A stretch of DNA of 63,931 nt, counting the filler, from Candidatus Nanoarchaeia archaeon (GTDB taxonomy: Archaea > Nanobdellota > Nanobdellia > Woesearchaeales > DATDTY01): the NCBI GenBank assembly GCA_035290625.1. It is 7 parts of 7 records of this genome, joined end to end, with 100 filler letters (N's around TTAATTAATTAA, not from the genome) between each part and the next. Parts side by side here need not be neighbours in the genome. Positions count along the whole stretch, not along the records: positions 1 to 17,489 come from DATDTY010000033.1; 6 more parts are not named here. One strand, given 5' to 3'. Every line of letters starts with the position of its first letter. Positions within the stretch are counted from its first letter, which is position 1. Made by a program: the position numbers and the translations under genes. Positions 1 to 63,931 of this stretch are shown here, one piece after another. The notes beneath the pieces were generated by a model. The model saw only the letters and a program-made list of their open reading frames with translations, did not search any database and was not told the DNA's origin.

Positions 1-123
1 TTGATGAGCTATGCCAAGGCTGTTGCGAAGAGGAAATTTAATTATGATATTGAGCCGATATTGGGGAGGAGCAGGCTATTGGCAGATGTGAGCAACCAAG
101 CAAAGCTTGGAAGGTATCTTTGA
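1..123 (+). CDS. 3' end of a gene truncated by the window start; C-terminus resembles a PCNA-binding PIP box
   Basis: Frame 1 is open to TGA at 121-123 and ends ...SNQAKLGRYL (QxxLxxY pattern). Confidence 0.45.
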   Translation: MMSYAKAVAKRKFNYDIEPILGRSRLLADVSNQAKLGRYL

Positions 124-128
124 AATGT

Positions 129-294
129 TTATTGAAAATTCGGGGTTTAAGACGCGGGCTTTAGCCCGAATTTTCAATCCACAAAAATCCGAGGATTTTT
201 GGGACGGAAAATTGCTTTTCAATTTTCCTGTCCCGAAAACCGCGCGATCAAAAACCCCGACCTTTAGGTCGGGGATTAGTGCGGTTTTCGTTAT
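129..294. mobile_element. Short palindromic non-autonomous element (IS200/IS605-end or REP-like), copy 1
   Basis: Hairpins GAAAATTCGGG..CCCGAATTTTC and CGAAAACCGC..CCCCGACCTTTAGGTCGGGG..GCGGTTTTCG; TTAT at both ends; near-identical copy at 15287-15400. Confidence 0.7.
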
Positions 295-389
295 CTGGAA
301 ATTCATAATTCGCTATTTTGTGGAGCAGGACTATCATTTCGGTGTTGCAGGCAACTCCTAACTCTATGAAAAAAACTCATAAATAGCTT

Positions 390-2219
390 ATGGAAATAGT
401 TTTAAATAATGCGTTACCTCTGCCTTCATCTATGGAAAAAGTAAGCCTAAATAAGGCAACTCTGGGCAATCTTGCAATCCTGCGTGCGAATTCAGACAAG
501 CCTGTGAACGATCTTGCAGAGATGATTGACGCGGATCCTGATGTTGTTGTTGTGATGTTGAATTTATTAGGCGTCTCACCCGTCTATGGCCCAGAAGGCA
601 GTATTGTTCCTAAAAAAAGGGTGAGGGGGACTAGTATCACAATCCCCGAGGCAATGAAACAGTTTGGGCTTTCTTATAATCAAGTCTATGATGCAATTCT
701 TGCAGGAGAACTGCCTGTTCAAAGGCCTGAAACGATGACAGATTCTTATCATCTATCTCCTGAAGATGCTAAGGGTGTGCTTGCAAGCATTAAAAATGGA
801 GGCATAAAGCCAAGAAGGGAGCTAAGGTCGGAGAGGATACGGAGAGAGCGAGAGCTTTCTTTCCCTGAACGCGGCTCAAGCCCTGAGAGGCGCTTTCTTA
901 ACTACTTCTGCCAGGTGCCCCTGCTTACGGCAAAGGAAGAGCATGAGCTGCTTATGCCGGTTAGGGCAGGGGATGAGGCGGCTGTGGATGATTTGGGTGA
1001 AGCCAATATCAGGCTGGTTTATTCAAAAGTGAAGGCCAATAGGAAGAACTGCATTCTCCTTGACCCAATGGACCTTTTACAAGAAGGGTATATTGGATTA
1101 CACCGCGCCATCTTAAAATTTGATCCTGATAGAATCAACCCACGAACGGGAATGCCTAATCGGCTTTCCACGTATGCTTCCTATTGGGTCGATTACTCAA
1201 TAGACCTAGCGATTAGTACTCAGGACAGGCCAATCAGAATTCCTAGAAAGATCTACGGGCGCAGGTCCAAGCTTGCGGGTTGGATAATCCACTACATTGA
1301 TCAGCATGGTAAAGAGCCAAGTTTTCAGAAAGTCATTGAAGCATTCCCTAAATACCCTTCTGGAGCTCTTAAAGGGGATTTGCAGTTTCTTACATTTACG
1401 CCTGCAGGCCCCGCATTCAATTTTGAATCCCTTCTCAATCTTGATGTCGTTGTCAACGAAGAAGGAACACTCAAGCTTGAAGACGTTCTTGCGGATATGA
1501 AAACGCCATGGCCTTCTGAGGAAGCCATGAATGCTGAGGAACTAGCCAAGGCACGTAGGCTTGTGAGCAGGCTTAATGTTCCTGAGCAATCAAAAAATAT
1601 ATTCCGTATGCTTACCGGCTTGGAGGATGGGTGTGATTATACCCTGAAAGAAGTGGGGGAAATGTTTGGAGTACCGGAAGCTCGCGTTATCAAACTCCAT
1701 CGGCAACTACTGGATATGATTGATGATTTGCAAAAGCCAGGCGATTCCCTTATAAGCACATACCGCGCCCAGATGTTGCATCAAATCTCTGAAATATTTT
1801 ATCAAGCTAAAAATCTTGGTCCTAAGTACAACAGAATTTACCTCATTAAATGCGGGTATCTTGACGGCGATACTTATTCCAACCGAACCTTAGCAAATTC
1901 TCACTCCGTTACTATAAACTGCATTAAGAGTCAAATGACCAGGCGGTCTATCTTTCTTAGGAAAAATGGCATCTACTATGATGGAAGAATCCATTTTTCA
2001 ACGCCACAACTCGAACATGCACTCGATAAGGTGGCAATACCTGATATCCATAAACAATGGTACAGGCAGCATTGTGGACTTAATGGGCGGGGCATCTGCT
2101 ATTCAGCTGACGCTCTCGCACGGGAAGACAACGCCTCAAAAGGTATTGTCCACCATGCACTCTGCGAAGCCAGGCAGGCGGTTCGCCAGCAGATGATAAA
2201 TGATTTGGTCAAAGGATGA
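390..2219 (+). CDS. Sigma-70 family (RpoD/RpoS-like) protein with N-terminal HTH(s) and extra C-terminal region-4-like modules
   Basis: PLLTAKEE (region 1.2); ANIRLV, DLLQEGYIGL..AILKFDP, STYASYWV, RPIRIP (region 2); YTLKEVGEMFGV..ARV (region 4). Confidence 0.85.
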   Translation: MEIVLNNALPLPSSMEKVSLNKATLGNLAILRANSDKPVNDLAEMIDADPDVVVVMLNLLGVSPVYGPEGSIVPKKRVRGTSITIPEAMKQFGLSYNQVYDAILAGELPVQRPETMTDSYHLSPEDAKGVLASIKNGGIKPRRELRSERIRRERELSFPERGSSPERRFLNYFCQVPLLTAKEEHELLMPVRAGDEAAVDDLGEANIRLVYSKVKANRKNCILLDPMDLLQEGYIGLHRAILKFDPDRINPRTGMPNRLSTYASYWVDYSIDLAISTQDRPIRIPRKIYGRRSKLAGWIIHYIDQHGKEPSFQKVIEAFPKYPSGALKGDLQFLTFTPAGPAFNFESLLNLDVVVNEEGTLKLEDVLADMKTPWPSEEAMNAEELAKARRLVSRLNVPEQSKNIFRMLTGLEDGCDYTLKEVGEMFGVPEARVIKLHRQLLDMIDDLQKPGDSLISTYRAQMLHQISEIFYQAKNLGPKYNRIYLIKCGYLDGDTYSNRTLANSHSVTINCIKSQMTRRSIFLRKNGIYYDGRIHFSTPQLEHALDKVAIPDIHKQWYRQHCGLNGRGICYSADALAREDNASKGIVHHALCEARQAVRQQMINDLVKG

Positions 2220-2314
2220 GCAATTGAGAATACTGGTCTCGCCTCTGGTTATGTATCTAGGCTCTCTGTTCTCCCCATTAAACATTTAAATACCAGCAGC
2301 AACTCTTTCCTTCC

Positions 2315-4081
2315 ATGAATGCTGACGAACTGAGGAAGAAATACTTTACTTTTTTCAGGGGAAAGAATCACGCATTGATCCCTTCTTCGTCGCTTGTGCC
2401 TGAGCACGATCCAACCGTATTGTTCACAACAGCAGGGATGCAGCCTCTGGTTCCTTATCTGACGGGGCAGAAGCACCCTTTGGGAAGGCGGCTTGTTAAT
2501 GTGCAGAAATGCATACGGACAGGAGATATTGACGAGGTTGGAGACAATTTCCACCTGACTTTTTTTGAGATGCTCGGGAACTGGTCATTGGGAGATTATT
2601 TCAAGCAAGAGGCGATCAGCTGGAGCTGGGAGTTTCTGAGAGGCAAGGAGTGGCTTGGCCTGCCAAAAGAGAAGATTGCGGTCTCTGTGTTTAAAGGAGA
2701 CAAGGATGCTCCGTTTGACAAGGAATCTTATGAAATCTGGAGATCACTTGGTGTTCCTGAAGAGAGGATAGCAAAGCTTGGAAAGGAAGACAACTGGTGG
2801 GGGCCTGTGGGAGAGGCAGGGCCCTGCGGGCCTGATACTGAGATGTTCTTCTGGACAGGAAGCGGAAAGGCTCCTTTGAAATTTGATCCCAGAGACAAGA
2901 GATGGGCTGAGATATGGAATGATGTCTTCATGGAGTATGAGAAGAAGAAGGATGGAAGCGTTGTTCCTCTTGCCCAGAGGAATGTTGACACAGGAATGGG
3001 TGTTGAGAGGGTTGTTACGAGCCTGAACGGAAAGCAATCCGTTTTTGAAACCGAGCTTTTTATCCCCCTGATTGACAACCTCAAGCTGCTCTCAGGGATT
3101 GCAGATCCTGATGAATTCCAGGAAAGATCCTTCCGCATTATTGCTGATCATCTCAGGGCAGCAGTGTTTATCTTGGGAGATGAACGGGGGGTTGTTCCAA
3201 GCAATGTGGATCAGGGCTACATCCTCAGACGCTTTATCAGAAGGGCTGTCAGGCATGGAAATCTCCTTGGAATATCCCGGGGATTCACCAAAGAGGCAGG
3301 GGCGCTGGTTGTTGATATGTTTTCGAATACTTATCCTGAATTAAAAAAGAAAAAACAATCCATCCTGAATGAGCTGATGAAGGAAGAGAGACAGTTCAGG
3401 CAGACTCTTGAGAAAGGGCTCCGTCAGTTTGGGAGGTTTGTCAAGGACAAGAAGGAACTTATTTCAGGGCGTGAAGCATTCCTGCTTTTTCAAAGCTATG
3501 GATTTCCGATTGAGATGACTGTTGAGCTTGCAAAAGAAAAAGGGCTGAAGGTGGACGAGAATGGCTTTTCTGAGGACTTTGAGAAGCATAAGGACCTCTC
3601 CAGGCGGGGAGCTGAGCAGAAGTTCAAGGGAGGGCTGGCTGACACTTCAGCGAATACTGTCAAATTGCATACTGCGACCCATCTCCTGAATGAGGCGTTA
3701 CGGATGGTTGTTGATGAGGGTATTGTGCAGAAAGGGTCGAACATCACTCCTGAACGGTTGCGTTTTGACTTCAACCTTGGGCGGAAGCTCACCAAGGATG
3801 AGATTAAGAAAGTTGAAGAGCTTGTGAACAGGAAAATACAAGAGGCAATCCCTGTTGAACGCAAGGAGATGCCTTTTGAGAAGGCAAAAAAATTAGGCTG
3901 CCAGATGCAATTTGGGGAGAGTTATGGGGATCGGGTCTCGGTCTATTTTATTGGTGACTTCTCTAAGGAGTTTTGCGGCGGGCCTCATGTGACCAATACG
4001 TCAGAGCTCGGAAGCTTCAAGATTGTCAGCGAAGAAGGGATTGGAAAGGGTGTGCGCAGGATTAAGGCAACTGTTCGCTGA
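2315..4081 (+). CDS. alaS: Alanine--tRNA ligase (short form without the C-Ala domain)
   Basis: LFTTAGMQ, HLTFFEMLGNWS, GPCGPDTE, DTGMGVER, HTATHLL and CGGPHV motifs. Confidence 0.97.
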   Translation: MNADELRKKYFTFFRGKNHALIPSSSLVPEHDPTVLFTTAGMQPLVPYLTGQKHPLGRRLVNVQKCIRTGDIDEVGDNFHLTFFEMLGNWSLGDYFKQEAISWSWEFLRGKEWLGLPKEKIAVSVFKGDKDAPFDKESYEIWRSLGVPEERIAKLGKEDNWWGPVGEAGPCGPDTEMFFWTGSGKAPLKFDPRDKRWAEIWNDVFMEYEKKKDGSVVPLAQRNVDTGMGVERVVTSLNGKQSVFETELFIPLIDNLKLLSGIADPDEFQERSFRIIADHLRAAVFILGDERGVVPSNVDQGYILRRFIRRAVRHGNLLGISRGFTKEAGALVVDMFSNTYPELKKKKQSILNELMKEERQFRQTLEKGLRQFGRFVKDKKELISGREAFLLFQSYGFPIEMTVELAKEKGLKVDENGFSEDFEKHKDLSRRGAEQKFKGGLADTSANTVKLHTATHLLNEALRMVVDEGIVQKGSNITPERLRFDFNLGRKLTKDEIKKVEELVNRKIQEAIPVERKEMPFEKAKKLGCQMQFGESYGDRVSVYFIGDFSKEFCGGPHVTNTSELGSFKIVSEEGIGKGVRRIKATVR

Positions 4082-4703
4082 TGGTGAAAATCTTCTGGAT
4101 CGTGTCTGCCTGAGCATCGTACACCACGAGGTGCTGGGGATACTTCACCAGCAGTTGGCCTGGCGTTACATCATTGAAGTATGAGGGGTATTGCGCCTTC
4201 AAACCGATCAGAGACTCGTTGCTTATCACACCGATGGCAGGAGTGATCTGCCTTAAGTCCCCAAGCTCAGCGTGGCTGTTGAGCCTTTGAAGGATCGCAT
4301 TCGCTGCAGCTTCCTGCGTGCTTATAATTCTTGCAACTGATCCTGTCCGGGCATCATAGATAAAGATGGCATTCGGATACTCGATGATAATCTCTCCAAG
4401 ATGGGCATTTGTGACTCCAGCAATCTGCTGCTGGAGTTCTGCGATGTTTTGCTCATTGATTTGGATAATCGCCAGGGGATTCACATTCCTGTACTGCTCC
4501 AATCCTTGGATAGAAGTGACCTGATTGAGGAATTCCTGCACTTCCTGCGCTTGCTGGCTGGTTGCTGCGCCAGTGATGCTGTTCTGCGGAGCGGCTTTGA
4601 TACTCACAAGGTTATAGACAGAAATCCCCAGGCTTGCAATGACGAGTATGCCGAGGATTAAGGCTGTATTTTGCGACACTATTATCTGCCTTTCTTTTGC
4701 CAT
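4062..4703 (-). CDS. Membrane-anchored hypothetical protein with an internally duplicated domain
   Basis: N-terminal TM; two similar ~55-aa segments (GEIIIEYPNAIFIYDA / GQLLVKYPQHLVVYDA). Confidence 0.75.
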   Translation of the reverse strand: MAKERQIIVSQNTALILGILVIASLGISVYNLVSIKAAPQNSITGAATSQQAQEVQEFLNQVTSIQGLEQYRNVNPLAIIQINEQNIAELQQQIAGVTNAHLGEIIIEYPNAIFIYDARTGSVARIISTQEAAANAILQRLNSHAELGDLRQITPAIGVISNESLIGLKAQYPSYFNDVTPGQLLVKYPQHLVVYDAQADTIQKIFTISEQLP

Positions 4704-4990
4704 TTGCCTTTCCTGCGCTGTTCAAAGGACTCGGAGCAGTGGTCTGAGCAGAACTTCATATCTTCATCGTCAATCTCCTTCTCCACCACAGAATCTGCAT
4801 CTATAAGTATCTTCCCGCAGTTTCTGCATTTTGCGCCAGAGCCGGCGTTTGCCGCGCCTTCCATAAACCCTTCTTCCAAATCAGATATTTCTGAATCTTC
4901 AACAAGCTTTTCCCTGCCTTCTTTAGTGTAGACGTCCTCTTCTCTCTGATTGTCTTCCATCTCGAATTCCTTCCTGTCGGATGATTTCAT
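4682..4990 (-). CDS. Small acidic protein with a TRASH/MYM-like zinc ribbon
   Basis: CRNC...FCSDHC; purine-rich SD-like sequence upstream. Confidence 0.75.
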   Translation of the reverse strand: MKSSDRKEFEMEDNQREEDVYTKEGREKLVEDSEISDLEEGFMEGAANAGSGAKCRNCGKILIDADSVVEKEIDDEDMKFCSDHCSESFEQRRKGKWQKKGR

Positions 4991-5043
4991 GTTTCCCCCT
5001 CCTGTTCAGCAAAGAACTCTCCTTTTTATACTTTTGTATGGGC

Positions 5044-5206
5044 CGGCTCATTGAAATGTGATGCAATGCCCTTTGTGAGCCATTTGAACAGAGAGCAGAG
5101 CAACGACAAGGGGGTCGTCCCATACGGGGAATGCCGTTCAACAGCCGAAACAGTACATGGTGAACTTGGCATTGCCGAACGAAGTGAGAAACTTTTCAAT
5201 GAGCCA
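5044..5206. mobile_element. Nested-hairpin MITE-like element, copy A, at the tRNA-Val 3' end
   Basis: TIR GGCTCATTGAAA/TTTCAATGAGCC; flanks GTATGGGC (5036-5043) and GTATGGGT (5207-5214); core GACAAGGGGGTCGTCCCATACGGGGAATG. Confidence 0.75.
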
Positions 5207-5209
5207 GTA

Positions 5210-5282
5210 TGGGTCCACCCGGATTCGAACCGGGGACCTTCACCTTGTGAAGGTGATGTCATAACCGCTAGACCATGGACCC
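5210..5282 (-). tRNA. tRNA-Val (anticodon CAC), no intron, CCA not encoded
   Basis: Reverse complement GGGTCCATGGTCTAGCGGTTATGACATCACCTTCACAAGGTGAAGGTCCCCGGTTCGAATCCGGGTGGACCCA folds as a cloverleaf with a GTTCGAATC T-loop. Confidence 0.96.
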
Positions 5283-5414
5283 TTGCATGCCTGTGTTTTA
5301 TGATATGTTTTTAATGTTTTTGTAAAGATCAGACACGAGAAATGAACATCAGAAATCAGAAGGAGGGCCCGGCAATGTTGGGGGGTTGGGTAAGAATCAG
5401 GCGCCAGGCCCTTC

Positions 5415-5831
5415 TTATGAGAGTTTCTTTTTCATGAGTTGAGGAGGTTTTCGCAGCTCTTGGAGCCACATTAATCCTATACGGATCATCTCTTTATTGA
5501 ACCTATCCGAAATCTTGTATGTCTTTTTGTAAAGGTCATAGTCAATGATGCCCATGCTTTTCATGGGAGTCAGGATGCGATCATAAAACTGCCTTTTGTT
5601 GTAGGAAATCCTGACTTTCTTTCCCCAGTATTCGGGCTCGTCTATTGTTGTTATCAGAGTGCCGTCGTGAAGCCTGGTAGCAAAGAGAGACATCTCTGTC
5701 TTTGTCATCTCCCCTTTATTCTCTTTTATGTTTTCTATCAGTAACTTTCCCACAATCTTCTGCTGCTTTGTGGCGAAAATCACTTCATAGATATTGTCGG
5801 GGAGGTTGAACCTGTCAAACAACAATACCAT
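5415..5831 (-). CDS. Hypothetical protein, possibly winged-helix
   Basis: 138-aa ORF with a TATA-like TTTATATA upstream; C-terminal wHTH-like pattern (ILTPMKSMGIIDYD). Confidence 0.7.
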   Translation of the reverse strand: MVLLFDRFNLPDNIYEVIFATKQQKIVGKLLIENIKENKGEMTKTEMSLFATRLHDGTLITTIDEPEYWGKKVRISYNKRQFYDRILTPMKSMGIIDYDLYKKTYKISDRFNKEMIRIGLMWLQELRKPPQLMKKKLS

Positions 5832-5939
5832 GTACCTTAGGGTTAGGTTGAACTAATATATAAATGTTTCTATAATAGATACTAGTATAGAGAAATGTAT
5901 ATTATTGATTCGTATGATTCGTATATATCCTTGGTACCC

Positions 5940-7001
5940 TTATTGGGATTCCTTCTGCCTGAAAAGATACGCAGAGCATCTCATCCTGTCTTTCCAGGTG
6001 TCAATGTCAAGGCTGCAGTGAGGCGGGACCAGAACCATCCTCCCGTGAATCCCTTTCTCCTCCCTGAACATCTGCTCTGCTTCAAGAACAGACCATTTTC
6101 CTGTTCCCAGATCCAGCAATCCCCTGAAACCCTTGCTTTGATACGCCTCTCCCATAATCCTTCTTTTTGAGTACAGCATCGGTATCATGCTGCTTTTCTC
6201 GTCCACTGCATTTACTTGGGCTAGGAACATGTTTCCAGACATGTACATGTCGATATCCCTGCCTGTCAGGATAGTTTCTTTGTCATTCAATGGAATTCCA
6301 AACTTCCTTAGGTTGCCAGGGAGTAAACTTAATGGAAGGAGCAGGGGATGGTCGTTGAACCTCGGAATGCCATACGCTGCAAGGTCTTTCTTGGTAATAA
6401 ATGCCGCAAGATCTTTTCTTGACACAACTGCAGCATACATCTCAACACCTTCTATGCCCCTCTTCTGGGAATTCTCGACAAATATATCAATGTCATCTCC
6501 TGTAACCAAAGGGACATCCCCACTGATAATCAGAAGGTACTCCTGGCTATAGAAAGCCCCATTATGCAGAGCGCTCATTCCCAATTCGATATTCTCCTGA
6601 AGATCAGAGCCTTGCTGCTGGATGTGGATTCCCTTATCTTTCACTGTTCTCTGGATGCGCAGCTTTGGGCCTATGGGATAAATCTCCTCCTTGTTGATAT
6701 ACCTGCTCTGTTGGCATGCCTCAATAACCCTTTCAAGGCTTGTCCCAAGATTCTCCTGAGCTGCCTGCTTTCTCTCTTCCCTGTCCTTCCAAACTGAATG
6801 AAGCATGCTTACTATGCCAAAATGCCTGCTTTCCGGAGGCTTGTCTATTGTCAGCAGTGATTTGTTCCTTCCAATGATGAACTGCTCCCTATAGATCCTG
6901 CCAACCCATTCTTTTTCCTCCTGCTCCTGAGCTTTGGCCGTTCTTCCCTGATTATGGCCTGCGAGGATCAGCGCAGCTAATGACCCCGGTTGGATACCCA
7001 T
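5940..7001 (-). CDS. MobA-like NTP transferase domain protein
   Basis: ALILAG, GRNKSLL, LIISGDVPLVT and C-terminal DIDT motifs. Confidence 0.7.
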   Translation of the reverse strand: MGIQPGSLAALILAGHNQGRTAKAQEQEEKEWVGRIYREQFIIGRNKSLLTIDKPPESRHFGIVSMLHSVWKDREERKQAAQENLGTSLERVIEACQQSRYINKEEIYPIGPKLRIQRTVKDKGIHIQQQGSDLQENIELGMSALHNGAFYSQEYLLIISGDVPLVTGDDIDIFVENSQKRGIEGVEMYAAVVSRKDLAAFITKKDLAAYGIPRFNDHPLLLPLSLLPGNLRKFGIPLNDKETILTGRDIDMYMSGNMFLAQVNAVDEKSSMIPMLYSKRRIMGEAYQSKGFRGLLDLGTGKWSVLEAEQMFREEKGIHGRMVLVPPHCSLDIDTWKDRMRCSAYLFRQKESQ

Positions 7002-7139
7002 CTCTCCCTCTGGAATCTTTCTCCCCTTTTAACTTTTTTCCCTCCTTAAAAACCCCCACCACAAACTTTATATAACAACTGTGCTTTGCAGCCTATAGGT
7101 CATTACCTGTATATTCGAGGACACACATGAGGGGGATGT

Positions 7140-7418
7140 ATGAAGAATACCAAGATATTCAACGTTTTCTTTCGAGAGAAGCCGGCGATGATGCTGATTA
7201 ATCTCAGGAACTCAAAAAGCAACGTCTACGCATCTTCCCTCGCAAAGTCGATCGATTGCACGTATTCCCATGTGGTGAAGATTCTTCAGCAGATGGAGAG
7301 AAATGATCTTATCAGCTTCAACAAAAAGGGCAGATTAAAGCTTCTTACGCTGACAAAGAGGGGAAGCGACATCGCAGATTCAATCGATTCAGTCAGGAAC
7401 TCTCTTTTGACCCGCTAG
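7140..7418 (+). CDS. Winged-helix (MarR-like) transcription regulator
   Basis: SSLAKSIDCTYSHVVKILQQME..GRLKLLTLTKRG; SD GAGGGG and TATA upstream. Confidence 0.85.
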   Translation: MKNTKIFNVFFREKPAMMLINLRNSKSNVYASSLAKSIDCTYSHVVKILQQMERNDLISFNKKGRLKLLTLTKRGSDIADSIDSVRNSLLTR

Positions 7419-8819
7419 CTTGCCCAGCACGTCTCTGGCAGCTTCAAGAAATTCTTTCTCTTTGCCCTGCGGGATGACAGACCCTGCTGCGTAGATATGG
7501 CCGCCAGTGCTGCTGCCATCAACTCTTGATGTGATCTCTTCCATGATGCTCCTGAGGTCGATGGAGCCGTCGCTCTGAAAGCCGGCCCGCCTGATGCTTG
7601 CCTTCAGGGTCTTGTCCGGAGCCTCTGCCATAGAAATAATAATAGTGCCGGGCCTGGTGGTGTTTGATTTTGCGATCATAGATGCTATCGTGCCGATCAT
7701 GGTGCTGAGTATCTCTGTTCCTGCGCTGATGATCATATAGCCCGGATGCTCCTGGACAGCCGCAGTTCCGCGATGCGCCTCAAACCATTGCATGGCAGCA
7801 ATGATCTCCCTTCGGTATTCCAGCAGGTGGCTGATTGCCTGCCTCTTCATCTTCGGATCGCCGAGGCACGCTCCGATTCCCAATGAGGCTTTTCCCATCC
7901 TGCCGCAGGAGTTGAGCAGTGTTGCAAATTCCTTTGCGTCTCTGAGAGGAGATTCTTCTTCCTCCTGCTCGAGGATGTAGATATTGCCAAGGACATCTTC
8001 GGGCTTGGCTTCGCCCCGCCTGGCCAGTACCACGCCTGCTACAAGTGCCTGCATCTCCTCCTGGCTGAGATCAGCCATCTTCTTCCATCCCTTTCCCTTC
8101 TTTGGGCTGATTCCGAGATTATGGAGGAACTGAATTGCGCCTGATTCAGATCCAGAGACACCAGGGATGTAGGGGTCTGTGCTGTACCCAAGGATTTTAT
8201 GGATCGGCCGGGTCTGCATCCCAAACAGCCGAAGACCTTTCTGGACACTTATCTTACCCTGGTTTCTTGCGGTCTCAAGGATGCTGGCGTTGAGCCTTTC
8301 AAAACCGCTATTCTCCTGAGCGTCGCCAATCGCTCCAACAATGGCAAGGTGAGCACATGCCTCGTTCTTCCTGTCCAGAGCCTCAGCAAACATATAAGCA
8401 ACTCCGGCTCCGCTGACTTCCCTTGATCCCTCAATGCCAAACATGTGCGGGTTGATGTGGAGAACCCTGTCGTTGCCGACGCCGGACACTTCATGATGGT
8501 CAAGGATCACAACATCTTTGCTCTTAAGATGCTCCTTCACCTGTTCTATCATCCCTGAGCCAAGGTCTGTAAACGCGATGATTTTGTACTCCTCTTTTGC
8601 GAGCTCTTTGATGAACGTCTCAGTAAGCTGAGGCACGATAGAAATGGCAAAGCCCCTATTTTGGCTCTTCAGCGCATGGATGAGGATTGAGGCTGCGCAG
8701 ATCCCATCGCAGTCAAGGTGCGATATTATCCTGACTGTTTCATTTTTCAGCTCCTGAAATTTTTTTGCAGAATCAGCAATATGCTTGCGAAATGCATCAT
8801 ATTTATCCATCAGCACCAT
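7389..8819 (-). CDS. RecJ-like DHH/DHHA1 phosphoesterase (archaeal exonuclease family)
   Basis: SHLDCDG, TDLGSG, LDHH, GAIGD and GGHIYAAG motifs; lies downstream of rps15 as in many archaea. Confidence 0.92.
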   Translation of the reverse strand: MVLMDKYDAFRKHIADSAKKFQELKNETVRIISHLDCDGICAASILIHALKSQNRGFAISIVPQLTETFIKELAKEEYKIIAFTDLGSGMIEQVKEHLKSKDVVILDHHEVSGVGNDRVLHINPHMFGIEGSREVSGAGVAYMFAEALDRKNEACAHLAIVGAIGDAQENSGFERLNASILETARNQGKISVQKGLRLFGMQTRPIHKILGYSTDPYIPGVSGSESGAIQFLHNLGISPKKGKGWKKMADLSQEEMQALVAGVVLARRGEAKPEDVLGNIYILEQEEEESPLRDAKEFATLLNSCGRMGKASLGIGACLGDPKMKRQAISHLLEYRREIIAAMQWFEAHRGTAAVQEHPGYMIISAGTEILSTMIGTIASMIAKSNTTRPGTIIISMAEAPDKTLKASIRRAGFQSDGSIDLRSIMEEITSRVDGSSTGGHIYAAGSVIPQGKEKEFLEAARDVLGKLAGQKRVPD

Positions 8820-8856
8820 GCACTTTCAGTTATTATATAAAGATATCTTAACCTGC

Positions 8857-9060
8857 GGCTGCGGTGAAAATCTCGCTTCGCGGCTACCGCCAAGTTCGCA
8901 ATTTGCGTCCCTTACTCCTATAATCGACATTCGTCCCCGACGGGGCATCCCCCGACAGCGGAAATCAAAGATTTCCTGGGTTTGCTAACGCAAACAGTCG
9001 ATGCTCTGATCCCAATAATGTTGCTCACAAAGGGCGGCAGCACTGATTTTCACCGAAGCC
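8857..9060. mobile_element. Nested-hairpin MITE-like element, copy B
   Basis: TIR GGCTGCGGTGAAAATC/GATTTTCACCGAAGCC; perfect 9-bp TSD TTAACCTGC (8848-8856, 9061-9069). Confidence 0.88.
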
Positions 9061-9087
9061 TTAACCTGCCAGAATCCACAGAATGCG

Positions 9088-9540
9088 CTACGTGGTGTAC
9101 TGTATCCGCTTGGCGTCAATCTTCCATCCAACCGGAAGCTTTCGGATTTTTTTATAATACTTTATGAGACGCTTTATTTTTGCGTCTGTCAGCTGCAGGC
9201 CCCGCTTGGCAACCATGTCCTTCTTGTTGACTTCAAAATGCTTTCGCAGGGCGTTGCTCCTCTTCATCAGGGCAAAGAGGTCTTCAGGAATCTCCGGAAG
9301 GATCTTCTTTTCCTGGAGTATCCCCGTGATCTTCTTTTTGAGAATTGGGCGGACATCGGGGATTCCGTAGGTGTCTCTCAGGATGAGCCCAATCTGGGAA
9401 GCGGATTTTCCCTCCTTCGCCAGTTTTGCAATAATAATCTCAATCTCTTTTGGCTTATAGCCAAGCCAGGCAGGCTTGGTCCTTTTGACAGGCCTTTTTG
9501 AGCCTGACTTTCCCCGTTTTCTTGAATACATCCTTGCCAT
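9088..9540 (-). CDS. rps15: 30S ribosomal protein S15 (uS15), archaeal type; true start at 9540
   Basis: MARMYSRKRGKSGSKRP, GLILRDTYGIP, IPEDL, RGLQLTDAKIKRLIKYYK. Confidence 0.97.
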   Translation of the reverse strand: MARMYSRKRGKSGSKRPVKRTKPAWLGYKPKEIEIIIAKLAKEGKSASQIGLILRDTYGIPDVRPILKKKITGILQEKKILPEIPEDLFALMKRSNALRKHFEVNKKDMVAKRGLQLTDAKIKRLIKYYKKIRKLPVGWKIDAKRIQYTT

Positions 9541-9637
9541 AGAATACGCATCTCCGGCATATATTCGCTTTCGCCAATATACCCCTTGCGTGCTATTGAG
9601 GAACTTTGGATTGTTTATAAATGTTTCGAGATGGGCT

Positions 9638-9757
9638 GGTTGCCGCCTTTTTTTGCGAGGCTCAACCAACCGAGGCGTCAGCAGCGGAGGGGGTTGTCCC
9701 TTACGGGCGAGGTGCCGCTCTTTGCTGAAAAGATGAAGAGCCGAGCTGGCGGCAACC
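9638..9757. mobile_element. Inner module of the MITE-like family, copy C (no outer TIR)
   Basis: GGTTGCCGCC..GGCGGCAACC inverted ends; almost identical to 11917-12033. Confidence 0.75.
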
Positions 9758-10153
9758 CTCAGCTGATATACTTACTGTGATGCTGTGTGTCTTCATCATC
9801 CTCTTGAGATTGGTGTTAAGCCCGGCTGCAGATTTGGAGGCTTTGGTGGCAAATGTCCTTGAAGAGAGAAATTCTGTTGTCCTTATCACCATTTCATCTG
9901 CGTCTGAAAAATCCCTGTTCGGGACAGCAATCAATGAATCTTGCGCATCTCCGGATTGTATCGCAATCTTCAGCTTGTCCTCCTTTCTCAAGGCTGCCAG
10001 GAATCTCTTCATCTGCTGCAGCTTGAAGTCTGCCTGGATGCCAACTATACAGGTTCCCCTCGGAGTAAGGTGAGAGTCCCGCGTAAACTCCAGCGTTGTT
10101 TTATGGCTTGCCCTGATATTTGGGTGGCCTTGGCAGGTAAATCGGATTTCCAT
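9701..10153 (-). CDS. DUF371 family protein; last ~18 codons derive from the repeat element
   Basis: GHPNIRASHKTTLEFT, RGTCIVG and C-terminal KASKSAAGL motifs. Confidence 0.88.
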   Translation of the reverse strand: MEIRFTCQGHPNIRASHKTTLEFTRDSHLTPRGTCIVGIQADFKLQQMKRFLAALRKEDKLKIAIQSGDAQDSLIAVPNRDFSDADEMVIRTTEFLSSRTFATKASKSAAGLNTNLKRMMKTHSITVSISAEGCRQLGSSSFQQRAAPRP

Positions 10154-10157
10154 CGAA

Positions 10158-11852
10158 TCATTTAGCCAGCTGCTTTACTTCTTCGTATGCTTGCCTCATC
10201 TTCCTGTAGAAAATGGCTTTCGCCTTGCTTGTGAAGTCCATCTCAAGAAGCTCTGCGTATGCCTTCTTTGCTTTTGGGTAGGATGCTGCGATGGCTTTTT
10301 TGTCTCGCCTCTGTATGGAATGCTCCAGCTTACGGAGCCATTCATTGAACTCAGCGACTTTGCCCCTCTTTGGGTCTAATGAAGCTGCAGCCTGGCGCTC
10401 TCCAATCCCCTGGCCCTTGATTTCCTGATCCTTTATCTCCTGGCGCAGGAGGCTTTTTGACAGGATGTCGCGGTGTTTCTTAACCAGCTCAACTTTCTTT
10501 CTAATGACTGCTTTTCCTGCCTGCCTGCTTAATGACTCTATACTTCTCGCTGCTGCTTCAAGCGAAGGCATGAGCCTGTCTACCTGCCTGATATCTGCCT
10601 GGCTGATTGCGTGCTCGCTTTGGCTCAGGTACTGATTAAAGGCCTTGAGGTACTTGTTAAACCTCTGCCGTTGCCGTTCCTCGGGGGACTTCAGGATGCG
10701 GAGCTTTCCAAGCCATCCAATGGCTGTCCGCATGATCCAGACAGCAATAATGAAGAGAACTACAACGCTTGCGATCAGTGGAAGGAGAGGAACAGCTTGC
10801 CTGGCTGCTGCTGCAATCTGCACTAAAGGCAATACTCCGCTGTAGGGGAATACAGCAACCACAGCGATGAAGAGCCATAGCGTAATGATCCATATCCAGA
10901 GCCATTCCTTCTGGATATCCTCTTTGGCTTGCTTTGAGGATACTCTGTACTGGTTTATAGAGGTATATGCCCATAACCCGACGAAGAAATAAATGTATGC
11001 TGCCACAGCAAAGAGGGCGATTGCCGCAACAAATGCAGTAAGCCAGCACCAGGAGGATTCCACGCATATCTGCTTGAGTGTTGAGAGCTGGGATGCAGCT
11101 CCTACGTCAAGGAGAGCGCTTGCTGTTCCAACTGAGCTGCCATAGGTTGCGATGGCGGAAAAGACATACTCTCCTCTGGCGAGATTATCGGGGATATGGA
11201 CTCTCTTGAAGAAAGATGCCTGTGTCTTGACAACGACGCTTTCACTTTCTGTGATAATTGTGTTGCTTGCGGTGTCTTTGAGCTGGTACTCCATCTGGAC
11301 ATTTGCCTGGGAGAGGCCTAGGAGATTAAAGAGGCGGACCTCAATGGTGAAGTCTCCGCCCTGAGGGACTTCTCTGCCGGCAGAAACCGGGTTGAGGTTC
11401 ATGTCAAAGAGGACGTCTTTGCTCTCAACCTCTATAACTACAGGAATGGACTTGGGCTGATTGCCTGAGATGATAAGCTTGCCCACATACACTCCTGGGG
11501 AGAACGATGTTCCAGCTTCCTCATCCTGCGGAGAGAACCGAAGGAAAAGGATTTTCGTCTGGCCGGGCTGCAGGAGGAATTGCTGCTCAGGGATTTTTAT
11601 CAGGCCTTCAGCCCCTGCTGCCTGTATGCTTATGTGTTCAGCATTCAGGCCCCGGTTACTAATCCTGACAGGCCTGGAAATAAACTCACCCTGTTTTACC
11701 ACTACTTTGATAAGAATCTGATCAACATCAATTGATGCCCCTGATGCTCCTGCCGCAGCTTCTTGCTTTGGAATCTGCTGCTGCAGAAGGATGCCGCTTG
11801 AGAGAAGGATAGCTACCAGCACTACAATCCCTATATGCTTAAGGGGATTCAT
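10158..11852 (-). CDS. Surface/membrane protein with two Ig-like domains, internal TMs and a helical cytoplasmic tail
   Basis: Signal/TM; PGVYVGKL and VLFDM motifs shared with the neighbouring paralogue; several hydrophobic segments. Confidence 0.8.
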   Translation of the reverse strand: MNPLKHIGIVVLVAILLSSGILLQQQIPKQEAAAGASGASIDVDQILIKVVVKQGEFISRPVRISNRGLNAEHISIQAAGAEGLIKIPEQQFLLQPGQTKILFLRFSPQDEEAGTSFSPGVYVGKLIISGNQPKSIPVVIEVESKDVLFDMNLNPVSAGREVPQGGDFTIEVRLFNLLGLSQANVQMEYQLKDTASNTIITESESVVVKTQASFFKRVHIPDNLARGEYVFSAIATYGSSVGTASALLDVGAASQLSTLKQICVESSWCWLTAFVAAIALFAVAAYIYFFVGLWAYTSINQYRVSSKQAKEDIQKEWLWIWIITLWLFIAVVAVFPYSGVLPLVQIAAAARQAVPLLPLIASVVVLFIIAVWIMRTAIGWLGKLRILKSPEERQRQRFNKYLKAFNQYLSQSEHAISQADIRQVDRLMPSLEAAARSIESLSRQAGKAVIRKKVELVKKHRDILSKSLLRQEIKDQEIKGQGIGERQAAASLDPKRGKVAEFNEWLRKLEHSIQRRDKKAIAASYPKAKKAYAELLEMDFTSKAKAIFYRKMRQAYEEVKQLAK

Positions 11853-11856
11853 TGTA

Positions 11857-13215
11857 TCATTTTAGGAATCTTCTTTTATATAGCTTTGCATGGCTGCGGC
11901 TCAGTAGAACGTCTGCGTTGCCGCCTTTTTTGCGAGGCTCAACCAACCGAGGCGTCAGCAGCGGAGGGGGTTGTCCCTTACGGGCGAGGTGCCGCTCTTT
12001 GCTGAAAAGATGAAGAGCCAAGCTGGCGGCAACCGGCGGCTTGTGAGCGAGTGAGAAGGGGCTTACTCGCAAGCCACGCCGAGACTTTCTACTGAGCCCA
12101 TGGCTGCGTTTTGCAGGCGGTGCAGCTGGCATTTTCCTGAAGCGGCTTCTCAACAGGAGCAGCAGCAGGATGAGCGCCACAACTACGCCAATTACATTTG
12201 CAAATGAAAATGGCTGCGGCTCTGTGATTGTGAACGTCTGGCTGGAAACTGCAAACCCGTTCTTGTAGAGGATCTCGACGATTGCAACATAAGCTCCTTT
12301 CTCCAGGTTTTGTGTGTTGTACTCTTTTCTGTACGAGAGCTGATTCTGAACCTTGAGGCTTTCGTTTGATTGGAAGAGGACATTTCCATCAAGGTCTTTG
12401 ATGATGTAAGTTGCCTGAACATCTGTGCCTCTCTCTTTGAGGTTGAAGAGGGTAATCTGCGCATAGAGACTCCTGCCCTGAGGTATCTCATGGTTGGGAA
12501 TGTCAAGGCTGACGTCGAAGATAATATCGGCTGTTTTTACTTCAATGGTCACTGGAATCTCTTTTGATATCCCTTCTGATGAGAGCGTGAGCTTTCCAAC
12601 ATAGACTCCTGGCTGTTGGCCTGATGAGGCCTGCAGTGTAATTTGGGCAGAACTTCCCTCTGCAATAGAGAGGCTTGAATCTGATGAGAGCAGGGAGGCC
12701 GCTTCTCCTGATATATCGATGCTGAGATCAAGGTCAGTGTTGCCGGTGTTTGTGACTGAAATTTGCTTTTCATCTTCTGCTCCAAGAACAAGAGTGAAGG
12801 TAATGCTTCCTGGAGAGGCTGAGAACCCCGGGTGGGGCCATTCTATGGTTGCGTTGCTCCCTCCTCCACCTCCTCCACCACCGCCTCCTCCTGCTGATGC
12901 TGCGGCTCCTGCAGGGCAGGATGCCAGGCATGTTCCTGAGCAGCAGGCTCCTGACATGCAGTCCCTGTTCGCTTCGCATGGGTCTCCGTTTGCGTACTGC
13001 AGGCGGAAGAAGAAGCCGAAGAAGCTTCTGAAGTTTGCTGAAGACGCGTTTCCTGAGACCGGCGTTACAGCAAATGAGGATTGGTAATTGCTGCTTGAGG
13101 AGTTTGTTGAGCCAGGTGAAGGGTCTGCATCGAAGACAAAGTTTGAGTTGCTCATTGTCTGTGCAGCAGCTAATGGGAACAGCAATGCTGCGATGATATA
13201 ATAGAGGGTTCTCAT
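11857..13215 (-). CDS. Secreted/membrane-anchored Ig-like protein with a Gly linker; cytoplasmic tail carries an in-frame MITE
   Basis: Signal peptide, Cys motif, poly-Gly, PGVYVGKL, C-terminal TM; RSH duplicated around the insert. Confidence 0.8.
   Translation of the reverse strand: MRTLYYIIAALLFPLAAAQTMSNSNFVFDADPSPGSTNSSSSNYQSSFAVTPVSGNASSANFRSFFGFFFRLQYANGDPCEANRDCMSGACCSGTCLASCPAGAAASAGGGGGGGGGGGSNATIEWPHPGFSASPGSITFTLVLGAEDEKQISVTNTGNTDLDLSIDISGEAASLLSSDSSLSIAEGSSAQITLQASSGQQPGVYVGKLTLSSEGISKEIPVTIEVKTADIIFDVSLDIPNHEIPQGRSLYAQITLFNLKERGTDVQATYIIKDLDGNVLFQSNESLKVQNQLSYRKEYNTQNLEKGAYVAIVEILYKNGFAVSSQTFTITEPQPFSFANVIGVVVALILLLLLLRSRFRKMPAAPPAKRSHGLSRKSRRGLRVSPFSLAHKPPVAASLALHLFSKERHLARKGQPPPLLTPRLVEPRKKGGNADVLLSRSHAKLYKRRFLK
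11898..12098. mobile_element. Nested-hairpin MITE-like element, copy D, inside a CDS
   Basis: TIR GGCTCAGTAGAA/TTCTACTGAGCC; perfect 9-bp TSD CATGGCTGC (11889-11897, 12099-12107). Confidence 0.9.
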
Positions 13216-14357
13216 GCCTGAGCACCTTCACCAAGCCTACTACCAGAGCCCTCGTAGCCTGTTCTATTCTTATATGTTCTATTCTTATATATTGCGTGCA
13301 GTGGAAAAAATTCATAATAGCTATTTTCGTCGAACCACGCGCATTTGAATGATTTGATGTCGAGTTTTGTCCTTGACGCTAGGCTGAGTGCGTAGAGCGT
13401 GAGCTGTTCAATTGGGTTGCAGCTTTTTGCTTCGGGCTTGTAATCTAAGATGTGGATAAGGCTGTTTCTTACCTGGAGGATGTCGATATGGCCTGTGATG
13501 GGGGTTTTTGCATTGCTGAGGTTTAGGGTGAATCCTCTTTTCTGGAAGTATATGATATCATCTTTTGTGAGATAGACCGGGATTTCTGTTGCAATGGTTG
13601 TTGAGTCGTTGGTTATGAAGAAGCCCTGGAGCGCTTTATGGCGCTGAGCGTTGCTCCTTGCGAGGTTGAGGGCCAGCTTTGCCAGCTTGTTTGCTGCGTT
13701 GGCCTTTGAGATGTGAATGATATTTAGGTGCGAGAACTTGATTTGAGATGCCCTTTTTTGGCTGCTTAATTGCGGCGTGTCCAGCCTAGAATGTCTTCTG
13801 TATTCTTTAAAGATATGATGAGGGAACTTGTTTGTTGGGATTTTGCTGAGGTATGATTTGAGAGGGTCGTAGAATCTGCTGGTATTGGTGAATTGGTTGT
13901 TGTATTTGGGGTGGTGGAAGAGGACTTCGAGCTTTGCCTTGTGGATTTGGAATGTGTACGGCAGGTTGTTGTGGAGAAGGGGGTATGACTCTATAATCTG
14001 GCCTGGGGAGAAGATCTTTTTTGCTTGGCCTCTTAGTTTGCTGAATGCGCAGATATTCTTGTATTCGCTTAGCCATTTGGCGATGGTTGACGGGGGGAGC
14101 TTTGTTGCGGCCTGCTTTTCTATGATGTTTGATGTATCTTTCAGGCTGTGGCCAAGGTTGTAGGTAGAGATTGACTTTAGGATGATGCCTATGGGATAGG
14201 TTTTGTTTTTTGATTGGCTCTGTGTGAAGACGGATTTGCAGACTTTGCATTGATATTTTTGGATGGCCTGGAATTTGTTTTTTGCGAAGCCTCTTTTGAC
14301 GGTTTGAGTGGAGCTACAGTTTTGGCAGGTGATTGTTTCTTTTGTTTTCTTTTGCAT
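13212..14357 (-). CDS. IS1 InsA-like zinc finger/HTH fused to a PD-(D/E)XK (RecB/Cas4-like) nuclease
   Basis: CQNC..VKRG..QKYQCKVC..F; TEIPV, TGHIDIL, ILDYK, EQLTLYA. Confidence 0.82.
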   Translation of the reverse strand: MQKKTKETITCQNCSSTQTVKRGFAKNKFQAIQKYQCKVCKSVFTQSQSKNKTYPIGIILKSISTYNLGHSLKDTSNIIEKQAATKLPPSTIAKWLSEYKNICAFSKLRGQAKKIFSPGQIIESYPLLHNNLPYTFQIHKAKLEVLFHHPKYNNQFTNTSRFYDPLKSYLSKIPTNKFPHHIFKEYRRHSRLDTPQLSSQKRASQIKFSHLNIIHISKANAANKLAKLALNLARSNAQRHKALQGFFITNDSTTIATEIPVYLTKDDIIYFQKRGFTLNLSNAKTPITGHIDILQVRNSLIHILDYKPEAKSCNPIEQLTLYALSLASRTKLDIKSFKCAWFDENSYYEFFPLHAIYKNRTYKNRTGYEGSGSRLGEGAQA

Positions 14358-14362
14358 TTTTT

Positions 14363-14508
14363 ATGCACCTGATTTGAGGCGGGTTTTCATTGGGTTATGC
14401 GCTGGATTTTGGAAGTTTGTGCGCACCTGATTTGGGCAGGCTTCATGCACCTGATTTGGGATGGGGTTTTCATTGGGCTGGGTTGGTGGGAACGTTTTGC
14501 GCAGGGGG
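14363..14508. repeat. Cluster of degenerate ATGCACCTGATTTG repeats (array scaffold)
   Basis: About four units; 14446-14508 is identical to 15442-15504. Confidence 0.85.
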
Positions 14509-14571
14509 CTGGTAACGAGATTGCTTGCACTCCATAATCTTTATATACCTCAATTGATTATTGCGCGTATA

Positions 14572-14700
14572 ATGAAATCGTTGGCTGATACTAAGGAGTG
14601 GAAAAAATTGAGGAAAAAGATAGAGGAAGCTCGGAAGGATCCTAAATTCAGAGCTTTTATAAGGAAGTTTATTGAAGCAACGTCTCATACTCATAGATAA
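14572..14700 (+). CDS. 42-aa microprotein convergent with PIN gene 1 (putative antitoxin)
   Basis: MKSLADTKEWKKLRKKIEEARKDPKFRAFIRKFIEATSHTHR; TTTATATA ~30 bp upstream; homologous to 16481-16612. Confidence 0.7.
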   Translation: MKSLADTKEWKKLRKKIEEARKDPKFRAFIRKFIEATSHTHR

Positions 14701-15212
14701 GCCTCCTTGAATTTTTGGTAGGGGATAAATTCTGGAGTTCTCATCTGATAATCCTTATCGACCCTTTCATATGCTTTAATGGCTTTTATGCCCAGCATAC
14801 TCTTTGTGTCGTGAGAGACAACAATATCCAGCTTATGAAGGGAAGCGCAGGCGATTATTTTAAAGTCATTTATTATATCATCATAACCGCAACCTCCTTT
14901 TAACTTATTATATTCTCCATAATACCTATTGGCGATCAGTTCTACCAAATCTGTAATCTTTAAAATGTGATTGTCTTTTCTAACAAATAGGTCATAGATA
15001 CTCAAGACCAGTTTTCGCTTACTTTCTGCGCCAATCCTCTCTTTTTTAGCAACCGCCCTCAGCTCATTCCTTATCAGCCTGTTGCCGTAAATCACAAATC
15101 TTTCCGGGATGCCTTTAACTATTTTAGGGACCACATCAATATCCTCTATCAATCTTCCATAAACGCTCGTATCCAGGATGATCCTTTTTTGTTGTTTATT
15201 TTGGATTTTCAT
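14691..15212 (-). CDS. PIN-domain ribonuclease 1 (probable start MKIQNK at 15212)
   Basis: IILDTSVY, RNEL, NDFKIIACA, IVVSHD acidic tetrad. Confidence 0.85.
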   Translation of the reverse strand: MKIQNKQQKRIILDTSVYGRLIEDIDVVPKIVKGIPERFVIYGNRLIRNELRAVAKKERIGAESKRKLVLSIYDLFVRKDNHILKITDLVELIANRYYGEYNKLKGGCGYDDIINDFKIIACASLHKLDIVVSHDTKSMLGIKAIKAYERVDKDYQMRTPEFIPYQKFKEAYL

Positions 15213-15286
15213 AGGCTGCCCTCGTTGAAAATGCAATTAACTGCAAAAAATACATTTGATCATCGATTTTCAGTTCGTCAGAGTTT

Positions 15287-15400
15287 TTATTGAAAATTCG
15301 GGGTTTAATACCCCGGGCTTTAGCCCGAATTTTCAATCCCGAAAACCGCACGATCAAAAACCCCGACCTTTAGGTCGGGGATTAGTGCGGTTTTCGTTAT
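15287..15400. mobile_element. Short palindromic element, copy 2 (lacks a 52-bp inner segment present in copy 1)
   Basis: Matches 129-294; the paralogous leader at 16261-16286 shows the empty site. Confidence 0.8.
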
Positions 15401-15598
15401 CATACTCTTTAGGGTTATGCATTGGATGTTTTCTTCGATTGTGCACCTGATTTGGGATGGGGTTTTCATTGGGCTGGGTTGGTGGGAACGTTTTGCGCAG
15501 GGGGGGGGCTTAGCCCAAGCGGGCAATTACCTTGCCTCCTGCCGGTGTGTTGAGTCAAACATAATCTTTATATATTCAGATGGTTTATTAGTTCTCTT

Positions 15599-15715
15599 AT
15601 GAAGAACCCTAAAACTATGACTTTTGCTGAGTTGATTAAACTTGCAGATGATATCAAGAGAGGCATCACTAAGAGATTCCTGAAATCTGCAAAAAAAATC
15701 GATATTTCTAATTAG
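15599..15715 (+). CDS. 38-aa microprotein convergent with PIN gene 2
   Basis: MKNPKTMTFAELIKLADDIKRGITKRFLKSAKKIDISN; same CATAATCTTTATATA promoter motif as the first microprotein. Confidence 0.6.
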   Translation: MKNPKTMTFAELIKLADDIKRGITKRFLKSAKKIDISN

Positions 15716-16190
15716 GGAACTCAATCTTTATCACCTCCATGTTATTTCTTGTTAGGATCTGGTTTATCATTTCTTGGTTGTTTTTGAGATGGACTCTGTT
15801 GAATGTGATGAGTGCGTCAAGCTGGAATATGCTTGTTATAAGTACAAGGATAGTGTCTTCTTCCTTTACCCCGGTTTTGATGAGCGCATTGATAACCTGA
15901 CTATAATCGATATTCTTTGCTTTTGCGTTTTCGAGAATCTCTTTAGTAGAATAAATCCTTGCTGCCCACAGTTCAAAAAATTCACTTATCTGGTCTTTAA
16001 GCCTCTCATGTTTCCATTGGTTGACTAATTCCAGAAGATGGTACGATGTGCAAAGTATGATATCCCCTCTCCTTATTTTCTCCATATATACCCTGGCCGC
16101 ATCTCCTCTCTCCCCTTTGTCCCATAGCCCAACTGTAACCACATCTAAATCTAGGAGGATTCTTTTTTTCGGTTTATTTTGGATTTTCAT
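15708..16190 (-). CDS. PIN-domain protein 2 (divergent)
   Basis: ILLDLDV, LLEL, EEDTILV, LDALITFN..HL. Confidence 0.78.
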   Translation of the reverse strand: MKIQNKPKKRILLDLDVVTVGLWDKGERGDAARVYMEKIRRGDIILCTSYHLLELVNQWKHERLKDQISEFFELWAARIYSTKEILENAKAKNIDYSQVINALIKTGVKEEDTILVLITSIFQLDALITFNRVHLKNNQEMINQILTRNNMEVIKIEFPN

Positions 16191-16289
16191 ATGAGTTTTC
16201 CTTTGCTGAAAATGTAATAAACTGTAAAAAAATACATTCGATCATTGATTTTCGATGAGTCAGAGTTTTTACCATGCTCTTTAGGGTGG

Positions 16290-16400
16290 GTTATGCATTG
16301 GGTGTTTTCTTCGATTATGCGCCGGATCTGGAGAGGTTTTTTTGGTCATAGGGGCTGGCTTTATGCGCCGGATTTGGAGAGGGTTTTTGGGTCATAGGGG
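16290..16400. repeat. Degenerate TTATGCGCCGGATTTGG variants of the array repeat
   Basis: Two TTATGCGCCGGATYTGGAGAGG..TTTT..GGTCATAGGGG units. Confidence 0.7.
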
Positions 16401-16480
16401 ATGGATTGGGGGATTTTTTTGGGGCCCGGCTTCGCATCTTATGCGAAATGTTTAAATATTGATTTAACCTTCTGTTTATT

Positions 16481-16612
16481 ATGAAATGCCAAAAACCCGA
16501 TTGGGATACATTGATAAGGGAGATTGAAGAGGCTAACAAAGATCCCAAGTTTGTGAAGGCTGTTAAGGAATTCATAAATATCACGTCAAACAGGAGGGTC
16601 TATAAGGTCTAA
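16481..16612 (+). CDS. 43-aa microprotein convergent with PIN gene 3
   Basis: MKCQKPDWDTLIREIEEANKDPKFVKAVKEFINITSNRRVYKV; TTTAAATA upstream; shares W..L..(R/K).IEEA.KDPKF..FI..TS with 14572. Confidence 0.72.
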   Translation: MKCQKPDWDTLIREIEEANKDPKFVKAVKEFINITSNRRVYKV

Positions 16613-17122
16613 TCTTCTTTTGTATTCTTGATATGGGATAAAATCAGGATTTTCCAATCCGTTTTCAGAATTTATTTTTTTGTACGCTTTCATTGCCAAC
16701 TCTGAAAGCATCGTTTTTGTGTCATGGGACACTACGATGTTCAATTCCTTTATCGAGGCTGAAGCGACGATTAAAAAGTCATTTTTCAGGCTATCATAAG
16801 GATATTTTCCATCGAATCTCCTGTATTTCTCATAATACTTTTTTGCTAATATCCTGATTAAGTCACCCATTATTATCTCATGGCCTGCGGTTAACCTGTC
16901 ATAGAGGTTTAAGAGCAGGATCCTTTTGCTCTGCTTACCTAATCTTGCCTGTGCTGATGTCTCTCTTAGCTCATTTCTAATAATCCTATTGCCATAAACC
17001 AATGTTTGGTTCCTTTCGATTCGTTTTTCTATCTTGGTTACTGTTTGAGGATCGAGCATCAATTCCCCATAAACGCTCGTGTCTAAAAGCGTTCTTTTTG
17101 GTGTTTTATTTTGGCTTTTCAT
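16586..17122 (-). CDS. PIN-domain ribonuclease 3, paralogue of PIN 1
   Basis: LLDTSVYG, YGNRIIRNELR, NDFLIVASAS, IVVSHDTK. Confidence 0.85.
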   Translation of the reverse strand: MKSQNKTPKRTLLDTSVYGELMLDPQTVTKIEKRIERNQTLVYGNRIIRNELRETSAQARLGKQSKRILLLNLYDRLTAGHEIIMGDLIRILAKKYYEKYRRFDGKYPYDSLKNDFLIVASASIKELNIVVSHDTKTMLSELAMKAYKKINSENGLENPDFIPYQEYKRRLDLIDPPV

Positions 17123-17242
17123 ATCAGGATCTTCCTCTTGTGTGGAAAGGCAATCATATAAACCACAAAAGCGGGATGCATTCGAGCATTGTTTGCGGGG
17201 ATTGTTTGAGGCAACTGATTCATGCAGTGTGTTTTATGCATT

Positions 17243-17489
17243 TGTGCACCTGATTCGAGGCAAGTTTTCATTGAACTATGGACAGGATTTAGGGTTCTCA
17301 TGCACTTGATTTGGTGCGGGGTTTTCATTTGGTCATGCACCGATTTTGGGCAGGCTTCATGCACGTGATTTGGGGTGGGGTTTTCATTTGGTTATGCACC
17401 TGATTTGGTGCGGTTTTTTAGGGTTGCCATGCACTTGATTTGGAGTGGGGTTTTCATTTGGTTATGCACCCGATTTGGTGCGGGGTTTT
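17243..17489. repeat. Tandem degenerate 35-bp (some shorter) repeats ATGCACYTGATTTGG..GGGGTTTTCATTTGGTT running to the contig end
   Basis: At least seven units visible; no unique spacers. Confidence 0.9.
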
Positions 17490-17589
17490 NNNNNNNNNNN
17501 NNNNNNNNNNNNNNNNNNNNNNNNNNNNNNNNNTTAATTAATTAANNNNNNNNNNNNNNNNNNNNNNNNNNNNNNNNNNNNNNNNNNNN
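17490..17589. other. Artificial contig linker (N-TTAATTAATTAA-N); identical linkers at 31203-31302, 42739-42838, 51704-51803, 56116-56215, 61127-61226
   Basis: Same 100-nt pattern with six-frame stops at every gap. Confidence 0.98.
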
Positions 17590-17991
17590 ATCAGGATAAC
17601 CTATGTTCAGCTCTCCGATATTGACCTGATCCAAGATCTTTCCTTTCTTGACAATGTACATATTGTTGCCAGTGTCAGAGGCAAGAGAATCAACCAGTAA
17701 CGGAAGACGAGCAAACGGAGGATTGTTCAACACTCTGTTCTTGATATCCTCATCAACAAAGTAGACTCTCTCTGCTCCGCAAAATCCCTTATACCTTTTC
17801 TCAAGGACAGCCCCCGCCTGCCTTGATACTCTTGGAGAGTCTGCCTGGATTCCTGTAATAAACGAAGTCAGCTCTGCAACGCACTGCTTCTCACGAAAAC
17901 CTATGGTCAGGCTATACGATGTGATCAGGATGCCTAATGCGACAATAGCTATGAGAACGTAGGAAAATGCCTGCATCTGGGCTTTGGGCAT
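17590..17991 (-). CDS. Class III signal peptide (pilin-like) protein, 3' end truncated by the contig edge
   Basis: MPKAQ followed by a hydrophobic stretch. Confidence 0.78.
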
Positions 17992-18036
17992 ATCTGTTTT
18001 GCTTGGAAATGAAGTATAAGAATGTTGCTATAGGGG

Positions 18037-18243
18037 GGTGGCATCGAAAAGTTGCTCGCTTCGCTCGGCAGCGCCAGTACTCAAAAATGCTTCGCATTTT
18101 TGGTCGCTTCTGCGGAGCAGTTCGCCATGTGCAAATCAAGCAGAATAGCGACATTCCCCGGATGGGACAACCCCCTTGTCGCTGTGCCGCCGCTCCGTTA
18201 TAATGGCTCACAAGAGGGCGCTGCATGACTTTTCAATGCCACC
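18037..18243. mobile_element. Nested-hairpin MITE-like element, copy E
   Basis: TIR GGTGGCATCGAAAAGT/ACTTTTCAATGCCACC; TATAGGGG on both sides; reverse-oriented core GACAAGGGGGTTGTCCCATCCGGGGAATGTC. Confidence 0.85.
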
Positions 18244-18367
18244 TATAGGGGGTCTATTCAAAATGAGCATTGTAGCACATCACTGGTGAGCACAAGCCAA
18301 ACAAAGAACAAACATTTATAAACATATTTTAATCACTACTTCTAAATTACTAAAAATAGACTTAAAA

Positions 18368-19099
18368 ATGAATGAAGATCTAGTTGATATGGTAGAAATT
18401 GAAGATGTAAGGACCCAAAATGGAGAACTTCCATTCAAAGAGTACCTCCCATTAAGAACATTTAGGGGTAACTATGGCGTACCCAGAAAAGTTGATCAAA
18501 CAGTTGTTAAAGGTTTTTTTGTTGCTGATGATAAAACAATCACAAGATTAGTTCAATTACAAGAAGCATATCATAACGAACTTAGACTTTCATTAACTAC
18601 TGTACCCACAGAGATTAATAGAGATGGAAATTTATTTTATCTCACTCAATCTTTCATTGGTGGCGTTAACTATGAACAGTTTCTACAAAGTGATGCCCCT
18701 CCAAAAGCAAAGAGGGCGATATACGAACAATTATTATATGACTCTTTAAATTTTATTTCAAAATCAGATAAAATTGTCGGTTTAGATGCTAAACCTGAGA
18801 ACTGGATGCAAACACAAGAAGGTCAATGGGCCTATATAGACACTTTCCCCCCATTCTTATTGGACGATGAAAATATATTTGGAGACATATTCACCTTAAG
18901 AGATTTTGAAAAAGATTTTGTAAGAACCCCCGAAAATTCTTTTTTTAGGAACAAAAGAAAAATTGCTAGACGTTTTTGGATGAAATCAGAAAAATTTTAT
19001 TCAGAGATGGATTATTTAAGTGCAACAATCCAAGTGATCAAATGTTTTGATCAAGAAACATCACGATTTTTTGAAAGATTTATGGAGAAATATAAATGA
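18368..19099 (+). CDS. Kinase-like fold protein (AT-rich island)
   Basis: GNYG loop, VVK, GLDAKPENW catalytic-loop-like and YIDTFPP DFG-like motifs. Confidence 0.62.
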   Translation: MNEDLVDMVEIEDVRTQNGELPFKEYLPLRTFRGNYGVPRKVDQTVVKGFFVADDKTITRLVQLQEAYHNELRLSLTTVPTEINRDGNLFYLTQSFIGGVNYEQFLQSDAPPKAKRAIYEQLLYDSLNFISKSDKIVGLDAKPENWMQTQEGQWAYIDTFPPFLLDDENIFGDIFTLRDFEKDFVRTPENSFFRNKRKIARRFWMKSEKFYSEMDYLSATIQVIKCFDQETSRFFERFMEKYK

Positions 19100-20010
19100 G
19101 AGAGTCGCCGCAAGCAAATCAAATGAAAGCAAGAGAACTGTTTTTGGAAGTTCATAGACCTAAAATAGTAAGCGATTATCAATTACCTCATGATGATTTA
19201 CATTTTGATAATACCATTACTGAACTAATCTTTGGTGGCATTTTTGTTGGAGAAGCAATATTTGATCATCTCAATCAAGAAGGGACGGTAAGTAACCTAA
19301 TCGCCATTAAAAACGAACATAGAGAAAGACTATTAAAGTCAGATCATCTATCTATTGAGGGATACCGGGAAAAGTGGGAAAGACATTTAGATTATGAGTC
19401 TCTTATTATGGATAAAATGATAGATTTAGAAAAAACTCCCGTAGAATTATTATGTGTACCCAGTGGGAGATCTTTTTTTCATCAACAAAGAATGTATTCA
19501 TTAATGCATCAAGGCCATCAACTAGCACAAAAAGATCAATCAAATGAAAGGTCCCAATGGTTTAGTCAATGGGATGATAGATGGTTTTGTAAAAATGGTT
19601 CAACAAGATTTAGATTAATTGATATACTCCAACAATACACCGATGATTGGGTAGACAGGTTTGCCATGCGAAATATTCCAGAGGAAACATCAATAGATGA
19701 TGTTTATGAAAAAATGCAAGATTTACACAGAAAAAAAATGATTTCAGCGTATAGCGCGCAAAAGAGGTATACTGCTTTTATTAAAAAACATCCTGAATCC
19801 AAAGCATATGCAAGATTCGTATCTGAAGCTATGGAATATAATGAAGAATTAAGGTTATTAAGAAGTCAATCTATATTTGATTTTATCCAGGGTAGCAGAT
19901 ATTATGGCAAACAACCCTTTGCTGAATTTTTAGACGTCTTGGCTACTCGGCAAAAAAGGATAGCACGCTTATATGGAGGTAAAATACATGTCCCTATTAA
20001 AACAGATTAG
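19096..20010 (+). CDS. Hypothetical protein (AT-rich island)
   Basis: 304-aa ORF, ATGA overlap with the previous gene. Confidence 0.75.
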   Translation: MRESPQANQMKARELFLEVHRPKIVSDYQLPHDDLHFDNTITELIFGGIFVGEAIFDHLNQEGTVSNLIAIKNEHRERLLKSDHLSIEGYREKWERHLDYESLIMDKMIDLEKTPVELLCVPSGRSFFHQQRMYSLMHQGHQLAQKDQSNERSQWFSQWDDRWFCKNGSTRFRLIDILQQYTDDWVDRFAMRNIPEETSIDDVYEKMQDLHRKKMISAYSAQKRYTAFIKKHPESKAYARFVSEAMEYNEELRLLRSQSIFDFIQGSRYYGKQPFAEFLDVLATRQKRIARLYGGKIHVPIKTD

Positions 20011-20398
20011 AGCAGAGCAAAGTGTCAAAACATTCTTTCAAAATGAGTGGGATGATGAAAAGCATTGGATACACTGCCAATGTGTTGTTGATGCTTGTTT
20101 AGGTATGATCAAAAACACTGATTTAGATCCTGTAGTTTTTATACTGGCTGGCTGGTTACATGATCTGGGTAAGATTATCGATAAAGAAAATCATCATAAA
20201 GAAAGTATAAAATTTGTGACGAAGTTTATTAATCAATATCCCGAGTATAAAGATTATTTAAGTTTAATAGAGGACTGTATTATAAATCATAGAAGTGAAG
20301 GCGTTCCCGCAAGTGTATATGCACACATTTTCCAATTAGCAGATAAAGTTGCAGTATCTAATCATGATTGGATAGAATACAAAAAGAAAAAAAGATAA
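19988..20398 (+). CDS. HD-domain phosphohydrolase
   Basis: HCQCV, WLHDLGK, NHH, NHRS, LADK; GGAGG SD before the ATG at 19988. Confidence 0.85.
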   Translation: MSLLKQIRAEQSVKTFFQNEWDDEKHWIHCQCVVDACLGMIKNTDLDPVVFILAGWLHDLGKIIDKENHHKESIKFVTKFINQYPEYKDYLSLIEDCIINHRSEGVPASVYAHIFQLADKVAVSNHDWIEYKKKKR

Positions 20399-20492
20399 TT
20401 TATCTCCACTTCTCTTATTTTTCTTGATGGCTTACTTTGTTCGCATGAACGAAACGGCCGCCCCGCCTCTAGACTACCCTCTCGGCTTCGCT

Positions 20493-20639
20493 TCAATTTG
20501 ATGTAATAAACGAAGTCAGCTCTGCAATGCACTGCTTCTCACGAAAACCTATGGTCAGGCTATACGATGTGATCAGGATGCCTAATGCGACAATAGCTAT
20601 GAGAACATAGGAAAACGCCTGCATCTGGGCTTTGGGCAT
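20493..20639 (-). pseudogene. Truncated duplicate of the first 46 codons of the pilin-like gene at 17991
   Basis: 20502-20639 matches 17854-17991 at 135/138 nt, then reads SN-stop. Confidence 0.85.
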
Positions 20640-20769
20640 GCAGTTTAAGGCAGAAGCATTCTATAAAAATGTTGCTGTGGGTTTAGGCGAACTGGCCTGT
20701 ATCTTATTACCTCTTTTAAGTAGTTAAAATAGAAAGATTTATATATGGGGATATGCCTTATACTCCAGT

Positions 20770-21090
20770 ATGGCGATTCACGTTAAAAGACTCCCTTTGT
20801 ATGTTGCATTAGCTGCTTCCATGCTCAGCGGATGCGCCGCCCCAACCAGAGTCGAGCAGCCCGCATCGCTAGAATCAACAATAGCCCAAGAGCAGGATAT
20901 TCAGAAAGCAGCCAGAGCATTTCAGGAGTATGCAAGAAAAGGCTGCATGGATGATTTTGAGAAAAGAATCCTGAGCGACGCTGCTAAGAAAGCTGGGTAT
21001 GAAAGCTATCAAAAAGCCATGGAAGATAAGCTATTTGTCGATGATTTCCTGAACTCCCTTCAGCGCTGGTCTCCTGTTCCCCCCTACTGA
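20770..21090 (+). CDS. Putative lipoprotein
   Basis: Signal peptide with lipobox LSGC; TTTATATA upstream. Confidence 0.75.
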   Translation: MAIHVKRLPLYVALAASMLSGCAAPTRVEQPASLESTIAQEQDIQKAARAFQEYARKGCMDDFEKRILSDAAKKAGYESYQKAMEDKLFVDDFLNSLQRWSPVPPY

Positions 21091-21884
21091 TACGCTATGC
21101 AGAACGGTCTGCCTTCATTTGTTTGCGATCCTGGTATGCAATATTCCTCAATCTTATTGCAACAGATACTAAAACTCCTCTCTTCATCTGTTATTCCATA
21201 TCTCCGGTTAGCTGAGGGGCATTCGATCTCAGTTTCAGGGCTGCAGCCTCCGCTGCATATTGGGAAACCATTAGTATGGAGGCATCTTGCGCCTGCGCTG
21301 CAGCAAAGCGTCACACCCCTAACATCAACTCCATGCCCCCCTTCTTTTCCCGAGCAGGTTACTGGAGTCTGGCATCTCTCATTGGGGTCATTCGGATCAA
21401 GATCACTGCAGACTGGAGTTCCATAGGCAGGCTCGCCGAAGCAGGTTTGATCAGTCCTGCAACAGCGCGCATATTCTAAAAACTGCTTTCCTCTATCCCC
21501 TGCTGCGCTTCCCTGGATTCCTTTGCATTTGCTCTGGCAATTCGATGCGGCGTTGCAAAGAACCCCCCTCCAGCCAAATCCGAACACCGTGATTTCAGCC
21601 TCATAAGGGGTTTCTCCAGGATTGCAGCATTTCTCATCCTTTCTCGGATATCTGGACATGGCAGAGTGACGACTTGGATCATAGCCAAATGCAGCATAAG
21701 TGCCTCCGCTCCTTGTGCAGCAGTCCCTGAGATCAGCGCATCCGATATCGCTTCCATGCTCACTGCTATGTTCTGCTGCAAGGCCAATAAATGACGAAGA
21801 GGGTTCCTCCTGCAATCGTATGATGACAACAGCTCCGAAAAGGAACGCTGCCAGGAGAATAAGCTTGGCTGTCTGCTGCTTCAT
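21084..21884 (-). CDS. Secreted cysteine-rich protein 1 (probable start MKQQTAKL)
   Basis: N-terminal TM; repeated CCx5C..C units; paralogue of 23055-23816. Confidence 0.8.
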   Translation of the reverse strand: MKQQTAKLILLAAFLFGAVVIIRLQEEPSSSFIGLAAEHSSEHGSDIGCADLRDCCTRSGGTYAAFGYDPSRHSAMSRYPRKDEKCCNPGETPYEAEITVFGFGWRGVLCNAASNCQSKCKGIQGSAAGDRGKQFLEYARCCRTDQTCFGEPAYGTPVCSDLDPNDPNERCQTPVTCSGKEGGHGVDVRGVTLCCSAGARCLHTNGFPICSGGCSPETEIECPSANRRYGITDEERSFSICCNKIEEYCIPGSQTNEGRPFCIAYQ

Positions 21885-21973
21885 CTTGGTTGTTTTAGTC
21901 CTATTTGTATTAATTTTTCTTTTGTCCGCAAGTATGTGTTTTGCAGGGATCGATCCGTTGAGACAAATCCTCC

Positions 21974-22300
21974 TCATCGCAATGCATCAAGTCTTCCAAC
22001 CAGTGCATCAAACACTTCTTTCTTCTTGCCTGTTGATAAAGAAAACAGCGTCTTTTCAATCATTGCATGAGAAATAGTAAAAATATAATTGAGTTTTATG
22101 ATGCTGTCTTTTATCGCTCCCTCTTTCTTCGTTACAGAAACGCCTTTCATTCCAGTGTTGCTCGTGATTCCGGCAACAACGACGTTGCCAAATTCTTCAA
22201 ACAGAACAAGGGCAGGCCGTTTCTTTATCTCAAAGGTATCGGTAAATTGGATATCTGCAAGAACCACATCGCCTGATTTAAGCACGTTCCCATGCCTCAT
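21974..22300 (-). CDS. PemK/MazF family toxin
   Basis: GDVVLADIQFTD..KKRPALVL..VAGITS. Confidence 0.88.
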   Translation of the reverse strand: MRHGNVLKSGDVVLADIQFTDTFEIKKRPALVLFEEFGNVVVAGITSNTGMKGVSVTKKEGAIKDSIIKLNYIFTISHAMIEKTLFSLSTGKKKEVFDALVGRLDALR

Positions 22301-22502
22301 CTTCGGCGTTATCCCATAACTCTCTCATCTTGGGCTGCTGGATTTTATGCAAAAACTCGTCATACTGGTTTCCCTTCCTTGCAGTGTCGAAGACTTTGAG
22401 CATCTGCTTGATCAGCTCATTATACGTCTGCCGGGGGTATTCCCGTACCGCCTTCAGAGACTTAACGGTGGACTTGTCTATTTGTATCGTTGTCGGTGCA
22501 AT
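22278..22502 (-). CDS. Antitoxin (ribbon-helix-helix type) with an apparent ATT/ATA start
   Basis: APTTIQIDKSTVKSLKAVREYPRQTYNELI..ELWDNAEDEAWERA; GGTGAT SD 5 nt upstream; overlaps the toxin start; missing from the ORF track. Confidence 0.75.
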   Translation of the reverse strand: MAPTTIQIDKSTVKSLKAVREYPRQTYNELIKQMLKVFDTARKGNQYDEFLHKIQQPKMRELWDNAEDEAWERA

Positions 22503-22702
22503 TATGTATCACCTATAGGAGAATATAGCCCATTATATATAAAGCCACCGATTTTTTGCTGTTTTTGATCCGTCTCCTCTCTCCAAAGACGGCCTGGCTC
22601 CTGGGTGCGGTTTCACTTGCTGAAGAGCCACATCATTAGTACTCCCTATATAGTAGTTAAAATAGAAACATTTATATAGGCAAACCTATCTTATACCTTC
22701 CT

Positions 22703-23023
22703 ATGGAAACCCCGGACAGAAGGCAATTCTTGAGTACTCTCATAAAGGCAGCTCCCGCTGTTGCTGGCATTGCAGGCTTGGCTGCATGCTCAGGGATTGA
22801 AACAAAAAGAACCGAAGAGAAGAGAATACGGGAGGTTGTCCGGCGGGATCTCATGGAAGGCGGATTTTCTGATGCTGACAGAAAACTATTGGACTCTTAT
22901 GGGTTTACTGCGTATGGATCCATGAAGCCTGAAGAGATTGAGCATGTTATCGATAGGATAGTGAGGGATTTCTACGGCCCTGATTCTACTTTAAATTTTG
23001 ATTATATTGGGAATCCAAGGTAA
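22703..23023 (+). CDS. Putative Tat-exported lipoprotein
   Basis: DRRQFL twin-arginine motif and LAAC lipobox; promoter similar to that of 20770. Confidence 0.75.
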   Translation: METPDRRQFLSTLIKAAPAVAGIAGLAACSGIETKRTEEKRIREVVRRDLMEGGFSDADRKLLDSYGFTAYGSMKPEEIEHVIDRIVRDFYGPDSTLNFDYIGNPR

Positions 23024-23054
23024 GTTTCTCATTTGTGTCACACGCCTTTTTTCC

Positions 23055-23816
23055 TTAATCCTCTCTTCGAACACAGTTGGGCCTTCCATTTGAGGTTGCG
23101 CTTCCAGAAACACATACAGGAGTGTCTCTGCTGCAGCAGAGGAAGTATCCTTCATCGTCATCCATCGTCCCAAAATTTCTAGATTGGCGTGTGCCGCCAT
23201 CAGGATCTGAGTCGCATCTTGTCTCGTCTCTTTGGCATCCTTTGTTGGGATCTCCTGTGCAAACCGCAGCTCCGGTATTATGGCTGCATCTCTCATCAGC
23301 ATCGCAGCAAATATTTAAACCCCTGAAATCTGTCCTCAATATCCTCTTTTCCCCTTTGCAGGGATTCTTGCAATCACTTATATCCTGAGCGCAGACAGCA
23401 GCACCATGATTAGCTTCATTGCCACAGACATCGTCTATTCTGCAGCAGCGGTCAATTCCTCTATAAGCCTCTCTTCCCGGGCATTTCTTAGGGCATGCAG
23501 TGTCATCGGCAGCATTGCAGGAAGATAGCTTAACTCCTATAGATAACGATGAGCAGCTTTCTCCAGGATTGCAGCATTTCTCGTCCACTCCGTCGTTCTC
23601 ATCCACTCTATCATCAGTGTAGGCACAGTATACTCCTCCTCCCTGCCTGCAGCAGCTTTGCAGATCAGCGCATGCTATATCGCTGCCATGCTCACTGCCA
23701 TGTTCTGCTGCAAGGCCAACATACTGTGGCCCGGGCATCTGCTGCAACCGAACAAGGATAACAGCTCCAAGGAGGAATGCTGCCAAAAGGAGAAGCTTTG
23801 CTGTTTGTCTTTTCAT
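23055..23816 (-). CDS. Secreted cysteine-rich protein 2
   Basis: MKRQTAKLLLLAAFL..GLAAEHGSEHGSDIACADL; CC repeats; C-terminal GRPNC. Confidence 0.82.
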   Translation of the reverse strand: MKRQTAKLLLLAAFLLGAVILVRLQQMPGPQYVGLAAEHGSEHGSDIACADLQSCCRQGGGVYCAYTDDRVDENDGVDEKCCNPGESCSSLSIGVKLSSCNAADDTACPKKCPGREAYRGIDRCCRIDDVCGNEANHGAAVCAQDISDCKNPCKGEKRILRTDFRGLNICCDADERCSHNTGAAVCTGDPNKGCQRDETRCDSDPDGGTRQSRNFGTMDDDEGYFLCCSRDTPVCVSGSATSNGRPNCVRRED

Positions 23817-23908
23817 CTTCCTTGTTCGAGAGTCCAGCTGTTAGGAACCCTCTTTTTTTGTTGGGCCCCATTACAAAAACCGAAGCCAACAAACTATCCT
23901 GACTGCCA

Positions 23909-25447
23909 TTACGCGATGCAGCAGCAGGTATCCGCCTCTGCCCCTCCTGTGTTGCAGTAGGTTTGCGAAACATTTTGGCCTGCGTAGCAGTCATGGGAAG
24001 AGGAGTAGGGAAGCCCGCAGTTATCCGCGCACTTGTTCTCAGAATTTTCGCATGTTCCATCCCGCAAGCCGCTGTAGCCGCACCATCCTGAGCAGCTGTC
24101 CAGGAAAGCTTCCTCTCCTGCAGAGATGTTGATGCGGAGATTTCTATTTTCAGAAACTCCTTTGTTTCCGTTAAGGCTGTCATCCACACAGGAGATATTC
24201 CATGAATAATTGCCTTTCAGCAAAGGCATAATAATGCTTTGGGAAGCATTCTCAACAATAGGCGCGCTTGCAATGCTCCAGGACAAGGTGGAATTTGCGT
24301 CCAGCAGCCCCCTCATATTGACGCTGCAGGAGGAGATCCCTGAAGAAGCATCAGTCACATTATAGATGAAGCTGACAAGCCAGTAGTTCCTGATGCTGTT
24401 ATTTGCAGGCGCAATGCTTCTGACAACAGGAATGTCAAGGTCCTGGGAGAAATTTGTGGAAAACAATCTGGACAGGCTTCTGTTCTGGTTCCCCCAGACG
24501 TCAGTGCAGTTCACGCTCCAGAGATATGATCCTTTGTCAACAGGCTGGGTGAAATTCTGGGCAATGTCCCGTTCAACAGAATACGAGGTCTGCATGATGC
24601 TGGAATTGAATATCAGCCTGCAGTGGCTGATTGGAGAATGGTCTGTGACATTATACGAGAACACAACGCTTCCTGAAGTGTCTGCATAGCCATTCCCGGG
24701 AAACAAAAGCCTGATATTCGGAGGGATTGATTCATTTGTAGCATTCCCTGAAAGTCCGCAAAGGCTTAGATTAATGACATAGCTCATGACTGCTGAGCTC
24801 TGCATAACATTGTCAAATGGATCCATGCAGCGGATGTAGTAGGCATAGTCTCCTTCATCCTGGAATCCTAGGATATAGTCATGCGTCAAGGAGGAGCCGG
24901 CAAACGGAGTTGGCATTGAGCCGTAGCCTTGGTCTATTGAGGAAAACCTGCAGCCAGAGGGCTCATTCGTAAGCGCCTTCAGCGTAATATACCTGTTGCA
25001 TACCAGGCCTGAAGGATCTGTCCAGGTTACCTGAGGAGCAATTGTATCATTTGCCGATCCTATCCTAACATACCCTGAATCAAGCATTTCAACCAGGATA
25101 GTATGCCTTCCAGGATTGATGGGGAAGCTTCCCACTAATGGGGCCTTTGTGTCTGCGAAGACGTCAGCAATGCCGCCATACTGTTTTACCTTCAGGGTTA
25201 CGCTCTTGTTCTGCACAGAAACTGAGGTTACTCCTTTGGGCAGGTCAACCGTAACATAATGCCTTGTTCCCGGCCCGATTGAATAAACAGTATCCACAGT
25301 TCTGCCCAGGACCTCAACAGCATCCCCTGCCTTATTGGAGCTGAGTGCTGTTTCAGTCTCCCTCAGGCTGTAGAAGAACAACGGGATGACCATCACAAGC
25401 ACAAGCCCTGCGATAATGATGTATTCGAAGCTGATCTGGGCTTTCAT
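23909..25447 (-). CDS. Large class III signal peptide (pilin-like) surface protein with Ig-like repeats and a Cys-rich C-terminus
   Basis: MKAQISFEY plus hydrophobic segment; repeated P.N..F.YNVTD..C..W..C.D..GN. Confidence 0.82.
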   Translation of the reverse strand: MKAQISFEYIIIAGLVLVMVIPLFFYSLRETETALSSNKAGDAVEVLGRTVDTVYSIGPGTRHYVTVDLPKGVTSVSVQNKSVTLKVKQYGGIADVFADTKAPLVGSFPINPGRHTILVEMLDSGYVRIGSANDTIAPQVTWTDPSGLVCNRYITLKALTNEPSGCRFSSIDQGYGSMPTPFAGSSLTHDYILGFQDEGDYAYYIRCMDPFDNVMQSSAVMSYVINLSLCGLSGNATNESIPPNIRLLFPGNGYADTSGSVVFSYNVTDHSPISHCRLIFNSSIMQTSYSVERDIAQNFTQPVDKGSYLWSVNCTDVWGNQNRSLSRLFSTNFSQDLDIPVVRSIAPANNSIRNYWLVSFIYNVTDASSGISSCSVNMRGLLDANSTLSWSIASAPIVENASQSIIMPLLKGNYSWNISCVDDSLNGNKGVSENRNLRINISAGEEAFLDSCSGWCGYSGLRDGTCENSENKCADNCGLPYSSSHDCYAGQNVSQTYCNTGGAEADTCCCIA

Positions 25448-25519
25448 ATCGATATCTATGTCTGCAGGATATTTAATTGTTGCTGTTTTGCTGGTAACAT
25501 GGCAAGGTTGCTTTGTAGC

Positions 25520-25720
25520 GGTTGCCGCCGTGCTCAAAAATGCCTCGCATTTTTGGTCGCTCCTTCGGAGCAGCTCGGCTCTTCATGTTTTCAGCAAAGA
25601 GCGGCACCTCGCCCGTAAGGGACAACCCCCTCCGCTGCGCTTCCTTAAGTTTATAGAGCCTCGCAAAATTGGCAGCAACCCTAACCTGTATTATTGCTCC
25701 GCATAACTTTTCAATGCCCC
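25520..25720. mobile_element. MITE-like family copy F (inner module 25520-25680 plus one orphan outer end)
   Basis: GGTTGCCGCC..GGCAGCAACC; core is the reverse complement of copy C; ACTTTTCAATGCCCC at 25706-25720. Confidence 0.72.
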
Positions 25721-25764
25721 AAACTGAAGGATATCTATAAATAATACTTCAGCTCAAAGGCCTT

Positions 25765-27276
25765 ATGGACTGGCATCACAGGCTTGAGGAGCTTTTCCTT
25801 GGACTCCTGATAGCCTTGAATATCCTGGATTTTACCCACCAGCTTCCTGGCGATCTTGATATCCTGAAGAAGATCCTCTCCTGGGCCTCAGTTGTCTACC
25901 TCTTCTACAAGGCGAGCCTCACCACCATCTTGTTTGGAGAGGGGAATAAGGTTCTGGACTTCACTCTTGTTATGACCTACCTTTTCCTTGCCGCGAAAAA
26001 CCTTATTTTTATTGCTGATCAGGCCTCATCGCTCTGGTTTGGAGCCTTCTTCAGCTTCCTGAGCCAGCATGCCTCAACAATCACTATTCTTTCAATCATG
26101 ATAGGAGCGCTGCTGCTGCTCATCCATGCGGCAGTCCTGGCAGAGTGGAGCAGTCATATCGCTCCAGGGCCAGGGCTCCTGAAGAGATTCTTTGCGATCC
26201 TCCTTGCATTGTTTGCCTTCTTCGTTGTTGTCTTTAATTTTTTCATGGAGTGGATATCTCTATCTGTTGATGCCCCCCTCTTACTCATCACCCTCTTATT
26301 CTACTTTTTCACGCTCTATCAGCGCCAGTGGGAATTCTTCAGGCTGGACTCCTTCCTTTACAGGGTGGGAGAAGCCTCCACGAGGTTTTATGAGCAATTC
26401 ACGGGGCTATTCTCAAACAGGCGCACCCTGATGCTCGGCCTGGCAGGCATGCTGGTGCTTCACCTCCTTGTTGATGGCGGCATCTATCTCATCCCCTACA
26501 TCACCGGCCTTGAAAACCCCCTGTATGCAGAAATCCTTGGCCCTGGCCACAGCAGCATCCTCTCCCGATTCTCAGCAGATACAGCCTACGTGAGCGGCCC
26601 CATGAACCTTGTGCTCCTTATCTGGGCATACTTTTTTAATGTGGTGTTTCTCGCCTTTGTCCTTGGGGTTCCGGCATATCTTTGGTGGAGCGCCTATCGC
26701 AACAAGCATCCTCCCATCCCTCTCTGGCTTTTTGGCCTGTTCTTTGCATCCTTAGCGACGTTTGCCCTCAGCCCAATCTTCTCTATCAGCTCAATCTCCA
26801 CAGACGCCATCGTGGGAAGCAGCCTTATAGGAGTTGATATCCAGACGCATCAGCTCTTTGGCGCCAGCATCCCTCCGCTGAAGACAGCATTCTTCGCCTC
26901 GCTTTTCTTTCTCGCAGCAGCCCCCCTAGTCAGCACCTACTGGCCTGCAGAAAAGAGGGTCCTGGATATCTCGCTCTGGGTCTTTGACTTTTTTGTTGCA
27001 GTGTATGTCTATATCTTTTTGAGAACATTGCTGATCTACGCAACTCATCCGCAAGGCGCGATCCCGAGCCTGTGGGCTTCAGGCCAGTATTTCGTGATGG
27101 CCTATCTTGTCCTTTTTTTTGGGATCGCCTCGCTCTTCTATGTTGCGGGGTTTGTTTCGTATATGGTTGTTGGCCGGAGATGGGAGATCGAAGAGGACCT
27201 TGTCTTGGCAGGCCCTGGCCAGCCAATGATGCAGCATCCATCAATAGATTACTCACAAACGATGCAGAATCATTAA
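25765..27276 (+). CDS. Polytopic membrane protein of unknown function
   Basis: 503 aa with many hydrophobic segments. Confidence 0.8.
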   Translation: MDWHHRLEELFLGLLIALNILDFTHQLPGDLDILKKILSWASVVYLFYKASLTTILFGEGNKVLDFTLVMTYLFLAAKNLIFIADQASSLWFGAFFSFLSQHASTITILSIMIGALLLLIHAAVLAEWSSHIAPGPGLLKRFFAILLALFAFFVVVFNFFMEWISLSVDAPLLLITLLFYFFTLYQRQWEFFRLDSFLYRVGEASTRFYEQFTGLFSNRRTLMLGLAGMLVLHLLVDGGIYLIPYITGLENPLYAEILGPGHSSILSRFSADTAYVSGPMNLVLLIWAYFFNVVFLAFVLGVPAYLWWSAYRNKHPPIPLWLFGLFFASLATFALSPIFSISSISTDAIVGSSLIGVDIQTHQLFGASIPPLKTAFFASLFFLAAAPLVSTYWPAEKRVLDISLWVFDFFVAVYVYIFLRTLLIYATHPQGAIPSLWASGQYFVMAYLVLFFGIASLFYVAGFVSYMVVGRRWEIEEDLVLAGPGQPMMQHPSIDYSQTMQNH

Positions 27277-27300
27277 TTGAATCATCAGGAGATGATGAAC

Positions 27301-27414
27301 ATGGATGAAAAGAGAAAGAAGCTCAAAAAGGAGGCTGAAGAGGTGTATGAGCTTGACGACTCGGACATCCCGCTCCATGAGCCTTATGTAAGGGAACGCA
27401 ATCTGCGGAAATAA
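27301..27414 (+). CDS. Putative 37-aa charged microprotein
   Basis: MDEKRKKLKKEAEEVYELDDSDIPLHEPYVRERNLRK; GGAGATGA SD-like sequence upstream. Confidence 0.45.
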   Translation: MDEKRKKLKKEAEEVYELDDSDIPLHEPYVRERNLRK

Positions 27415-27559
27415 GGCTCAGTAGAAAGTCCGGCATCCTTTCTGCGAGCTTCTTTGGAGTCATGAGCAGTGCTGACAGAGGGTAGGCCCCTTCGGGGATG
27501 TCAGCAAACATAGATTCAATCACAAGCGAGCTCGATGCCGACTGGCTTTCTACTGAGCC
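27415..27559. mobile_element. Nested-hairpin MITE-like element, copy G
   Basis: TIR GGCTCAGTAGAAAG/CTTTCTACTGAGCC; perfect TSD CGGAAATAA (27406-27414, 27560-27568). Confidence 0.88.
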
Positions 27560-27568
27560 CGGAAATAA

Positions 27569-28096
27569 CTAGTCTCTCTGCCAGCCCTCTACTTCGCCAG
27601 CAAGCCGCTTGACCCTCTCGGCATACTCCTCGCCCAGCTCCATTCTAAACCGATCAATGACCATCTGCAATGTCCCTTCCTTATCCCCAAAAATAAGGTT
27701 GTCTGCATGGGCTATGATCTTTTCTTCTTTGCTTATTGGAAGAAAATCTTTATCAGGGAGAGGAAGATTCTGCTCCCTGATGTCTTTCCTGCTTATGCCT
27801 ACTCCGATATGGCGCTCTGCCACCAGGGCATGCTTTGGAAATCCTTCTTTTCTCAGGATTTCAGCTCCTTTTATGCCGTGCTGGATCGCATTCTTAGAGC
27901 CTGGTGGAAACTGGAACCTTCCGATGTCGTGGAGAATGGAAGCGGTAGCGATGAACTCCTTGTCAGTGCCTGGAATCCTGTCTGCAATCCGCAATGCAGC
28001 CTTCTTGACAGCCTGCACATGAGCCAATACTTTTTTGAAGGCTCCATCGTCTGAGGAATATTTCTTCAGGAGTTCTATGGCTTGCTGCTCGTTCAT
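27569..28096 (-). CDS. HDIG-domain metal-dependent phosphohydrolase
   Basis: ILHDIGR, HGIKGAEIL, ERHIGVG, EEKIIAHADNL. Confidence 0.9.
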   Translation of the reverse strand: MNEQQAIELLKKYSSDDGAFKKVLAHVQAVKKAALRIADRIPGTDKEFIATASILHDIGRFQFPPGSKNAIQHGIKGAEILRKEGFPKHALVAERHIGVGISRKDIREQNLPLPDKDFLPISKEEKIIAHADNLIFGDKEGTLQMVIDRFRMELGEEYAERVKRLAGEVEGWQRD

Positions 28097-28141
28097 CCAT
28101 CCTAAGGCTTCTGCATCTTTTAAAAACCTTTTGGCCTTTTC

Positions 28142-28340
28142 GGCTTCCCTGAAAATGTAGTTGCCGTCATTTTTGCGAGGCTCTTAAACGTAAAGACATG
28201 GCGCTGACAAGGGAGTTGCCCCATTCGGGGAATGTCAGTCACTCCAGTCATATGCGCAGCCGAGCCGACGTGCTCCGAAGGAGCGCCCGGAAATGCTTGG
28301 CATTTCCGATGGCAACCTCGAAGAGATTTTCAGGGAAGCC
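28142..28340. mobile_element. Nested-hairpin MITE-like element, copy H
   Basis: TIR GGCTTCCCTGAAAAT/ATTTTCAGGGAAGCC; TSD GGCCTTTTC/GTCCTTTTC. Confidence 0.87.
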
Positions 28341-28364
28341 GTCCTTTTCGCTATCTTTAAATAG

Positions 28365-29279
28365 ATGACTGCCCTAGGCAAAGGCATGACGGCAGCTAAA
28401 AAAGCAGCCCGAGCAAGGAAACACAGAGCAACTAAGAAGCGCCGAGCCGCTAAGCGCGCCATCCCAAAACTCAGCAGCATCATCACACTGATTACTGACT
28501 TCGGCCTTGGTACGCACGGGATTGGGGTGATGGAAGGAGTCATTGCATCTATCAATCCAAAGGCCCGCGTCATTCACCTCGCGCATGGCATTCCGGATTT
28601 TGACCTGAGAAGCGCAGCAAAGGAGCTTGAGGCTGCGCAATCCCTCCCTCCTTCTATCCATGTTGTTGTCGTTGATCCTGGTGTCGGCACAGCCCGAAAG
28701 CCGATTGCCATCCTTACAGGAAGAGGAGACGTCCTGATTGGGCCAGACAATGGCGTCCTGTTGCCAGCATGCCGGTTTCTTGGCGGCATTGTAAAATCGT
28801 ACGAGATCGAAAACAGGAGTGTGATGGCCCCTCTTATCTCTCCTGTCTTCCATGGAAGGGATATCTTTGCGCCTGCAGCAGCCCATATCTCCAAAGGCTT
28901 TCAGCTGCAAAGGCTTGGCAGGGAGTTAAAGAAACTTGCAGCTCCGCCTTATCCTGAAGCGGTCTATGAAAATGGCATGATCTCGGCAGAGCTAATCTAC
29001 ATCAACAAGTTCGGCAGTGCCCACCTGAACCTACTCCAGAAGGAGTTTGCCAGGCTGGGTTTGAAGAAAGGCCAGCACATCAATGTCAGGCTCAAGTATA
29101 AAACCATCTCACTGCCGTTTGCCTCAACATTCGGAGAAGTTCACAGCCAGGGAGAACTGATCATGCCTGATGACTTCGGAAGAGTCGAGCTTGCCGTCAA
29201 CCGGGGAAGCTTTGTCTCCCGCTACCCTCTCCGTATTGGTGAAAAAGTGGCGTTGTGGAAGGCGAAAAAGCTCCAGTAG
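28365..29279 (+). CDS. SAM hydroxide adenosyltransferase / chlorinase-fluorinase family (DUF62)
   Basis: ITLITDFG, VVDPGVGTAR, IGPDNG, FHGRDIFAPAA. Confidence 0.92.
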   Translation: MTALGKGMTAAKKAARARKHRATKKRRAAKRAIPKLSSIITLITDFGLGTHGIGVMEGVIASINPKARVIHLAHGIPDFDLRSAAKELEAAQSLPPSIHVVVVDPGVGTARKPIAILTGRGDVLIGPDNGVLLPACRFLGGIVKSYEIENRSVMAPLISPVFHGRDIFAPAAAHISKGFQLQRLGRELKKLAAPPYPEAVYENGMISAELIYINKFGSAHLNLLQKEFARLGLKKGQHINVRLKYKTISLPFASTFGEVHSQGELIMPDDFGRVELAVNRGSFVSRYPLRIGEKVALWKAKKLQ

Positions 29280-29280
29280 C

Positions 29281-30051
29281 CTATTTCGCTGTCCATCCTC
29301 CGTCAACCACGAGGTTATGGCCGGTTATGAAGCTGGATTCATCCAGGGCAAGAAACAACGCAGCATTCCCGATATCTTCAGGCTTTCCGATCCTGCCAAC
29401 AGGGGTATTCTGCAGGAACATCCTTGCCATTGCCTTATCCTTGAGCATCGGCTTTGTCATGTCAGTCTGGATCACTCCGGGATTGATGGCATTCACCGTG
29501 ATGTTATGCTTTGCATAATCTAAGGCAGCTTCGCGTGTAAGCTCGGTTACCCCTCCCTTGGATGCGCAGTATGCGCTTGCGCCCTGGAAGCCGACAATGC
29601 CTGCTATTGATGAGATATTGATGATCCTCCCTCCCTTGCCCTGCTTCACCATCTGCTTCGCAGCGTGCTTCATGCCGAAAAAGACTCCTTTGAGGTTCAC
29701 ATCCATGACCTTATCCCAGTCTTTCTCTGTAGTTGCATCGACGCTCCCCATGAGTGCAATCCCTGCATTATTCACCATGATGTTGAGCTTGCCGAACCTC
29801 TTCACTGTTTTTTCAACAAGGGCCTTGATGTCCCTCTCTTTCGAAACATCAGCCTTAACAAAGAGCGCCTCTGCTCCGCAGCGTTCAATCTCCTGAAGAG
29901 TTAGGTTCACATCATCAGTTTTCTTATGGTCGCTCACAACAACAGCGCACCCCTCCTTTGCAAAGGCAACTGCGATTCCCTTCCCGATGCCCCTCTTCGA
30001 TCCTGTAACTATTGCCACCTTGCCCTGAAGCCGTTTCGTCTGTATGCTCAT
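29281..30051 (-). CDS. Short-chain dehydrogenase/reductase (FabG-like); start at 30051
   Basis: TGSKRGIG, NNAG, YCASK, VDGGW; GGAGGTG SD. Confidence 0.93.
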   Translation of the reverse strand: MSIQTKRLQGKVAIVTGSKRGIGKGIAVAFAKEGCAVVVSDHKKTDDVNLTLQEIERCGAEALFVKADVSKERDIKALVEKTVKRFGKLNIMVNNAGIALMGSVDATTEKDWDKVMDVNLKGVFFGMKHAAKQMVKQGKGGRIINISSIAGIVGFQGASAYCASKGGVTELTREAALDYAKHNITVNAINPGVIQTDMTKPMLKDKAMARMFLQNTPVGRIGKPEDIGNAALFLALDESSFITGHNLVVDGGWTAK

Positions 30052-30305
30052 TTGTACACCTCCCCCTTTATCCCGCTTACTCTCCCAATTTTTGCCCTTA
30101 TCGGCTCCATGAGGATATCGTAGCATGATTTGACAAACATGTTCGCCTTATCATCATCTAATCGCATCTTCTTCATTAATTCCAACAGCAGCTTGTAAGA
30201 GTTTTCAGCTTCCTTGATTAAAAACTCTGCTCTTGACTTGTCCGGAGTCTGCAGCTTGACAATCCTGTTTTTGATAAATTCATCAAATCCCTTTACTGCA
30301 CTCAT
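30048..30305 (-). pseudogene. Truncated HEPN-like partner of the MNT gene
   Basis: PDKSRAEFL..YDILME.IRA N-terminal half only; no Rx4-6(H/Y) motif; follows an MNT gene. Confidence 0.55.
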
Positions 30306-30850
30306 AACTCAACCCCTCCTGCAAGTAAAATGCCATTGCAGAGATTTTCCTTTAAGTGCTTATGTATTTTTCCAAATGACTCGTAAAAACTGATGCTTAT
30401 CCTTCTTTCCAGAAGCTTCTCAAATTTAGCTACATCAGCTTCTTTGTCTTTTCTCCCGATCACTGCAATATCAATGTCTGAGTTAATGATGTCTTCTCCC
30501 CGGGAATAGCTTCCAAACAGGATTATGGCTGCACCGGCAAATTCTTTCTCCAGAAACTCGTACAATTCTGATTCATAGACCAGTTTTAAGTTGTCTGCCC
30601 TTTTTAGCTGCATTACTCTGCGGTTATCCCTGTTTAATTCAATAGACAGCCTTTTTGATTCTTTATCCTGGTGAATCTTGATTGTGTTTTCTTTCTGGAG
30701 CCGGGGGAGGGCCTTCATTACTGCTGGAGCAGTTACCTGAAGATTTCTTGATATCTGCCTCTGGTTTAAGGCAGTTCCTGCCTTTATGAAAAGCAGCCTT
30801 AAAATCTCCTGCTGGAGATTGGTTAACCTTAGTTTATATATATTTATCAT
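30302..30850 (-). CDS. HTH plus minimal nucleotidyltransferase (MNT antitoxin); start at 30850
   Basis: ILFGSYSRGED..SDIDIAVI; N-terminal wHTH; GTTAACC..GTTTA boxes 30 bp apart around the start. Confidence 0.88.
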   Translation of the reverse strand: MINIYKLRLTNLQQEILRLLFIKAGTALNQRQISRNLQVTAPAVMKALPRLQKENTIKIHQDKESKRLSIELNRDNRRVMQLKRADNLKLVYESELYEFLEKEFAGAAIILFGSYSRGEDIINSDIDIAVIGRKDKEADVAKFEKLLERRISISFYESFGKIHKHLKENLCNGILLAGGVEL

Positions 30851-30987
30851 AGTTAACCGATGTTTACTTTGGTTTATATATCTTTCTATTTCTTGGGGGA
30901 GAGTCAGGGAAGTGCTGGGAAGGTTTTGAGGGTAACGGCTCGCTCCGTTAACACGCGCCTTAAGGAGGGCTTGCAGCCCTGCGAATC

Positions 30988-31068
30988 GGTCGCATTGAAA
31001 AGTCATGCAGCGCCCTCTCGTGAGCCACCTTAAAATAAGACAGCAGAGCGACAAGGGGGTTGCCCCGA
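30988..31068. mobile_element. Truncated MITE-like copy I
   Basis: GGTCGCATTGAAAAGTCATGCAGCGCCC..GACAAGGGGGTTGCCCC matches the reverse complement of the right half of copy E. Confidence 0.7.
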
Positions 31069-31329
31069 GTGTGGTTAATAATTCAAATGATATAGCAAGA
31101 TTTCTTGCTATATTAAGGATATTGTGCCTTAAGATAATGATGGCACAATATGACAATATCTTTGCTTCTTTCTTAAGTCTTGTAGTCATTAATCCTGCAT
31201 TGNNNNNNNNNNNNNNNNNNNNNNNNNNNNNNNNNNNNNNNNNNNNTTAATTAATTAANNNNNNNNNNNNNNNNNNNNNNNNNNNNNNNNNNNNNNNNNN
31301 NNTCTCCCTGCTTTTCATATGCTTTCACC

Positions 31330-32592
31330 TCATGGATTTCCATTCTGCGTTAACATTCCTTTTAGGAATACATGGCCTGATTCATTCACAACAATCTGCC
31401 ATTCTCCATCCTTTCTTATTCTGAAATCAGTATCATCCAAAGAGGATGATATGGTTGACTGATTCTGGAACAAAGTTCCATCAATGTACATATTGCCGTC
31501 ATTCTCTATGATCAAAACATCCTCTCCGTTGTTTCTTATTACAAATGCGAAGTCAGTGCTTCTTGCATGAGCGGAGTTCTGCTCTAAGGCTCCCTTAATC
31601 ACAGCGTTTCCTGAATCGCCAAACCAGGCGATGCTGCTGCCTGAAGTATTCTTGATTGTGAATTTGTTTACATCAGTCACATTGCCAATGTTGAAAACGT
31701 CTGAAATCGAGTCTGAAACAGAGCCAGCAGAGGCGTTAACCGTAACCGTATAGATTCCTGGTGAGCTGTAGTTGTGCTCTGCGAAGAGGAAGATGTCTTC
31801 GTTTGCGGAAAGATCGAAGTTATAATTGCTTTGGGTTATGTTTCCGTCACCGAAATCAATGCTCCAGTTGAGATTTAATAATTCAGAATCTCCATTATTG
31901 AGCAGACGGATATCATAAAGCCCTATCGTTCCTTCGGTGTAGAGAAGTGAAAGATTATCGAAGGTGATATTATACACAGGAGGAACTTCATAGAAGACTT
32001 CCATCTCTGTAATATTCAGCAGTCCAGCAGCATCTGAGCCAAAAGTGAGGTTAATATCACAGAATCCCTCAACATCAGGAGTACAGGAATTTAAAGCATC
32101 TCTTAATCCCTGCTCAAATCCGGCAGTTTGCTGTTCCGCGAAATATCCCGGAGAGTTCCAAGCCTGCGCTCCATTAACGTAGAGGATCGGGTTTTGGATG
32201 GTGCTCCTTATTTTTACTGTATTGCTGCTCTGAATTTGGGTTCCGTTTAACAGCCCATCGCTTGGTGTAACTTTGCAATACCACGGGTCATTGGGGGTCA
32301 GGTTAAGCTTTCCTAAGAGTTGAGCATTTATATTTTGGTTAACGCTGTTCTTCCACCATTCAATTGTTGATTCCTGCTCTTCAAACCCTTCGGGGTCTGA
32401 ATAAGTGTAGTTGCATAGCAAATCTTGTCCTGCGGTTGCATTTTCAGGCAATACCTTAACTCCAGCAGCGCTTGGAGCTTGATTTACTGCGGCAACCATG
32501 AGAGCTATGAGCAGTGAAAATAGGATTGTGTACATGATGAGTTGTGCCAGTTTCATAATCTTTCTCATCATAGCTCTACGTCTTCCTATCAT
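31330..32592 (-). CDS. Secreted surface protein with Ig/PKD-like domains
   Basis: Signal peptide; CKVTPSDG; WSIDFGDG..HNYSSPGIYTV PKD motif. Confidence 0.82.
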   Translation of the reverse strand: MIGRRRAMMRKIMKLAQLIMYTILFSLLIALMVAAVNQAPSAAGVKVLPENATAGQDLLCNYTYSDPEGFEEQESTIEWWKNSVNQNINAQLLGKLNLTPNDPWYCKVTPSDGLLNGTQIQSSNTVKIRSTIQNPILYVNGAQAWNSPGYFAEQQTAGFEQGLRDALNSCTPDVEGFCDINLTFGSDAAGLLNITEMEVFYEVPPVYNITFDNLSLLYTEGTIGLYDIRLLNNGDSELLNLNWSIDFGDGNITQSNYNFDLSANEDIFLFAEHNYSSPGIYTVTVNASAGSVSDSISDVFNIGNVTDVNKFTIKNTSGSSIAWFGDSGNAVIKGALEQNSAHARSTDFAFVIRNNGEDVLIIENDGNMYIDGTLFQNQSTISSSLDDTDFRIRKDGEWQIVVNESGHVFLKGMLTQNGNP

Positions 32593-35444
32593 GGCGCCTC
32601 TCCTTTCATTTTAATCTTTGAATACAAGATTGCTGCCTCTTTTGGAATCCTTATCTGGATGGTTATGTTTCCTGCTGAGCTGAAGTTCAGGATTTTTTGG
32701 TTACTATTATCCGTGAAATTATTCTGTAACACCGTAGTTTCATTGAATAAAATCACATCAACAAAAGTTGATGCGCTAAGATTTCCATCGCTCACTTCCA
32801 CCAATATAGAGTAATTGCCTGTGTCGTTTACTGTTGTCTGCCATTGACCTGATTCATTGAACGGAGAGGAGTAGAAGAAGGTTAAGGTGTCGTTTTGGTT
32901 TGGGTCGGTTCCTGAAATTTCCCCAGTAGCATTGATTTGGAGCAGATTTCCTGCAATCCCTGTGATGTTGCTTATAGCATTGATTGTTGGCTGCTGGTTG
33001 AATGATGTTGCTACTGATAATAAGCCAATTGGAGAGCCTGATCTCTTTAATGCTATCTCTGCAACACCATCATAGTCTGTATCTGCTATAGCCAAGGCAG
33101 AGTCAACAAATGCTGTGAAATTGTATCTGAATAATTCTGTTCCGTCTTCATTTAAGATATAAACATCTGTTCCGTTGTTCTCTGCAAAGAGGATATTATA
33201 CTTGCCATCATTGTCCATATCTGCTATGTCCGGAGCAACAAAAGAGGTTTTGAGATTGCCATTGTCATCATAAGACCAGCTCTGCTGCAGGGTTGAAGAA
33301 TCGTATGCAATTATCTTGCCGAGTTCTGAGGTTTTTGTATTCCTGACGCTTATTACAATCTCAGCCTGAGAATCTGAGTCTAAGTTAGCTACTGCTGGAG
33401 TAACTTCTGCACGATACGGATCAAGATTTATTGGGCTGTTTGACTCATTATTGCCTGTTTTCGCATCTCTAATGAAAAGCTTGTTGGTGCACTTCTTAAA
33501 TGAGGAACACGTAGCATTTGTGGTGACATAAATAAGTTCATATTCATTGTCCCTGTCAACATCATAAATCACAGCAGAGCCTTTGATAAACCCGTCATTA
33601 TTGCTCCATTTTAGAGTAAGGTTATTAGGAGCAGAAGAATTATAGTCAAACACATTAATCCCATAATAACCAGGAACAATGATTTCAGGATTATCGTCAT
33701 CATCAATATTAGCCACAGAAACAGAGGCAAACGCTCCTCCGTTTCCAAAGGTATAGTTGAATTTCTTTTTGTAGCTTCCTCCAGACCCGTCAATCACATA
33801 CACCTCACCAGGCCAATCATAAGCTCCTATTGAGATAGCTTTGTCAGTAAGAATGATCTCATTAACTCCATCCAGATCAATATCAGCAACAGCAGAGCCG
33901 CCTCCCAGTTCAACAGATGCAGAGCCTGCGAAGGTGGAGTTTTTCTCAGGCAGAGAATACGCCCATTTTTCTGTTGCAGCTTTCCCATCAGCACTAATGT
34001 CTAATACTCTGATGGTTCCATTTCTTAATGCAATAATAACTTCTTTCCTTGAGTCAGAGTCAATATTGCCTAAGGTAACAGGAAGGAGTGTAGAGCCTCC
34101 AGAAAGATTGGCTCTCCACTTCTGCTCATTCTGCGGTATGAAGCCATATTTCTTGTTTTTCTCTACAGCTATGAATTCTGTTGACTTTACGTCAGACAGG
34201 TCATGAATGGCAGTAACAACGTCCTGATAGCCGTTGTTGTCCAGGTCAGTTATAGAAGGCCTCATGACAATGTCCTGGGTAAGGTTGCCTCTCAAGGCAA
34301 CATCAATCTTGTCAACGTCTTCTTTCCTGTTCATATCGCCTTTCAGCAAGGTGAAGCCTGTACGTCTATAATCGTGGTGGTCTGTTGGCCAGTCAATCTT
34401 TACTGCATCATCGAATAACCTGTACAATCCAGCGACTGCTTTCATGGAGTGGGGGAGCATGGCGTCTGCTTCTGCTGAGACATTTGGACCTGAATTGGTT
34501 ACGTCATCTTGCGCTAAATGTTCAGATTCGTTGATGATTCTTAGATTTTCATTAGCCCATAATGAGACTGGGAAGTTCTTTGTTGCTCCAGAGATATTAA
34601 CATAGACTGCATTGCCGTCTCTGTCATCAGACGCAAAGTATTGGGTTTTTTGGGCTGTGTACCAGAATAATCTGAATAGTTCTATGTTCTTCTTATCAAG
34701 AGGAACATTAGGCTCTACTTCTTTCCAATTAAAACTGGATAAATTTGGTAAATTTTCATAATTATACTGCTGACCAGCAAAATTACTGCCTGTCCAATTT
34801 TCAGTAGTTCTTAACGTGTTGAAATTATCACCAGTATATTCTTCAAGGACTGAGTCATCGCAGTCTTCTCCTTCAATTAAACATGCGATTCCAAAGAGAC
34901 TATGTCCCAAATGTGGGTCTAGATGTATATGGGATGGTTGAGAAGCATCTTCTAGCAGATGAGCCACTCTCCCTAACCAATAATATGACTGATTTATATC
35001 ACCTTTTAAGTAAAGTGGAACAACTTTATCGGTCCATAACTCGATAGCTATTCTATAGGAACTGGATCTACTACCTAACCCATCATCATAATCCGCATAA
35101 CCAATATTTTGTGTTGGATTGTCTGGATCCCAGAAATGTCTCGTAGGTAAAATTCAAAAATCTTCTTCTGAACTACCATTAATTATTTTATCTCCAGTAT
35201 TGTACTTGCTATTTTTATTATCTGCTTCTATGCTATTTACATTAAATTGCTTCTTTATTTCGTAAGGAATAAGTTTCCACACTACTTGTGATTCATTTGT
35301 TAAGTATTGGTGAACTGTTCGACTAGGGGGATTAATATCATATGCGCTAACTGTAGTAACTAATACTAATAAGATTACTAATAAGGTAATCTTGTTAAAT
35401 AAAAGCTTTATATTCTTTTGAGTTTTTGAAATATTTTCCAACAT
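32589..35444 (-). pseudogene. Secreted Zn-dependent phospholipase C/P1-like domain plus FG-GAP beta-propeller plus Ig protein, interrupted by one in-frame TGA (35154-35156)
   Basis: ORFs 35154-35444 and 32589-34967 share a frame with no other stop; VHQYL, EED, RHFWDPD, LGRVAHLLED..PSH.H motifs; many D.D.DG..EI repeats. Confidence 0.75.
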
Positions 35445-35692
35445 ATTGCTGTTAAACCCCCATATAATAATATTATGAATACCCACCCAACAAATAAATA
35501 GGCTATTGCACAACCTTCTCCTTCACTTTGTGTTAATTTACAGAAAGGAATAAAAACAAAAAAGTTAAAAAAAACACTAAGATTAGAATCTTCAAAAAAG
35601 AAGCTGGCAAAATAAAAAACTAATCCAATACTTGCTCCAATAATAAAAGCTCCAAATATACTATGTTTCCTCCACCAATCCCTAAACCCCAT
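35408..35692 (-). CDS. Small AT-rich membrane protein
   Basis: Two to three TM segments; GGAGGT SD; overlaps the start of the next gene. Confidence 0.7.
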   Translation of the reverse strand: MGFRDWWRKHSIFGAFIIGASIGLVFYFASFFFEDSNLSVFFNFFVFIPFCKLTQSEGEGCAIAYLFVGWVFIILLYGGLTAICWKIFQKLKRI

Positions 35693-35695
35693 TCC

Positions 35696-36292
35696 TTACC
35701 TCCTATCCACCACTACATCCACCCTGTCATATGCTTCATAAGCAACATTGCAGAATCTCCTGTTATCGCAAAAATTAAACTGCGCAGAGCCAATCTTCAA
35801 ATCATATTCGGGAGCCAAAGCAAAGGAATCCTTCCTGCCAGGAGTGCCTTTAACAGATATCTTCCCAGTTGGAACGCCATTCACCCTGAAAACACAATTC
35901 TCATTATAACTATCACAATACAGAAGGTGTACTGCAAATCTCTCACCATTAATCTCAAACCCTTTGATATTGTCTTCCTTTGCGCCGGCAAGCATACGCT
36001 CTGACGTGGTATCAACAACTTTTTTGTAGTTTATATCAGAAAAATTACCATAGACATCGAGATATTCAGCAGCATAGACCTGGTCAAATGCAATTGAACT
36101 CTGCTCTGGAAGAATTGCCAGCCCTCTGTTCTCCTGGATGGAAAGATTCAGCTCTCCAACCTTCAGAGGAACAAACCCTTCATCTGTACGGACTCCGAAA
36201 ATAGGGGGGCTGTTGCTGAGGACACTGCCTGATCCTAGGATGAATATTATCCCTGCTATAAGAACTAAACTAAGTCCACTTATTTTTAACAC
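35696..36292 (-). CDS. Secreted hypothetical protein
   Basis: Signal peptide; GTG start after an AGGCGA sequence. Confidence 0.7.
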   Translation of the reverse strand: MLKISGLSLVLIAGIIFILGSGSVLSNSPPIFGVRTDEGFVPLKVGELNLSIQENRGLAILPEQSSIAFDQVYAAEYLDVYGNFSDINYKKVVDTTSERMLAGAKEDNIKGFEINGERFAVHLLYCDSYNENCVFRVNGVPTGKISVKGTPGRKDSFALAPEYDLKIGSAQFNFCDNRRFCNVAYEAYDRVDVVVDRR

Positions 36293-36469
36293 ACTCGCCT
36301 TTTTAATCGTATTCTCCCAACTTGATTAAAAATGCTTTCTAGAGTACTCTCAAAGCATTCCTTTATTTAAACGTTTATTGAAACCCAGGAGCAGTAACTA
36401 GTTACTTAAAACCCAGACTGGTTAAGAAAAAAGAGAAGATAGAATTACTTATTTCCTTCCTGCCTCAAT

Positions 36470-36585
36470 GGCTCTTGCTGTTTTCAGCAAAGAGCGGCAC
36501 CTCGCCCGTAAGGGACAACCCCCTCCGCTGCGCTTCTTAACTTTATAGAGCCTCGCAGAAATGATGCCGGACTTTCACCTGAGCC
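36470..36585. mobile_element. Partial MITE-like copy J
   Basis: Core shared with copy F; right end GATGCCGGACTTTCACCTGAGCC resembles the reverse complement of the copy G left end. Confidence 0.7.
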
Positions 36586-36633
36586 GAAATAGCCACACAA
36601 ATTTTAAATAGTGCATCATCTGCCCCAGAGCAT

Positions 36634-37077
36634 ATGGGAACCTGCGACCTGTGCGGGAGGGAGTCTGAGCTGTATCGGGCGAGGGTTGAGGAGACGCTGC
36701 TTTCTGTATGCAAGGCCTGTTCGTCCTACGGAAAAGTGATGAGCCAACCGTCAAAGCCGCTGAAAGCAGTTACGCGGCCGAAGAAGCCTGAGCCTGTTGA
36801 GTCTGTTGTCCAGAACTGCGGAGAACTTGTGCGGATGGCAAGGGAAAAAAAAGGGATGAGCCAGAAGGAGTTCAGCAGAAAGATCAATGAAAAAGAGTCT
36901 GTGCTGCACCACATCGAGACTGGAAGATTTATTCCTCCTGTGCAGCTCGGAAGAAAGATTGAGCTGGCACTTGGCATCAGGCTTGTGACGGTTGAGAAAG
37001 ACGAAGGGCAGCCTGAAAAGGCAGACAGAAGGAGCGACACCTTTACGCTAGGCGACTTTATCAAGGTCAGGAGATGA
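36634..37077 (+). CDS. mbf1: Archaeal multiprotein bridging factor aMBF1
   Basis: CDLCG..VCKAC zinc ribbon, HTH AREKKGMSQKEF..IETG, C-terminal TLGDF. Confidence 0.92.
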   Translation: MGTCDLCGRESELYRARVEETLLSVCKACSSYGKVMSQPSKPLKAVTRPKKPEPVESVVQNCGELVRMAREKKGMSQKEFSRKINEKESVLHHIETGRFIPPVQLGRKIELALGIRLVTVEKDEGQPEKADRRSDTFTLGDFIKVRR

Positions 37078-37079
37078 TT

Positions 37080-37235
37080 GGCTCCGGTGAAAATATTTTC
37101 AAGGTTGCCGTCGGCTCGGCTGCGCATATGACTGGAGTGACTGACATTCCCCGAATGGGGCAACTCCCTTGTCAGTGCCACGTCTTTACGTTTAAGAGCC
37201 TCACGGTTGACGGCAACGCCATTTTCACCGGAGCC
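37080..37235. mobile_element. Nested-hairpin MITE-like element, copy K
   Basis: TIR GGCTCCGGTGAAAAT/ATTTTCACCGGAGCC; perfect TSD GAGATGATT (37071-37079, 37236-37244). Confidence 0.9.
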
Positions 37236-37878
37236 GAGATGATTGCATGAGCTCCTGGAGTTCAGCGCCGTATACAATCCCCTCTTTCTTCTTGGAATTG
37301 ATGATGATGGTTGGGGCGTTTGTTACGTTGAACCTTGTCTTAAGCAGGTTCATAGAAGGCTCGTCAGGGTAAGCGAGGTCGAAGGAGAATATGACTGCTG
37401 AGCCGTCCTGCTTGGAGAGGTCATCAAGGATATAGCCTTGGCGTTCGCTTTGCCGGTCGTCGATGGTATAAAAGAAGAGGATTGGTGTATATTCAGGGCC
37501 GCAGCTATCTGCCCAGTCCTGGACAAGGAGGTAGGTGCTGAGCTCAAGGAGGAAATATTTCCGCTTCAGGTAATCAAAATCCTTCTCCTTCATGGAACTT
37601 CTTCCACGATAGGTGTTAAGATCTTCCCTGATGCCCTGAAGCTTGTTTAGGATATCCTGGATGCTTGCATGGAGAGTCTGGCAGCTCGTGTTTGAGTTCT
37701 CCTCAAGAAAAGACTTCTCCAGGAGGAATGATTCTGCAGACAGCTCGTTTGCAATGAGGACTGCCTGAAGCTTCTGCTCACGCACAAAATCCAGCGCATA
37801 GCTGATCATAATGGCAGACGCAAAAATGCTTACGGTGATGACCAGGCTTGCCACAAAAATTGTCTTTGGATTATCCAT
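37225..37878 (-). CDS. Membrane-anchored protein with a thioredoxin-like C-terminus (paralogue 1)
   Basis: LKRKYFLL, ILFFY..QGYILD, PTIIIN; shared with the upstream gene. Confidence 0.78.
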   Translation of the reverse strand: MDNPKTIFVASLVITVSIFASAIMISYALDFVREQKLQAVLIANELSAESFLLEKSFLEENSNTSCQTLHASIQDILNKLQGIREDLNTYRGRSSMKEKDFDYLKRKYFLLELSTYLLVQDWADSCGPEYTPILFFYTIDDRQSERQGYILDDLSKQDGSAVIFSFDLAYPDEPSMNLLKTRFNVTNAPTIIINSKKKEGIVYGAELQELMQSSRLR

Positions 37879-38539
37879 TCTGCAAAAGAGGACCTATCCT
37901 GTTTGGTTCAGCCTTGCCTGTAACCTTATACTTGTAATTGATTACCAGGCTTGGAGTTATTGTAATATTATAGAAGGCCTCAAGGAATTGTATCTGCTTG
38001 GCATAGCTGCTCTGAACAGCGAAGACGTGAAGTCCTGGATTTGCGGCAACGAGCTGATCGAGGGTATAGCCCTGCTCAACAGAGTCTGTAGTATTGGAAT
38101 AGTAAAAGAGGATGACATCGATGGGTGTAGCGCAGGATTCTTTCACCTTTTTGAAGAAGAGGTAGGTGCGAACCTGGAGGAGGTGGTATTTTGTCTTGAG
38201 GTAGGCATAATTTCCAGCACCGAGCTGCTGCTCTGCTTCGGGATCAGAAAGCTGCCTTCCAATTCCTGCGAGTTCCTTGGAAAGGTAGTCAAGCCGCGTT
38301 TCTGCAAGGCGGCATTCCTCGCCTCCAAGATTTTTCAGGAGATCCTGCTCGATGAGGAAGGATTCTGAGTCAAGCTCGCTCTGCTTGACAAATTGCGCGA
38401 CAGCATCCAATGGCTGTGTTGCAACAGAGACCCCAAAAAGTATCCCGGCTATAAAGGCTGCGGCAATGGCTGCAAGCACAATAGAGTACAGATAGCGTCT
38501 TCTTCTCCTTGCGATGACGATACTGTGCTGTGTTACCAT
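37871..38539 (-). CDS. Membrane-anchored protein with a thioredoxin-like C-terminus (paralogue 2)
   Basis: LKTKYHLL, ILFYY..QGYTLD, PSLVIN. Confidence 0.78.
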   Translation of the reverse strand: MVTQHSIVIARRRRRYLYSIVLAAIAAAFIAGILFGVSVATQPLDAVAQFVKQSELDSESFLIEQDLLKNLGGEECRLAETRLDYLSKELAGIGRQLSDPEAEQQLGAGNYAYLKTKYHLLQVRTYLFFKKVKESCATPIDVILFYYSNTTDSVEQGYTLDQLVAANPGLHVFAVQSSYAKQIQFLEAFYNITITPSLVINYKYKVTGKAEPNRIGPLLQNG

Positions 38540-39762
38540 TTCCTTTTTGACCGCACAAGCTCGTGCGATATTGCCATGATCCAGTGGATCCCCGTAAGGA
38601 AGGGATAGACTGAAAAATACATGAGTATGGCGAATGGGTTGATAATCTTTTCCTTTATCTGGCGGTGAGCGACAATAAAAAAGAGGACGCCTATCGAGGA
38701 GATGATAAAGACCGGAATCAGAATCTTAAAGTTCTGGCCATAGAGCAGGCTATCGAGTGTCGGGATTTCGAGGAATTTCTCAAAAAAATACCCTTGTATC
38801 GTTAAGGTGCGGAGGGTATCCTCAAAAATATCGCTTGCAAGGGTTACAACACCAAGAGACAGCATGAAGAGGAAGAGAGGGATTGAGATTACGCCAACCG
38901 GCAGCTGGTAGTAGCCTGTCAGTCCATACTTCCTGTTGAAGAACATGTCTTTGTAGGAGAGGTAATTCGTGATAAAGCCCCGAAACCAGCGGATGCGCTG
39001 CCTCCAGAGAGATTTAAAGGTTCTGGGAACTGCAGTATAGGTTATGCTTTCCGGGGCAAGCTTGATATCATAGCCGTTGTACTTTATCCTCAGGGCTATC
39101 TCGAAATCTTCAGTTATGTTTGATGCATCAAATCCGCCAAGGTCTTTGAGGATATGGGTGCGGTAGACGCTCAGGACACCGGGAGTGATATGGAGCGTGT
39201 TCAAAGCTGACATGATCCTGCGGATGAGGATTGCAAGGATATATTCAATATGCTGGACCTTTTCATAGATGTTCCTTGGCTTGTGGACCTTCAAAGCGGT
39301 AATGACTGCCGCAGTCGTATCTGAAAAATGCGGAAGAAGCTCTTTTAATGCAGCCTTATCAACCAGGGAATCTGCATCAAGGACTCCAAAGAATTCTGTT
39401 TTCGTGGATGCCAATGCTGTATTGAGGGCGCTGGCTTTTCCCATCTGGCTCTGCCGGATCAGCCGAATATCTGAGCGAGGATGCTTTTTTATGAATGAGC
39501 TGGCAATAGCTGCTGTTTTGTCTGTGCTTCCATCATCAACCACGAGGATGATAATCTTTTCTTCAGGATACTCAAGGGCCAGCAGCGAGAAAAGGCAGGA
39601 TTCGATGCGCTTTTCTTCATTATGGCATGGCACTGCAATCGTTACTGAGCCGCTCTCCTTTCTCTCTGCTTTTGGGCTTTCCGAGAGGTACAGGAAGCTT
39701 AGTGTGAGAACAGCAATATAGAGAGAGACAAAAGAGAGGACAAAGATTATGGTTTGCATCAT
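38533..39762 (-). CDS. Processive GT2 glycosyltransferase
   Basis: VPCHNEE, DDGSTD, DADS, TED and QRIRW motifs with TMs. Confidence 0.92.
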   Translation of the reverse strand: MMQTIIFVLSFVSLYIAVLTLSFLYLSESPKAERKESGSVTIAVPCHNEEKRIESCLFSLLALEYPEEKIIILVVDDGSTDKTAAIASSFIKKHPRSDIRLIRQSQMGKASALNTALASTKTEFFGVLDADSLVDKAALKELLPHFSDTTAAVITALKVHKPRNIYEKVQHIEYILAILIRRIMSALNTLHITPGVLSVYRTHILKDLGGFDASNITEDFEIALRIKYNGYDIKLAPESITYTAVPRTFKSLWRQRIRWFRGFITNYLSYKDMFFNRKYGLTGYYQLPVGVISIPLFLFMLSLGVVTLASDIFEDTLRTLTIQGYFFEKFLEIPTLDSLLYGQNFKILIPVFIISSIGVLFFIVAHRQIKEKIINPFAILMYFSVYPFLTGIHWIMAISHELVRSKRKW

Positions 39763-41126
39763 GGCTGAGGCCGCACCATCCAGATCTGAACGTCTGGATT
39801 TTCATAGGCTTTGGTGAAAATCTCATTCTCCTTGAGTATCGAAAGCAAGCCTTGGTTTTCAGTCTTCCATATCATGCCTTTCATACTTTTGTCAATCCAG
39901 AGGTAGCGGATTGTATACTTTGCGAGGAGTTTGCGGGTCTTGAGGATGTCCCGGCCGGAAAATATCTGCTGCATATCTTCCTGGACGTGCCGGTTTTGGC
40001 CCGGGATATTGTTTTGGAGGGCTTGCAGCTGCGCAACTGATTGTATCCAGAACCCGTTTTTCGGATGCGAAAGCACAACATCTCCCTTATTTGAGTGCAA
40101 CCGCAGCCAATCAAGGCTTTCGATCATGGCAGGAGATGGGTCTGCTGAGCTTGCCCGCACAAGGAATGATACGGCACTGAAGAGTATCCCAAGAAGTATG
40201 ACAAAGAGTGTAAGATCCTTTATCAATGGGAGTGTCCACTTCCTGGAGTAGAGATGGGTGATTGCCTTGCCTGCAAACCATGCAACAAGGATGTTGAGAA
40301 GTATCTGGGTAAATGGCATGAGCGTGGTGAAGGAAGCCAAGACTACGGTTAGCAGGATGACTGGGGCCAGCTTCTTCTTATCCTTCCAAAGGAAGACCAT
40401 GCCGAGGATAGCAAGGACCAGGGCAAAAACAGAGAATCCTGACGTGCTGCCGAGATCAGAGATCACTGCCTGGAGAAAGTTGGCTGCAGCTCCATCGTAG
40501 ACAGGAGGAGAGACTGGCAAGAGGAACGCAAGCGCTATTGTGAGAGCAGCCAGGGCCATGATTAGGTACTTTAAAGAGTCTCTTCTGACAATAAAGGATA
40601 CAGACAGGAGAACCAGAAGGAGAACAATTGATTCCCTTATACCGAAGAACAGGGCTATGATGAAAAGGCTTGCGGCTGCAGCAGGCTTTGCAAGCAGAAG
40701 CATTCCGGAAATCACGAGGACGAGGTAGAGGGTGTATGGGCTTGAAAAAGCGCTATGCCAGAGGAAGAGGGGAGAGGAGATATACAGCGCTGCAATTGTA
40801 TAGAGTGTGAAAGCTGAGATGCCGGTCTGCTGAAGCAGCCTTACAAGAAGGAACACTGAGAGCAAGCTCAGGGCAATAGGAAGGAAAAGCCATGCTTTTG
40901 GCATTGCAAGGCTGAGGACTGCAAGCAGCAAATGATAAGGAGTAATGGCTGCTGGCTTGGTGATGTCTGAATGGCCGAATATGGCTGAGGCAATGGCCTG
41001 ATGGTAATAGGAGGCTTCCCCGGGCATCGTTGGGTTTATGATGCTTCGTGCTATCGGGATGATACTGATAAGTACAAGCGCTATAAGGAGTATGATTCTG
41101 GCCTGGTTTTTAGCTGCGTTCTCCAT
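39759..41126 (-). CDS. GT-C-like polytopic membrane protein
   Basis: GEASYYH, many TMs, STT3-like extracellular tail (LDWLR..VVLS..GFWI..YTIRYLWI). Confidence 0.7.
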   Translation of the reverse strand: MENAAKNQARIILLIALVLISIIPIARSIINPTMPGEASYYHQAIASAIFGHSDITKPAAITPYHLLLAVLSLAMPKAWLFLPIALSLLSVFLLVRLLQQTGISAFTLYTIAALYISSPLFLWHSAFSSPYTLYLVLVISGMLLLAKPAAAASLFIIALFFGIRESIVLLLVLLSVSFIVRRDSLKYLIMALAALTIALAFLLPVSPPVYDGAAANFLQAVISDLGSTSGFSVFALVLAILGMVFLWKDKKKLAPVILLTVVLASFTTLMPFTQILLNILVAWFAGKAITHLYSRKWTLPLIKDLTLFVILLGILFSAVSFLVRASSADPSPAMIESLDWLRLHSNKGDVVLSHPKNGFWIQSVAQLQALQNNIPGQNRHVQEDMQQIFSGRDILKTRKLLAKYTIRYLWIDKSMKGMIWKTENQGLLSILKENEIFTKAYENPDVQIWMVRPQP

Positions 41127-42594
41127 AAAGCCGACAGTTCACTTTATAGACCTTTGCGGAATGGCTGTACACAAGCTCGAAGCATGGGGGCTCTGCAAAT
41201 TCAAGAGCAGAGATCCCATACGTCTCCTGCGCTGTGGTTGACAGGAAGATGTACGTGCTGTTGTATTTTTCGAGTACGCGGAGCGCCTCTGTCTGGAAAA
41301 TGGCATAGTAGAGTTGGCTGATATCCTGAACCTGTTCCTCAGGATTTGGGATCAAGAGAAAATTCTCATCTGCTATGTTTTTTCTCCTGGCGATTGCGGT
41401 TATGGCATAGCCGTCCTGAAGCGCGCCAAAGAGCGTGGAATCCGGGGTGTTGGCTTGAACCCAGTCAAGAGCATCTTTATCTGCCTGAGCAAGGGTGTTG
41501 CCAGAAATCCCAAAAGCAAATGAAGGGATGATGGATGTTGCCAGGATTAGGACAAGGATTGCCAGCTTAAAGAAACCCCTCAGCTGATCAACATAGGTTT
41601 TAGCGAGGAAGCCAAAGAGACTTTTGTAGAATACAGAAAACAGGATGGCAAAGTTTACTGCCAGAAGCGAAAGGCCAAGATCCAGATTTACAAGCTTCAG
41701 GCCAAGCAGGAGGCTTATCAGGAGTGTGAAGATAATCATAAAATGGGTAATTCGGTTTTTCCTGTCAAAGAGATGGGTATAGATTGTGTAGAGTGCGCCT
41801 AAAAGGGGAATAATCCCTATCCCTGTAATAGCCTGGGCGATGTTCACTTCAGAAAAGTAATTCTGAAGTAGGCTTGGCGGGATATTTTGGTAGATGATAG
41901 ACAGCCCATGGGAGAGGAGAGGCTGTTTGTAGGTTATGAAAAGGGACCATAGAACCAGAAAACTTGAAAAGAGTATCAGCTCTGTTTCAGCAGGGAGTGT
42001 TTTCAGGCGATCCAGCTTCTGGAACAGAAGATAGCAGAGCAACGCCACAATAATTAATATGACGCTTGGATGGGTATACCGCATAAGGCCAAGGACAATG
42101 ATGAAAGCGAGGGCATAATAGGGCTTATGAATCCTGAAGAACAAGAAGATCAGAATGTACAGCAAGGGGATTGCCAGAGAATAGGGGGATATCAAATTTA
42201 TTGTTGAGAACAGGAAAGGGGCAAATCCTGCAAGCAAGGCTGATACGAGGCTGGCATTTGGATCTTTGGTCATATCATATGCCAGAAAGTAGATAATAAT
42301 GGCGAGGGATGCGATGAAGAGGTTTGGAACAATCTTTCCGGCAATATCTATAGGCACAAGCAATGATGATGCCGCAAGCGTATAATAGAACAGCGGAGGG
42401 TAGATTAATGGCCTGCCCCCATAACTAAGAGTATCGGTATGGGCGGGGATTTTTGACTCCAGAAGCTCTTTCATCCGCTGGATCGAGAAATATGCCTCAG
42501 GCTCAAATGTCTGGCTTTGGAGGCTGATGAAGATTCTCAGTGAGAACGCAGCTATGAAGATGGCAAGGAGCGCGAAAGCATACCTTTTTTTCAT
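41110..42594 (-). CDS. GT-C-like polytopic membrane protein (paralogue)
   Basis: LSYGGR..YPPLF, many TMs, ALDWV..GYAI..YNSTYIF tail. Confidence 0.72.
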   Translation of the reverse strand: MKKRYAFALLAIFIAAFSLRIFISLQSQTFEPEAYFSIQRMKELLESKIPAHTDTLSYGGRPLIYPPLFYYTLAASSLLVPIDIAGKIVPNLFIASLAIIIYFLAYDMTKDPNASLVSALLAGFAPFLFSTINLISPYSLAIPLLYILIFLFFRIHKPYYALAFIIVLGLMRYTHPSVILIIVALLCYLLFQKLDRLKTLPAETELILFSSFLVLWSLFITYKQPLLSHGLSIIYQNIPPSLLQNYFSEVNIAQAITGIGIIPLLGALYTIYTHLFDRKNRITHFMIIFTLLISLLLGLKLVNLDLGLSLLAVNFAILFSVFYKSLFGFLAKTYVDQLRGFFKLAILVLILATSIIPSFAFGISGNTLAQADKDALDWVQANTPDSTLFGALQDGYAITAIARRKNIADENFLLIPNPEEQVQDISQLYYAIFQTEALRVLEKYNSTYIFLSTTAQETYGISALEFAEPPCFELVYSHSAKVYKVNCRLYGERS

Positions 42595-42597
42595 TGA

Positions 42598-42738
42598 GGT
42601 TTGTATCCCGTAAAGATTTATAAGCCTTTAGTAAGGCATTTATAGAATCTTCTGATCGCCAGGATATGGAGAGGATTCCTACAGGATCCAAGATTCTTGA
42701 TCGGATGCTGCATGGAGGATATGAGCGCGATATTATTT
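42598..42738 (+). other. 141-bp assembly overlap with 63791-63931 (reverse complement), containing the radB start
   Basis: Exact reverse-complement match at two contig ends. Confidence 0.92.
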
Positions 42739-42838
42739 NNNNNNNNNNNNNNNNNNNNNNNNNNNNNNNNNNNNNNNNNNNNTTAATTAATTAANNNNNN
42801 NNNNNNNNNNNNNNNNNNNNNNNNNNNNNNNNNNNNNN

Positions 42839-42978
42839 CGAGGTAAGACCGCATCGAAGCTTACGCTTCGAGATTCTGGAAACTCCAGAGCAGGCATTTG
42901 TCAGGAAGATGAAAAAGGAGGCTTAATAAACATGAAACGAATTAAGCTATCGAAGGGAAATACTTTCAGGATAGCACA
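42839..42978 (+). mobile_element. Right end of an IS481-like insertion sequence (transposase C-terminus plus IR), copy 1
   Basis: EVRPHRSL..ETPEQAFVRKMKKEA* (42840-42926); ends ..GATAGCACA; identical at 51564-51703 and 61227-61366. Confidence 0.8.
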
Positions 42979-43152
42979 GATTTTCTATGTAATATCCACG
43001 ATCAGCCGTTTCTTGGATTCGGGATAAACATTGACATCTGCCCCTTTTCTCAATTCACAGATTTTAACAACTTTCATAGGAACCTCACTCGGAAATGCCT
43101 TGAATCTTTATGTTCAGGAATATTAATAAATCCCTCTAAAGCCCGTCTTCGT

Positions 43153-44031
43153 ATGGACAGAAAAGACCTTGCCTTGAAATTCTGGGACAGGAGCGGCTAT
43201 TTCAGCACAGAGGAGTATAAAGAATATGCAAGAAACTTCCTGCTCCAGAAGATAAGAGAGGATGTTGGGAAAAAAGACCTCACAGCTGACGCGCTCAACA
43301 CCTCTGAAAAGCATGCAACAGCAGAAATCATCGCGAAAGAAGAGGGAATCGTCGCGGGGTTGGAAGAGATCTCATTATTGCCGGGAATACAGATGCTCTT
43401 CAATAAAAAAGACGGAGATCCAATAAAAAAAGGAGAATCAATACTTACTCTCAAAGGAAATCTAAGAACACTCCTCAGCTATGAAAGGACAATGGTCAAT
43501 TGCCTGAAAAGGATGTCAGGAATAGCAACTGCAACACAAAACCTCAGAAACAGAATAAGCAAAGCATGCCATGTCCTCGGAACACGAAAGACGCTTTGGG
43601 GGACCATGGACAAGAAAGCGATGCACATCGGAGGGGCCTTAACCCACCGCCTCGCGCTGGATGATGGAATACTGATCAAAGAAAACTACCTGGAAAAAGA
43701 CATCAAAAAAACACTTGAAGCAATCTCCAAAAACGCAGATTTCATAGAGATTGAAGTCCGGACAAAAGAGCACGCATTAGACGCAGCTGAAACAATCTCA
43801 AAATTAAACAGGAATTTTGCATTGTTACTGGATAACCTAAACCCAGGCATCATCAAGGAGATCATTGCGAAAATCAATTCCAAATACAAAAACATCCTCT
43901 TGGAAGCGTCAGGAAACATCACTGAGGCAAATATAAAAGAATACGCAGAGACGGGAGTTGATGCAGTTTCCCTTGGCTTTCTGACGCATTCGGTGAAGGC
44001 ACTCAATCTTTCGATGAGGATGGTAGGGTAA
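43153..44031 (+). CDS. nadC: Nicotinate-nucleotide diphosphorylase (carboxylating)
   Basis: RMSGIAT, GTRKT, HRLAL.DGILIKEN, LLLDN, EASGNI. Confidence 0.93.
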   Translation: MDRKDLALKFWDRSGYFSTEEYKEYARNFLLQKIREDVGKKDLTADALNTSEKHATAEIIAKEEGIVAGLEEISLLPGIQMLFNKKDGDPIKKGESILTLKGNLRTLLSYERTMVNCLKRMSGIATATQNLRNRISKACHVLGTRKTLWGTMDKKAMHIGGALTHRLALDDGILIKENYLEKDIKKTLEAISKNADFIEIEVRTKEHALDAAETISKLNRNFALLLDNLNPGIIKEIIAKINSKYKNILLEASGNITEANIKEYAETGVDAVSLGFLTHSVKALNLSMRMVG

Positions 44032-44069
44032 CATAAAGAATTAAATAACCTCATTACTTCTCCGCCCCC

Positions 44070-45290
44070 ATGCTCTTCGCCCACATGTCAGACTGCCACA
44101 TCGGCTCCTGGAGGGATCCTAAGCTGAAGCTCATCCCGACTCAGGCGTTCGAAAATGCAGCAAGTATCTGCATGGAAAAGAATGTTGATTTCATCCTGAT
44201 CTCAGGGGATTTTTTTAACACCTCTTTTCCCAGCCTTGACACCCTGAAGGACGCGACAGCAACGCTCAAGTGCCTCAAAGATCACGCTATTCCCGTCTAT
44301 ATCATCCCTGGATCCCATGACTACTCTCCTTCAGGAAAGACCATCCTTGATGTCCTGGAGAAAGCAGGCCTGCTGATCAATGTTGTGAAGGGGAGAGTGG
44401 AGGGCAACAAGCTCTTGCTTTCGTTTACCCTAGACCGCAAAACAGGTACAAAGATAACCGGGCTTTTGGGAAAAAGGGGCGCTTTGGAGAAATCCTATTA
44501 CGAAGCCCTGGAAACTGATTCGCTTGAGAGAGAGCCTGGGTTCAAGATTTTCATGCTCCACAGCGCAATCGATGAATTGAAACCGAAAAGCATGGAAAAG
44601 GTCGAGTCTGCTCCGCTTTCGCTGCTGCCGAAAAACTTCAACTACTATGCAGCAGGCCATGTGCATGAGGTCATTGAAAGAGACCTTCCGGATTATGGGA
44701 AGATATGCTATCCCGGGCCTTTGTTTCCCAACAGCTTTGCAGAGCTGGAAAAGCTTAAGCACGGAGGCTTCTATCTTGTGGAAGCCAAGGAGAATGTGCA
44801 GGCGACATGGCAGCCGCTCCCCGTCTATAACACTTTTTCCCTGACAATCAACTGCGACAATAAAACTGCGAAGCAGGCAGAGGAAGAGGTGTATGCAGGG
44901 CTGAAAAACAAGGAATTCAATGATACCATCATCACGATCAGGCTTAAGGGAACTTTGGAGTCTGGAAAAATCAGTGAGATCAATTTCAGGGAAATCTTCC
45001 AGTTCTGCTACCAGAAGTCAGCCTATTATGTTATGAAATCAACAACTATGCTGGCAACAAAGGATTTTGAGGAGGTCAAGGTAGCTCCGGGATCAGCCCA
45101 GGAGATTGAAGAGCGGCTTATTGACGAGCTTGAAGAAACGCCGTTGCTTCCAAAATCTTCCCAGAAGGAGTTTATCCGGATGCTTATGGAAACATTAAAC
45201 ACAGAAAAGGTGGAAGGCGAGACGAATCCTGACTTTGAAGAGCGGGTGAGAGAGGATGCGGAGAAGGTGCTGAAGAGAGTGATGGAGTAA
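44070..45290 (+). CDS. mre11: Mre11/SbcD-family DNA repair exonuclease
   Basis: SDCHIG, SGDFF, PGSHD, MLHS, AGHVH. Confidence 0.88.
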   Translation: MLFAHMSDCHIGSWRDPKLKLIPTQAFENAASICMEKNVDFILISGDFFNTSFPSLDTLKDATATLKCLKDHAIPVYIIPGSHDYSPSGKTILDVLEKAGLLINVVKGRVEGNKLLLSFTLDRKTGTKITGLLGKRGALEKSYYEALETDSLEREPGFKIFMLHSAIDELKPKSMEKVESAPLSLLPKNFNYYAAGHVHEVIERDLPDYGKICYPGPLFPNSFAELEKLKHGGFYLVEAKENVQATWQPLPVYNTFSLTINCDNKTAKQAEEEVYAGLKNKEFNDTIITIRLKGTLESGKISEINFREIFQFCYQKSAYYVMKSTTMLATKDFEEVKVAPGSAQEIEERLIDELEETPLLPKSSQKEFIRMLMETLNTEKVEGETNPDFEERVREDAEKVLKRVME

Positions 45291-45385
45291 GAAAGTATGC
45301 TTAATTCAGATTTTTCTTTGATTGGTGTTGGCGTTGTGAGAAATAAAAATGGGGTTTACCGTACTCAATTATTTTATAGGTAAAG

Positions 45386-45589
45386 ATGGTAATGAAAGAA
45401 TTAAAAGATATTTGGTGTCACCAAAAAACATGGAAGAAAGTATTAACTGTACGTGTTCTATCCATGATGTTAGTAACGTTGATACTTGTTACTTTTGATG
45501 TAATAAAACCAGTTTGGATTTTTTGGACAGGATTTGTTTTCTTTATCATAATTCTAATGATGCGAGGTAAAAAGGGAATTGGGTTTTGA
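45386..45589 (+). CDS. Small AT-rich membrane protein
   Basis: 67 aa with two hydrophobic segments. Confidence 0.5.
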   Translation: MVMKELKDIWCHQKTWKKVLTVRVLSMMLVTLILVTFDVIKPVWIFWTGFVFFIIILMMRGKKGIGF

Positions 45590-45671
45590 GGTGTGCCCAA
45601 TCCGTTCGTTCACCCTCTTTCTCAATTGAATCTCAACCTCCCATTACCCGAACAACCACCCTCCACAAACT

Positions 45672-47069
45672 TTACCTTCCAACCATCCTCTTCAGAATCT
45701 CATTGACTTCCTTGGGAGTTGCCTTGCCTTTGGTCTTCTTCATGACTGCTCCGACGATGAAGTGAAGGGCCTTTTCATTCCCTTTTTTGTAGTCCTCAAC
45801 TGCCTTGCTGTTCTCCTTGATCGCCTCTTTGCAGTATTTCTCAAGCTTTTTTGTGTCAGAAACAGCTGCCAGGCCCTCTTTTTTCACATATGCTTTAACG
45901 TCAAATGGCCTCTCAATGAGCATCTCAATCAACTTCTGGCCAACCTGCTCAGTTATCTTTCCTTCCTGGACCAATCCAAGGAGAGCAATCAAATTCCCCT
46001 CATCAACAATAACCTCATGCAATTCCTTCTTATTGTAATGCACTACCCTCATGAGTTCCCTTCTCAGCCATTTCGCAGCAAGCTTTCTCTCAACGTGCTT
46101 TGCAACCTTCTCATACAGCTCAGCAAGAGTCTTTTCAGCGGTAAGCACTAAAGCATCCTCCTTGGCCAACCCGTGCTCCTTTACAAACCTCTCCATCTTC
46201 GCAGCAGCAAGCTCAGGCATCTCTTTCGAGATCTTCTCAACCATCTGATCTGTGATCTCAACCATCGGCAGGTCAGAATCAACGATATACCCATAGTCAA
46301 TCTCGGCCTCCTTTTCACGCAGCCGTTCAGTCACTCTCCTCTCTGAATCCCACAATCTCGTTTCTGTTACCACCTTCTCCGTTCGCTGCCGGTCAACTTC
46401 ATATTTTAGCGCTGCCTCAATCTCTTTAAACCCTGTTATATTTTTTATTTCAATACGGGCATACCCTGTCCTTTGAATGGAAACGTTTGCGTCTGCCTTA
46501 ATGATCCCATCTTTCAAGTCAAAAATCTCAAGATAGCTCAGGATCTTCATCAGCTCCCTGAGGAACTCCCTTGCCTCTTCTGGAGACCTCAGCATGGGCT
46601 CGGTAACAATCTCAAGCAGAGGATTTCCGCTCCTGTTGTAATCCACGAGAACATATGCGCTTTTCCCAACTCCCTTTGGGTGCACCAATGCAGCAGGATC
46701 CTCTTCAAGGTGTGCTCTTGTCAGCATGATCTTCCTTCCATTGACAGTGATAAACCCGTCCTTTGCAAGGGGCAGCTCGTACTGGGTTATCTGGTAGTTC
46801 TTTGCCAAATCAGGATAGAAATAGCTCTTCCTTGAAAATACAAGCTGCTTTGAAATGGCAGAGCCTGTCGCAATTGCAAACTTCAATCCATACTCCAAGG
46901 CTTTCTTGTTAAAAACCGGCCTGCTTCCCGGCATGCCGAGGCATGTTGGGCATGTCCTGCTGTTCGGCTCATCAGAGCCCTTTGTCGGGCAGCCGCAGAA
47001 GAGCTTTGTCTTTGTGTCAAGCTGGACGTGCACTTCCAGACCAATTACAATATCTGAGTCAAATTTCAT
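45672..47069 (-). CDS. gatB: Asp-tRNA(Asn)/Glu-tRNA(Gln) amidotransferase subunit B
   Basis: IGLEVHVQL, YFYPDL.KNYQITQ, HLEED, DYNRSG.PLLEIVTEP. Confidence 0.97.
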   Translation of the reverse strand: MKFDSDIVIGLEVHVQLDTKTKLFCGCPTKGSDEPNSRTCPTCLGMPGSRPVFNKKALEYGLKFAIATGSAISKQLVFSRKSYFYPDLAKNYQITQYELPLAKDGFITVNGRKIMLTRAHLEEDPAALVHPKGVGKSAYVLVDYNRSGNPLLEIVTEPMLRSPEEAREFLRELMKILSYLEIFDLKDGIIKADANVSIQRTGYARIEIKNITGFKEIEAALKYEVDRQRTEKVVTETRLWDSERRVTERLREKEAEIDYGYIVDSDLPMVEITDQMVEKISKEMPELAAAKMERFVKEHGLAKEDALVLTAEKTLAELYEKVAKHVERKLAAKWLRRELMRVVHYNKKELHEVIVDEGNLIALLGLVQEGKITEQVGQKLIEMLIERPFDVKAYVKKEGLAAVSDTKKLEKYCKEAIKENSKAVEDYKKGNEKALHFIVGAVMKKTKGKATPKEVNEILKRMVGR

Positions 47070-48481
47070 TGCTTTTGCATCTCTGCCTTGCTTCCGATCT
47101 GAACCAATTTTCCCTCCTCGAAATGATCTGTCATGAGCATAAGGCCAACGGGCAGGCCCTTCTGCATTGAGACTGGAACACTCATGTGCGGGATTCCTGC
47201 AACATTTGGGCCGACAGTAAGCACATCAAACATATAATTCTCAAGGACCGAAAGCCTTTTCACCTCATCAAATGTCAAAGGAAGCTTAGGTACTGTTGGG
47301 CTTACAAGAGCATCCACTCGCTTAAACGCCTTTTTGTACTCATTGACGATCAATGTCCGGATTTTTGCAGCTTTGAGGTAATACGCATCCCTGAACCCTG
47401 CCATTCTCGCAAAGGTTCCAAGCATGATCCTGCGCTTTGCTTCCTTGCCGAAATGCCCACTCCTTACATCAGAAAAATAGCTGTTGAAATCCCCTTTTAA
47501 TTCTTCATGGGTTCCATACCTCATCCCGCAATATCTTGCAAGATTCGTGGAAGCTTCTGCAGTTGCAAGCAGATAGTAGCAGGAAACGCCGTACTTCATC
47601 GTTATAGGCAATTCAATTGTCCGAATCTCACACCCCTGCTCCTCAAGCTTTCTGATCCCTTCCTGGCATCCTTTCTGAACAAGCGTATCAGCATTCTCAA
47701 GGCTTCCCTTAATCACACCCATCTTCATCCCTCTGATGTCTTTCTTAACAAAGGAATGAAACGCCTCTTTCTTTATGTTTGCAGATGTTGCATCAGCCTT
47801 GTCATGGCCTGAGATACTGCTTAAGACATATGCAGCATCCTCAACACTCTTTGCCATTGGCCCGATCTTGTCAAAACTTGTTCCGTAATCGAGCAATCCA
47901 TGTCTGGAAACACGGCCATAGGTGGGAGTCAATCCAACAACACCGCAAAAGGAGGCAGGATTGACAATAGATCCCCCTGTCGATTCTCCAAGCGAAGCAT
48001 GCGTATCAAGCTTTTGAGTTATCCCTGCGCTTCCTGCGCTGCTTCCGCCGCATACCCTCCTCTTGTCAAAGGGGTTCAAGGAGATCTCATAGCCTTTCCC
48101 AACATTGATCCCAAAGCTTCCAAACCCGAACTCATCCTGAGATGTCTTTCCAATGATAATTGCGCCCTCATCGCGGAGTTTTTCAACAGCAGTTGCATCA
48201 AACAAAGGCATGTACCCCTTCAATATCCTGCTCCCGCCTGTCGTCTCTACCCCCATCACGGAGATCGCATCCTTTGCAGAAACAGGAACACCCCATAATA
48301 CCCCCCTCTTCTCCTTTCTTCTGCTGAGCTCTTTTGCCCTTTGCAAAGCTTCCTGGGTTATAGCCGTGAAGTAATGGTACTCAGAATTGACGTGGGCGCA
48401 GATATCCAACACTTTGTGTGTATGTTCAACAATATCAATCTCTCCGCGTTTCACAGCCTGGACAAATTCTGGAATCCTCAT
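47066..48481 (-). CDS. gatA: Amidotransferase subunit A
   Basis: GGSSAGSA, ESTGGSI..PASFCGVVG, SRHGL. Confidence 0.96.
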   Translation of the reverse strand: MRIPEFVQAVKRGEIDIVEHTHKVLDICAHVNSEYHYFTAITQEALQRAKELSRRKEKRGVLWGVPVSAKDAISVMGVETTGGSRILKGYMPLFDATAVEKLRDEGAIIIGKTSQDEFGFGSFGINVGKGYEISLNPFDKRRVCGGSSAGSAGITQKLDTHASLGESTGGSIVNPASFCGVVGLTPTYGRVSRHGLLDYGTSFDKIGPMAKSVEDAAYVLSSISGHDKADATSANIKKEAFHSFVKKDIRGMKMGVIKGSLENADTLVQKGCQEGIRKLEEQGCEIRTIELPITMKYGVSCYYLLATAEASTNLARYCGMRYGTHEELKGDFNSYFSDVRSGHFGKEAKRRIMLGTFARMAGFRDAYYLKAAKIRTLIVNEYKKAFKRVDALVSPTVPKLPLTFDEVKRLSVLENYMFDVLTVGPNVAGIPHMSVPVSMQKGLPVGLMLMTDHFEEGKLVQIGSKAEMQKQ

Positions 48482-48762
48482 ATCACGCGGGGCCCCTTGA
48501 AGTATCCGTCTTGCTTATGCCTGGTCTGGGATAGCGCTCTCTCCTGGGTGAGGCATTTCTCAGCTTCATCTTCCCTGAGGACATTCTTCAGCCCAACCGG
48601 CTGAAAGCTCGGCTCTACATCGTTCGTGTTAACTTCATCAATCTTGGAAAAAACGTCCAGAATCTCCTTAAACTCTGCAACAAATTCCTTAAGTTCGCTT
48701 TCTGAGAGTTTCAGCCTGCTGACCTCAGCGACTCTCTGGATGGTTTGTTTTGTAATCTCCAC
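48478..48762 (-). CDS. gatC: Amidotransferase subunit C
   Basis: VAEVSRLKL, NVLRED, GYFKGPRV; first gene of the gatCAB operon. Confidence 0.92.
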   Translation of the reverse strand: MEITKQTIQRVAEVSRLKLSESELKEFVAEFKEILDVFSKIDEVNTNDVEPSFQPVGLKNVLREDEAEKCLTQERALSQTRHKQDGYFKGPRVI

Positions 48763-48852
48763 AGACCCACCACTTTTCCTTCAGATACTTCCTTCAGATA
48801 CTTCTTGTTGCCGTATTTATATGCAACCTATCCGCACAATATTAATCTTTCG

Positions 48853-49509
48853 CTATAAATGCTTTAGTATCTCCCGGACATCCTTCTTTTCAATGATGAT
48901 ATCAGCAACCTGGTTCAGCTTCTCAGACTGTGAATTGAACGCAATCCCCAATCCAGCAAGCTCTATCGCACCGAGATCGTTCTTTTCATCTCCGACAAAA
49001 ACACTCTGCCCCAGAGGTATTCCAAATCTCCTGCAAACCTCCTTGAGCTCTTCGGCCTTCCCTTCTTCATCGCTCGGGTGGCCAAGCCAATCAGCTCCGC
49101 TGATGTTTCCATCTTCATCAAAAAAAATATGATTGATATAGGTATGATCGAACACCTCCTTATAATCCGGAATCAGCAAATCAAGGACGAGGCTCAGGCT
49201 TCCTGACAGCAATACCAGCTTGTAGCCTCTCTTCTTCAATTCATGAAGCGTCTCTCTCGTCCCTTCCATGAGGCGAAGATGGGATATTGCCTTCAGGAAG
49301 TCCTCTTTCTTCACATTCCTCTCAGCCCACATCGCCATGTCATGGTCAGCCCATTCCTGATACGTGATTTCCCTGGCGTAATACTTTTCCATAGCCTTTC
49401 TTCTGCGTTCCTGATCAATATTCAGGAAGGTATGGATAGACTCCCAAACGCTCTTTGTCTCATCAACCAGGGTTCCATCAAGATCAAAGCAGACCAGCCT
49501 GTATTTCAT
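48853..49509 (-). CDS. HAD-family phosphatase (SerB-like)
   Basis: FDLDGTL, LSGS, K, VGDEKND. Confidence 0.9.
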   Translation of the reverse strand: MKYRLVCFDLDGTLVDETKSVWESIHTFLNIDQERRRKAMEKYYAREITYQEWADHDMAMWAERNVKKEDFLKAISHLRLMEGTRETLHELKKRGYKLVLLSGSLSLVLDLLIPDYKEVFDHTYINHIFFDEDGNISGADWLGHPSDEEGKAEELKEVCRRFGIPLGQSVFVGDEKNDLGAIELAGLGIAFNSQSEKLNQVADIIIEKKDVREILKHL

Positions 49510-49586
49510 GCCAGGAAGAAAAAAGCTGCATTATTAAGGCTTTCTCTCAAGCTGTCGAAATCCTTTAATATTCCTTAGCGTTCTCG

Positions 49587-49949
49587 GTGCTTATGGATGC
49601 CTTTATCATTGAGATCGAGAATTTTTCTTCCTCATTAGCGGAGAATCTTTACTGTAATGCCCTTGTTCTGACGCACAAAGGACGGTTGGAATCCCTTTTT
49701 CTTTATGATGCTGCTGCAGACCTCCTCGAAGAAGAGCGTATCAGAGAACCATGGGGTTCTGCCGGAAGAAGGCCGATTCTGAACCAGCTGCTGGTGTGCT
49801 ACCAGGTACTTTCTTTCGAGTCGATGATCGCTCCTCCCACCATCCTTCCATCACTCTGGAGCCCTTATTACTATTTTGATCGGATCCTTGATCTCGATCT
49901 GGAGTTGAGAAACAGCAAAGATTCCTCAGAGAAAGAAAGTGGAAGTTAA
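49587..49949 (+). CDS. Hypothetical protein
   Basis: 120-aa ORF filling an intergenic space; no motif recognised. Confidence 0.4.
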   Translation: MLMDAFIIEIENFSSSLAENLYCNALVLTHKGRLESLFLYDAAADLLEEERIREPWGSAGRRPILNQLLVCYQVLSFESMIAPPTILPSLWSPYYYFDRILDLDLELRNSKDSSEKESGS

Positions 49950-50103
49950 CCAAAAAGATTCCTCTGACAAAAGTTGATGCAAAAGAAGTATATTACGTCA
50001 GTTGACCAAGACCATGAAATCTTGTCTAACGTCAAAGAGCTTGAAAGATTCGACCTCCCAAAGACTTAAGGAATTACGAGATTAGCAGCACCAACTCGCT
50101 TTA

Positions 50104-51489
50104 TCAGGGACTGTATCTGAGTATCCCTTGAGTGTTATAAACACCGATAACTCTATTCTGCCTAGGATCAAATTGGAGTATGCCCACACTTGACTTAGAA
50201 GACACTGCCGCGTATGCTTGTTCAAGTGTAGGTTGAGGTGATCCTGGCTGATATCTCCTCAGAACATTCGACTGTCCACTGTTATAGCTTTCAACTGCAA
50301 CATTCAAGAAACTTCCTCCTGCCATCGTTCCGTCACCACGCAGGACTACCCATATATGCCCATCAGGGGACTCCCGTATGGCATCCTGCAAAGTGCGGGA
50401 TTCCTGAGACGTTACTTCTCCATTCCAGTCTCCCAAGACATCAGCAAGATCGAATCTAGTAATATCCTGATTCGTTTCAGATTGTCGCTGGACACGTTCA
50501 ATAAACTCCTTTAGACTCATTGTCCTTGTAACCTCCCACGTGCTAGGAACTTCAGAAAAATCTCCCACGGAAGTGAGTTCTTGAATGGTCTGCACTCCGT
50601 TGCTATTCACAAGCCTGAATGAGGGGGGGCAGCATTTATATCCTAATTGCCGAAATGTAAATCTCCCATCTTCAAAAAAAACAAACGAATCTCCTTCACC
50701 GCCGCGTGTCACAAGCGATCTTGTTATATGTCTGTCTCCCCAGGCGAAAGGAGCCAGCCAATCAGAATCTGTTATTCCTTCTGTTGGAACAGGAACTCTT
50801 CCGGTAACTTCTTCCAATCCTGTCGGCGTCTCAACCATTTCTATCTCGCCAACAACGCCTGTTCTAAATCCTCTGAATGCACTTATGTCAATGAGGATAC
50901 CTATTCCTGGTTTATTAGGGAGGTTCCATTTTTGAACAAGAAAATCTTCTTCTTGCCGTATCTCATTCACTATCCTGTTAAGTGTAGCTTCACTGTCCCC
51001 TAAATCAGTATAATACTGCCGCAATAAAGATTCCCAGAGTGGAATTGTTCCTTTTAATCCCCACGAAATAAAATATCTGGCGGCTGTCCTGCTGTTGCCT
51101 GTGTCTGTCCCGCTGGCACCTGCTCCATGTACCTCTTTTGTTGCTCTGAGAAGACCTAGTTCTACTCCTGCCCAATACTTCTCTCGATCATTGTTAAGGT
51201 ATGCGCTATCATCAGAAGTTACGCCCGGAACTATGGCAGCTCCATTCGCAGATGCAATCCATTGCAAATTCCATCCCTGCCGCATCAAATCAGCAATATT
51301 TTCAACCTCCTCTGAATCTTTGCTGATGCTTGTAGCACCTCCAGCCAGATCCTCGGTCTTTCTCTCAGAAACTTTTGAGACCACAGCAATGATCAAAAAT
51401 GCTGTAAGGATCCCAGCAATAATTAATAAGAAGCTCTGTCTATTATTCTTCTCTCGGTGATGAACGGGTTTTCCATTCTTCCTGACCAC
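50104..51489 (-). CDS. Membrane-anchored extracellular hypothetical protein
   Basis: GAGGTG SD, N-terminal TM, long ORF. Confidence 0.75.
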   Translation of the reverse strand: MVRKNGKPVHHREKNNRQSFLLIIAGILTAFLIIAVVSKVSERKTEDLAGGATSISKDSEEVENIADLMRQGWNLQWIASANGAAIVPGVTSDDSAYLNNDREKYWAGVELGLLRATKEVHGAGASGTDTGNSRTAARYFISWGLKGTIPLWESLLRQYYTDLGDSEATLNRIVNEIRQEEDFLVQKWNLPNKPGIGILIDISAFRGFRTGVVGEIEMVETPTGLEEVTGRVPVPTEGITDSDWLAPFAWGDRHITRSLVTRGGEGDSFVFFEDGRFTFRQLGYKCCPPSFRLVNSNGVQTIQELTSVGDFSEVPSTWEVTRTMSLKEFIERVQRQSETNQDITRFDLADVLGDWNGEVTSQESRTLQDAIRESPDGHIWVVLRGDGTMAGGSFLNVAVESYNSGQSNVLRRYQPGSPQPTLEQAYAAVSSKSSVGILQFDPRQNRVIGVYNTQGILRYSP

Positions 51490-51563
51490 ACAAACACCTC
51501 TTTCTGAAACTACGGTATATTCTTGCTTAAGAACTATATAAACCCTTCGAAAAAAATAATGTA

Positions 51564-51703
51564 TGTGCTATCCTGAAAGTATTTCCCTTCGATAGCTTAA
51601 TTCGTTTCATGTTTATTAAGCCTCCTTTTTCATCTTCCTGACAAATGCCTGCTCTGGAGTTTCCAGAATCTCGAAGCGTAAGCTTCGATGCGGTCTTACC
51701 TCG
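51564..51703 (-). mobile_element. IS481-like right end, copy 2 (inverted)
   Basis: Reverse complement of 42839-42978. Confidence 0.8.
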
Positions 51704-51804
51704 NNNNNNNNNNNNNNNNNNNNNNNNNNNNNNNNNNNNNNNNNNNNTTAATTAATTAANNNNNNNNNNNNNNNNNNNNNNNNNNNNNNNNNNNNNNNNN
51801 NNNC

Positions 51805-52632
51805 GTCTTCTACATCTTTTTTATCCAGGGAGAGGTTACTGACATCAGGTCAGCAGGGCAGGCAACTGAGAGGATTACCGGAACCTTTGAGCTGACTCCG
51901 ATCAAATCGTATGTTTCCAATTGTCTGCAGAATACTGCTGAGGCGACTCTCCGCGATGTTGCAAAGCATGGAGGGTATTTGAGTGAAGAGGACTTTTCTT
52001 TAACTTTTAATAGCACCGAGCAACTCAATACAAAGAATTATCTTTCCAATACTGAGTATGCAAGCAAATTTAGTTCAGTTTTCAACATCGCCATTGCCAG
52101 AATTAAAGATAAACTTGAAACAGATATTGAAAGAGATATCCAAACATGCCTTGACTTCAGGAGTTTTGAATCTTCAAACATTATCATTACAAAAAAAGGA
52201 AATCCCAGGGTTACAGTCCTCGTTGATGATTCCTTACCGGGCTGGGGTGATAAATCTGTTGTTGTGAAGCTTGACATGCCGTTGTCAATTAAGAGAGATG
52301 GCTTCGAAGGCAGGCTGGAAACATTTCAGACAACATTGCCTGTGAGGGTTGTGGGGATGCTGAGATCTGCGCTGGGGATTGTTGAGGGAATTAAGAATAA
52401 TCAGGATGCGATTGCTGCAAATCCATCTAGCCCAGTCGCTTACGATATCTCAGCTGATTGTCCTCCCTCCGCTGCTGATGTAAATATTGAATTTTTATCT
52501 AACCAAGTAGAAAATCCACGAGACGGAGTAATCAGAATATCCGACTACTCAACAAGGGATACTTTTTTAAAGAAAACATTCCAGTATGAGTTTGGTTTAA
52601 CTAATGTTTATGTAACGGGAGAATGTAAATAA
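51805..52632 (+). CDS. 5'-truncated pilin-associated/surface protein
   Basis: Frame open from the contig start; TM end then IKSYVSNCL..KHGGY. Confidence 0.6.
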   Translation, partial: VFYIFFIQGEVTDIRSAGQATERITGTFELTPIKSYVSNCLQNTAEATLRDVAKHGGYLSEEDFSLTFNSTEQLNTKNYLSNTEYASKFSSVFNIAIARIKDKLETDIERDIQTCLDFRSFESSNIIITKKGNPRVTVLVDDSLPGWGDKSVVVKLDMPLSIKRDGFEGRLETFQTTLPVRVVGMLRSALGIVEGIKNNQDAIAANPSSPVAYDISADCPPSAADVNIEFLSNQVENPRDGVIRISDYSTRDTFLKKTFQYEFGLTNVYVTGECK

Positions 52633-52654
52633 ATCTCCACCTAAACCCATTATC

Positions 52655-54280
52655 ATGCGCCGAATAATCAGCACACAGTTTGCGAGGTCAATACACCTTG
52701 TTTTCATACTTATCTTAGGATTGATTGTGTTGCCTTTAGGACTTGCTGTTCCCGACGAAGACAGCGACGGAGTTCCTGATGCCGCGGATCAATGTCTCGG
52801 ATCTCTTACAAGTATTGTTGATCTTACAGGCTGCTCTTGTGATCAAAAGCTGGTGGAGGATTGCTCAGGCCCTTGGTGCTGTGTTCCTGACCTCGATAGC
52901 TGCACTTCTGGCTGCGCAGAAAGCGATTTCCTTGCAGCATGCAATGTCTTTGATGCTTCTGCCTGCCCCGATGAGCAAGGTCAGCTGCAGCCATGCAACC
53001 CAGGCTACCGCTGCATAACCTCTGAGCTCTGCCTCGGGACATATGAAGATGACTGCAGTTGCACAGACACAGCAGGCGATGGATGCCCTCAAGACGACAC
53101 CCAACCAATTCAGATTCAAAGTGACCCGCTTCAATCAACCTCTCAAATCCCCTCTTCATCTGCTCAAGGCGACACCCAACTTCAAATTGATGAACCCCTC
53201 CCCCCTCCTGATGCCACTTTGATGACTGATCAGCCCATTGCAGTTGAAGGAGATGCTGATATCTCTGATTTGTTGCCAGCACAACCTACTGATTTTGATA
53301 ATGATGGCATTCCGGACAACGAAGATGAAGATGCTGACAACGATGGCTACACCAACACTGAAGAGCAGGACGCAGGAACGGGCATTTTTGATTCCCTCTC
53401 GCATCCCTCGTATACCGCCGTTGATACTGATTCAGACGGCATTCCGGACTCATTGGACCTCGATGATGACAATGACTCAATTCCTGATGCTGATGACACC
53501 TATCCCAAGGATGCTGAGCGCTCCCAGCTAGAGTTCCAAAGCCCTGCGTCTGAAATGCGCGGTTTGCAATTCTTTAACCTGTGGTGGCTTCTGCTCTTCC
53601 TGATTCTTGCGATGCTGGCAACCCGGCACAGGGATGTGGAGCATTTTCTGAAGGGAGACCCCCCTTATCCCTACCTCAATGAAGCCCTGGAATTTGTGGA
53701 AAAGAAATTCCATGAGAATTATTCAGTGGAGCACATCAAGGCGTCTCTTGTTGATCATGGTTGGTCTTCCAAAGAGGTTGCAGGCATACTCGGGCGCTTT
53801 CAGATCTACCTGGACATCCGTGAGCAAAAACAGCTTGGCTTCTCTGACCCTCTTGTTCTTCGCGAACTTAAAAAGAAAGGATTTCCCCTGCATGAAATCA
53901 AGGACACGCTGCATTACTATCAGGCTTCATCGCTTCGGAGCTTTGATCAGCCGCAGCATGCCGCACTGCTTGCGCGTCTTTCACGGAAGCACGCTGTCCA
54001 TGTTCCAAATGCCAAGCCTCATCTGCTCGAACGGTTTGTCAATGAGGCGATTCGAAAGGGCCATAGCCAGGATCAGATAACCCGTCATCTCCTGCATCTT
54101 GGCTGGAGCAAGCACCATGTGGACAATGCCCTCCAGCAGACAACGCTTAACAGCGCAGTGCACTATTCGCTGAAATCCGGGGTTTCTCGGCACGAGATCA
54201 AGAAATCATTAGCGTCGCATGGGTGGAAAGAGCACCAGATTAATGTCGCACTACGAGAAACAGGGTCATTCTTTTCGTGA
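52655..54280 (+). CDS. Membrane protein with Cys-rich and thrombospondin type-3-like Ca-binding repeats and four cytoplasmic helical repeats
   Basis: DxDxDGIPD repeats; single TM; L..(H/K/L)G(W/F)....(V/I)...L x4. Confidence 0.8.
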   Translation: MRRIISTQFARSIHLVFILILGLIVLPLGLAVPDEDSDGVPDAADQCLGSLTSIVDLTGCSCDQKLVEDCSGPWCCVPDLDSCTSGCAESDFLAACNVFDASACPDEQGQLQPCNPGYRCITSELCLGTYEDDCSCTDTAGDGCPQDDTQPIQIQSDPLQSTSQIPSSSAQGDTQLQIDEPLPPPDATLMTDQPIAVEGDADISDLLPAQPTDFDNDGIPDNEDEDADNDGYTNTEEQDAGTGIFDSLSHPSYTAVDTDSDGIPDSLDLDDDNDSIPDADDTYPKDAERSQLEFQSPASEMRGLQFFNLWWLLLFLILAMLATRHRDVEHFLKGDPPYPYLNEALEFVEKKFHENYSVEHIKASLVDHGWSSKEVAGILGRFQIYLDIREQKQLGFSDPLVLRELKKKGFPLHEIKDTLHYYQASSLRSFDQPQHAALLARLSRKHAVHVPNAKPHLLERFVNEAIRKGHSQDQITRHLLHLGWSKHHVDNALQQTTLNSAVHYSLKSGVSRHEIKKSLASHGWKEHQINVALRETGSFFS

Positions 54281-54727
54281 CGGCCTTCCCCTTTTACGCT
54301 TCACTTTCCTAGATCCGCTGGTTTTTGATTCTTCCTTTTGCTCGTATTCCTCAATCCGCGGAATCTCCTGAATGCCTTCAGTCATCTGCGAAATCAACAA
54401 CGAGAACAGGAGGCCCAAGCAGCCTGTGATTACTGTAATTCCTGTCACCAGGATTCCTTTCGGGGAATTCATGTAGAGGTAGAGGATATTGATGACAATG
54501 ACCGCGTATGTGAGACCAGCCAACTTGGGAGCCCAGCTGCTCTTGGCATAGGTCCCTGCCAGGATGACAAGCGCAACGACAAGAAGAACTAATGCCAGAG
54601 AGAGTTCAATCACAAAATGCCTTTCGGTTCTAAACACCATCACGATATTTCCAATAAGAACCACCAGAAGTAAGAATGCCTGAACAGTATACCTTCCCAC
54701 ACCCATGGCTTTTGGGCAGTGATGCAC
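54266..54727 (-). CDS. Four-TM membrane protein with a basic tail
   Basis: Hydrophobic segments; tail KRKRGRPS. Confidence 0.65.
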   Translation of the reverse strand: MHHCPKAMGVGRYTVQAFLLLVVLIGNIVMVFRTERHFVIELSLALVLLVVALVILAGTYAKSSWAPKLAGLTYAVIVINILYLYMNSPKGILVTGITVITGCLGLLFSLLISQMTEGIQEIPRIEEYEQKEESKTSGSRKVKRKRGRPSRKE

Positions 54728-54772
54728 TTATATAAACATTTCTATTCTGGAGTAGTACTATCATGCCTTCTA

Positions 54773-55117
54773 TTAGAACTCGTCGGTTACTTCCAGCTTG
54801 GAAAGATACCCTTTCTTCCGGATGTATTGTGCCTGTGTCTTTGAATATTTGAATATGAGGTCTCCTTTCTTATCTCCAGTGAACTCCCATGGCTCCACGA
54901 TTACAATATCCCCTTCTCTCACCCAGAGATGCCGCTTAAGCCTGCCCGGAATTCTGCAGACCCGCGTTTTTCCATCAAGACAACGAACTCTGGTCCTTGA
55001 GCCGCCAAGGCGCTGCTCCAGAACTCCAAACGTCTCCCTGCCCCTTGGAAGCCGGATGCGAGAAATCTCCATCTGCATCTGTTCCTGCCGCTCCTGCTCT
55101 TCCTTTTTTTTGCTCAT
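54773..55117 (-). CDS. eif1a: Translation initiation factor aIF-1A
   Basis: [28 protein letters not shown]. Confidence 0.96.
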
Positions 55118-55184
55118 CTGTCCTCTGTTAATCGGGGTTGGTTATTTAAGTGTTTGTTTTTTTGTTCTCACTTCTCCGTCAACA

Positions 55185-55350
55185 GGCTTCGGTGAAAATC
55201 TTGCTTCGCAGCTGCCGCCGAGTTCGCAATGACTGAAAAATCCTTCTACAAATCGACATTCGCCCCGTAAGGGGCATCCCCCCGAGGTCGATGTTATTGT
55301 TCTTGCCCCGCTGCTCACAAAGGGCGGCAGCAATGATTTTCACCGAAGCC
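55185..55350. mobile_element. Nested-hairpin MITE-like element, copy L
   Basis: TIR GGCTTCGGTGAAAATC/GATTTTCACCGAAGCC; TSD CCGTCAACA/CCGTCAACC; closest to copy B. Confidence 0.88.
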
Positions 55351-55395
55351 CCGTCAACCAGAAGCTTTTTAAACAAGCCATCCTCGTGCTTTTCT

Positions 55396-56115
55396 ATGAA
55401 CAAGGTGCTTGTCGCTGTGCTGATTGCCGGTGGAGTTCTGCTGGTGTTTGCTTTCTTGGCTGCAGGCATCCTCACCTTGATTGCAGGCGGTTCCTCATTG
55501 GGAGGAGGGAATGTTGCATTGATTACGATCAGCGGAACTATTGTCACTGAAGACTCCTTTGACATCTTTCCGAGCGAAATGGCTGTATCTGAGGAAATAG
55601 TTGAATTCATTGACAAGGCGGAAAAGGATCCCTTAATCCGCGCAATCCTTTTTGAGATTAACTCTCCGGGAGGTTCAGCAGTTGCATCTCAGGAGATAGG
55701 GAATGCTATTAAGAAATCAAAGAAGCTTACTGTTGCAGTCATTCGTGACGTTGGAGCTTCAGGAGGCTACTGGGTCGCATCTGCAACAGACCATATCATT
55801 GCCAATCCAATGTCTATTACAGGCTCTATTGGAGTGATTTCCTCTTATCTTGACTTTTCTGGATTTTTGACAGAGCATAATGTGACCTACCAGCGGCTTG
55901 TTTCAGGACCCTATAAGGATATCGGAAGCCCGCTGAGAAAGCTGAGCCCTGAGGAGGTTCGTCTCCTGCAGAGAAAGCTTGATATGATCCATGGCTATTT
56001 CGTGGATGAGGTTGCGAAGAACAGGAATCTTCCAAAAGACTCTGTTGAAACGCTTGCAACTGGAATATTCTATCTGGGTTCTGAGGCTAAGGAACTTGGC
56101 TTGGTTGATGAATTG
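55396..56115 (+). CDS. sppA: Signal peptide peptidase SppA, 3' truncated
   Basis: INSPGGS, ASGGYWVA, TGSIGV, GPYKD. Confidence 0.92.
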
Positions 56116-56215
56116 NNNNNNNNNNNNNNNNNNNNNNNNNNNNNNNNNNNNNNNNNNNNTTAATTAATTAANNNNNNNNNNNNNNNNNNNNNNNNNNNNN
56201 NNNNNNNNNNNNNNN

Positions 56216-56437
56216 TTATTAAATTATAATACAATAATCTCAAACGAAACAACAAGAACAGAAAGCTATATCTGCTCCATAACCCCAAACGACGGAGAAG
56301 AAGATGGAACAACCTTAAATTCAACGTCATTAATAATAAGAAATCAGCCGCCAACCGTTTTCAGTTTATTAAATCCAATCAATGCCCCTATCTTGGGTAC
56401 TTTGCCAGAACTCAACTGGACTTTCTGTGGCGTATAA
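56216..56437 (+). pseudogene. Fragment of a surface-protein gene ending abruptly at the Fic-flanking repeat
   Basis: YICSITPNDGEEDG (as in CKVTPSDG of 31330-32592)..LPELNWT then FCGV* encoded by the repeat. Confidence 0.55.
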
Positions 56438-56468
56438 CCAAAACACTTAAATATGTGTGGCGTATAAC
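56426..56468 (+). promoter_or_regulatory. Pair of TGTGGCGTATAAC direct repeats around a TATA box; second pair at 57394-57436
   Basis: Four exact 13-mers; each pair 30 bp apart. Confidence 0.75.
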
Positions 56469-56476
56469 TCTGCTGC

Positions 56477-57388
56477 ATGGTGTTCGAAAGGAAAATTAGG
56501 GTAAAAGGCAGAACCTATTGGATATTGGAGCACACCCTGCGAAAAGGGAAAAAATATACGAAAAAGTCAAAGTATATAGGCAAATCCCTACCCTCAAGAC
56601 AGAAGCTGGACAAGTTAAAAAAGGATTTTCTTCGGGAGATGCAGAGGCCAGGATGCAAATACCTTTCCGGAGAAGACATCAAAAATATAGAGGAAAAAAA
56701 GGCAGAATATAGGAATGAAATCAGAAAATTAAGCCAGTTAGAGAAAGAAAAACGCTTAAAGGAATTCATCATCAGGTTTACATATGACAGCACCAAACTG
56801 TCGGGCGTTAGAATAACCTTAAGGCAGACTTCCTTGATTCTGAAAGAGGGTATTATTCCGAAAAACATCAAAAGCCTGAGGACAGTAAAGGAACTGGAAA
56901 ACCATGAAAAAGGAATCCTTGCAATAACGAATTACAGAGGAAGCCTGAATCTGAAATTCATTAAAATGCTCCATAAGATCTTATTTGCAGGAATTGACGA
57001 TACAATCGCAGGAAAATTAAGGAGTGAACTGAAAAGGGATGTAAAGGTAGCCGGCACTTCTTATGTTCCTCCGAAATGGCATGAAATCAGGAAGGAAATG
57101 GATAATTTCATTAAATGGCATAAAGCTGAGAAAAAAACACTCCATCCGTTGGAATTAGCTTCACTGGTCCATGCAAAGCTCATCTCCATGCAGCCTTTTG
57201 TGGACGGCAACAGCAGATTATCCCGGCTGCTTATGAACTGGATACTATGGAAGAGAAACTATCCGCTTGTGGACATCCCGATAGAAGACCTGGAGAAGTA
57301 TTACGATGTTTTGGACAAGTATCAGATCGAGAGGGATGAAATGCCGTTTATTGGGTACATAAAGAGGAAATATCTTGGCACCAATTGA
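56477..57388 (+). CDS. Fic-domain protein with a degenerate catalytic motif
   Basis: QPFVDGNSRLSR versus canonical HPFxDGNGRxxR; FTYDSTKLSG. Confidence 0.88.
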   Translation: MVFERKIRVKGRTYWILEHTLRKGKKYTKKSKYIGKSLPSRQKLDKLKKDFLREMQRPGCKYLSGEDIKNIEEKKAEYRNEIRKLSQLEKEKRLKEFIIRFTYDSTKLSGVRITLRQTSLILKEGIIPKNIKSLRTVKELENHEKGILAITNYRGSLNLKFIKMLHKILFAGIDDTIAGKLRSELKRDVKVAGTSYVPPKWHEIRKEMDNFIKWHKAEKKTLHPLELASLVHAKLISMQPFVDGNSRLSRLLMNWILWKRNYPLVDIPIEDLEKYYDVLDKYQIERDEMPFIGYIKRKYLGTN

Positions 57389-57510
57389 GCCGTTGTGGCG
57401 TATAACCGCAAGTAAAAAATATATGTGGCGTATAACAAAAATTAATGCATCAAATAATTGTCCTTGCTCAAAAAAGCCGCCCGCATTCCCAAACCTTTTA
57501 ATACCTCTGT

Positions 57511-58608
57511 GTGAACTACGGCTTCATGAAAAAAGGAATATCAGGTCTTGAGCTCTACCTCCTCAGGCAGGAGCTCCAGGTACTCGAAGCAGCCCGCCTT
57601 GATAAGATCATCATGCCGGGTTATGACGAACTCGTCCTCATCTTCTTCAAAAAAGGCAAGCATTTCCTGCGGATACATCCCCCAAGCTTTATCTGCATCT
57701 CGGAGAGCAGGCGAAAAGGCATGGAATCGCCTGTGCCTTTTGTAAACACGCTGCGAAAGCATCTTGACCACGCAAGGCTCACAAAGATCATCCAGGATCA
57801 TTTTGAGCGAATCCTTGAATTCCAGTTCTCAAAGCAAGGCGAGTCCTTTTTCCTTTACATTGAGCTCTTCAGCAAGGGCAACATCATCCTCTGTGATTCC
57901 AACAAGGTCATCCTCGCCATTATGAAATCCCAGGCATGGAAGGACAGGCTGCTGAAGCCGAGGGAGACGTACAAGGCGCCGCCGCCGACAGGCAGCCTCC
58001 AGGATTTTACTGTTTCTTCCCTCAACGCAGCGCTCAAGGATATGAGCCTTGGAAAATTCCTTGCAGTCAAGCTGGGCTTTGGAAACCTCTATTCAGATGA
58101 GCTATGTCTGATGGCCAGGTTAGAAAAAGATGCGCAGAAGATAACTTCAGCTCAATACTCCTGCATACAAGAAGCCGTGAACACCCTCACCTCAAGGCCT
58201 GTTGCAGCAAAGCTCGTCCTTCCGGAGCAGGAAATCATACCTTACGATTTACTAACCTTCAAAGAATCAGAGAAAACCGCCTTTGCCTCATTTTCAGATG
58301 CCATAGACAGGAATTGGCAGCCTGAAGCTGTAAAAGATACGCACAAGGAAAAGCTCCAGCGCATCCAGGAAAACCAGAGAGAAAGCATCCAAAGGCTTCA
58401 ACAGGAAGAAACAGACAGCATGCGTGCCGCTGAACTCCTCTACGAAAACTATGCAGAGATCTCTTCCCTGCTTTCAGATATTGCAAAAGCAGCGAAGGAT
58501 AAGAACGTGGCTCTCCTCAGGAAGAAACTCAAGAAATGCATCATTGATGAAAAAAACCGCGCAGTCACCGTCGATATTTCCACTGTTCAATCTTCCGCGA
58601 AAGAATGA
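57511..58608 (+). CDS. NFACT/Rqc2 family protein, N-terminal domains only
   Basis: LRKHL..ERILEF..ELFSKGNIIL..GFGNLYSDEL; no NFACT-R domain. Confidence 0.82.
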   Translation: MNYGFMKKGISGLELYLLRQELQVLEAARLDKIIMPGYDELVLIFFKKGKHFLRIHPPSFICISESRRKGMESPVPFVNTLRKHLDHARLTKIIQDHFERILEFQFSKQGESFFLYIELFSKGNIILCDSNKVILAIMKSQAWKDRLLKPRETYKAPPPTGSLQDFTVSSLNAALKDMSLGKFLAVKLGFGNLYSDELCLMARLEKDAQKITSAQYSCIQEAVNTLTSRPVAAKLVLPEQEIIPYDLLTFKESEKTAFASFSDAIDRNWQPEAVKDTHKEKLQRIQENQRESIQRLQQEETDSMRAAELLYENYAEISSLLSDIAKAAKDKNVALLRKKLKKCIIDEKNRAVTVDISTVQSSAKE

Positions 58609-59182
58609 CTAAGGGATCAGCTTTCCTCAGCCTGCGAGCCATTGCAGGAGTAAGAATTCTGTGATGCCTGCACTCGACAAGGTACTCAGGGATATACCAA
58701 ACATCCTCCTCGGCAGTCATCCATCCCTGCCTATCAAACCGGGAAAGATTAACAGGCCTGGAAAAGGATCTGAGGTTTAATGTTCCTTCATCATTCGTGT
58801 ACTCCGGAAAGTAGGACATGACAAGCTCCCGGATGCTTCTATACACAGGGTCGCGATACCTCAGAATAGCATGGTTTGTCTTGCTGATCGCCCCCCAACA
58901 GCCATGCTGCTTAAACACAGCGATCACATGATCATCGTCATGGGAATCTGCCTCCAAATCGACAATCAGAGGAGCGTACCCATTCATCCTCAATGCAGCA
59001 GCAGCAAGCAAGGCGCCTTCAATGCACTGGCATCTCCATTCCCTCAACACCCTCCTTGGAGAAAAGCAGGTGTCTCCGTTCTTCTCAAAATTAATCGGAA
59101 TCGTCTCAAGAAAGTCCTGGATCTTTTTGGGAGTCTTTAATGATCTGAAGATTCCGAGCTCTTTTTCAGTAAAGCCGAACAT
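58565..59182 (-). CDS. Conserved hypothetical protein, possibly transglutaminase-like
   Basis: CIEGALLAAAAL, DHVIAVF, WGAISKTN, YRDPVYR. Confidence 0.75.
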   Translation of the reverse strand: MFGFTEKELGIFRSLKTPKKIQDFLETIPINFEKNGDTCFSPRRVLREWRCQCIEGALLAAAALRMNGYAPLIVDLEADSHDDDHVIAVFKQHGCWGAISKTNHAILRYRDPVYRSIRELVMSYFPEYTNDEGTLNLRSFSRPVNLSRFDRQGWMTAEEDVWYIPEYLVECRHHRILTPAMARRLRKADPLVILSRKIEQWKYRR

Positions 59183-59392
59183 ATCTTTATTGTAGGAAAA
59201 TCTCTATATAAGGTTTATGGACAACATTATTTTTACAGACAAGGTGTGCATACTCCAAGATTGAGACAGAAAACGATTCTTTAGAATTCAATCCCACGAA
59301 TAACAAAAAGGGAAAAGCCTTGCCTTTATTTATTATTCTACAATAGTACCAAAACACTAAAGCTTTTATAGTCTTAGCGATTATCAATCTGG

Positions 59393-60574
59393 ATGAATGA
59401 TTCTGATGCTAAGGTTCTGCATGGCGACGGGGTTATACCCTACCAAGGAATCAAATTGCTTAATAACGGCGGTTCTATCAAGAGACGCGACAAACGCGCT
59501 ATTAACTTCTCTAACATATCCTCAGCAAGCCTGGACCTTACCTGCTCAAACGAAATAAACGAAATATCATCTTCCTTTCTTCCAAGTAGCAATATCTCGG
59601 AAATAGAAGAATTAATAAAAAAATTTAAGTGCGGCGAAGATGTGAAAACAACAGACGAAGGCGTTTTATTGAAGAAAGACCATACATATATAATCAAATT
59701 GAATGAGAGATTAGAACTCCCTCCCAATTTACGGGCAAAAGCAAATCCAAAAAGCTCTACCGGAAGACTTGATATCCTTGTTAGATTGCTGACAGAGGGG
59801 TATCCAAGATACGACGACGTTTCGTATGGTTACAGGGGAGATCTCTATCTTGAAGTGACCCCTCTTTCCTTCCCTATATTTGTGAAGGAAGACTACTCTT
59901 TAAACCAGATAAGATTTATGAGCATAAATCCTAAAACATTAAATGATAATGAACTGAGTATAGGGCATTTTAAACATCGGTTTGTTTTTTTAGAAGACGA
60001 GCCAATTACCCCAAACATACATGAAAATGGCATTTTGATCGGAGTCGGTTTAAAGGAGTTTAAGAAAAATTATTCTCTCATCAGCTACAAAGCGAAAGAA
60101 GGTATTGACAAACCTATCGATCTCAGAAAGGAAGACGAATATCACATAACGGATTACTGGGAAATAAAGCATGTATCAGATCTAATCGATGGTGAAAGAT
60201 TGAAATTAGAAAAAGGCGGGTTTTATCTGCTTTGTACAAAACAAAGAATAGCAGTCCCAACAACATTTGCTGCCGAGATGCTCCCTTATGATGTCGGCAA
60301 CGGGGAGTTCAGAATCCATTACGCTGGCTTCTTCGACAGCGGGTTTGGTTATAATCATGAAAACATTGCAGAAGGAGGGCATGCAATACTCGAAATTAGA
60401 GTGAGAGATATCCCTATAATCATAAAAGACGGACAGCCATTATGCAAATTCATCTTCTCTCCTTTAACAGAAGAAACAGAGATGCCGTATGCCACGAAAG
60501 GGCAATATTCTTCTCAATTAGGGCCAACCCTACCTAAATGCTTTAAAAAAGAGAAGACGACCCTACCAACCTAA
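59393..60574 (+). CDS. dcd: dCTP deaminase, long duplicated-domain (DCD) type
   Basis: ASLDL, ANPKSSTGRLD, LNQIRF, GEFRIHYAGFFDSGFG. Confidence 0.88.
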   Translation: MNDSDAKVLHGDGVIPYQGIKLLNNGGSIKRRDKRAINFSNISSASLDLTCSNEINEISSSFLPSSNISEIEELIKKFKCGEDVKTTDEGVLLKKDHTYIIKLNERLELPPNLRAKANPKSSTGRLDILVRLLTEGYPRYDDVSYGYRGDLYLEVTPLSFPIFVKEDYSLNQIRFMSINPKTLNDNELSIGHFKHRFVFLEDEPITPNIHENGILIGVGLKEFKKNYSLISYKAKEGIDKPIDLRKEDEYHITDYWEIKHVSDLIDGERLKLEKGGFYLLCTKQRIAVPTTFAAEMLPYDVGNGEFRIHYAGFFDSGFGYNHENIAEGGHAILEIRVRDIPIIIKDGQPLCKFIFSPLTEETEMPYATKGQYSSQLGPTLPKCFKKEKTTLPT

Positions 60575-60650
60575 AGAACCAACACAACTGCCCTGATAAC
60601 ATTACTAAGAATCCAAAAACTTTCCCCAATTCTTTGCGTTGTTTGATGAC

Positions 60651-60773
60651 CTAGGAGTCATCCATGAAATTAATGCTCTCATCCCTATACTTGTCATAGT
60701 GATCGCTGCAGACTTTCCTTCCGTTCCAGTCCTTCACAGCTGGAGCCCTGCATCCAGGCTCTTGGCATTCCAT
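60651..60773 (-). CDS. 40-aa zinc-finger-like microprotein
   Basis: MECQEPGCRAPAVKDWNGRKVCSDHYDKYRDESINFMDDS; TTTTATATAG TATA ~25 bp upstream. Confidence 0.6.
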   Translation of the reverse strand: MECQEPGCRAPAVKDWNGRKVCSDHYDKYRDESINFMDDS

Positions 60774-60815
60774 GTGCGTAGAGAGCCGAACTGCCTATAT
60801 AAAATTTGTGGAAGA

Positions 60816-60974
60816 AGCTTCCCTGAAAATGGCGTTGCCGTCAATTCGTGAGGCTCTTATATGCTAAGATTCCAAACCGACAAGGGGGTCGTCCCATCCG
60901 GGGATATGTCGGTTATCCCTATCACTTTCGCAGCCGAGCCCGATGGCAACCTCGAAGAGATTTTCAGGGAAGCC
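60816..60974. mobile_element. Nested-hairpin MITE-like element, copy M
   Basis: TIR AGCTTCCCTGAAAAT/ATTTTCAGGGAAGCC; core GACAAGGGGGTCGTCCCATCCGGGGATATGTC; only GGAAGA duplicated at the flanks. Confidence 0.82.
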
Positions 60975-61226
60975 GGAAGAGTATCCAGCACCCTCTGGGC
61001 AACCACGCGTGAGATACTTAAACTAAACCCTCTTCATAACACTACTCTAAAAACCTCAAGAACTTTAAAAAAATAAAAAAAAGAGCTTGTGTTCCCATCG
61101 AAATAAAAAGTGGGACAGCTATCCTGNNNNNNNNNNNNNNNNNNNNNNNNNNNNNNNNNNNNNNNNNNNNTTAATTAATTAANNNNNNNNNNNNNNNNNN
61201 NNNNNNNNNNNNNNNNNNNNNNNNNN

Positions 61227-61366
61227 CGAGGTAAGACCGCATCGAAGCTTACGCTTCGAGATTCTGGAAACTCCAGAGCAGGCATTTGTCAGGAAGATGA
61301 AAAAGGAGGCTTAATAAACATGAAACGAATTAAGCTATCGAAGGGAAATACTTTCAGGATAGCACA
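61227..61366 (+). mobile_element. IS481-like right end, copy 3
   Basis: Identical to 42839-42978. Confidence 0.8.
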
Positions 61367-61444
61367 TTCAACATCGCAACCCATAGATTTAAAAACCCCT
61401 TTCTATTAGCAAGCTTATACGCTTCGGCGTAAATACACAGAAAG

Positions 61445-61813
61445 GTGAAAGTACATATGAATGGAGATTATGAAAGAGGGTTCCGAGGCAACCAAACAGC
61501 CCCGGTAAATGTCGGCGACGAGCTTGAAGTCAAGATTGAGGCAGTCGGCGAAAAAGGAGATGGCATCGCAAAGAAGAACGGATTTGTTTTGTTCGTCCCG
61601 AACACAAACGAAGGCGACGAAGTCAAAATCCGGGTCACTAAAGTCCTGCGAAAGGTAGGCTTTGCTGAAGTCATCGGGAAGTCCGAAGGGAAGTCCGAGA
61701 AATCAGAAGAGCCAGAAGAGGGCGAATCACAGTCCGAATCACAGCCCGAAGCAGAGTCCGAAGAAGAGCCAGAAGACTCCGAAGATTTCGGCGATGAAGA
61801 AGCGAAAGATTAA
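61445..61813 (+). CDS. Single TRAM-domain RNA-binding protein with an acidic tail
   Basis: APVNVGDELEVKIEAVGEKGDGIAK..FVLFVP..GFAEV. Confidence 0.92.
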   Translation: MKVHMNGDYERGFRGNQTAPVNVGDELEVKIEAVGEKGDGIAKKNGFVLFVPNTNEGDEVKIRVTKVLRKVGFAEVIGKSEGKSEKSEEPEEGESQSESQPEAESEEEPEDSEDFGDEEAKD

Positions 61814-61852
61814 TTCTATCTTTTTTTATACTTTTCTTTCTTTCCGCTACAT

Positions 61853-62380
61853 ATGAGACTCTTCATAGCCATAGACGTGCCTGACGCATTCAATGCCTCC
61901 CTCAAAGACATCCAAGCCTCATTAGAAGGCCCGGGCCGCTTAATTCTCCCAAAGGCATTTCATCTTACCTTAAAATTCCTTGGAGACGTCTCTGAAGAAA
62001 GATACCTCCATATCCAACCCATTCTCAGAAGTGTCAAATTCAGGCAATTTCCGCTCACAACCTCTTCCCTCGGTGTTTTTCCTTCAGAATCCTACCTCCA
62101 GGTCATCTGGCTCGGCTTTGAGCCCTCTCAACCCTTGGCAAAGCTCCAGAAAGAGATCTCCAAAGCCCTGGAATCCTACTATCCTCACGAAAAGAATTTC
62201 ATCCCCCACATCACCCTTGCAAGGGTAAAATCAGTCCAGGACAAGCCAAAGCTTCTTGAAAAACTAAAAACACCGGTTCCTCCAATGTCGTGGGAAGCCA
62301 CAGACATCAAGCTCTGCCGCTCCATCCTCACTCCGAATGGCCCGGAATACACTGAGTTAATGTCATTAATCTCTAAATAA
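61853..62380 (+). CDS. thpR: RNA 2',3'-cyclic phosphodiesterase (2'-5' RNA ligase family)
   Basis: MRLFIAI, HLTLKFLG, PHITLARVK. Confidence 0.93.
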   Translation: MRLFIAIDVPDAFNASLKDIQASLEGPGRLILPKAFHLTLKFLGDVSEERYLHIQPILRSVKFRQFPLTTSSLGVFPSESYLQVIWLGFEPSQPLAKLQKEISKALESYYPHEKNFIPHITLARVKSVQDKPKLLEKLKTPVPPMSWEATDIKLCRSILTPNGPEYTELMSLISK

Positions 62381-62567
62381 TCATAACTCCCAATAAAGAA
62401 AGAATTAAAACTAATCAGATTGAAAACCCAATAAAGTCGGATTAATAAATTAGTAAATACTAACTCAATAAAAACCAGCACCTTTTTAAATCCTGTGGGT
62501 TTTCTTCCAGTATTACCGACCCAGCTCCAATTCTGCGGAGCATGGAGTGCTGTCTGAGGTAAAAAAA

Positions 62568-63164
62568 ATGACAGAACAGTTTTTGATTGCTCAGGACATT
62601 TACCTAAAGTCAGGAATCCACATCGGGACAAAATTCAGGACGAAGTACATGGAAAAATTCATCTACAAAACACGCCCCGATGGCCTCTCAGTCCTTAATC
62701 TCCAAAAAATAGATGAGCGTATACGCTTGGCAGCAAAACTCCTCAGCCAATATACTCCTGAAGATGTGCTCATTGTCAGCAAGCGAGAGAATGGATGGAA
62801 AGCAGTCCGGGCATTCGGAAAGGCTACGGGCTGCAAATTCTTCGCAGGAAGATACCCGCCGGGCATCATGACCAATCCCCAGCTTGAGAGCTATATCGAG
62901 CCGAAGATCCTTCTTGCAACCGATGCATGGCCTGACAGGAACGCAATCAAAGATTCCCTTAAGGCAGGAATCCCCGTCATAGCATTATGCGACACAAACA
63001 ACCAGGCAAACGACATCGACCTTGTAGTTCCCTGCAATAACAAGGGAAAGAAATCCCTTGGATTGTTCTTCTGGTTATTGGGCCGTGAATATCTGCAGCA
63101 CCGGGGCGTACTCAAAAAAGACGAGGAGCTTCCAATGCCTCTTGAGGACTTTACAGAAGAGTAG
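62568..63164 (+). CDS. rps2: 30S ribosomal protein S2 (uS2), archaeal type
   Basis: YLKSGIHIGT, GRYPPG..TNP, DLVVPCNNKG. Confidence 0.97.
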   Translation: MTEQFLIAQDIYLKSGIHIGTKFRTKYMEKFIYKTRPDGLSVLNLQKIDERIRLAAKLLSQYTPEDVLIVSKRENGWKAVRAFGKATGCKFFAGRYPPGIMTNPQLESYIEPKILLATDAWPDRNAIKDSLKAGIPVIALCDTNNQANDIDLVVPCNNKGKKSLGLFFWLLGREYLQHRGVLKKDEELPMPLEDFTEE

Positions 63165-63863
63165 CTAAAAAAACCTGAAGCCTCCTTCCTTTGTTCCGAT
63201 AATCCCTCCCTCCACAATCTTAAATGCAATTTCCTGGTCTTCTGGAAGGGAACGGTGCTTCTTAAGGATAGCCCTTCGGTTGCCAGAAGGAGTAATCTGC
63301 AGCTCAATCAGGCACTTGCTCCAGTATTTCATGATGTCTCCCCCAACCATATTCACCGTATCCCTGTCATCAAAGTTTGAATAGACCTGATTCGTAATCA
63401 GGACAGGAATATTCATCTTCCTTGCAAGGACAGAAAGGTAGGAGATTTGCCTTCCAAGCTCCCTGTTGATCTCATAGACCTCCTCAGATTTCCCAAGCTC
63501 AAGGCGATAAAGCATAGCAATCGTATCAACAACAACAAGCCCGATTGCATTGCTCATCTGCTCCTTCAGCTTCTGGAAAGCTTTTTTCTGCTCCTGGAAT
63601 GTGGCAGGCTTCAGGAATACTATTTTATCCAGCACTTTCTTGGAATCCGGAGCTATCTGCTCAAGCCTCTCAACAGAAAACCCGCCTTCTGTGTCCACAT
63701 ACACTATCTTCTTCCCAGACCTTGCAACGCAAAGCGAGCACAGTAGACATAAGGTTGTTTTGCCGCTGCCGGCAGGCCCGTACACTGTAGAAATAATATC
63801 GCGCTCATATCCTCCATGCAGCATCCGATCAAGAATCTTGGATCCTGTAGGAATCCTCTCCAT
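63165..63863 (-). CDS. radB: DNA repair and recombination protein RadB
   Basis: GPAGSGKT, VDTEGGFS.ERL, ITNQVY, RadB-specific KHR motif. Confidence 0.95.
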   Translation of the reverse strand: MERIPTGSKILDRMLHGGYERDIISTVYGPAGSGKTTLCLLCSLCVARSGKKIVYVDTEGGFSVERLEQIAPDSKKVLDKIVFLKPATFQEQKKAFQKLKEQMSNAIGLVVVDTIAMLYRLELGKSEEVYEINRELGRQISYLSVLARKMNIPVLITNQVYSNFDDRDTVNMVGGDIMKYWSKCLIELQITPSGNRRAILKKHRSLPEDQEIAFKIVEGGIIGTKEGGFRFF

Positions 63864-63931
63864 ATCCTGGCGATCAGAAGATTCTATAAATGCCTTACTA
63901 AAGGCTTATAAATCTTTACGGGATACAAACC

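Follow-up and report, generated by a model that had tools for sequence, protein, structure and literature searches.

Results

A sigma-70 family gene on an archaeal contig

The window analyzed here is a stretch of 63,931 nucleotides, filler included, in which positions 1-17489 are a single contig (C33) and the remainder consists of other contigs joined by N. Near the start of this contig, an intact frame encodes a 609-aa protein of the sigma-70 family, whose sigma core is extended by ~150 additional residues at the N terminus and 165 at the C terminus. The features of the locus are as follows.

368..386, + strand: A-rich stretch and TATA-like box (CATAAATAG), 4-12 nt 5' of the first ATG, read from the sequence; probably the archaeal promoter of the sigma gene
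390..2219, + strand: ORF of the sigma-70 family (609 aa), frame intact
447..575, + strand: acidic three-helix module, pI 4.2 (residues 20-62); AF2 helices 25-33, 39-46, and 50-59, pLDDT ~90
630..800, + strand: HTH_17-like or excisionase-like HTH (residues 81-137), from Pfam, PADLOC mad1, and Atlas structure rows
801..884, + strand: basic linker, pI 11.5 (residues 138-165), after an invariant NGG (136-138) and bearing an invariant R..R..RSE
885..1274, + strand: sigma regions 1.2-2.4 (domain sigma-2, residues 166-295), from the RpoD/SigA alignment and structural match; 7-residue insert between 2.2 and 2.3
1275..1541, + strand: putative sigma region 3 and 3.2 linker (residues 296-384), from the unbroken RpoD/SigA alignment; 11-residue beta-hairpin insert, strands 334-343
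1542..1730, + strand: sigma region 4 (residues 385-447), from Pfam r4 and consensus comparison; recognition helix degenerate
1731..1970, + strand: long helix and second region-4-like HTH (residues 448-527), from hhalign; residues 477-527 basic, pI 10
1971..2216, + strand: conserved beta-hairpin (G.Y.DGRIHF) and third region-4-like domain (residues 528-609), from VIA-align and Foldseek

The order of modules predicted from these data is three-helix, HTH_17-like, basic linker, sigma 1.2 to 4, and two region-4-like HTHs. The true start of the frame is probably M15 at position 432, which would give a protein of 595 aa; the starts of the paralogues align with M15 in the protein alignment, and residues 1-15 have a pLDDT below 50 in the AF2 model. 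The transcript would begin downstream of the ATG at position 390, at a site predicted to lie no further than 432. TTTATAG / TTTTTATA boxes were also found upstream of paralogues C28 and C70. No RNA data set is listed among the 20 runs that contain the sigma-gene stretch.

Host genome and contig integrity

The full contig (102 kb) holds, together with the sigma gene, archaeal rpS15 (with S13_N), DUF371, and a GAN-type DHH (DHH-CID) nuclease, all of them within positions 1-17489 of the window; the initial annotation had already placed the first two on the same contig. The neighbors of the sigma gene are housekeeping genes (alaS, tRNA-Val, the GAN-type nuclease, and rpS15), and the contigs of the other sigma genes of this genome carry an exosome/proteasome/Pop5 operon, TYW3, and OapB/OapC. 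The genome is 100% complete by markers and has one TBP gene, one TFB gene, and an archaeal RpoA1 (1198 bits versus a cut-off of 1042). No bacterial core polymerase was detected in it, the best rpoC score being 275.8 versus 963.5 bits, on the archaeal A' gene. The A' subunit of this genome shares 78% identity with those of Woesearchaeota, and the closest named relatives of the genome are Woesearchaeota.

The organism is found in groundwater communities. Positions 266-9678 are tiled at even depth by contigs from four independent metagenome runs, one from each of four studies, and the sigma-gene stretch is 100% identical across runs from several studies. No break was found between the sigma gene and rps15, where a coverage break or chimeric join had been considered in the initial annotation. 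Given the archaeal genes on the same contigs and the tiling by four runs, mis-binning of this sigma-70 gene onto a DPANN archaeal contig can be excluded. The gene belongs to the chromosome of a Woesearchaeota-type DPANN archaeon, and the bacterial-type sigma homologue, aligning as it does with RpoD, is native to an archaeal chromosome, as had been supposed.

Sigma core

Regions 1.2, 2, 3, and 4 had been recognized in the sequence, and profile and structure comparisons bore out the sigma-2 and sigma-4 domains, with RpoD/SigA aligned end to end over residues ~162-441. In NCBIfam, positions 98-349 of 370 of RpoD PRK09210 align with residues 163-437 (E = 2.1e-28). The closest solved structure in a PDB sequence search is S. 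aureus SigA (8x6f_E), where residues 162-441 of the query match residues 95-351 of the chain (E = 4.1e-25). The protein passes the TIGR02937 sigma-70 superfamily profile (48.8 bits versus a cut-off of 42.9), lies just under the Pfam gathering scores for Sigma70_r4 (22.5 versus 24.1 bits) and Sigma70_r2 (21.6 versus 24 bits), and has no match to Pfam r3 or r1_2 at E <= 0.01. It is far below all equivalog cut-offs (99.7 versus 572 bits for PRK09210, and 88.5 versus 354 for RpoD_Cterm). In addition, paralogue C28 reaches 56.2 bits for Sigma70_r4, and both C28 and a relative, P0002, exceed the Sigma70_r2 cut-off. The AF2 model of the whole protein (pLDDT 86.7) superposes on the sigmaS/sigmaA chains of holoenzyme structures over ~290-300 columns, with a TM by target of 0.63-0.66. 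Region 3, unmatched in Pfam, has predicted helices and is crossed by the RpoD/SigA alignment without a break. Homology to the sigma-2 domain (regions 1.2-2.4) and a sigma-4 domain with its HTH were both found.

The helices that would read a promoter have drifted. A comparison with the consensus of 92 other sigma sequences revealed that region 2.3-2.4 (STYASYWVDYSIDLAI versus STYATWWIRQAITRAI) and region 4.2 (GVPEARVIKLH versus GVTRERIRQIE) are both degenerate, so that the canonical primary-sigma motifs of these regions are absent; in sigma factors, these regions contain DNA-contacting residues. Both the -10 and the -35 reading helices are nearly canonical in paralogue C28. Such drift fits the retooling of the protein as a DNA-binding regulator. 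Regions 2.1-2.2 (DLLQEGYIGL) and the acidic pattern of region 3.2 are retained. In bacteria, these regions matter only within the polymerase, and their retention counts against a plain DNA-binding protein, which would not obviously keep them.

Modules outside the core

The assignments outside the core are drawn from predicted structures of 3-5 sequences and from family matches below threshold. The N-terminal three-helix module has no family match. We considered it as a sigma region 1.1 and rejected this, since hhalign against 60 bacterial RpoD/SigA sequences gave a probability of 0.4%; neither this comparison nor Pfam detected a region 1.1 in the protein. For the HTH that follows, Pfam HTH_17 (PF12728) matches residues 84-110 with E = 7.6e-4 and 20.1 bits, below the gathering score of 27, against which relatives P0002 and P0025 score 20.4 and 12.8 bits. 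The PADLOC mad1 profile matches it with E = 6.4e-4 in the target and 3.7e-10 in P0002, and in an Atlas structure search 8 of 10 rows were HTH_17 clusters, with a TM of just 0.36-0.44. These matches, sub-threshold in Pfam, agree with the excisionase-like HTH proposed earlier.

Two further region-4-like segments had also been proposed C-terminal to the core, and both were recovered, the first mainly by sequence profile and the second by structure. Segment 2 aligns in register with the target's own region 4 with an hhalign probability of 88.8% and shows a weaker structural likeness to LuxR-type HTHs (Z 5.5-6.1). Segment 3 reaches an hhalign probability of only 24.7%; in VIA-align, residues 537-609 align best with solved sigma region-4 domains (Z 8.9-8.2, where 8-9 is middling for helical folds; rmsd 1.4-2.6 A), and 65 of 65 residues align with region 4 of SigR. 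The model of residues 448-609 has a pLDDT of 88.2. Foldseek with the C-terminal model gave no match at E <= 0.001 and weak local rows, such as sigmaA domain 4 (4g6d_A; TM by target 0.77, rmsd 1.8 A), and Pfam found nothing in residues 445-609 at E <= 1. A phage origin of the extra modules was rejected: 56 phage records match the query, none covers 80% of it, and the 12 listed match the sigma core only.

Paralogues and relatives

The initial annotation described one sigma gene. That gene is real; the genome in fact holds six sigma-70 genes, three of the long multi-HTH type (the target included) and three canonical and RpoD-like. In the canonical paralogues, the motifs that melt the -10 element and read the -35 element are almost exactly those of RpoD, and the core of one such paralogue (C31a) shares ~49-51% identity with primary sigmas of bacteria. 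The retention of these motifs argues for some sigma-like activity in at least some archaeal sigmas. Paralogue C70 sits on a 2.3-kb contig, which could come from a related, co-binned organism.

The long paralogues are 43-47% identical overall, and this identity is unevenly distributed. The HTH_17 module is 59-61% identical, the basic linker 60-78% (among the best-conserved segments), and the hairpin G.Y.DGRIHF 70-90%, and sigma regions 1.2 to 2.1/2.2 are the best-kept part of the core (63-75%). The diverged parts are region 4 (33-48%) and the C-terminal HTHs (27-38%).

In a set of 1.84 billion representative proteins, any of the extra modules recurs in just four other clusters. A search of a genome-contig collection with the whole protein and with an alignment of the N-terminal module found no relative, in a collection that possibly does not contain the genome itself. 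In the tree, the long family forms a single clade (support 99/97) with P0025 as its sister; the end branch of the target is the longest (1.09), followed by C28 (0.29) and by C70 and P0002 (0.11-0.15). One other assembly carries a frameshifted copy, P0027. Sigma homologues occur in 77 of the 401 genomes searched in the phylum, a count that takes in G000 and the unpublished G242 and G332. Together, the sigma proteins form a series from near-canonical RpoD-like, through an intermediate with the N-terminal module only, to the multi-HTH form.

Discussion

What the protein may do

We give about an even chance to the reading that the protein is a sigma-derived, fast-evolving, multi-HTH and sequence-specific DNA-binding transcription regulator, of bacterial RpoD-like descent and with an archaeal-type promoter, rebuilt within a narrow lineage. 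More specifically, a bacterial RpoD-like sigma would have been rebuilt in this archaeal lineage as a multi-HTH protein, in which the added HTH modules would allow binding to DNA even though no bacterial polymerase is there to set the spacing of the domains. The HTH_17 module, the basic linker, and sigma regions 1.2-2.2, all of them conserved, would grip a partner common to all paralogues, and the helices that diverge fast (2.4, 4.2, and the C-terminal HTHs) would direct each paralogue to different sites on DNA. For the target, we infer that it binds DNA, that its role is regulatory, and that such a common partner exists. A retooled multi-HTH regulator had already been suggested in the initial annotation; the extra HTHs and the drifted reading helices fit that suggestion, and the regulatory role itself belongs to what we infer.

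An unlikely reading, albeit one with several points in its favor, is that the protein still works in a sigma-like way, as a specificity factor of the archaeal RNA polymerase. Here, the docking site of sigma-2 would be the clamp coiled-coil of Rpo1N, which is homologous to the beta-prime clamp helices of bacteria, and promoter elements would be recognized by the HTH modules, in addition to or in place of the one TBP/TFB pair. The preservation of regions 1.2-2.2, the canonical paralogues with their RpoD-type -10 and -35 motifs, and the spread of sigma homologues in the phylum are consistent with this, as is the presence of one TBP and one TFB only, which would leave no room for the switching of promoters through paralogues that is usual in archaea. 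The Rpo1N coiled-coil segment is present and invariant; however, it is invariant across 43 Woesearchaeota-type sequences, which means no visible adaptation in the sigma-bearing lineages. The degenerate -10 and -35 reading residues of the target also speak against it, and the 17.5 kb of C33 in the window show no enrichment of promoters of the bacterial sigma-70 consensus (15 versus 24.1 +/- 4.3 in shuffles, a weak test). A predicted complex of the target's sigma-2 (residues 160-300) with the genome's own Rpo1N (1-372) scored 0.00, with controls not run, and counts neither way. We are more doubtful still of a hybrid form of initiation in Woesearchaeota, in which sigma-70 paralogues would dock via sigma-2 on the clamp coiled-coil of the polymerase, alongside or replacing TBP/TFB, and the HTH_17 module and basic linker of the long family would serve as an added polymerase or DNA anchor.

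It is improbable that the gene is a decaying, functionless relic of a transferred sigma. The longest branch of its clade, the degenerate reading helices, and the frameshifted copy in another assembly are what decay might leave, but the 609-codon frame is intact, all domains are predicted to fold with high confidence, blocks are conserved across paralogues that are just 43-47% identical overall, and the stretch is unchanged in runs from several studies.

Very little probability attaches to an effector or decoy directed against a bacterial RNA polymerase, be it that of a bacterial partner or host or that of a virus. Core-binding-type residues do persist in a genome with no bacterial polymerase, and DPANN viruses and one prophage are reported to carry rpoS-like genes (PMC12647753). 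Yet the neighbors of the gene are housekeeping genes, its promoter appears to be of archaeal type, and phage records match the sigma core only (27-35% identity among the 12 of 56 listed; all 56 below 60%). No support was found for action on the polymerase of a bacterial partner, which the initial annotation had raised more speculatively.

The idea of an anti-virus defense protein of the MzaA kind (sigma-70 family with an N-terminal extension) can hardly be credited: MzaA profiles match (NCBIfam, E = 1.3e-19; PADLOC, E = 4.1e-13) and the N-terminal HTH resembles mad1 of the MADS system, but the matched part of the profiles is confined to their sigma core (positions 412-648 of 683 in PADLOC and 425-689 of 726 in NCBIfam), with 70.5 bits versus a cut-off of 800 in NCBIfam and the MzaA-specific N-terminal part unmatched, all six sigma genes match, the canonical ones best, and none of eight neighbors tested matches an Mza family, the sole defense-type match being a Csa3/CARF-like wHTH regulator 2 kb upstream.

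Significance

In textbooks, bacterial and archaeal transcription initiation are set apart by sigma factors on one side and TBP/TFB on the other. The literature already contains the puzzle of many Woesearchaeota in which RpoD-like genes stay intact although no bacterial polymerase is present, and this genome sharpens it with six genes, a graded series, and a polymerase-gripping part that is kept while the DNA-reading parts diverge. If the long proteins are plain DNA-binding regulators, they would represent a general initiation factor that was put to regulatory use once it had passed from one domain of life to another.

Comparison with known systems

Like RpoD/SigA and RpoS, the target has regions 1.2, 2, and 4 in identical order, with a putative region 3 in the usual place, and its predicted fold superposes on holoenzyme sigma. 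Unlike RpoD/SigA, it scores below the equivalog cut-off, shows no detected region 1.1, carries insertions in regions 2 and 3, has degenerate helices in 2.4 and 4.2 and extensions at both termini, and is encoded in a genome with no bacterial core polymerase. Residues ~81-137 resemble small HTH proteins of the HTH_17 / excisionase-MerR type (PF12728, mad1); in contrast to these, the module is fused to a sigma, scores below the Pfam cut-off, and has no recombinase or defense partner nearby. The nearest intermediate is P0025, a 433-aa metagenomic protein that shares the three-helix module, the HTH_17-like HTH, an NGGIK motif, the basic linker, and the sigma core, but its region 4.2 is canonical (GVTRERIRQIE) and is the last part of the protein, the C-terminal region-4-like domains being absent.

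The initial annotation took the presence of a sigma gene in an archaeon to be unprecedented, which does not hold: sigma-70 genes in DPANN archaea, especially Woesearchaeota, were published in 2021 as fam00359 (Castelle et al., Front Microbiol 12:660052, PMC8204110), and their mere presence in this genome is therefore not new. By the description in that paper, fam00359 and the target have in common a bacterial-type sigma-70 on a truly archaeal Woesearchaeota-type contig, with TBP and TFB present, and no anti-sigma factor noticed in either. The passage on these genes mentions neither added HTH modules nor repeats of region 4 nor a family of six genes, and full-text searches of the literature listed no paper that describes the present architecture. 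The multi-HTH form is a rare elaboration of already reported DPANN sigma genes, and the architecture of this long type is what is new.

Sigma core and added modules of the target protein

The initial annotation had described the gene at window 390-2219 (+) as a bacterial-type sigma-70 homologue, and our searches bear this out. Its frame of 609 codons is uninterrupted, and residues 163-437 align with positions 98-349 of the 370 in the RpoD model PRK09210 (E 2.1e-28; NCBIfam), with comparable matches to RpoS and cyanobacterial RpoD-type models. The NCBIfam sigma-70 superfamily cut-off was exceeded (48.8 vs 42.9 bits); no equivalog cut-off in that database was reached, all being missed widely. 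Among solved structures, S. aureus SigA matches best in sequence, with residues 162-441 of the query aligned to 95-351 of the chain (E 4.1e-25). Regions 1.2, 2, 3, and 4 had all been recognized in the initial annotation; in the Pfam search, Sigma70_r2 and Sigma70_r4 were matched slightly below their gathering scores, whereas r1_2 and r3 had no match at E <= 0.01. An AlphaFold2 model (mean pLDDT 86.7, from an alignment of 102 rows) matched sigmaS and sigmaA chains in holoenzyme structures over ~290-300 columns, with a TM by target of 0.63-0.66 (Foldseek). Given these NCBIfam, Pfam, SigA, and Foldseek matches, the sigma core is real.

The core is preceded by three additional elements:

Residues 20-62: acidic three-helix module (pI 4.2), helices confident in the model
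Residues 81-137: HTH_17-like module, with several weak, mutually agreeing signals
Between NGG (residues 136-138, invariant) and region 1.2: basic linker (pI 11.5) with an invariant R..R..RSE

Residues 20-62 had no family match, and a relation to sigma region 1.1 was undetectable (hhalign, 0.4%). For residues 81-137, the Pfam HTH_17 score fell slightly below the gathering score, PADLOC mad1 matched at E 6.4e-4 (3.7e-10 in the relative P0002), and HTH_17 clusters filled 8 of 10 rows of an Atlas structure search, at low TM (0.36-0.44).

Residues 448-609, blank in Pfam, were modelled separately from 3 sequences (pLDDT 88.2, pTM 0.78), and sigmaA domain 4 gave local matches to this model (Foldseek). 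The best structural partners of residues 537-609 are solved sigma region-4 domains (sigma32, Taq sigmaA, SigR region 4, SigL, and others) at Z 8.9-8.2, Z 8-9 being middling for helical folds; SigR region 4 superimposes over 65/65 residues (rmsd 1.8 A). Residues 477-527 align in register with the target's own region 4 (hhalign, 88.8%), and in structure they match LuxR-type HTHs weakly (Z 5.5-6.1). Since Pfam is blank and such Z scores are middling, the support for "region-4-like" divides by repeat: the term is well supported by structure for residues 537-609 and by profile for residues 477-527, and for neither by both. The extra HTHs proposed to flank the core are thus recovered on both sides.

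Start codon and upstream repeat

A TATA-like CATAAATAG (378-386) lies immediately ahead of ATG-390, and the long-type paralogues C28 and C70 carry upstream boxes of the form TTTATAG / TTTTTATA. Because the paralogues' start codons align with M15 of the target and residues 1-15 are disordered in the AlphaFold2 model, the real start is probably ATG-432.

A repeat element of ~167 bases, ~100 bases upstream of the sigma gene, contains a pair of G+C hairpins with T runs after them (CCCCGACCTAAAGGTCGGGG, CGGGCTTTAGCCCG). The genome has 8 or more copies, 91-99% identical, and the element looks like a MITE-like or structured intergenic repeat:

Window 128-294: copy upstream of the sigma gene
C28:3715-3881, C55:6212-6378, C67:13116-13285: further copies
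Window 15286-15401 (C33:99767-99882), C33:75534-75655, C67:496-611, C84:319-432: shorter forms

In four metagenome runs, window 1-334 has 2 to 7 times the depth of the sigma gene (335-2338) and several different flanks.

Archaeal host and integrity of the contig

The genome (1.37 Mb, 84 contigs) is 100% complete and 1.14% contaminated. Its archaeal RpoA1 exceeds the cut-off, its A' subunit shares 78% identity with proteins assigned by name to Candidatus Woesearchaeota / Nanoarchaeota, and it encodes one TBP and one TFB; bacterial rpoC was not found in it. The window comprises several contigs rather than one molecule: 1-17489 is the end of C33 (101,970 bases), followed by C34, C37, C38, C44, C47, and C65, with 528 N in all. 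Near the target on C33 are the following, including the archaeal rps15 and DUF371 named in the initial annotation:

Bacterial-type short alaS, window 2315-4081 (+)
tRNA-Val
DHH/DHH-CID (GAN-type) nuclease
rpS15 with S13_N, an archaeal/eukaryotic domain
DUF371

The alaS, which adjoins the sigma gene, is one more bacterial-type gene in this archaeon (NF002436, 824.6 bits vs a cut-off of 529; archaeal alaS model far below, 240.6 against 744.7). PIN-domain, MazF/PemK-like, and Fic-domain genes are dispersed across the window contigs (14691-15236, 21974-22300, and 56477-57388).

At least 20 public runs contain the 10-kb stretch that spans the sigma gene through rps15 (16 of those listed with at least half of the sampled words), and the runs come from 11 studies of groundwater and soil. 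Contigs of 4 runs from 4 studies tile window 266-9678 at even depth, each piece differing in no more than one letter, and in each of 2 runs a single piece spans the whole sigma gene into alaS. A coverage break or chimeric join, or missing sigma domains, had been named at the outset as evidence against the gene; the sigma domains are matched, and no break or join was seen between it and rps15 in these contigs. As the tiling is made of contigs, not reads, it is support for continuity, not proof. At window 9648, one base is missing from part of the depth in all 4 runs; the site falls in the first codons of a TTG-started rps15 frame, whose true start is probably further downstream (S13_N begins at residue 44).

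Six sigma genes in one genome

The genome holds six sigma-70 genes, three long-type and three canonical:

Window 390-2219 (+): long-type, the target
C28: long-type, 43% identity over residues 25-607
C70: long-type, 47% identity, truncated by the end of a 2.3-kb contig
C31:12297-15090: canonical RpoD-like tandem pair (L014)
C9:5127-6716: canonical RpoD-like (L015)

All three canonical genes pass Pfam r2, r3, and r4, and the core of one of the tandem pair (C31a) is ~49-51% identical to RpoD/SigA of Bacillales, Omnitrophica, and Caldatribacteria. Contigs of the other sigma genes in this genome carry archaeal hallmarks (exosome/proteasome/Pop5 operon, TYW3, OapB/OapC, TrmB, FtsZ). The tandem pair lies ~9 kb from the exosome/proteasome/Pop5 operon, one canonical gene adjoins a DOT1-like methyltransferase and a MutS-like gene, and in G194, a genome from the same phylum, three sigma genes follow one another.

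P0002, which was found in other samples and belongs to a cluster of 8 sequences, is related to C70 and full-length at 594 aa. C28:16659-17479 and C70:1515-2335 (polX 5' end plus spacer, lying past the sigma start) share 87% DNA identity (715/821), and the sigma coding parts only 68% (protein, 56%). C70 may have arisen by a recent duplication after which sigma diverged very fast, or it may be a fragment from a related organism binned together with this one; whichever its origin, sigma evolves much faster than neighbouring polX.

Distribution and evolution

A search with the divergent target gave matches at E <= 1e-5 in 77 of the 401 phylum genomes covered (each 90% complete or better), including this genome and the unpublished G242 and G332; matches spanning the extra modules occurred only in this genome. 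Among 13 homologues scanned with Pfam (from 11 of the matched loci), regions 2 and 4 exceeded the cut-offs in 12 and likewise in the weaker thirteenth, region 1.2 was found in 9, region 3 in 9, and region 1.1 in 2; one carries HTH_3 and HTH_31 after region 4, both sub-cut-off. A long-family profile searched against 1.84 billion representatives recovered 70,286 sigma proteins, among which, besides the profile's input row P0003, only 4 clusters have any extra module:

P0025: N-terminal module and canonical sigma, without the C-terminal extension
P0026: metagenomic, 312 aa, 1170-base contig; canonical bacterial-like region 3-4 and a near-exact C28 C-terminal extension
P0027: the target's own N-terminus, frameshifted
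P0028: fragment bearing the N-terminal module

The junction in P0026 is the shared motif RERIRQIE, and because the C28 C-terminus there follows an unrelated canonical region 3-4, an assembly chimera is possible, as is a natural recombinant.

In an IQ-TREE phylogeny of 46 sigma cores (258 columns; 14 rows without taxonomy), the long family forms one clade (99/97), and P0025 is sister to the 4 members extended at the C-terminus (100/99). The long-family clade nests with 3 other archaeal sequences (96/91), all long-branched. The archaeal sequences overall are not one group, being interleaved with bacterial RpoD (8 changes, of which well-supported branches force 4 or more), which points to several transfers or a backbone without resolution. 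The target has the longest end branch of its clade (1.09 vs 0.29 for C28 and 0.11-0.15 for C70 and P0002).

Conservation pattern and possible function

Identity among the 3 full-length long proteins is highest in four segments: 59-61% in the HTH_17 module, 60-78% in the basic linker, 63-75% in regions 1.2-2.1, and 70-90% in the beta-hairpin that lies between the C-terminal domains. It is lowest, at 24-48%, in the first of the N-terminal modules, in region 4, and in both C-terminal HTHs. In region 2.3-2.4 the target has STYASYWVDYSIDLAI where a consensus built from 92 other sigmas has STYATWWIRQAITRAI, and in region 4.2 it has GVPEARVIKLH in place of GVTRERIRQIE; both motifs are near-canonical in C28. 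Region 2.2 persists in the target (DLLQEGYIGL vs DLIQEGNLGL), as does region 3.2's acidic pattern. In textbook sigma factors, these positions serve to melt the -10 element, to recognize it and the -35 element, and to bind the beta-prime clamp helices. Across the paralogues, the pattern is a constant scaffold that carries diverging DNA-reading helices, and the added HTH domains could stay on DNA even where no polymerase sets their spacing. From this pattern, we give an even chance to the paralogous set being DNA-binding regulators derived from a sigma factor, one of the two roles initially suggested.

The main rival, which we consider rather unlikely, would have the conserved sigma-2 surface still binding a polymerase, which could here only be the archaeal one; the clamp coiled-coil of that enzyme and the site bound by sigma in bacteria are homologous. 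The canonical paralogues and the broad retention of sigma genes across the phylum speak for this rival. The Rpo1N coiled-coil, invariant across 43 sequences, does not, and neither do sigma-70-type promoter matches, which are not enriched in 17.5 kb of C33 (15 vs 24.1 +/- 4.3 in shuffles). Action on a bacterial polymerase, the other role initially suggested, or on a viral one is less likely; rpoS-like genes have been reported on DPANN viruses (PMC12647753). A defence role of the MzaA kind is also less likely, as the match is confined to the sigma core and partner genes were not found nearby, and so is a relic gene in decay.

Relation to known DPANN sigma factors

The literature searches turned up no description of the multi-HTH architecture, of P0025 as an intermediate, of a family of six genes, or of the conservation pattern behind the regulator reading, and the supplements of PMC8204110 may list such proteins. 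That study reports DPANN sigma-70 genes as "particularly prevalent in Woesearchaeota," having ruled out mis-binning, and reports no anti-sigma factors. The target shares with those genes a sigma-70 on archaeal DNA, and the presence of a sigma gene in such an archaeon is therefore already known.

Follow-up and report, generated by a model that had tools for sequence, protein, structure and literature searches.

The closest described systems are the type II VapBC modules (Shigella and Salmonella VapBC, FitAB, archaeal VapBC4). In the sections of Makarova 2009 covered here (PMC2701414), the VapBC signature is a two-gene operon with a DNA-binding antitoxin. The locus described here shares with these modules the VapC/PIN fold, four acidic residues in one of its PIN clades and a small partner that is modelled over the active site. 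It differs in that the genes are convergent, the partner has only 35-50 residues and no DNA-binding domain, and this putative antitoxin has its own promoter, which the toxin usually lacks. Clustering of unrelated toxin-antitoxin (TA) pairs, turnover and toxin decay are also known from TAS islands and TA hotspots (PMC2701414, PMC13617665, PMC13385816); the parts of these papers considered here do not describe convergent pairs or start-codon duplications. The cassettes of polymorphic toxins (Rhs, CDI) are similar in that a piece of the resident gene on the cassette could serve recombination (PMC3482391, in part). Here, in contrast, it is the 5' end of the downstream gene that is shared, the modules are intracellular and are added to an operon without replacing a toxin tip, and each PIN has an ORF of its own (160-178 aa) with no fusion to an exported stalk. 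The literature covered, mostly outside subscription papers and supplements (which may list these PIN clades), holds no account of convergent PIN/microprotein pairs or of start-codon cassette arrays.

The window, i.e. the whole analysed stretch of 63,931 nucleotides from Candidatus Nanoarchaeia archaeon (assembly GCA_035290625.1), contains three such units with the following features.

13212-14357, minus strand: gene of 381 aa, Zn-ribbon / PD-(D/E)XK-like, downstream of the array
14358-14571, no strand: spacer J0, repeat cluster; 63-bp copy at 14446-14508
14540-14547, plus strand: TATA box of m1, 32 nt before the ATG; probably a leaderless transcript
14572-14700, plus strand: m1, 42-aa microprotein of the KDPxF family, predicted antitoxin of PIN1
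14691-15212, minus strand: PIN1, predicted VapC-like RNase of 173 aa; 10 bp overlap with m1
15213-15598, no strand: spacer J1, PIN leader, MITE and repeats; 63-bp copy at 15442-15504
15290-15396, no strand: MITE of 107 bp, double hairpin between TTA direct repeats in the spacer of units 1 and 2
15567-15574, plus strand: TATA box of m2, assigned by sequence and family-wide position
15599-15715, plus strand: m2, 38-aa microprotein of the second family (LADEIK)
15708-16190, minus strand: PIN2, VapC-fold protein of 160 aa, second clade (DLDVVT); 8 bp overlap with m2
16191-16480, no strand: spacer J2, repeats and PIN leader (about 80% identical to J1)
16451-16458, plus strand: TATA box of m3, with a purine-rich BRE-like stretch in front
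16481-16612, plus strand: m3, 43-aa microprotein of the KDPxF family
16586-17122, minus strand: PIN3, 178 aa, PIN1 clade; 27 bp overlap with m3
17123-17489, no strand: spacer J3, longest repeat cluster and PIN leader

The initial annotation had proposed three tail-to-tail microprotein/PIN pairs with a TATA box ahead of each microprotein. All three pairs and their overlaps are present, and each TATA box lies 30-32 nt ahead of its ATG. Homologues of the 381-aa gene occur in other such arrays, and thus this gene is possibly a passenger too.

The structural models of PIN1 and PIN2 (pLDDT 94) have VapC structures as top Foldseek matches; the best matches of the PIN models are 2bsq, 6nkl, 6ifc and 4chg. 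PIN1 scores above the cut-off of Pfam PF01850, PIN3 scores below it and PIN2 has no match. NCBIfam offers no name for these proteins. In the PIN1 clade Asp14, Glu50, Asp116 and Asp135 are invariant among 56 aligned relatives. The PIN2 clade (20 rows) has invariant Asp14, Asp16 and Asp112, the second acidic residue is variable and the fourth acidic position is occupied by Asn (N131). PIN2 may therefore not be an active toxin. The two clades cannot be aligned with each other (hhalign probabilities of 2.5% and 1.8%). PIN1 and PIN3, which had been regarded as close paralogues, are 46% identical and are not sisters in the tree; their grouping was rejected with p-AU 0.025 in a test that comprised 20 of the 56 rows and addressed a group picked after a first tree. 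A single-sequence search with PIN3 against the genome contigs returned nothing and a closer alignment succeeded; likewise, PIN2 as a single sequence found no relative in 100 genomes and its alignment did. Viral contigs contained no relative of either PIN clade.

In Woesearchaeota-like genomes the two unrelated clades each have a convergent partner family of their own, with members of 35-50 aa. Among 16 genomes outside profile building, 16 of 17 PIN ORFs have an opposite-strand partner, and in 14 of these pairs the stop codons lie within 33 nt of each other. The named records, which share members with the other PIN sets, give 62 of 64 PINs with a partner on the opposite strand and none with one on the same strand (45/47 outside the training set). 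The co-directional two-gene operon, the hallmark of VapBC, is thus absent here. A census found 108 of 112 intact PINs to be paired. For the second clade the count is 44/47, obtained with a profile derived from the very loci it counts; two of the three exceptions hold a family member according to the HMM and the third is located at a contig end. The 3' overlap is conserved and is mostly 4-38 nt. Microproteins are therefore kept beside homologous PINs elsewhere, always in convergent orientation; lack of such conservation had been named as the main observation that would speak against the original proposal. Only 3/112 intact PINs are without an HMM-detected partner. Conversely, 27/136 microproteins adjoin a PIN fragment or no PIN, where the fragment class comprises truly decayed genes as well as contig ends and sequencing errors.

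A TATA box, typically about 30 nt upstream, precedes the microprotein in 51/58 and 28/31 cases in the two clades (7.8 and 5.1 after shuffling). Ahead of the PIN it is found in 15/58 and 0/32 cases. Purifying selection acts on both microprotein families, with pN/pS of 0.147/0.488 and 0.112/0.658, the pN values being biased downwards by the choice of pairs with at least 60% protein identity. At the level of comparative sequence analysis, the convergent pairing, the microproteins' own TATA box, the selection on the protein and the lack of a TATA box ahead of most array-borne PINs are established.

The m1 family (272 clusters at 50% identity) provides partners without a DNA-binding domain, as no Pfam family is common to more than 4 of 56 members. 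The longer matches among the best 150, when inspected by eye, were extended starts or tandem copies. A search for longer relatives of m2 yielded none, which is weak evidence, and the ESM Atlas contained no usable match for m1. The m2 protein weakly resembles the C-terminal tail of RHH-type VapB (probability 44%, E 2e-4 in a pairwise comparison), which is suggestive. A similar relation was considered for the m1 family; no similarity to the RHH-VapB tail was found (probability 0.8%).

The predicted complex of PIN1 and m1 has a score of 0.72 (best of three controls 0.00). The mark applied to this score is attained by 116 of 157 solved pairs and 2 of 215 mismatched pairs, a calibration that is only roughly valid for the alignments used here. 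At least 89% of the contacts recur between runs, and the pLDDT of the partner is at least 77. The predicted interface includes Asp14, Thr15, Ser16, Glu50, His134 and Asp135. The model supports an arrangement in which m1 covers the active site of PIN1, and it may pass through likeness to solved VapBC structures. For PIN1 and m1, the proposed cognate complex is thus backed by a predicted structure.

In the window, 63 bp at 14446 and 15442 are identical, as reported initially, and the shared first codons of PIN1 and PIN2 were confirmed (the first 43 nt are 86% identical). The PIN leaders of these units are similar, but with 79.7% identity over 123 bp the description as near-identical was overstated. 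The repeat clusters between the units were also found. The spacer motif, searched as one regular expression, has ten matches on contig C33, all in the array region, and a single further match elsewhere in the 1.37-Mb genome. The spacers are non-coding and bear only a loose likeness to the start of the downstream gene. The ATGCACCTGATTTG repeats are peculiar to the present genome. In the arrays elsewhere, the scaffold duplicates the 5' end of whichever host gene follows. The array was suspected to run on past the contig break. This is not the case, as the assembly L074 (99.4% identical over 5.8 kb) crosses the break and contains exactly three pairs. It extends about 200 bp further through the repeats and beyond J3 reaches a large gene of secreted type, with GNVGIGT repeats, at its 3' end.

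The MITE in the spacer of units 1 and 2 had been overlooked. It has 11 copies in the genome, folds well compared to shuffled sequences (z -8.1) and is missing from the homologous point of J2. A derivation of the PIN N-terminal extension from the start of the 381-aa gene is suggestive at most, the match being A-rich. Strict polar growth of the array was not adopted, with the spacer similarities being out of order.

In the relatives, direct repeats bracket 32 of 73 cassettes (control 8/540); at the threshold used 41 have no flanking repeat, and cassettes that share an array or near-identical contigs are non-independent counts. The repeats copy the ribosome-binding site, the start codon or the leader peptide belonging to the host gene that follows. 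They are about 16 to 200 bp long, and their sequence tracks the host gene. Leaders end at the PIN start or overlap it. Copies of one leader precede cassettes of unrelated content, i.e. both PIN clades, MNT-HEPN, DUF1016 and Schlafen. There are two genus-level empty sites, both in one genus. A single cassette is inserted exactly at the start of a host gene with about 16 nt duplicated, and the site is empty in a genus-mate; the empty-site comparison of G094 and G368 is cut short by a contig end. Compared across genomes, the location at host translation starts, the bracketing by copies of these starts and the empty sites are thus established. A stand-alone clade has flanking repeats in 4/23 and its own TATA box in 10/23 cases and is held at one locus in two genus-mates. 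Canonical co-directional RHH-VapB/PIN pairs are present in the same arrays (L051, L081). The suggested turnover within a repeat scaffold holds between genus-mates and for the non-sister PIN1 and PIN3 with one leader, but not as shuffling within the population. No cassette loss and no cassette-skipping joint was found in four runs (X2, X3, X11, X20), from contigs, which drop rare variants.

The pairs are probably true TA modules, and an accretion of cassettes driven by homology is fairly likely. The strongest competing view, which we consider unlikely, accepts the convergent TA pairs and regards the arrays as ordinary TA islands, formed by local tandem duplication through unequal crossing-over and then altered by gene replacement or conversion, in which case the repeats would be scars and not an entry route. 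Such islands are already known (PMC2701414, PMC13617665, both in part), the tree places sister PINs within some arrays (pairs in L010 and L050, and L046/L049), no recombinase is linked and this population shows no turnover. It does not account for unrelated cassettes behind copies of one leader, for the lone cassette with its duplicated host start opposite an empty site, or for PIN1 and PIN3 being non-sisters. In an integron-like alternative the spacers would be attC-type sites served in trans by a tyrosine recombinase, as in CALINs. Bacterial superintegrons and archaeal integrons, which are reported to include Nanoarchaeota (PMC9668308, in part), likewise have tandem, mostly co-oriented small TA-rich cassettes whose spacers resemble each other more within a genome than across genomes, and this genome has three matches to tyrosine recombinases. 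Unlike in integrons, no integrase is adjacent and folding reveals no attC-like hairpin in the spacers, of which eight strands are no more stably folded than shuffled sequences (z from -0.7 to 1.4). The one recombinase scanned of the three lies about 98 kb away and reaches 196 of 265 bits, below the cut-off of TIGR02249. Together with the variable, host-derived repeats, this makes an integron origin highly improbable.

The function of the microprotein could also be different. The PIN may be a non-toxic RNase which the bound microprotein activates or stabilises or for which it serves as an adaptor, or the two together may form a sensor for abortive infection that is released by a virus. The missing DNA-binding domain, a clade that is stably kept at a housekeeping locus, the atypical active site of PIN2 and defence-type genes among the neighbours fit this role. 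Nevertheless it is improbable, because the predicted interface covers catalytic residues, microproteins persist beside broken PINs far more often than PINs persist without a microprotein, and none of PIN1, PIN2 and PIN3 has a PADLOC match; an infection-triggered role would in any case be compatible with a TA module. Scarcely credible is a type I-like locus with an antisense transcript as antitoxin and an incidental small ORF. Convergent overlapping transcription, conserved here, is reportedly typical of type I loci (in part PMC6563280). Here, in contrast, the opposite-strand genes encode proteins of two conserved families on which purifying selection acts, the leaderless-type promoter is positioned for the ATG, the PIN1-m1 complex is confidently modelled and the toxin has an enzyme (RNase) fold and is not a small hydrophobic peptide.

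Probably, the locus represents a non-operonic variant of type II VapBC, with homology-driven accretion at the start codons of host genes. Each unit would consist of a VapC-fold RNase and an antitoxin of 35-50 aa, encoded on the other strand so that the 3' ends of the genes overlap. The antitoxin would be reduced to the toxin-binding element. Transcription of the toxin may come from the surrounding host operon, and expression of the antitoxin may be constitutive and driven by its own promoter. In place of the absent autorepression, control may come from head-on transcription and the antisense overlap. Most likely, a cassette lands by single-crossover homologous or microhomology recombination. 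Direct repeats invite deletion, so that addictive cassettes would be those retained. The three cassettes of the window would reflect at least two separate acquisitions, with flanks homogenised locally.

A broader reading is tentative. Woesearchaeota-like archaea may capture genes without an integrase, with TA and other conflict cassettes entering at start codons of genes in surface-protein operons and duplicating the ribosome-binding site or an exon-like signal-peptide leader. The convergent "headless" antitoxin with its back-facing promoter could be an adaptation that allows a toxin cassette to sit safely at whatever start codon it enters and wires toxin output to the expression of the attachment operon. 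It could have arisen more than once, by truncation of conventional VapB.

TA finders seek operons of two co-directional genes in which the antitoxin binds DNA, and these modules would therefore be scored as orphan PINs. This suggests that some "solo" toxins may have an unannotated partner on the opposite strand. Separate promoters and head-on transcription in place of autorepression would constitute a different control logic for type II systems, and the predicted VapC inhibitors of 40 aa would be minimal, testable reagents. The setting is a lineage of tiny groundwater DPANN archaea with almost no genetics, in which the hotspots lie behind genes of large secreted proteins. The duplications of start codons hint that cassette arrays may grow there without an integrase.

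Positions 1–17489 of the window come from one end of contig C33; the genome (G000) has 1.37 Mb. Three small genes (m1–m3) and three VapC-like genes (PIN1–PIN3) are arranged there as three tail-to-tail units, as described in the initial annotation.

14572–14700, plus strand: m1, pairs with PIN1 (overlap 10 bp)
14691–15212, minus strand: PIN1, convergent with m1
15599–15715, plus strand: m2, pairs with PIN2 (overlap 8 bp)
15708–16190, minus strand: PIN2, convergent with m2
16481–16612, plus strand: m3, pairs with PIN3 (overlap 27 bp)
16586–17122, minus strand: PIN3, convergent with m3

The reported TATA box is seen 30–32 nt upstream of each of m1, m2 and m3. The 63-bp identity between units 1 and 2 and their common first codons are real; the PIN1 and PIN2 leaders, described as near-identical, are 79.7% alike over 123 bp. 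The array had been thought to continue past the contig break. A second assembly (L074) extends across the break and, some 200 bp further, runs into a large GNVGIGT-repeat gene. Thus, the array consists of exactly three pairs. Read depth across the units is flat in two well-covered runs and the units are therefore not an assembly artefact. Groundwater and soil metagenomes are the source of the listed runs that contain the stretch. Other assemblies have three extra G at position 15499 and a different repeat copy number in the last cluster (17325–17489), by homopolymer error or strain variation.

A fourth pair of this genome, with a frameshifted PIN, is located on contig C84. Positions 4300–6400 of C84 (L016) form a second array with a 120–140 bp spacer copy of its own. 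It contains an aspartyl-protease pair, an HTH-like gene and the frameshifted PIN, whose convergent microprotein is intact.

The spacer between units 1 and 2 harbors a 107-bp hairpin MITE (15290–15396), which had been missed. All 11 genome copies have TTA on both sides, and the corresponding position in the following spacer (unit 2/3) lacks the element. Copies with short and long internal variants are found on C33, C67, C84, C28, C55, C6, C43 and C17. Downstream of the array (13212–14357) lies a 381-aa Zn-ribbon/PD-(D/E)XK-like gene of an unnamed family, with homologues (56, 35 and 32% identity) within other toxin-antitoxin arrays (L084/L085, L083 and L087). On the next contig, a low-GC insert (18368–20398) lies between the ORFs 17542–17991 and 20493–20639, whose products share their N-terminus (MPKAQMQAF...), a further case of a duplicated 5' end.

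The structure models of PIN1 and PIN2 (pLDDT 94) match VapC structures best. Asp14, Glu50, Asp116 and Asp135 are kept in 56 of 56 rows of the PIN1/PIN3 clade. None of 20 PIN2-clade members has a Pfam PIN match; the clade keeps Asp14, Asp16 and Asp112, with Asn at the fourth site. Neither the two PIN clades nor the two microprotein families can be aligned with each other. PIN1 and PIN3, described as close paralogues, are 46% identical. In the tree, PIN1 groups with PINs of genomes G038 and G243 and PIN3 with one of G203. Holding PIN1 and PIN3 together was rejected (p-AU 0.025, 20 of 56 rows); tree placement and this test exclude them as sister paralogues.

The microproteins are conserved beside homologous PINs. 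Of 401 genomes from the order, 43 contain the PIN1 clade, among them G131, which carries an unpublished flag; for the phylum it is 35 of 401. Its named relatives carry mostly Woesearchaeota, Nanoarchaeota and Nanoarchaeia titles, along with three Aenigmatarchaeota and several others, e.g. Methanosarcinales. In 16 genomes outside profile building, 16 of 17 PIN ORFs have an opposite-strand microprotein of the m1/m3 family (KDPxF), and the stops are at most 33 nt apart in 14 of these. Among named records, 62 of 64 PINs have an opposite-strand partner (45 of 47 outside the training set) and none a same-strand one; these records overlap the held-out genomes, so the counts are not additive. The PIN2 clade occurs in 6 of 401 genomes and 52 metagenome loci, and its Atlas cluster is wholly archaeal, Woesearchaeota being commonest. 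The window's genome is probably that of a Woesearchaeota-like DPANN archaeon. A different convergent family (LADEIK) accompanies 44 of 47 distinct near-complete genes, counted on the loci from which its profile was built. Of the remaining three, two have a family member that the HMM recognises; the third gene lies where its contig ends.

Inspection by eye showed additional PIN types with convergent partners in L050, L054, L111 and L098. Among them are at least two types with small partners of their own (L050:6455–7007, L054:84–738, L054:1827–2453, L111:1607–2377). Convergent pairs also occur on short contigs whose titles read Phycisphaerae, Pirellulales and Thaumarchaeota (L241:1154–1642, L206, L205), by binning error or transfer.

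The microproteins come from genuine, independent genes. Of the microprotein starts in the two families, 51 of 58 and 28 of 31 have a TATA motif 18–45 nt upstream (7.8 and 5.1 after shuffling), with a peak at −29/−30, as against just 15 of 58 and 0 of 32 PIN starts. In both families pN is well below pS (8 and 9 pairs, picked at ≥60% identity, which biases the ratio). The m1 family comprises 272 clusters at 50% identity. Longer members among its best 150 are, by eye, over-extended starts or tandem copies, with no fused DNA-binding domain. Two tandem binding-element copies per ORF are present at L077:1460–1699 and L095:706–951 and in the sequences P0005, P0006, P0064 and P0141. m2 weakly resembles the C-terminal tail of RHH-type VapB proteins from the same arrays (probability 44%; the NCBIfam VapB match of these proteins is under cut-off); m1 has no likeness to this tail. 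Other partners presumably end like archaeal VapB tails. Decay is lopsided: microproteins without an intact PIN are far commoner than intact PINs without a partner. Of 136 distinct microproteins, 21 are beside a PIN fragment, a class including contig ends and errors, and six beside no PIN. Three of 112 intact PINs have no HMM-detected partner, and two of these have a divergent one by eye.

The predicted PIN1-m1 complex scores 0.72 (best control 0.00); among reference pairs, 116 of 157 solved ones and 2 of 215 mismatched ones attain the score mark. Contact agreement between runs is at least 89% and partner pLDDT at least 77. The modelled interface includes Asp14, Thr15, Ser16, Glu50, His134 and Asp135. 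The model lends support to a putative binding of PIN1 by m1, and its score may reflect resemblance to VapBC structures already solved. Distances among PINs track those among their partners (rho 0.38, against at most 0.20 after shuffling), in a set whose related members are not independent.

In the L068 array, MNT-HEPN-like pairs, a gene called DUF1016-like by resemblance and a PIN pair make up four cassettes, each behind a 45–51 aa leader copying the 5' end of the array-closing 941-aa gene. L052, L049, L054, L096 and L102 share this construction; L109 has short copies, each ending at a start codon. Truncated 45–80 aa signal-peptide ORFs stay open before each cassette (L068:4399–7700, L052, L054, L096, L102) and may themselves be translated as membrane peptides. 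A back-facing BRE-TATA-like motif is also present in the spacers preceding non-PIN cassettes (L051:537–4873, L109:3150–5350); it could produce antisense RNA to the cassette upstream or work both ways.

Of 73 cassettes whose flanks are long enough, 32 lie between direct repeats (26 under a stricter score), compared with 8 of 540 ordinary ORFs of the window's genome (7 under the stricter score). The left copy mostly terminates at the PIN start or slightly within it; the right one usually spans the microprotein promoter to the next gene start. By clade, 4 of 23, 16 of 28 and 12 of 22 are bracketed, the first being a stand-alone clade whose PINs often have their own TATA. Within one genus, two genes abut in G101 and are separated in G189 by a PIN pair and an orphan microprotein. 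The PIN start occupies the former host-start place, and ~16 nt comprising ribosome-binding site and ATG are duplicated. The genus has another hotspot, which is occupied in G250 and vacant in G189. Seven arrays lie behind homologues of one 1000–1100 aa secreted-type gene, whose homologue on C13 of the window's genome has an empty site. This family (1000–1200 aa, almost without Pfam matches) marks a recurrent cassette hotspot across families (L049:2511–5840, L050, L051, L052, L054, L058, L112, G000:C13).

Shuffling of cassettes within a repeat scaffold, as initially suggested, is partly borne out. The empty and filled sites of genus-mates and the separate contents favor it: the unrelated PIN1 and PIN2 have leader and first codons in common and PIN1 and PIN3 group apart, so the contents most likely arrived separately and the flanks were homogenised locally. 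Active shuffling is opposed by the lack of a cassette-skipping joint in four runs and by the window spacer, which is non-coding and only loosely like the start of the downstream gene.

In the proposed working, the toxin would ride the host operon and the antitoxin, made from its own back-facing promoter, would plug the toxin active site. With no DNA-binding domain in the antitoxin, control may lie in transcript ratio, head-on transcription and peptide turnover. Such a cassette would be safe at any start codon. Cassettes would enter by recombining at a copy of the target gene's 5' end, and the repeats (16 to 200 bp) would therefore track the host gene and not a fixed site. If a cassette were lost through these repeats, toxin would remain with no antitoxin, which would favor addictive cassettes.

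In Makarova 2009 (PMC2701414), VapBC is defined by a two-gene operon and a DNA-binding antitoxin; the convergent pairs would work alike, yet have neither. The array resembles an integron array (PMC9668308) in appearance, but its spacers do not fold and no integrase is adjacent. The proposed recombination via a segment in common with a resident gene is reminiscent of polymorphic-toxin cassettes (PMC3482391). The main text of a PIN classification paper (PMC5499597) lacks the terms 'convergent', 'opposite strand', 'DPANN' and 'Woesearchaeota', and no description of the layout was found in the incomplete literature set covered. On comparative evidence, it is well supported that the pairs represent a new variant of type II toxin-antitoxin systems, and the cassette-accretion pattern that holds them may be a new kind of system.
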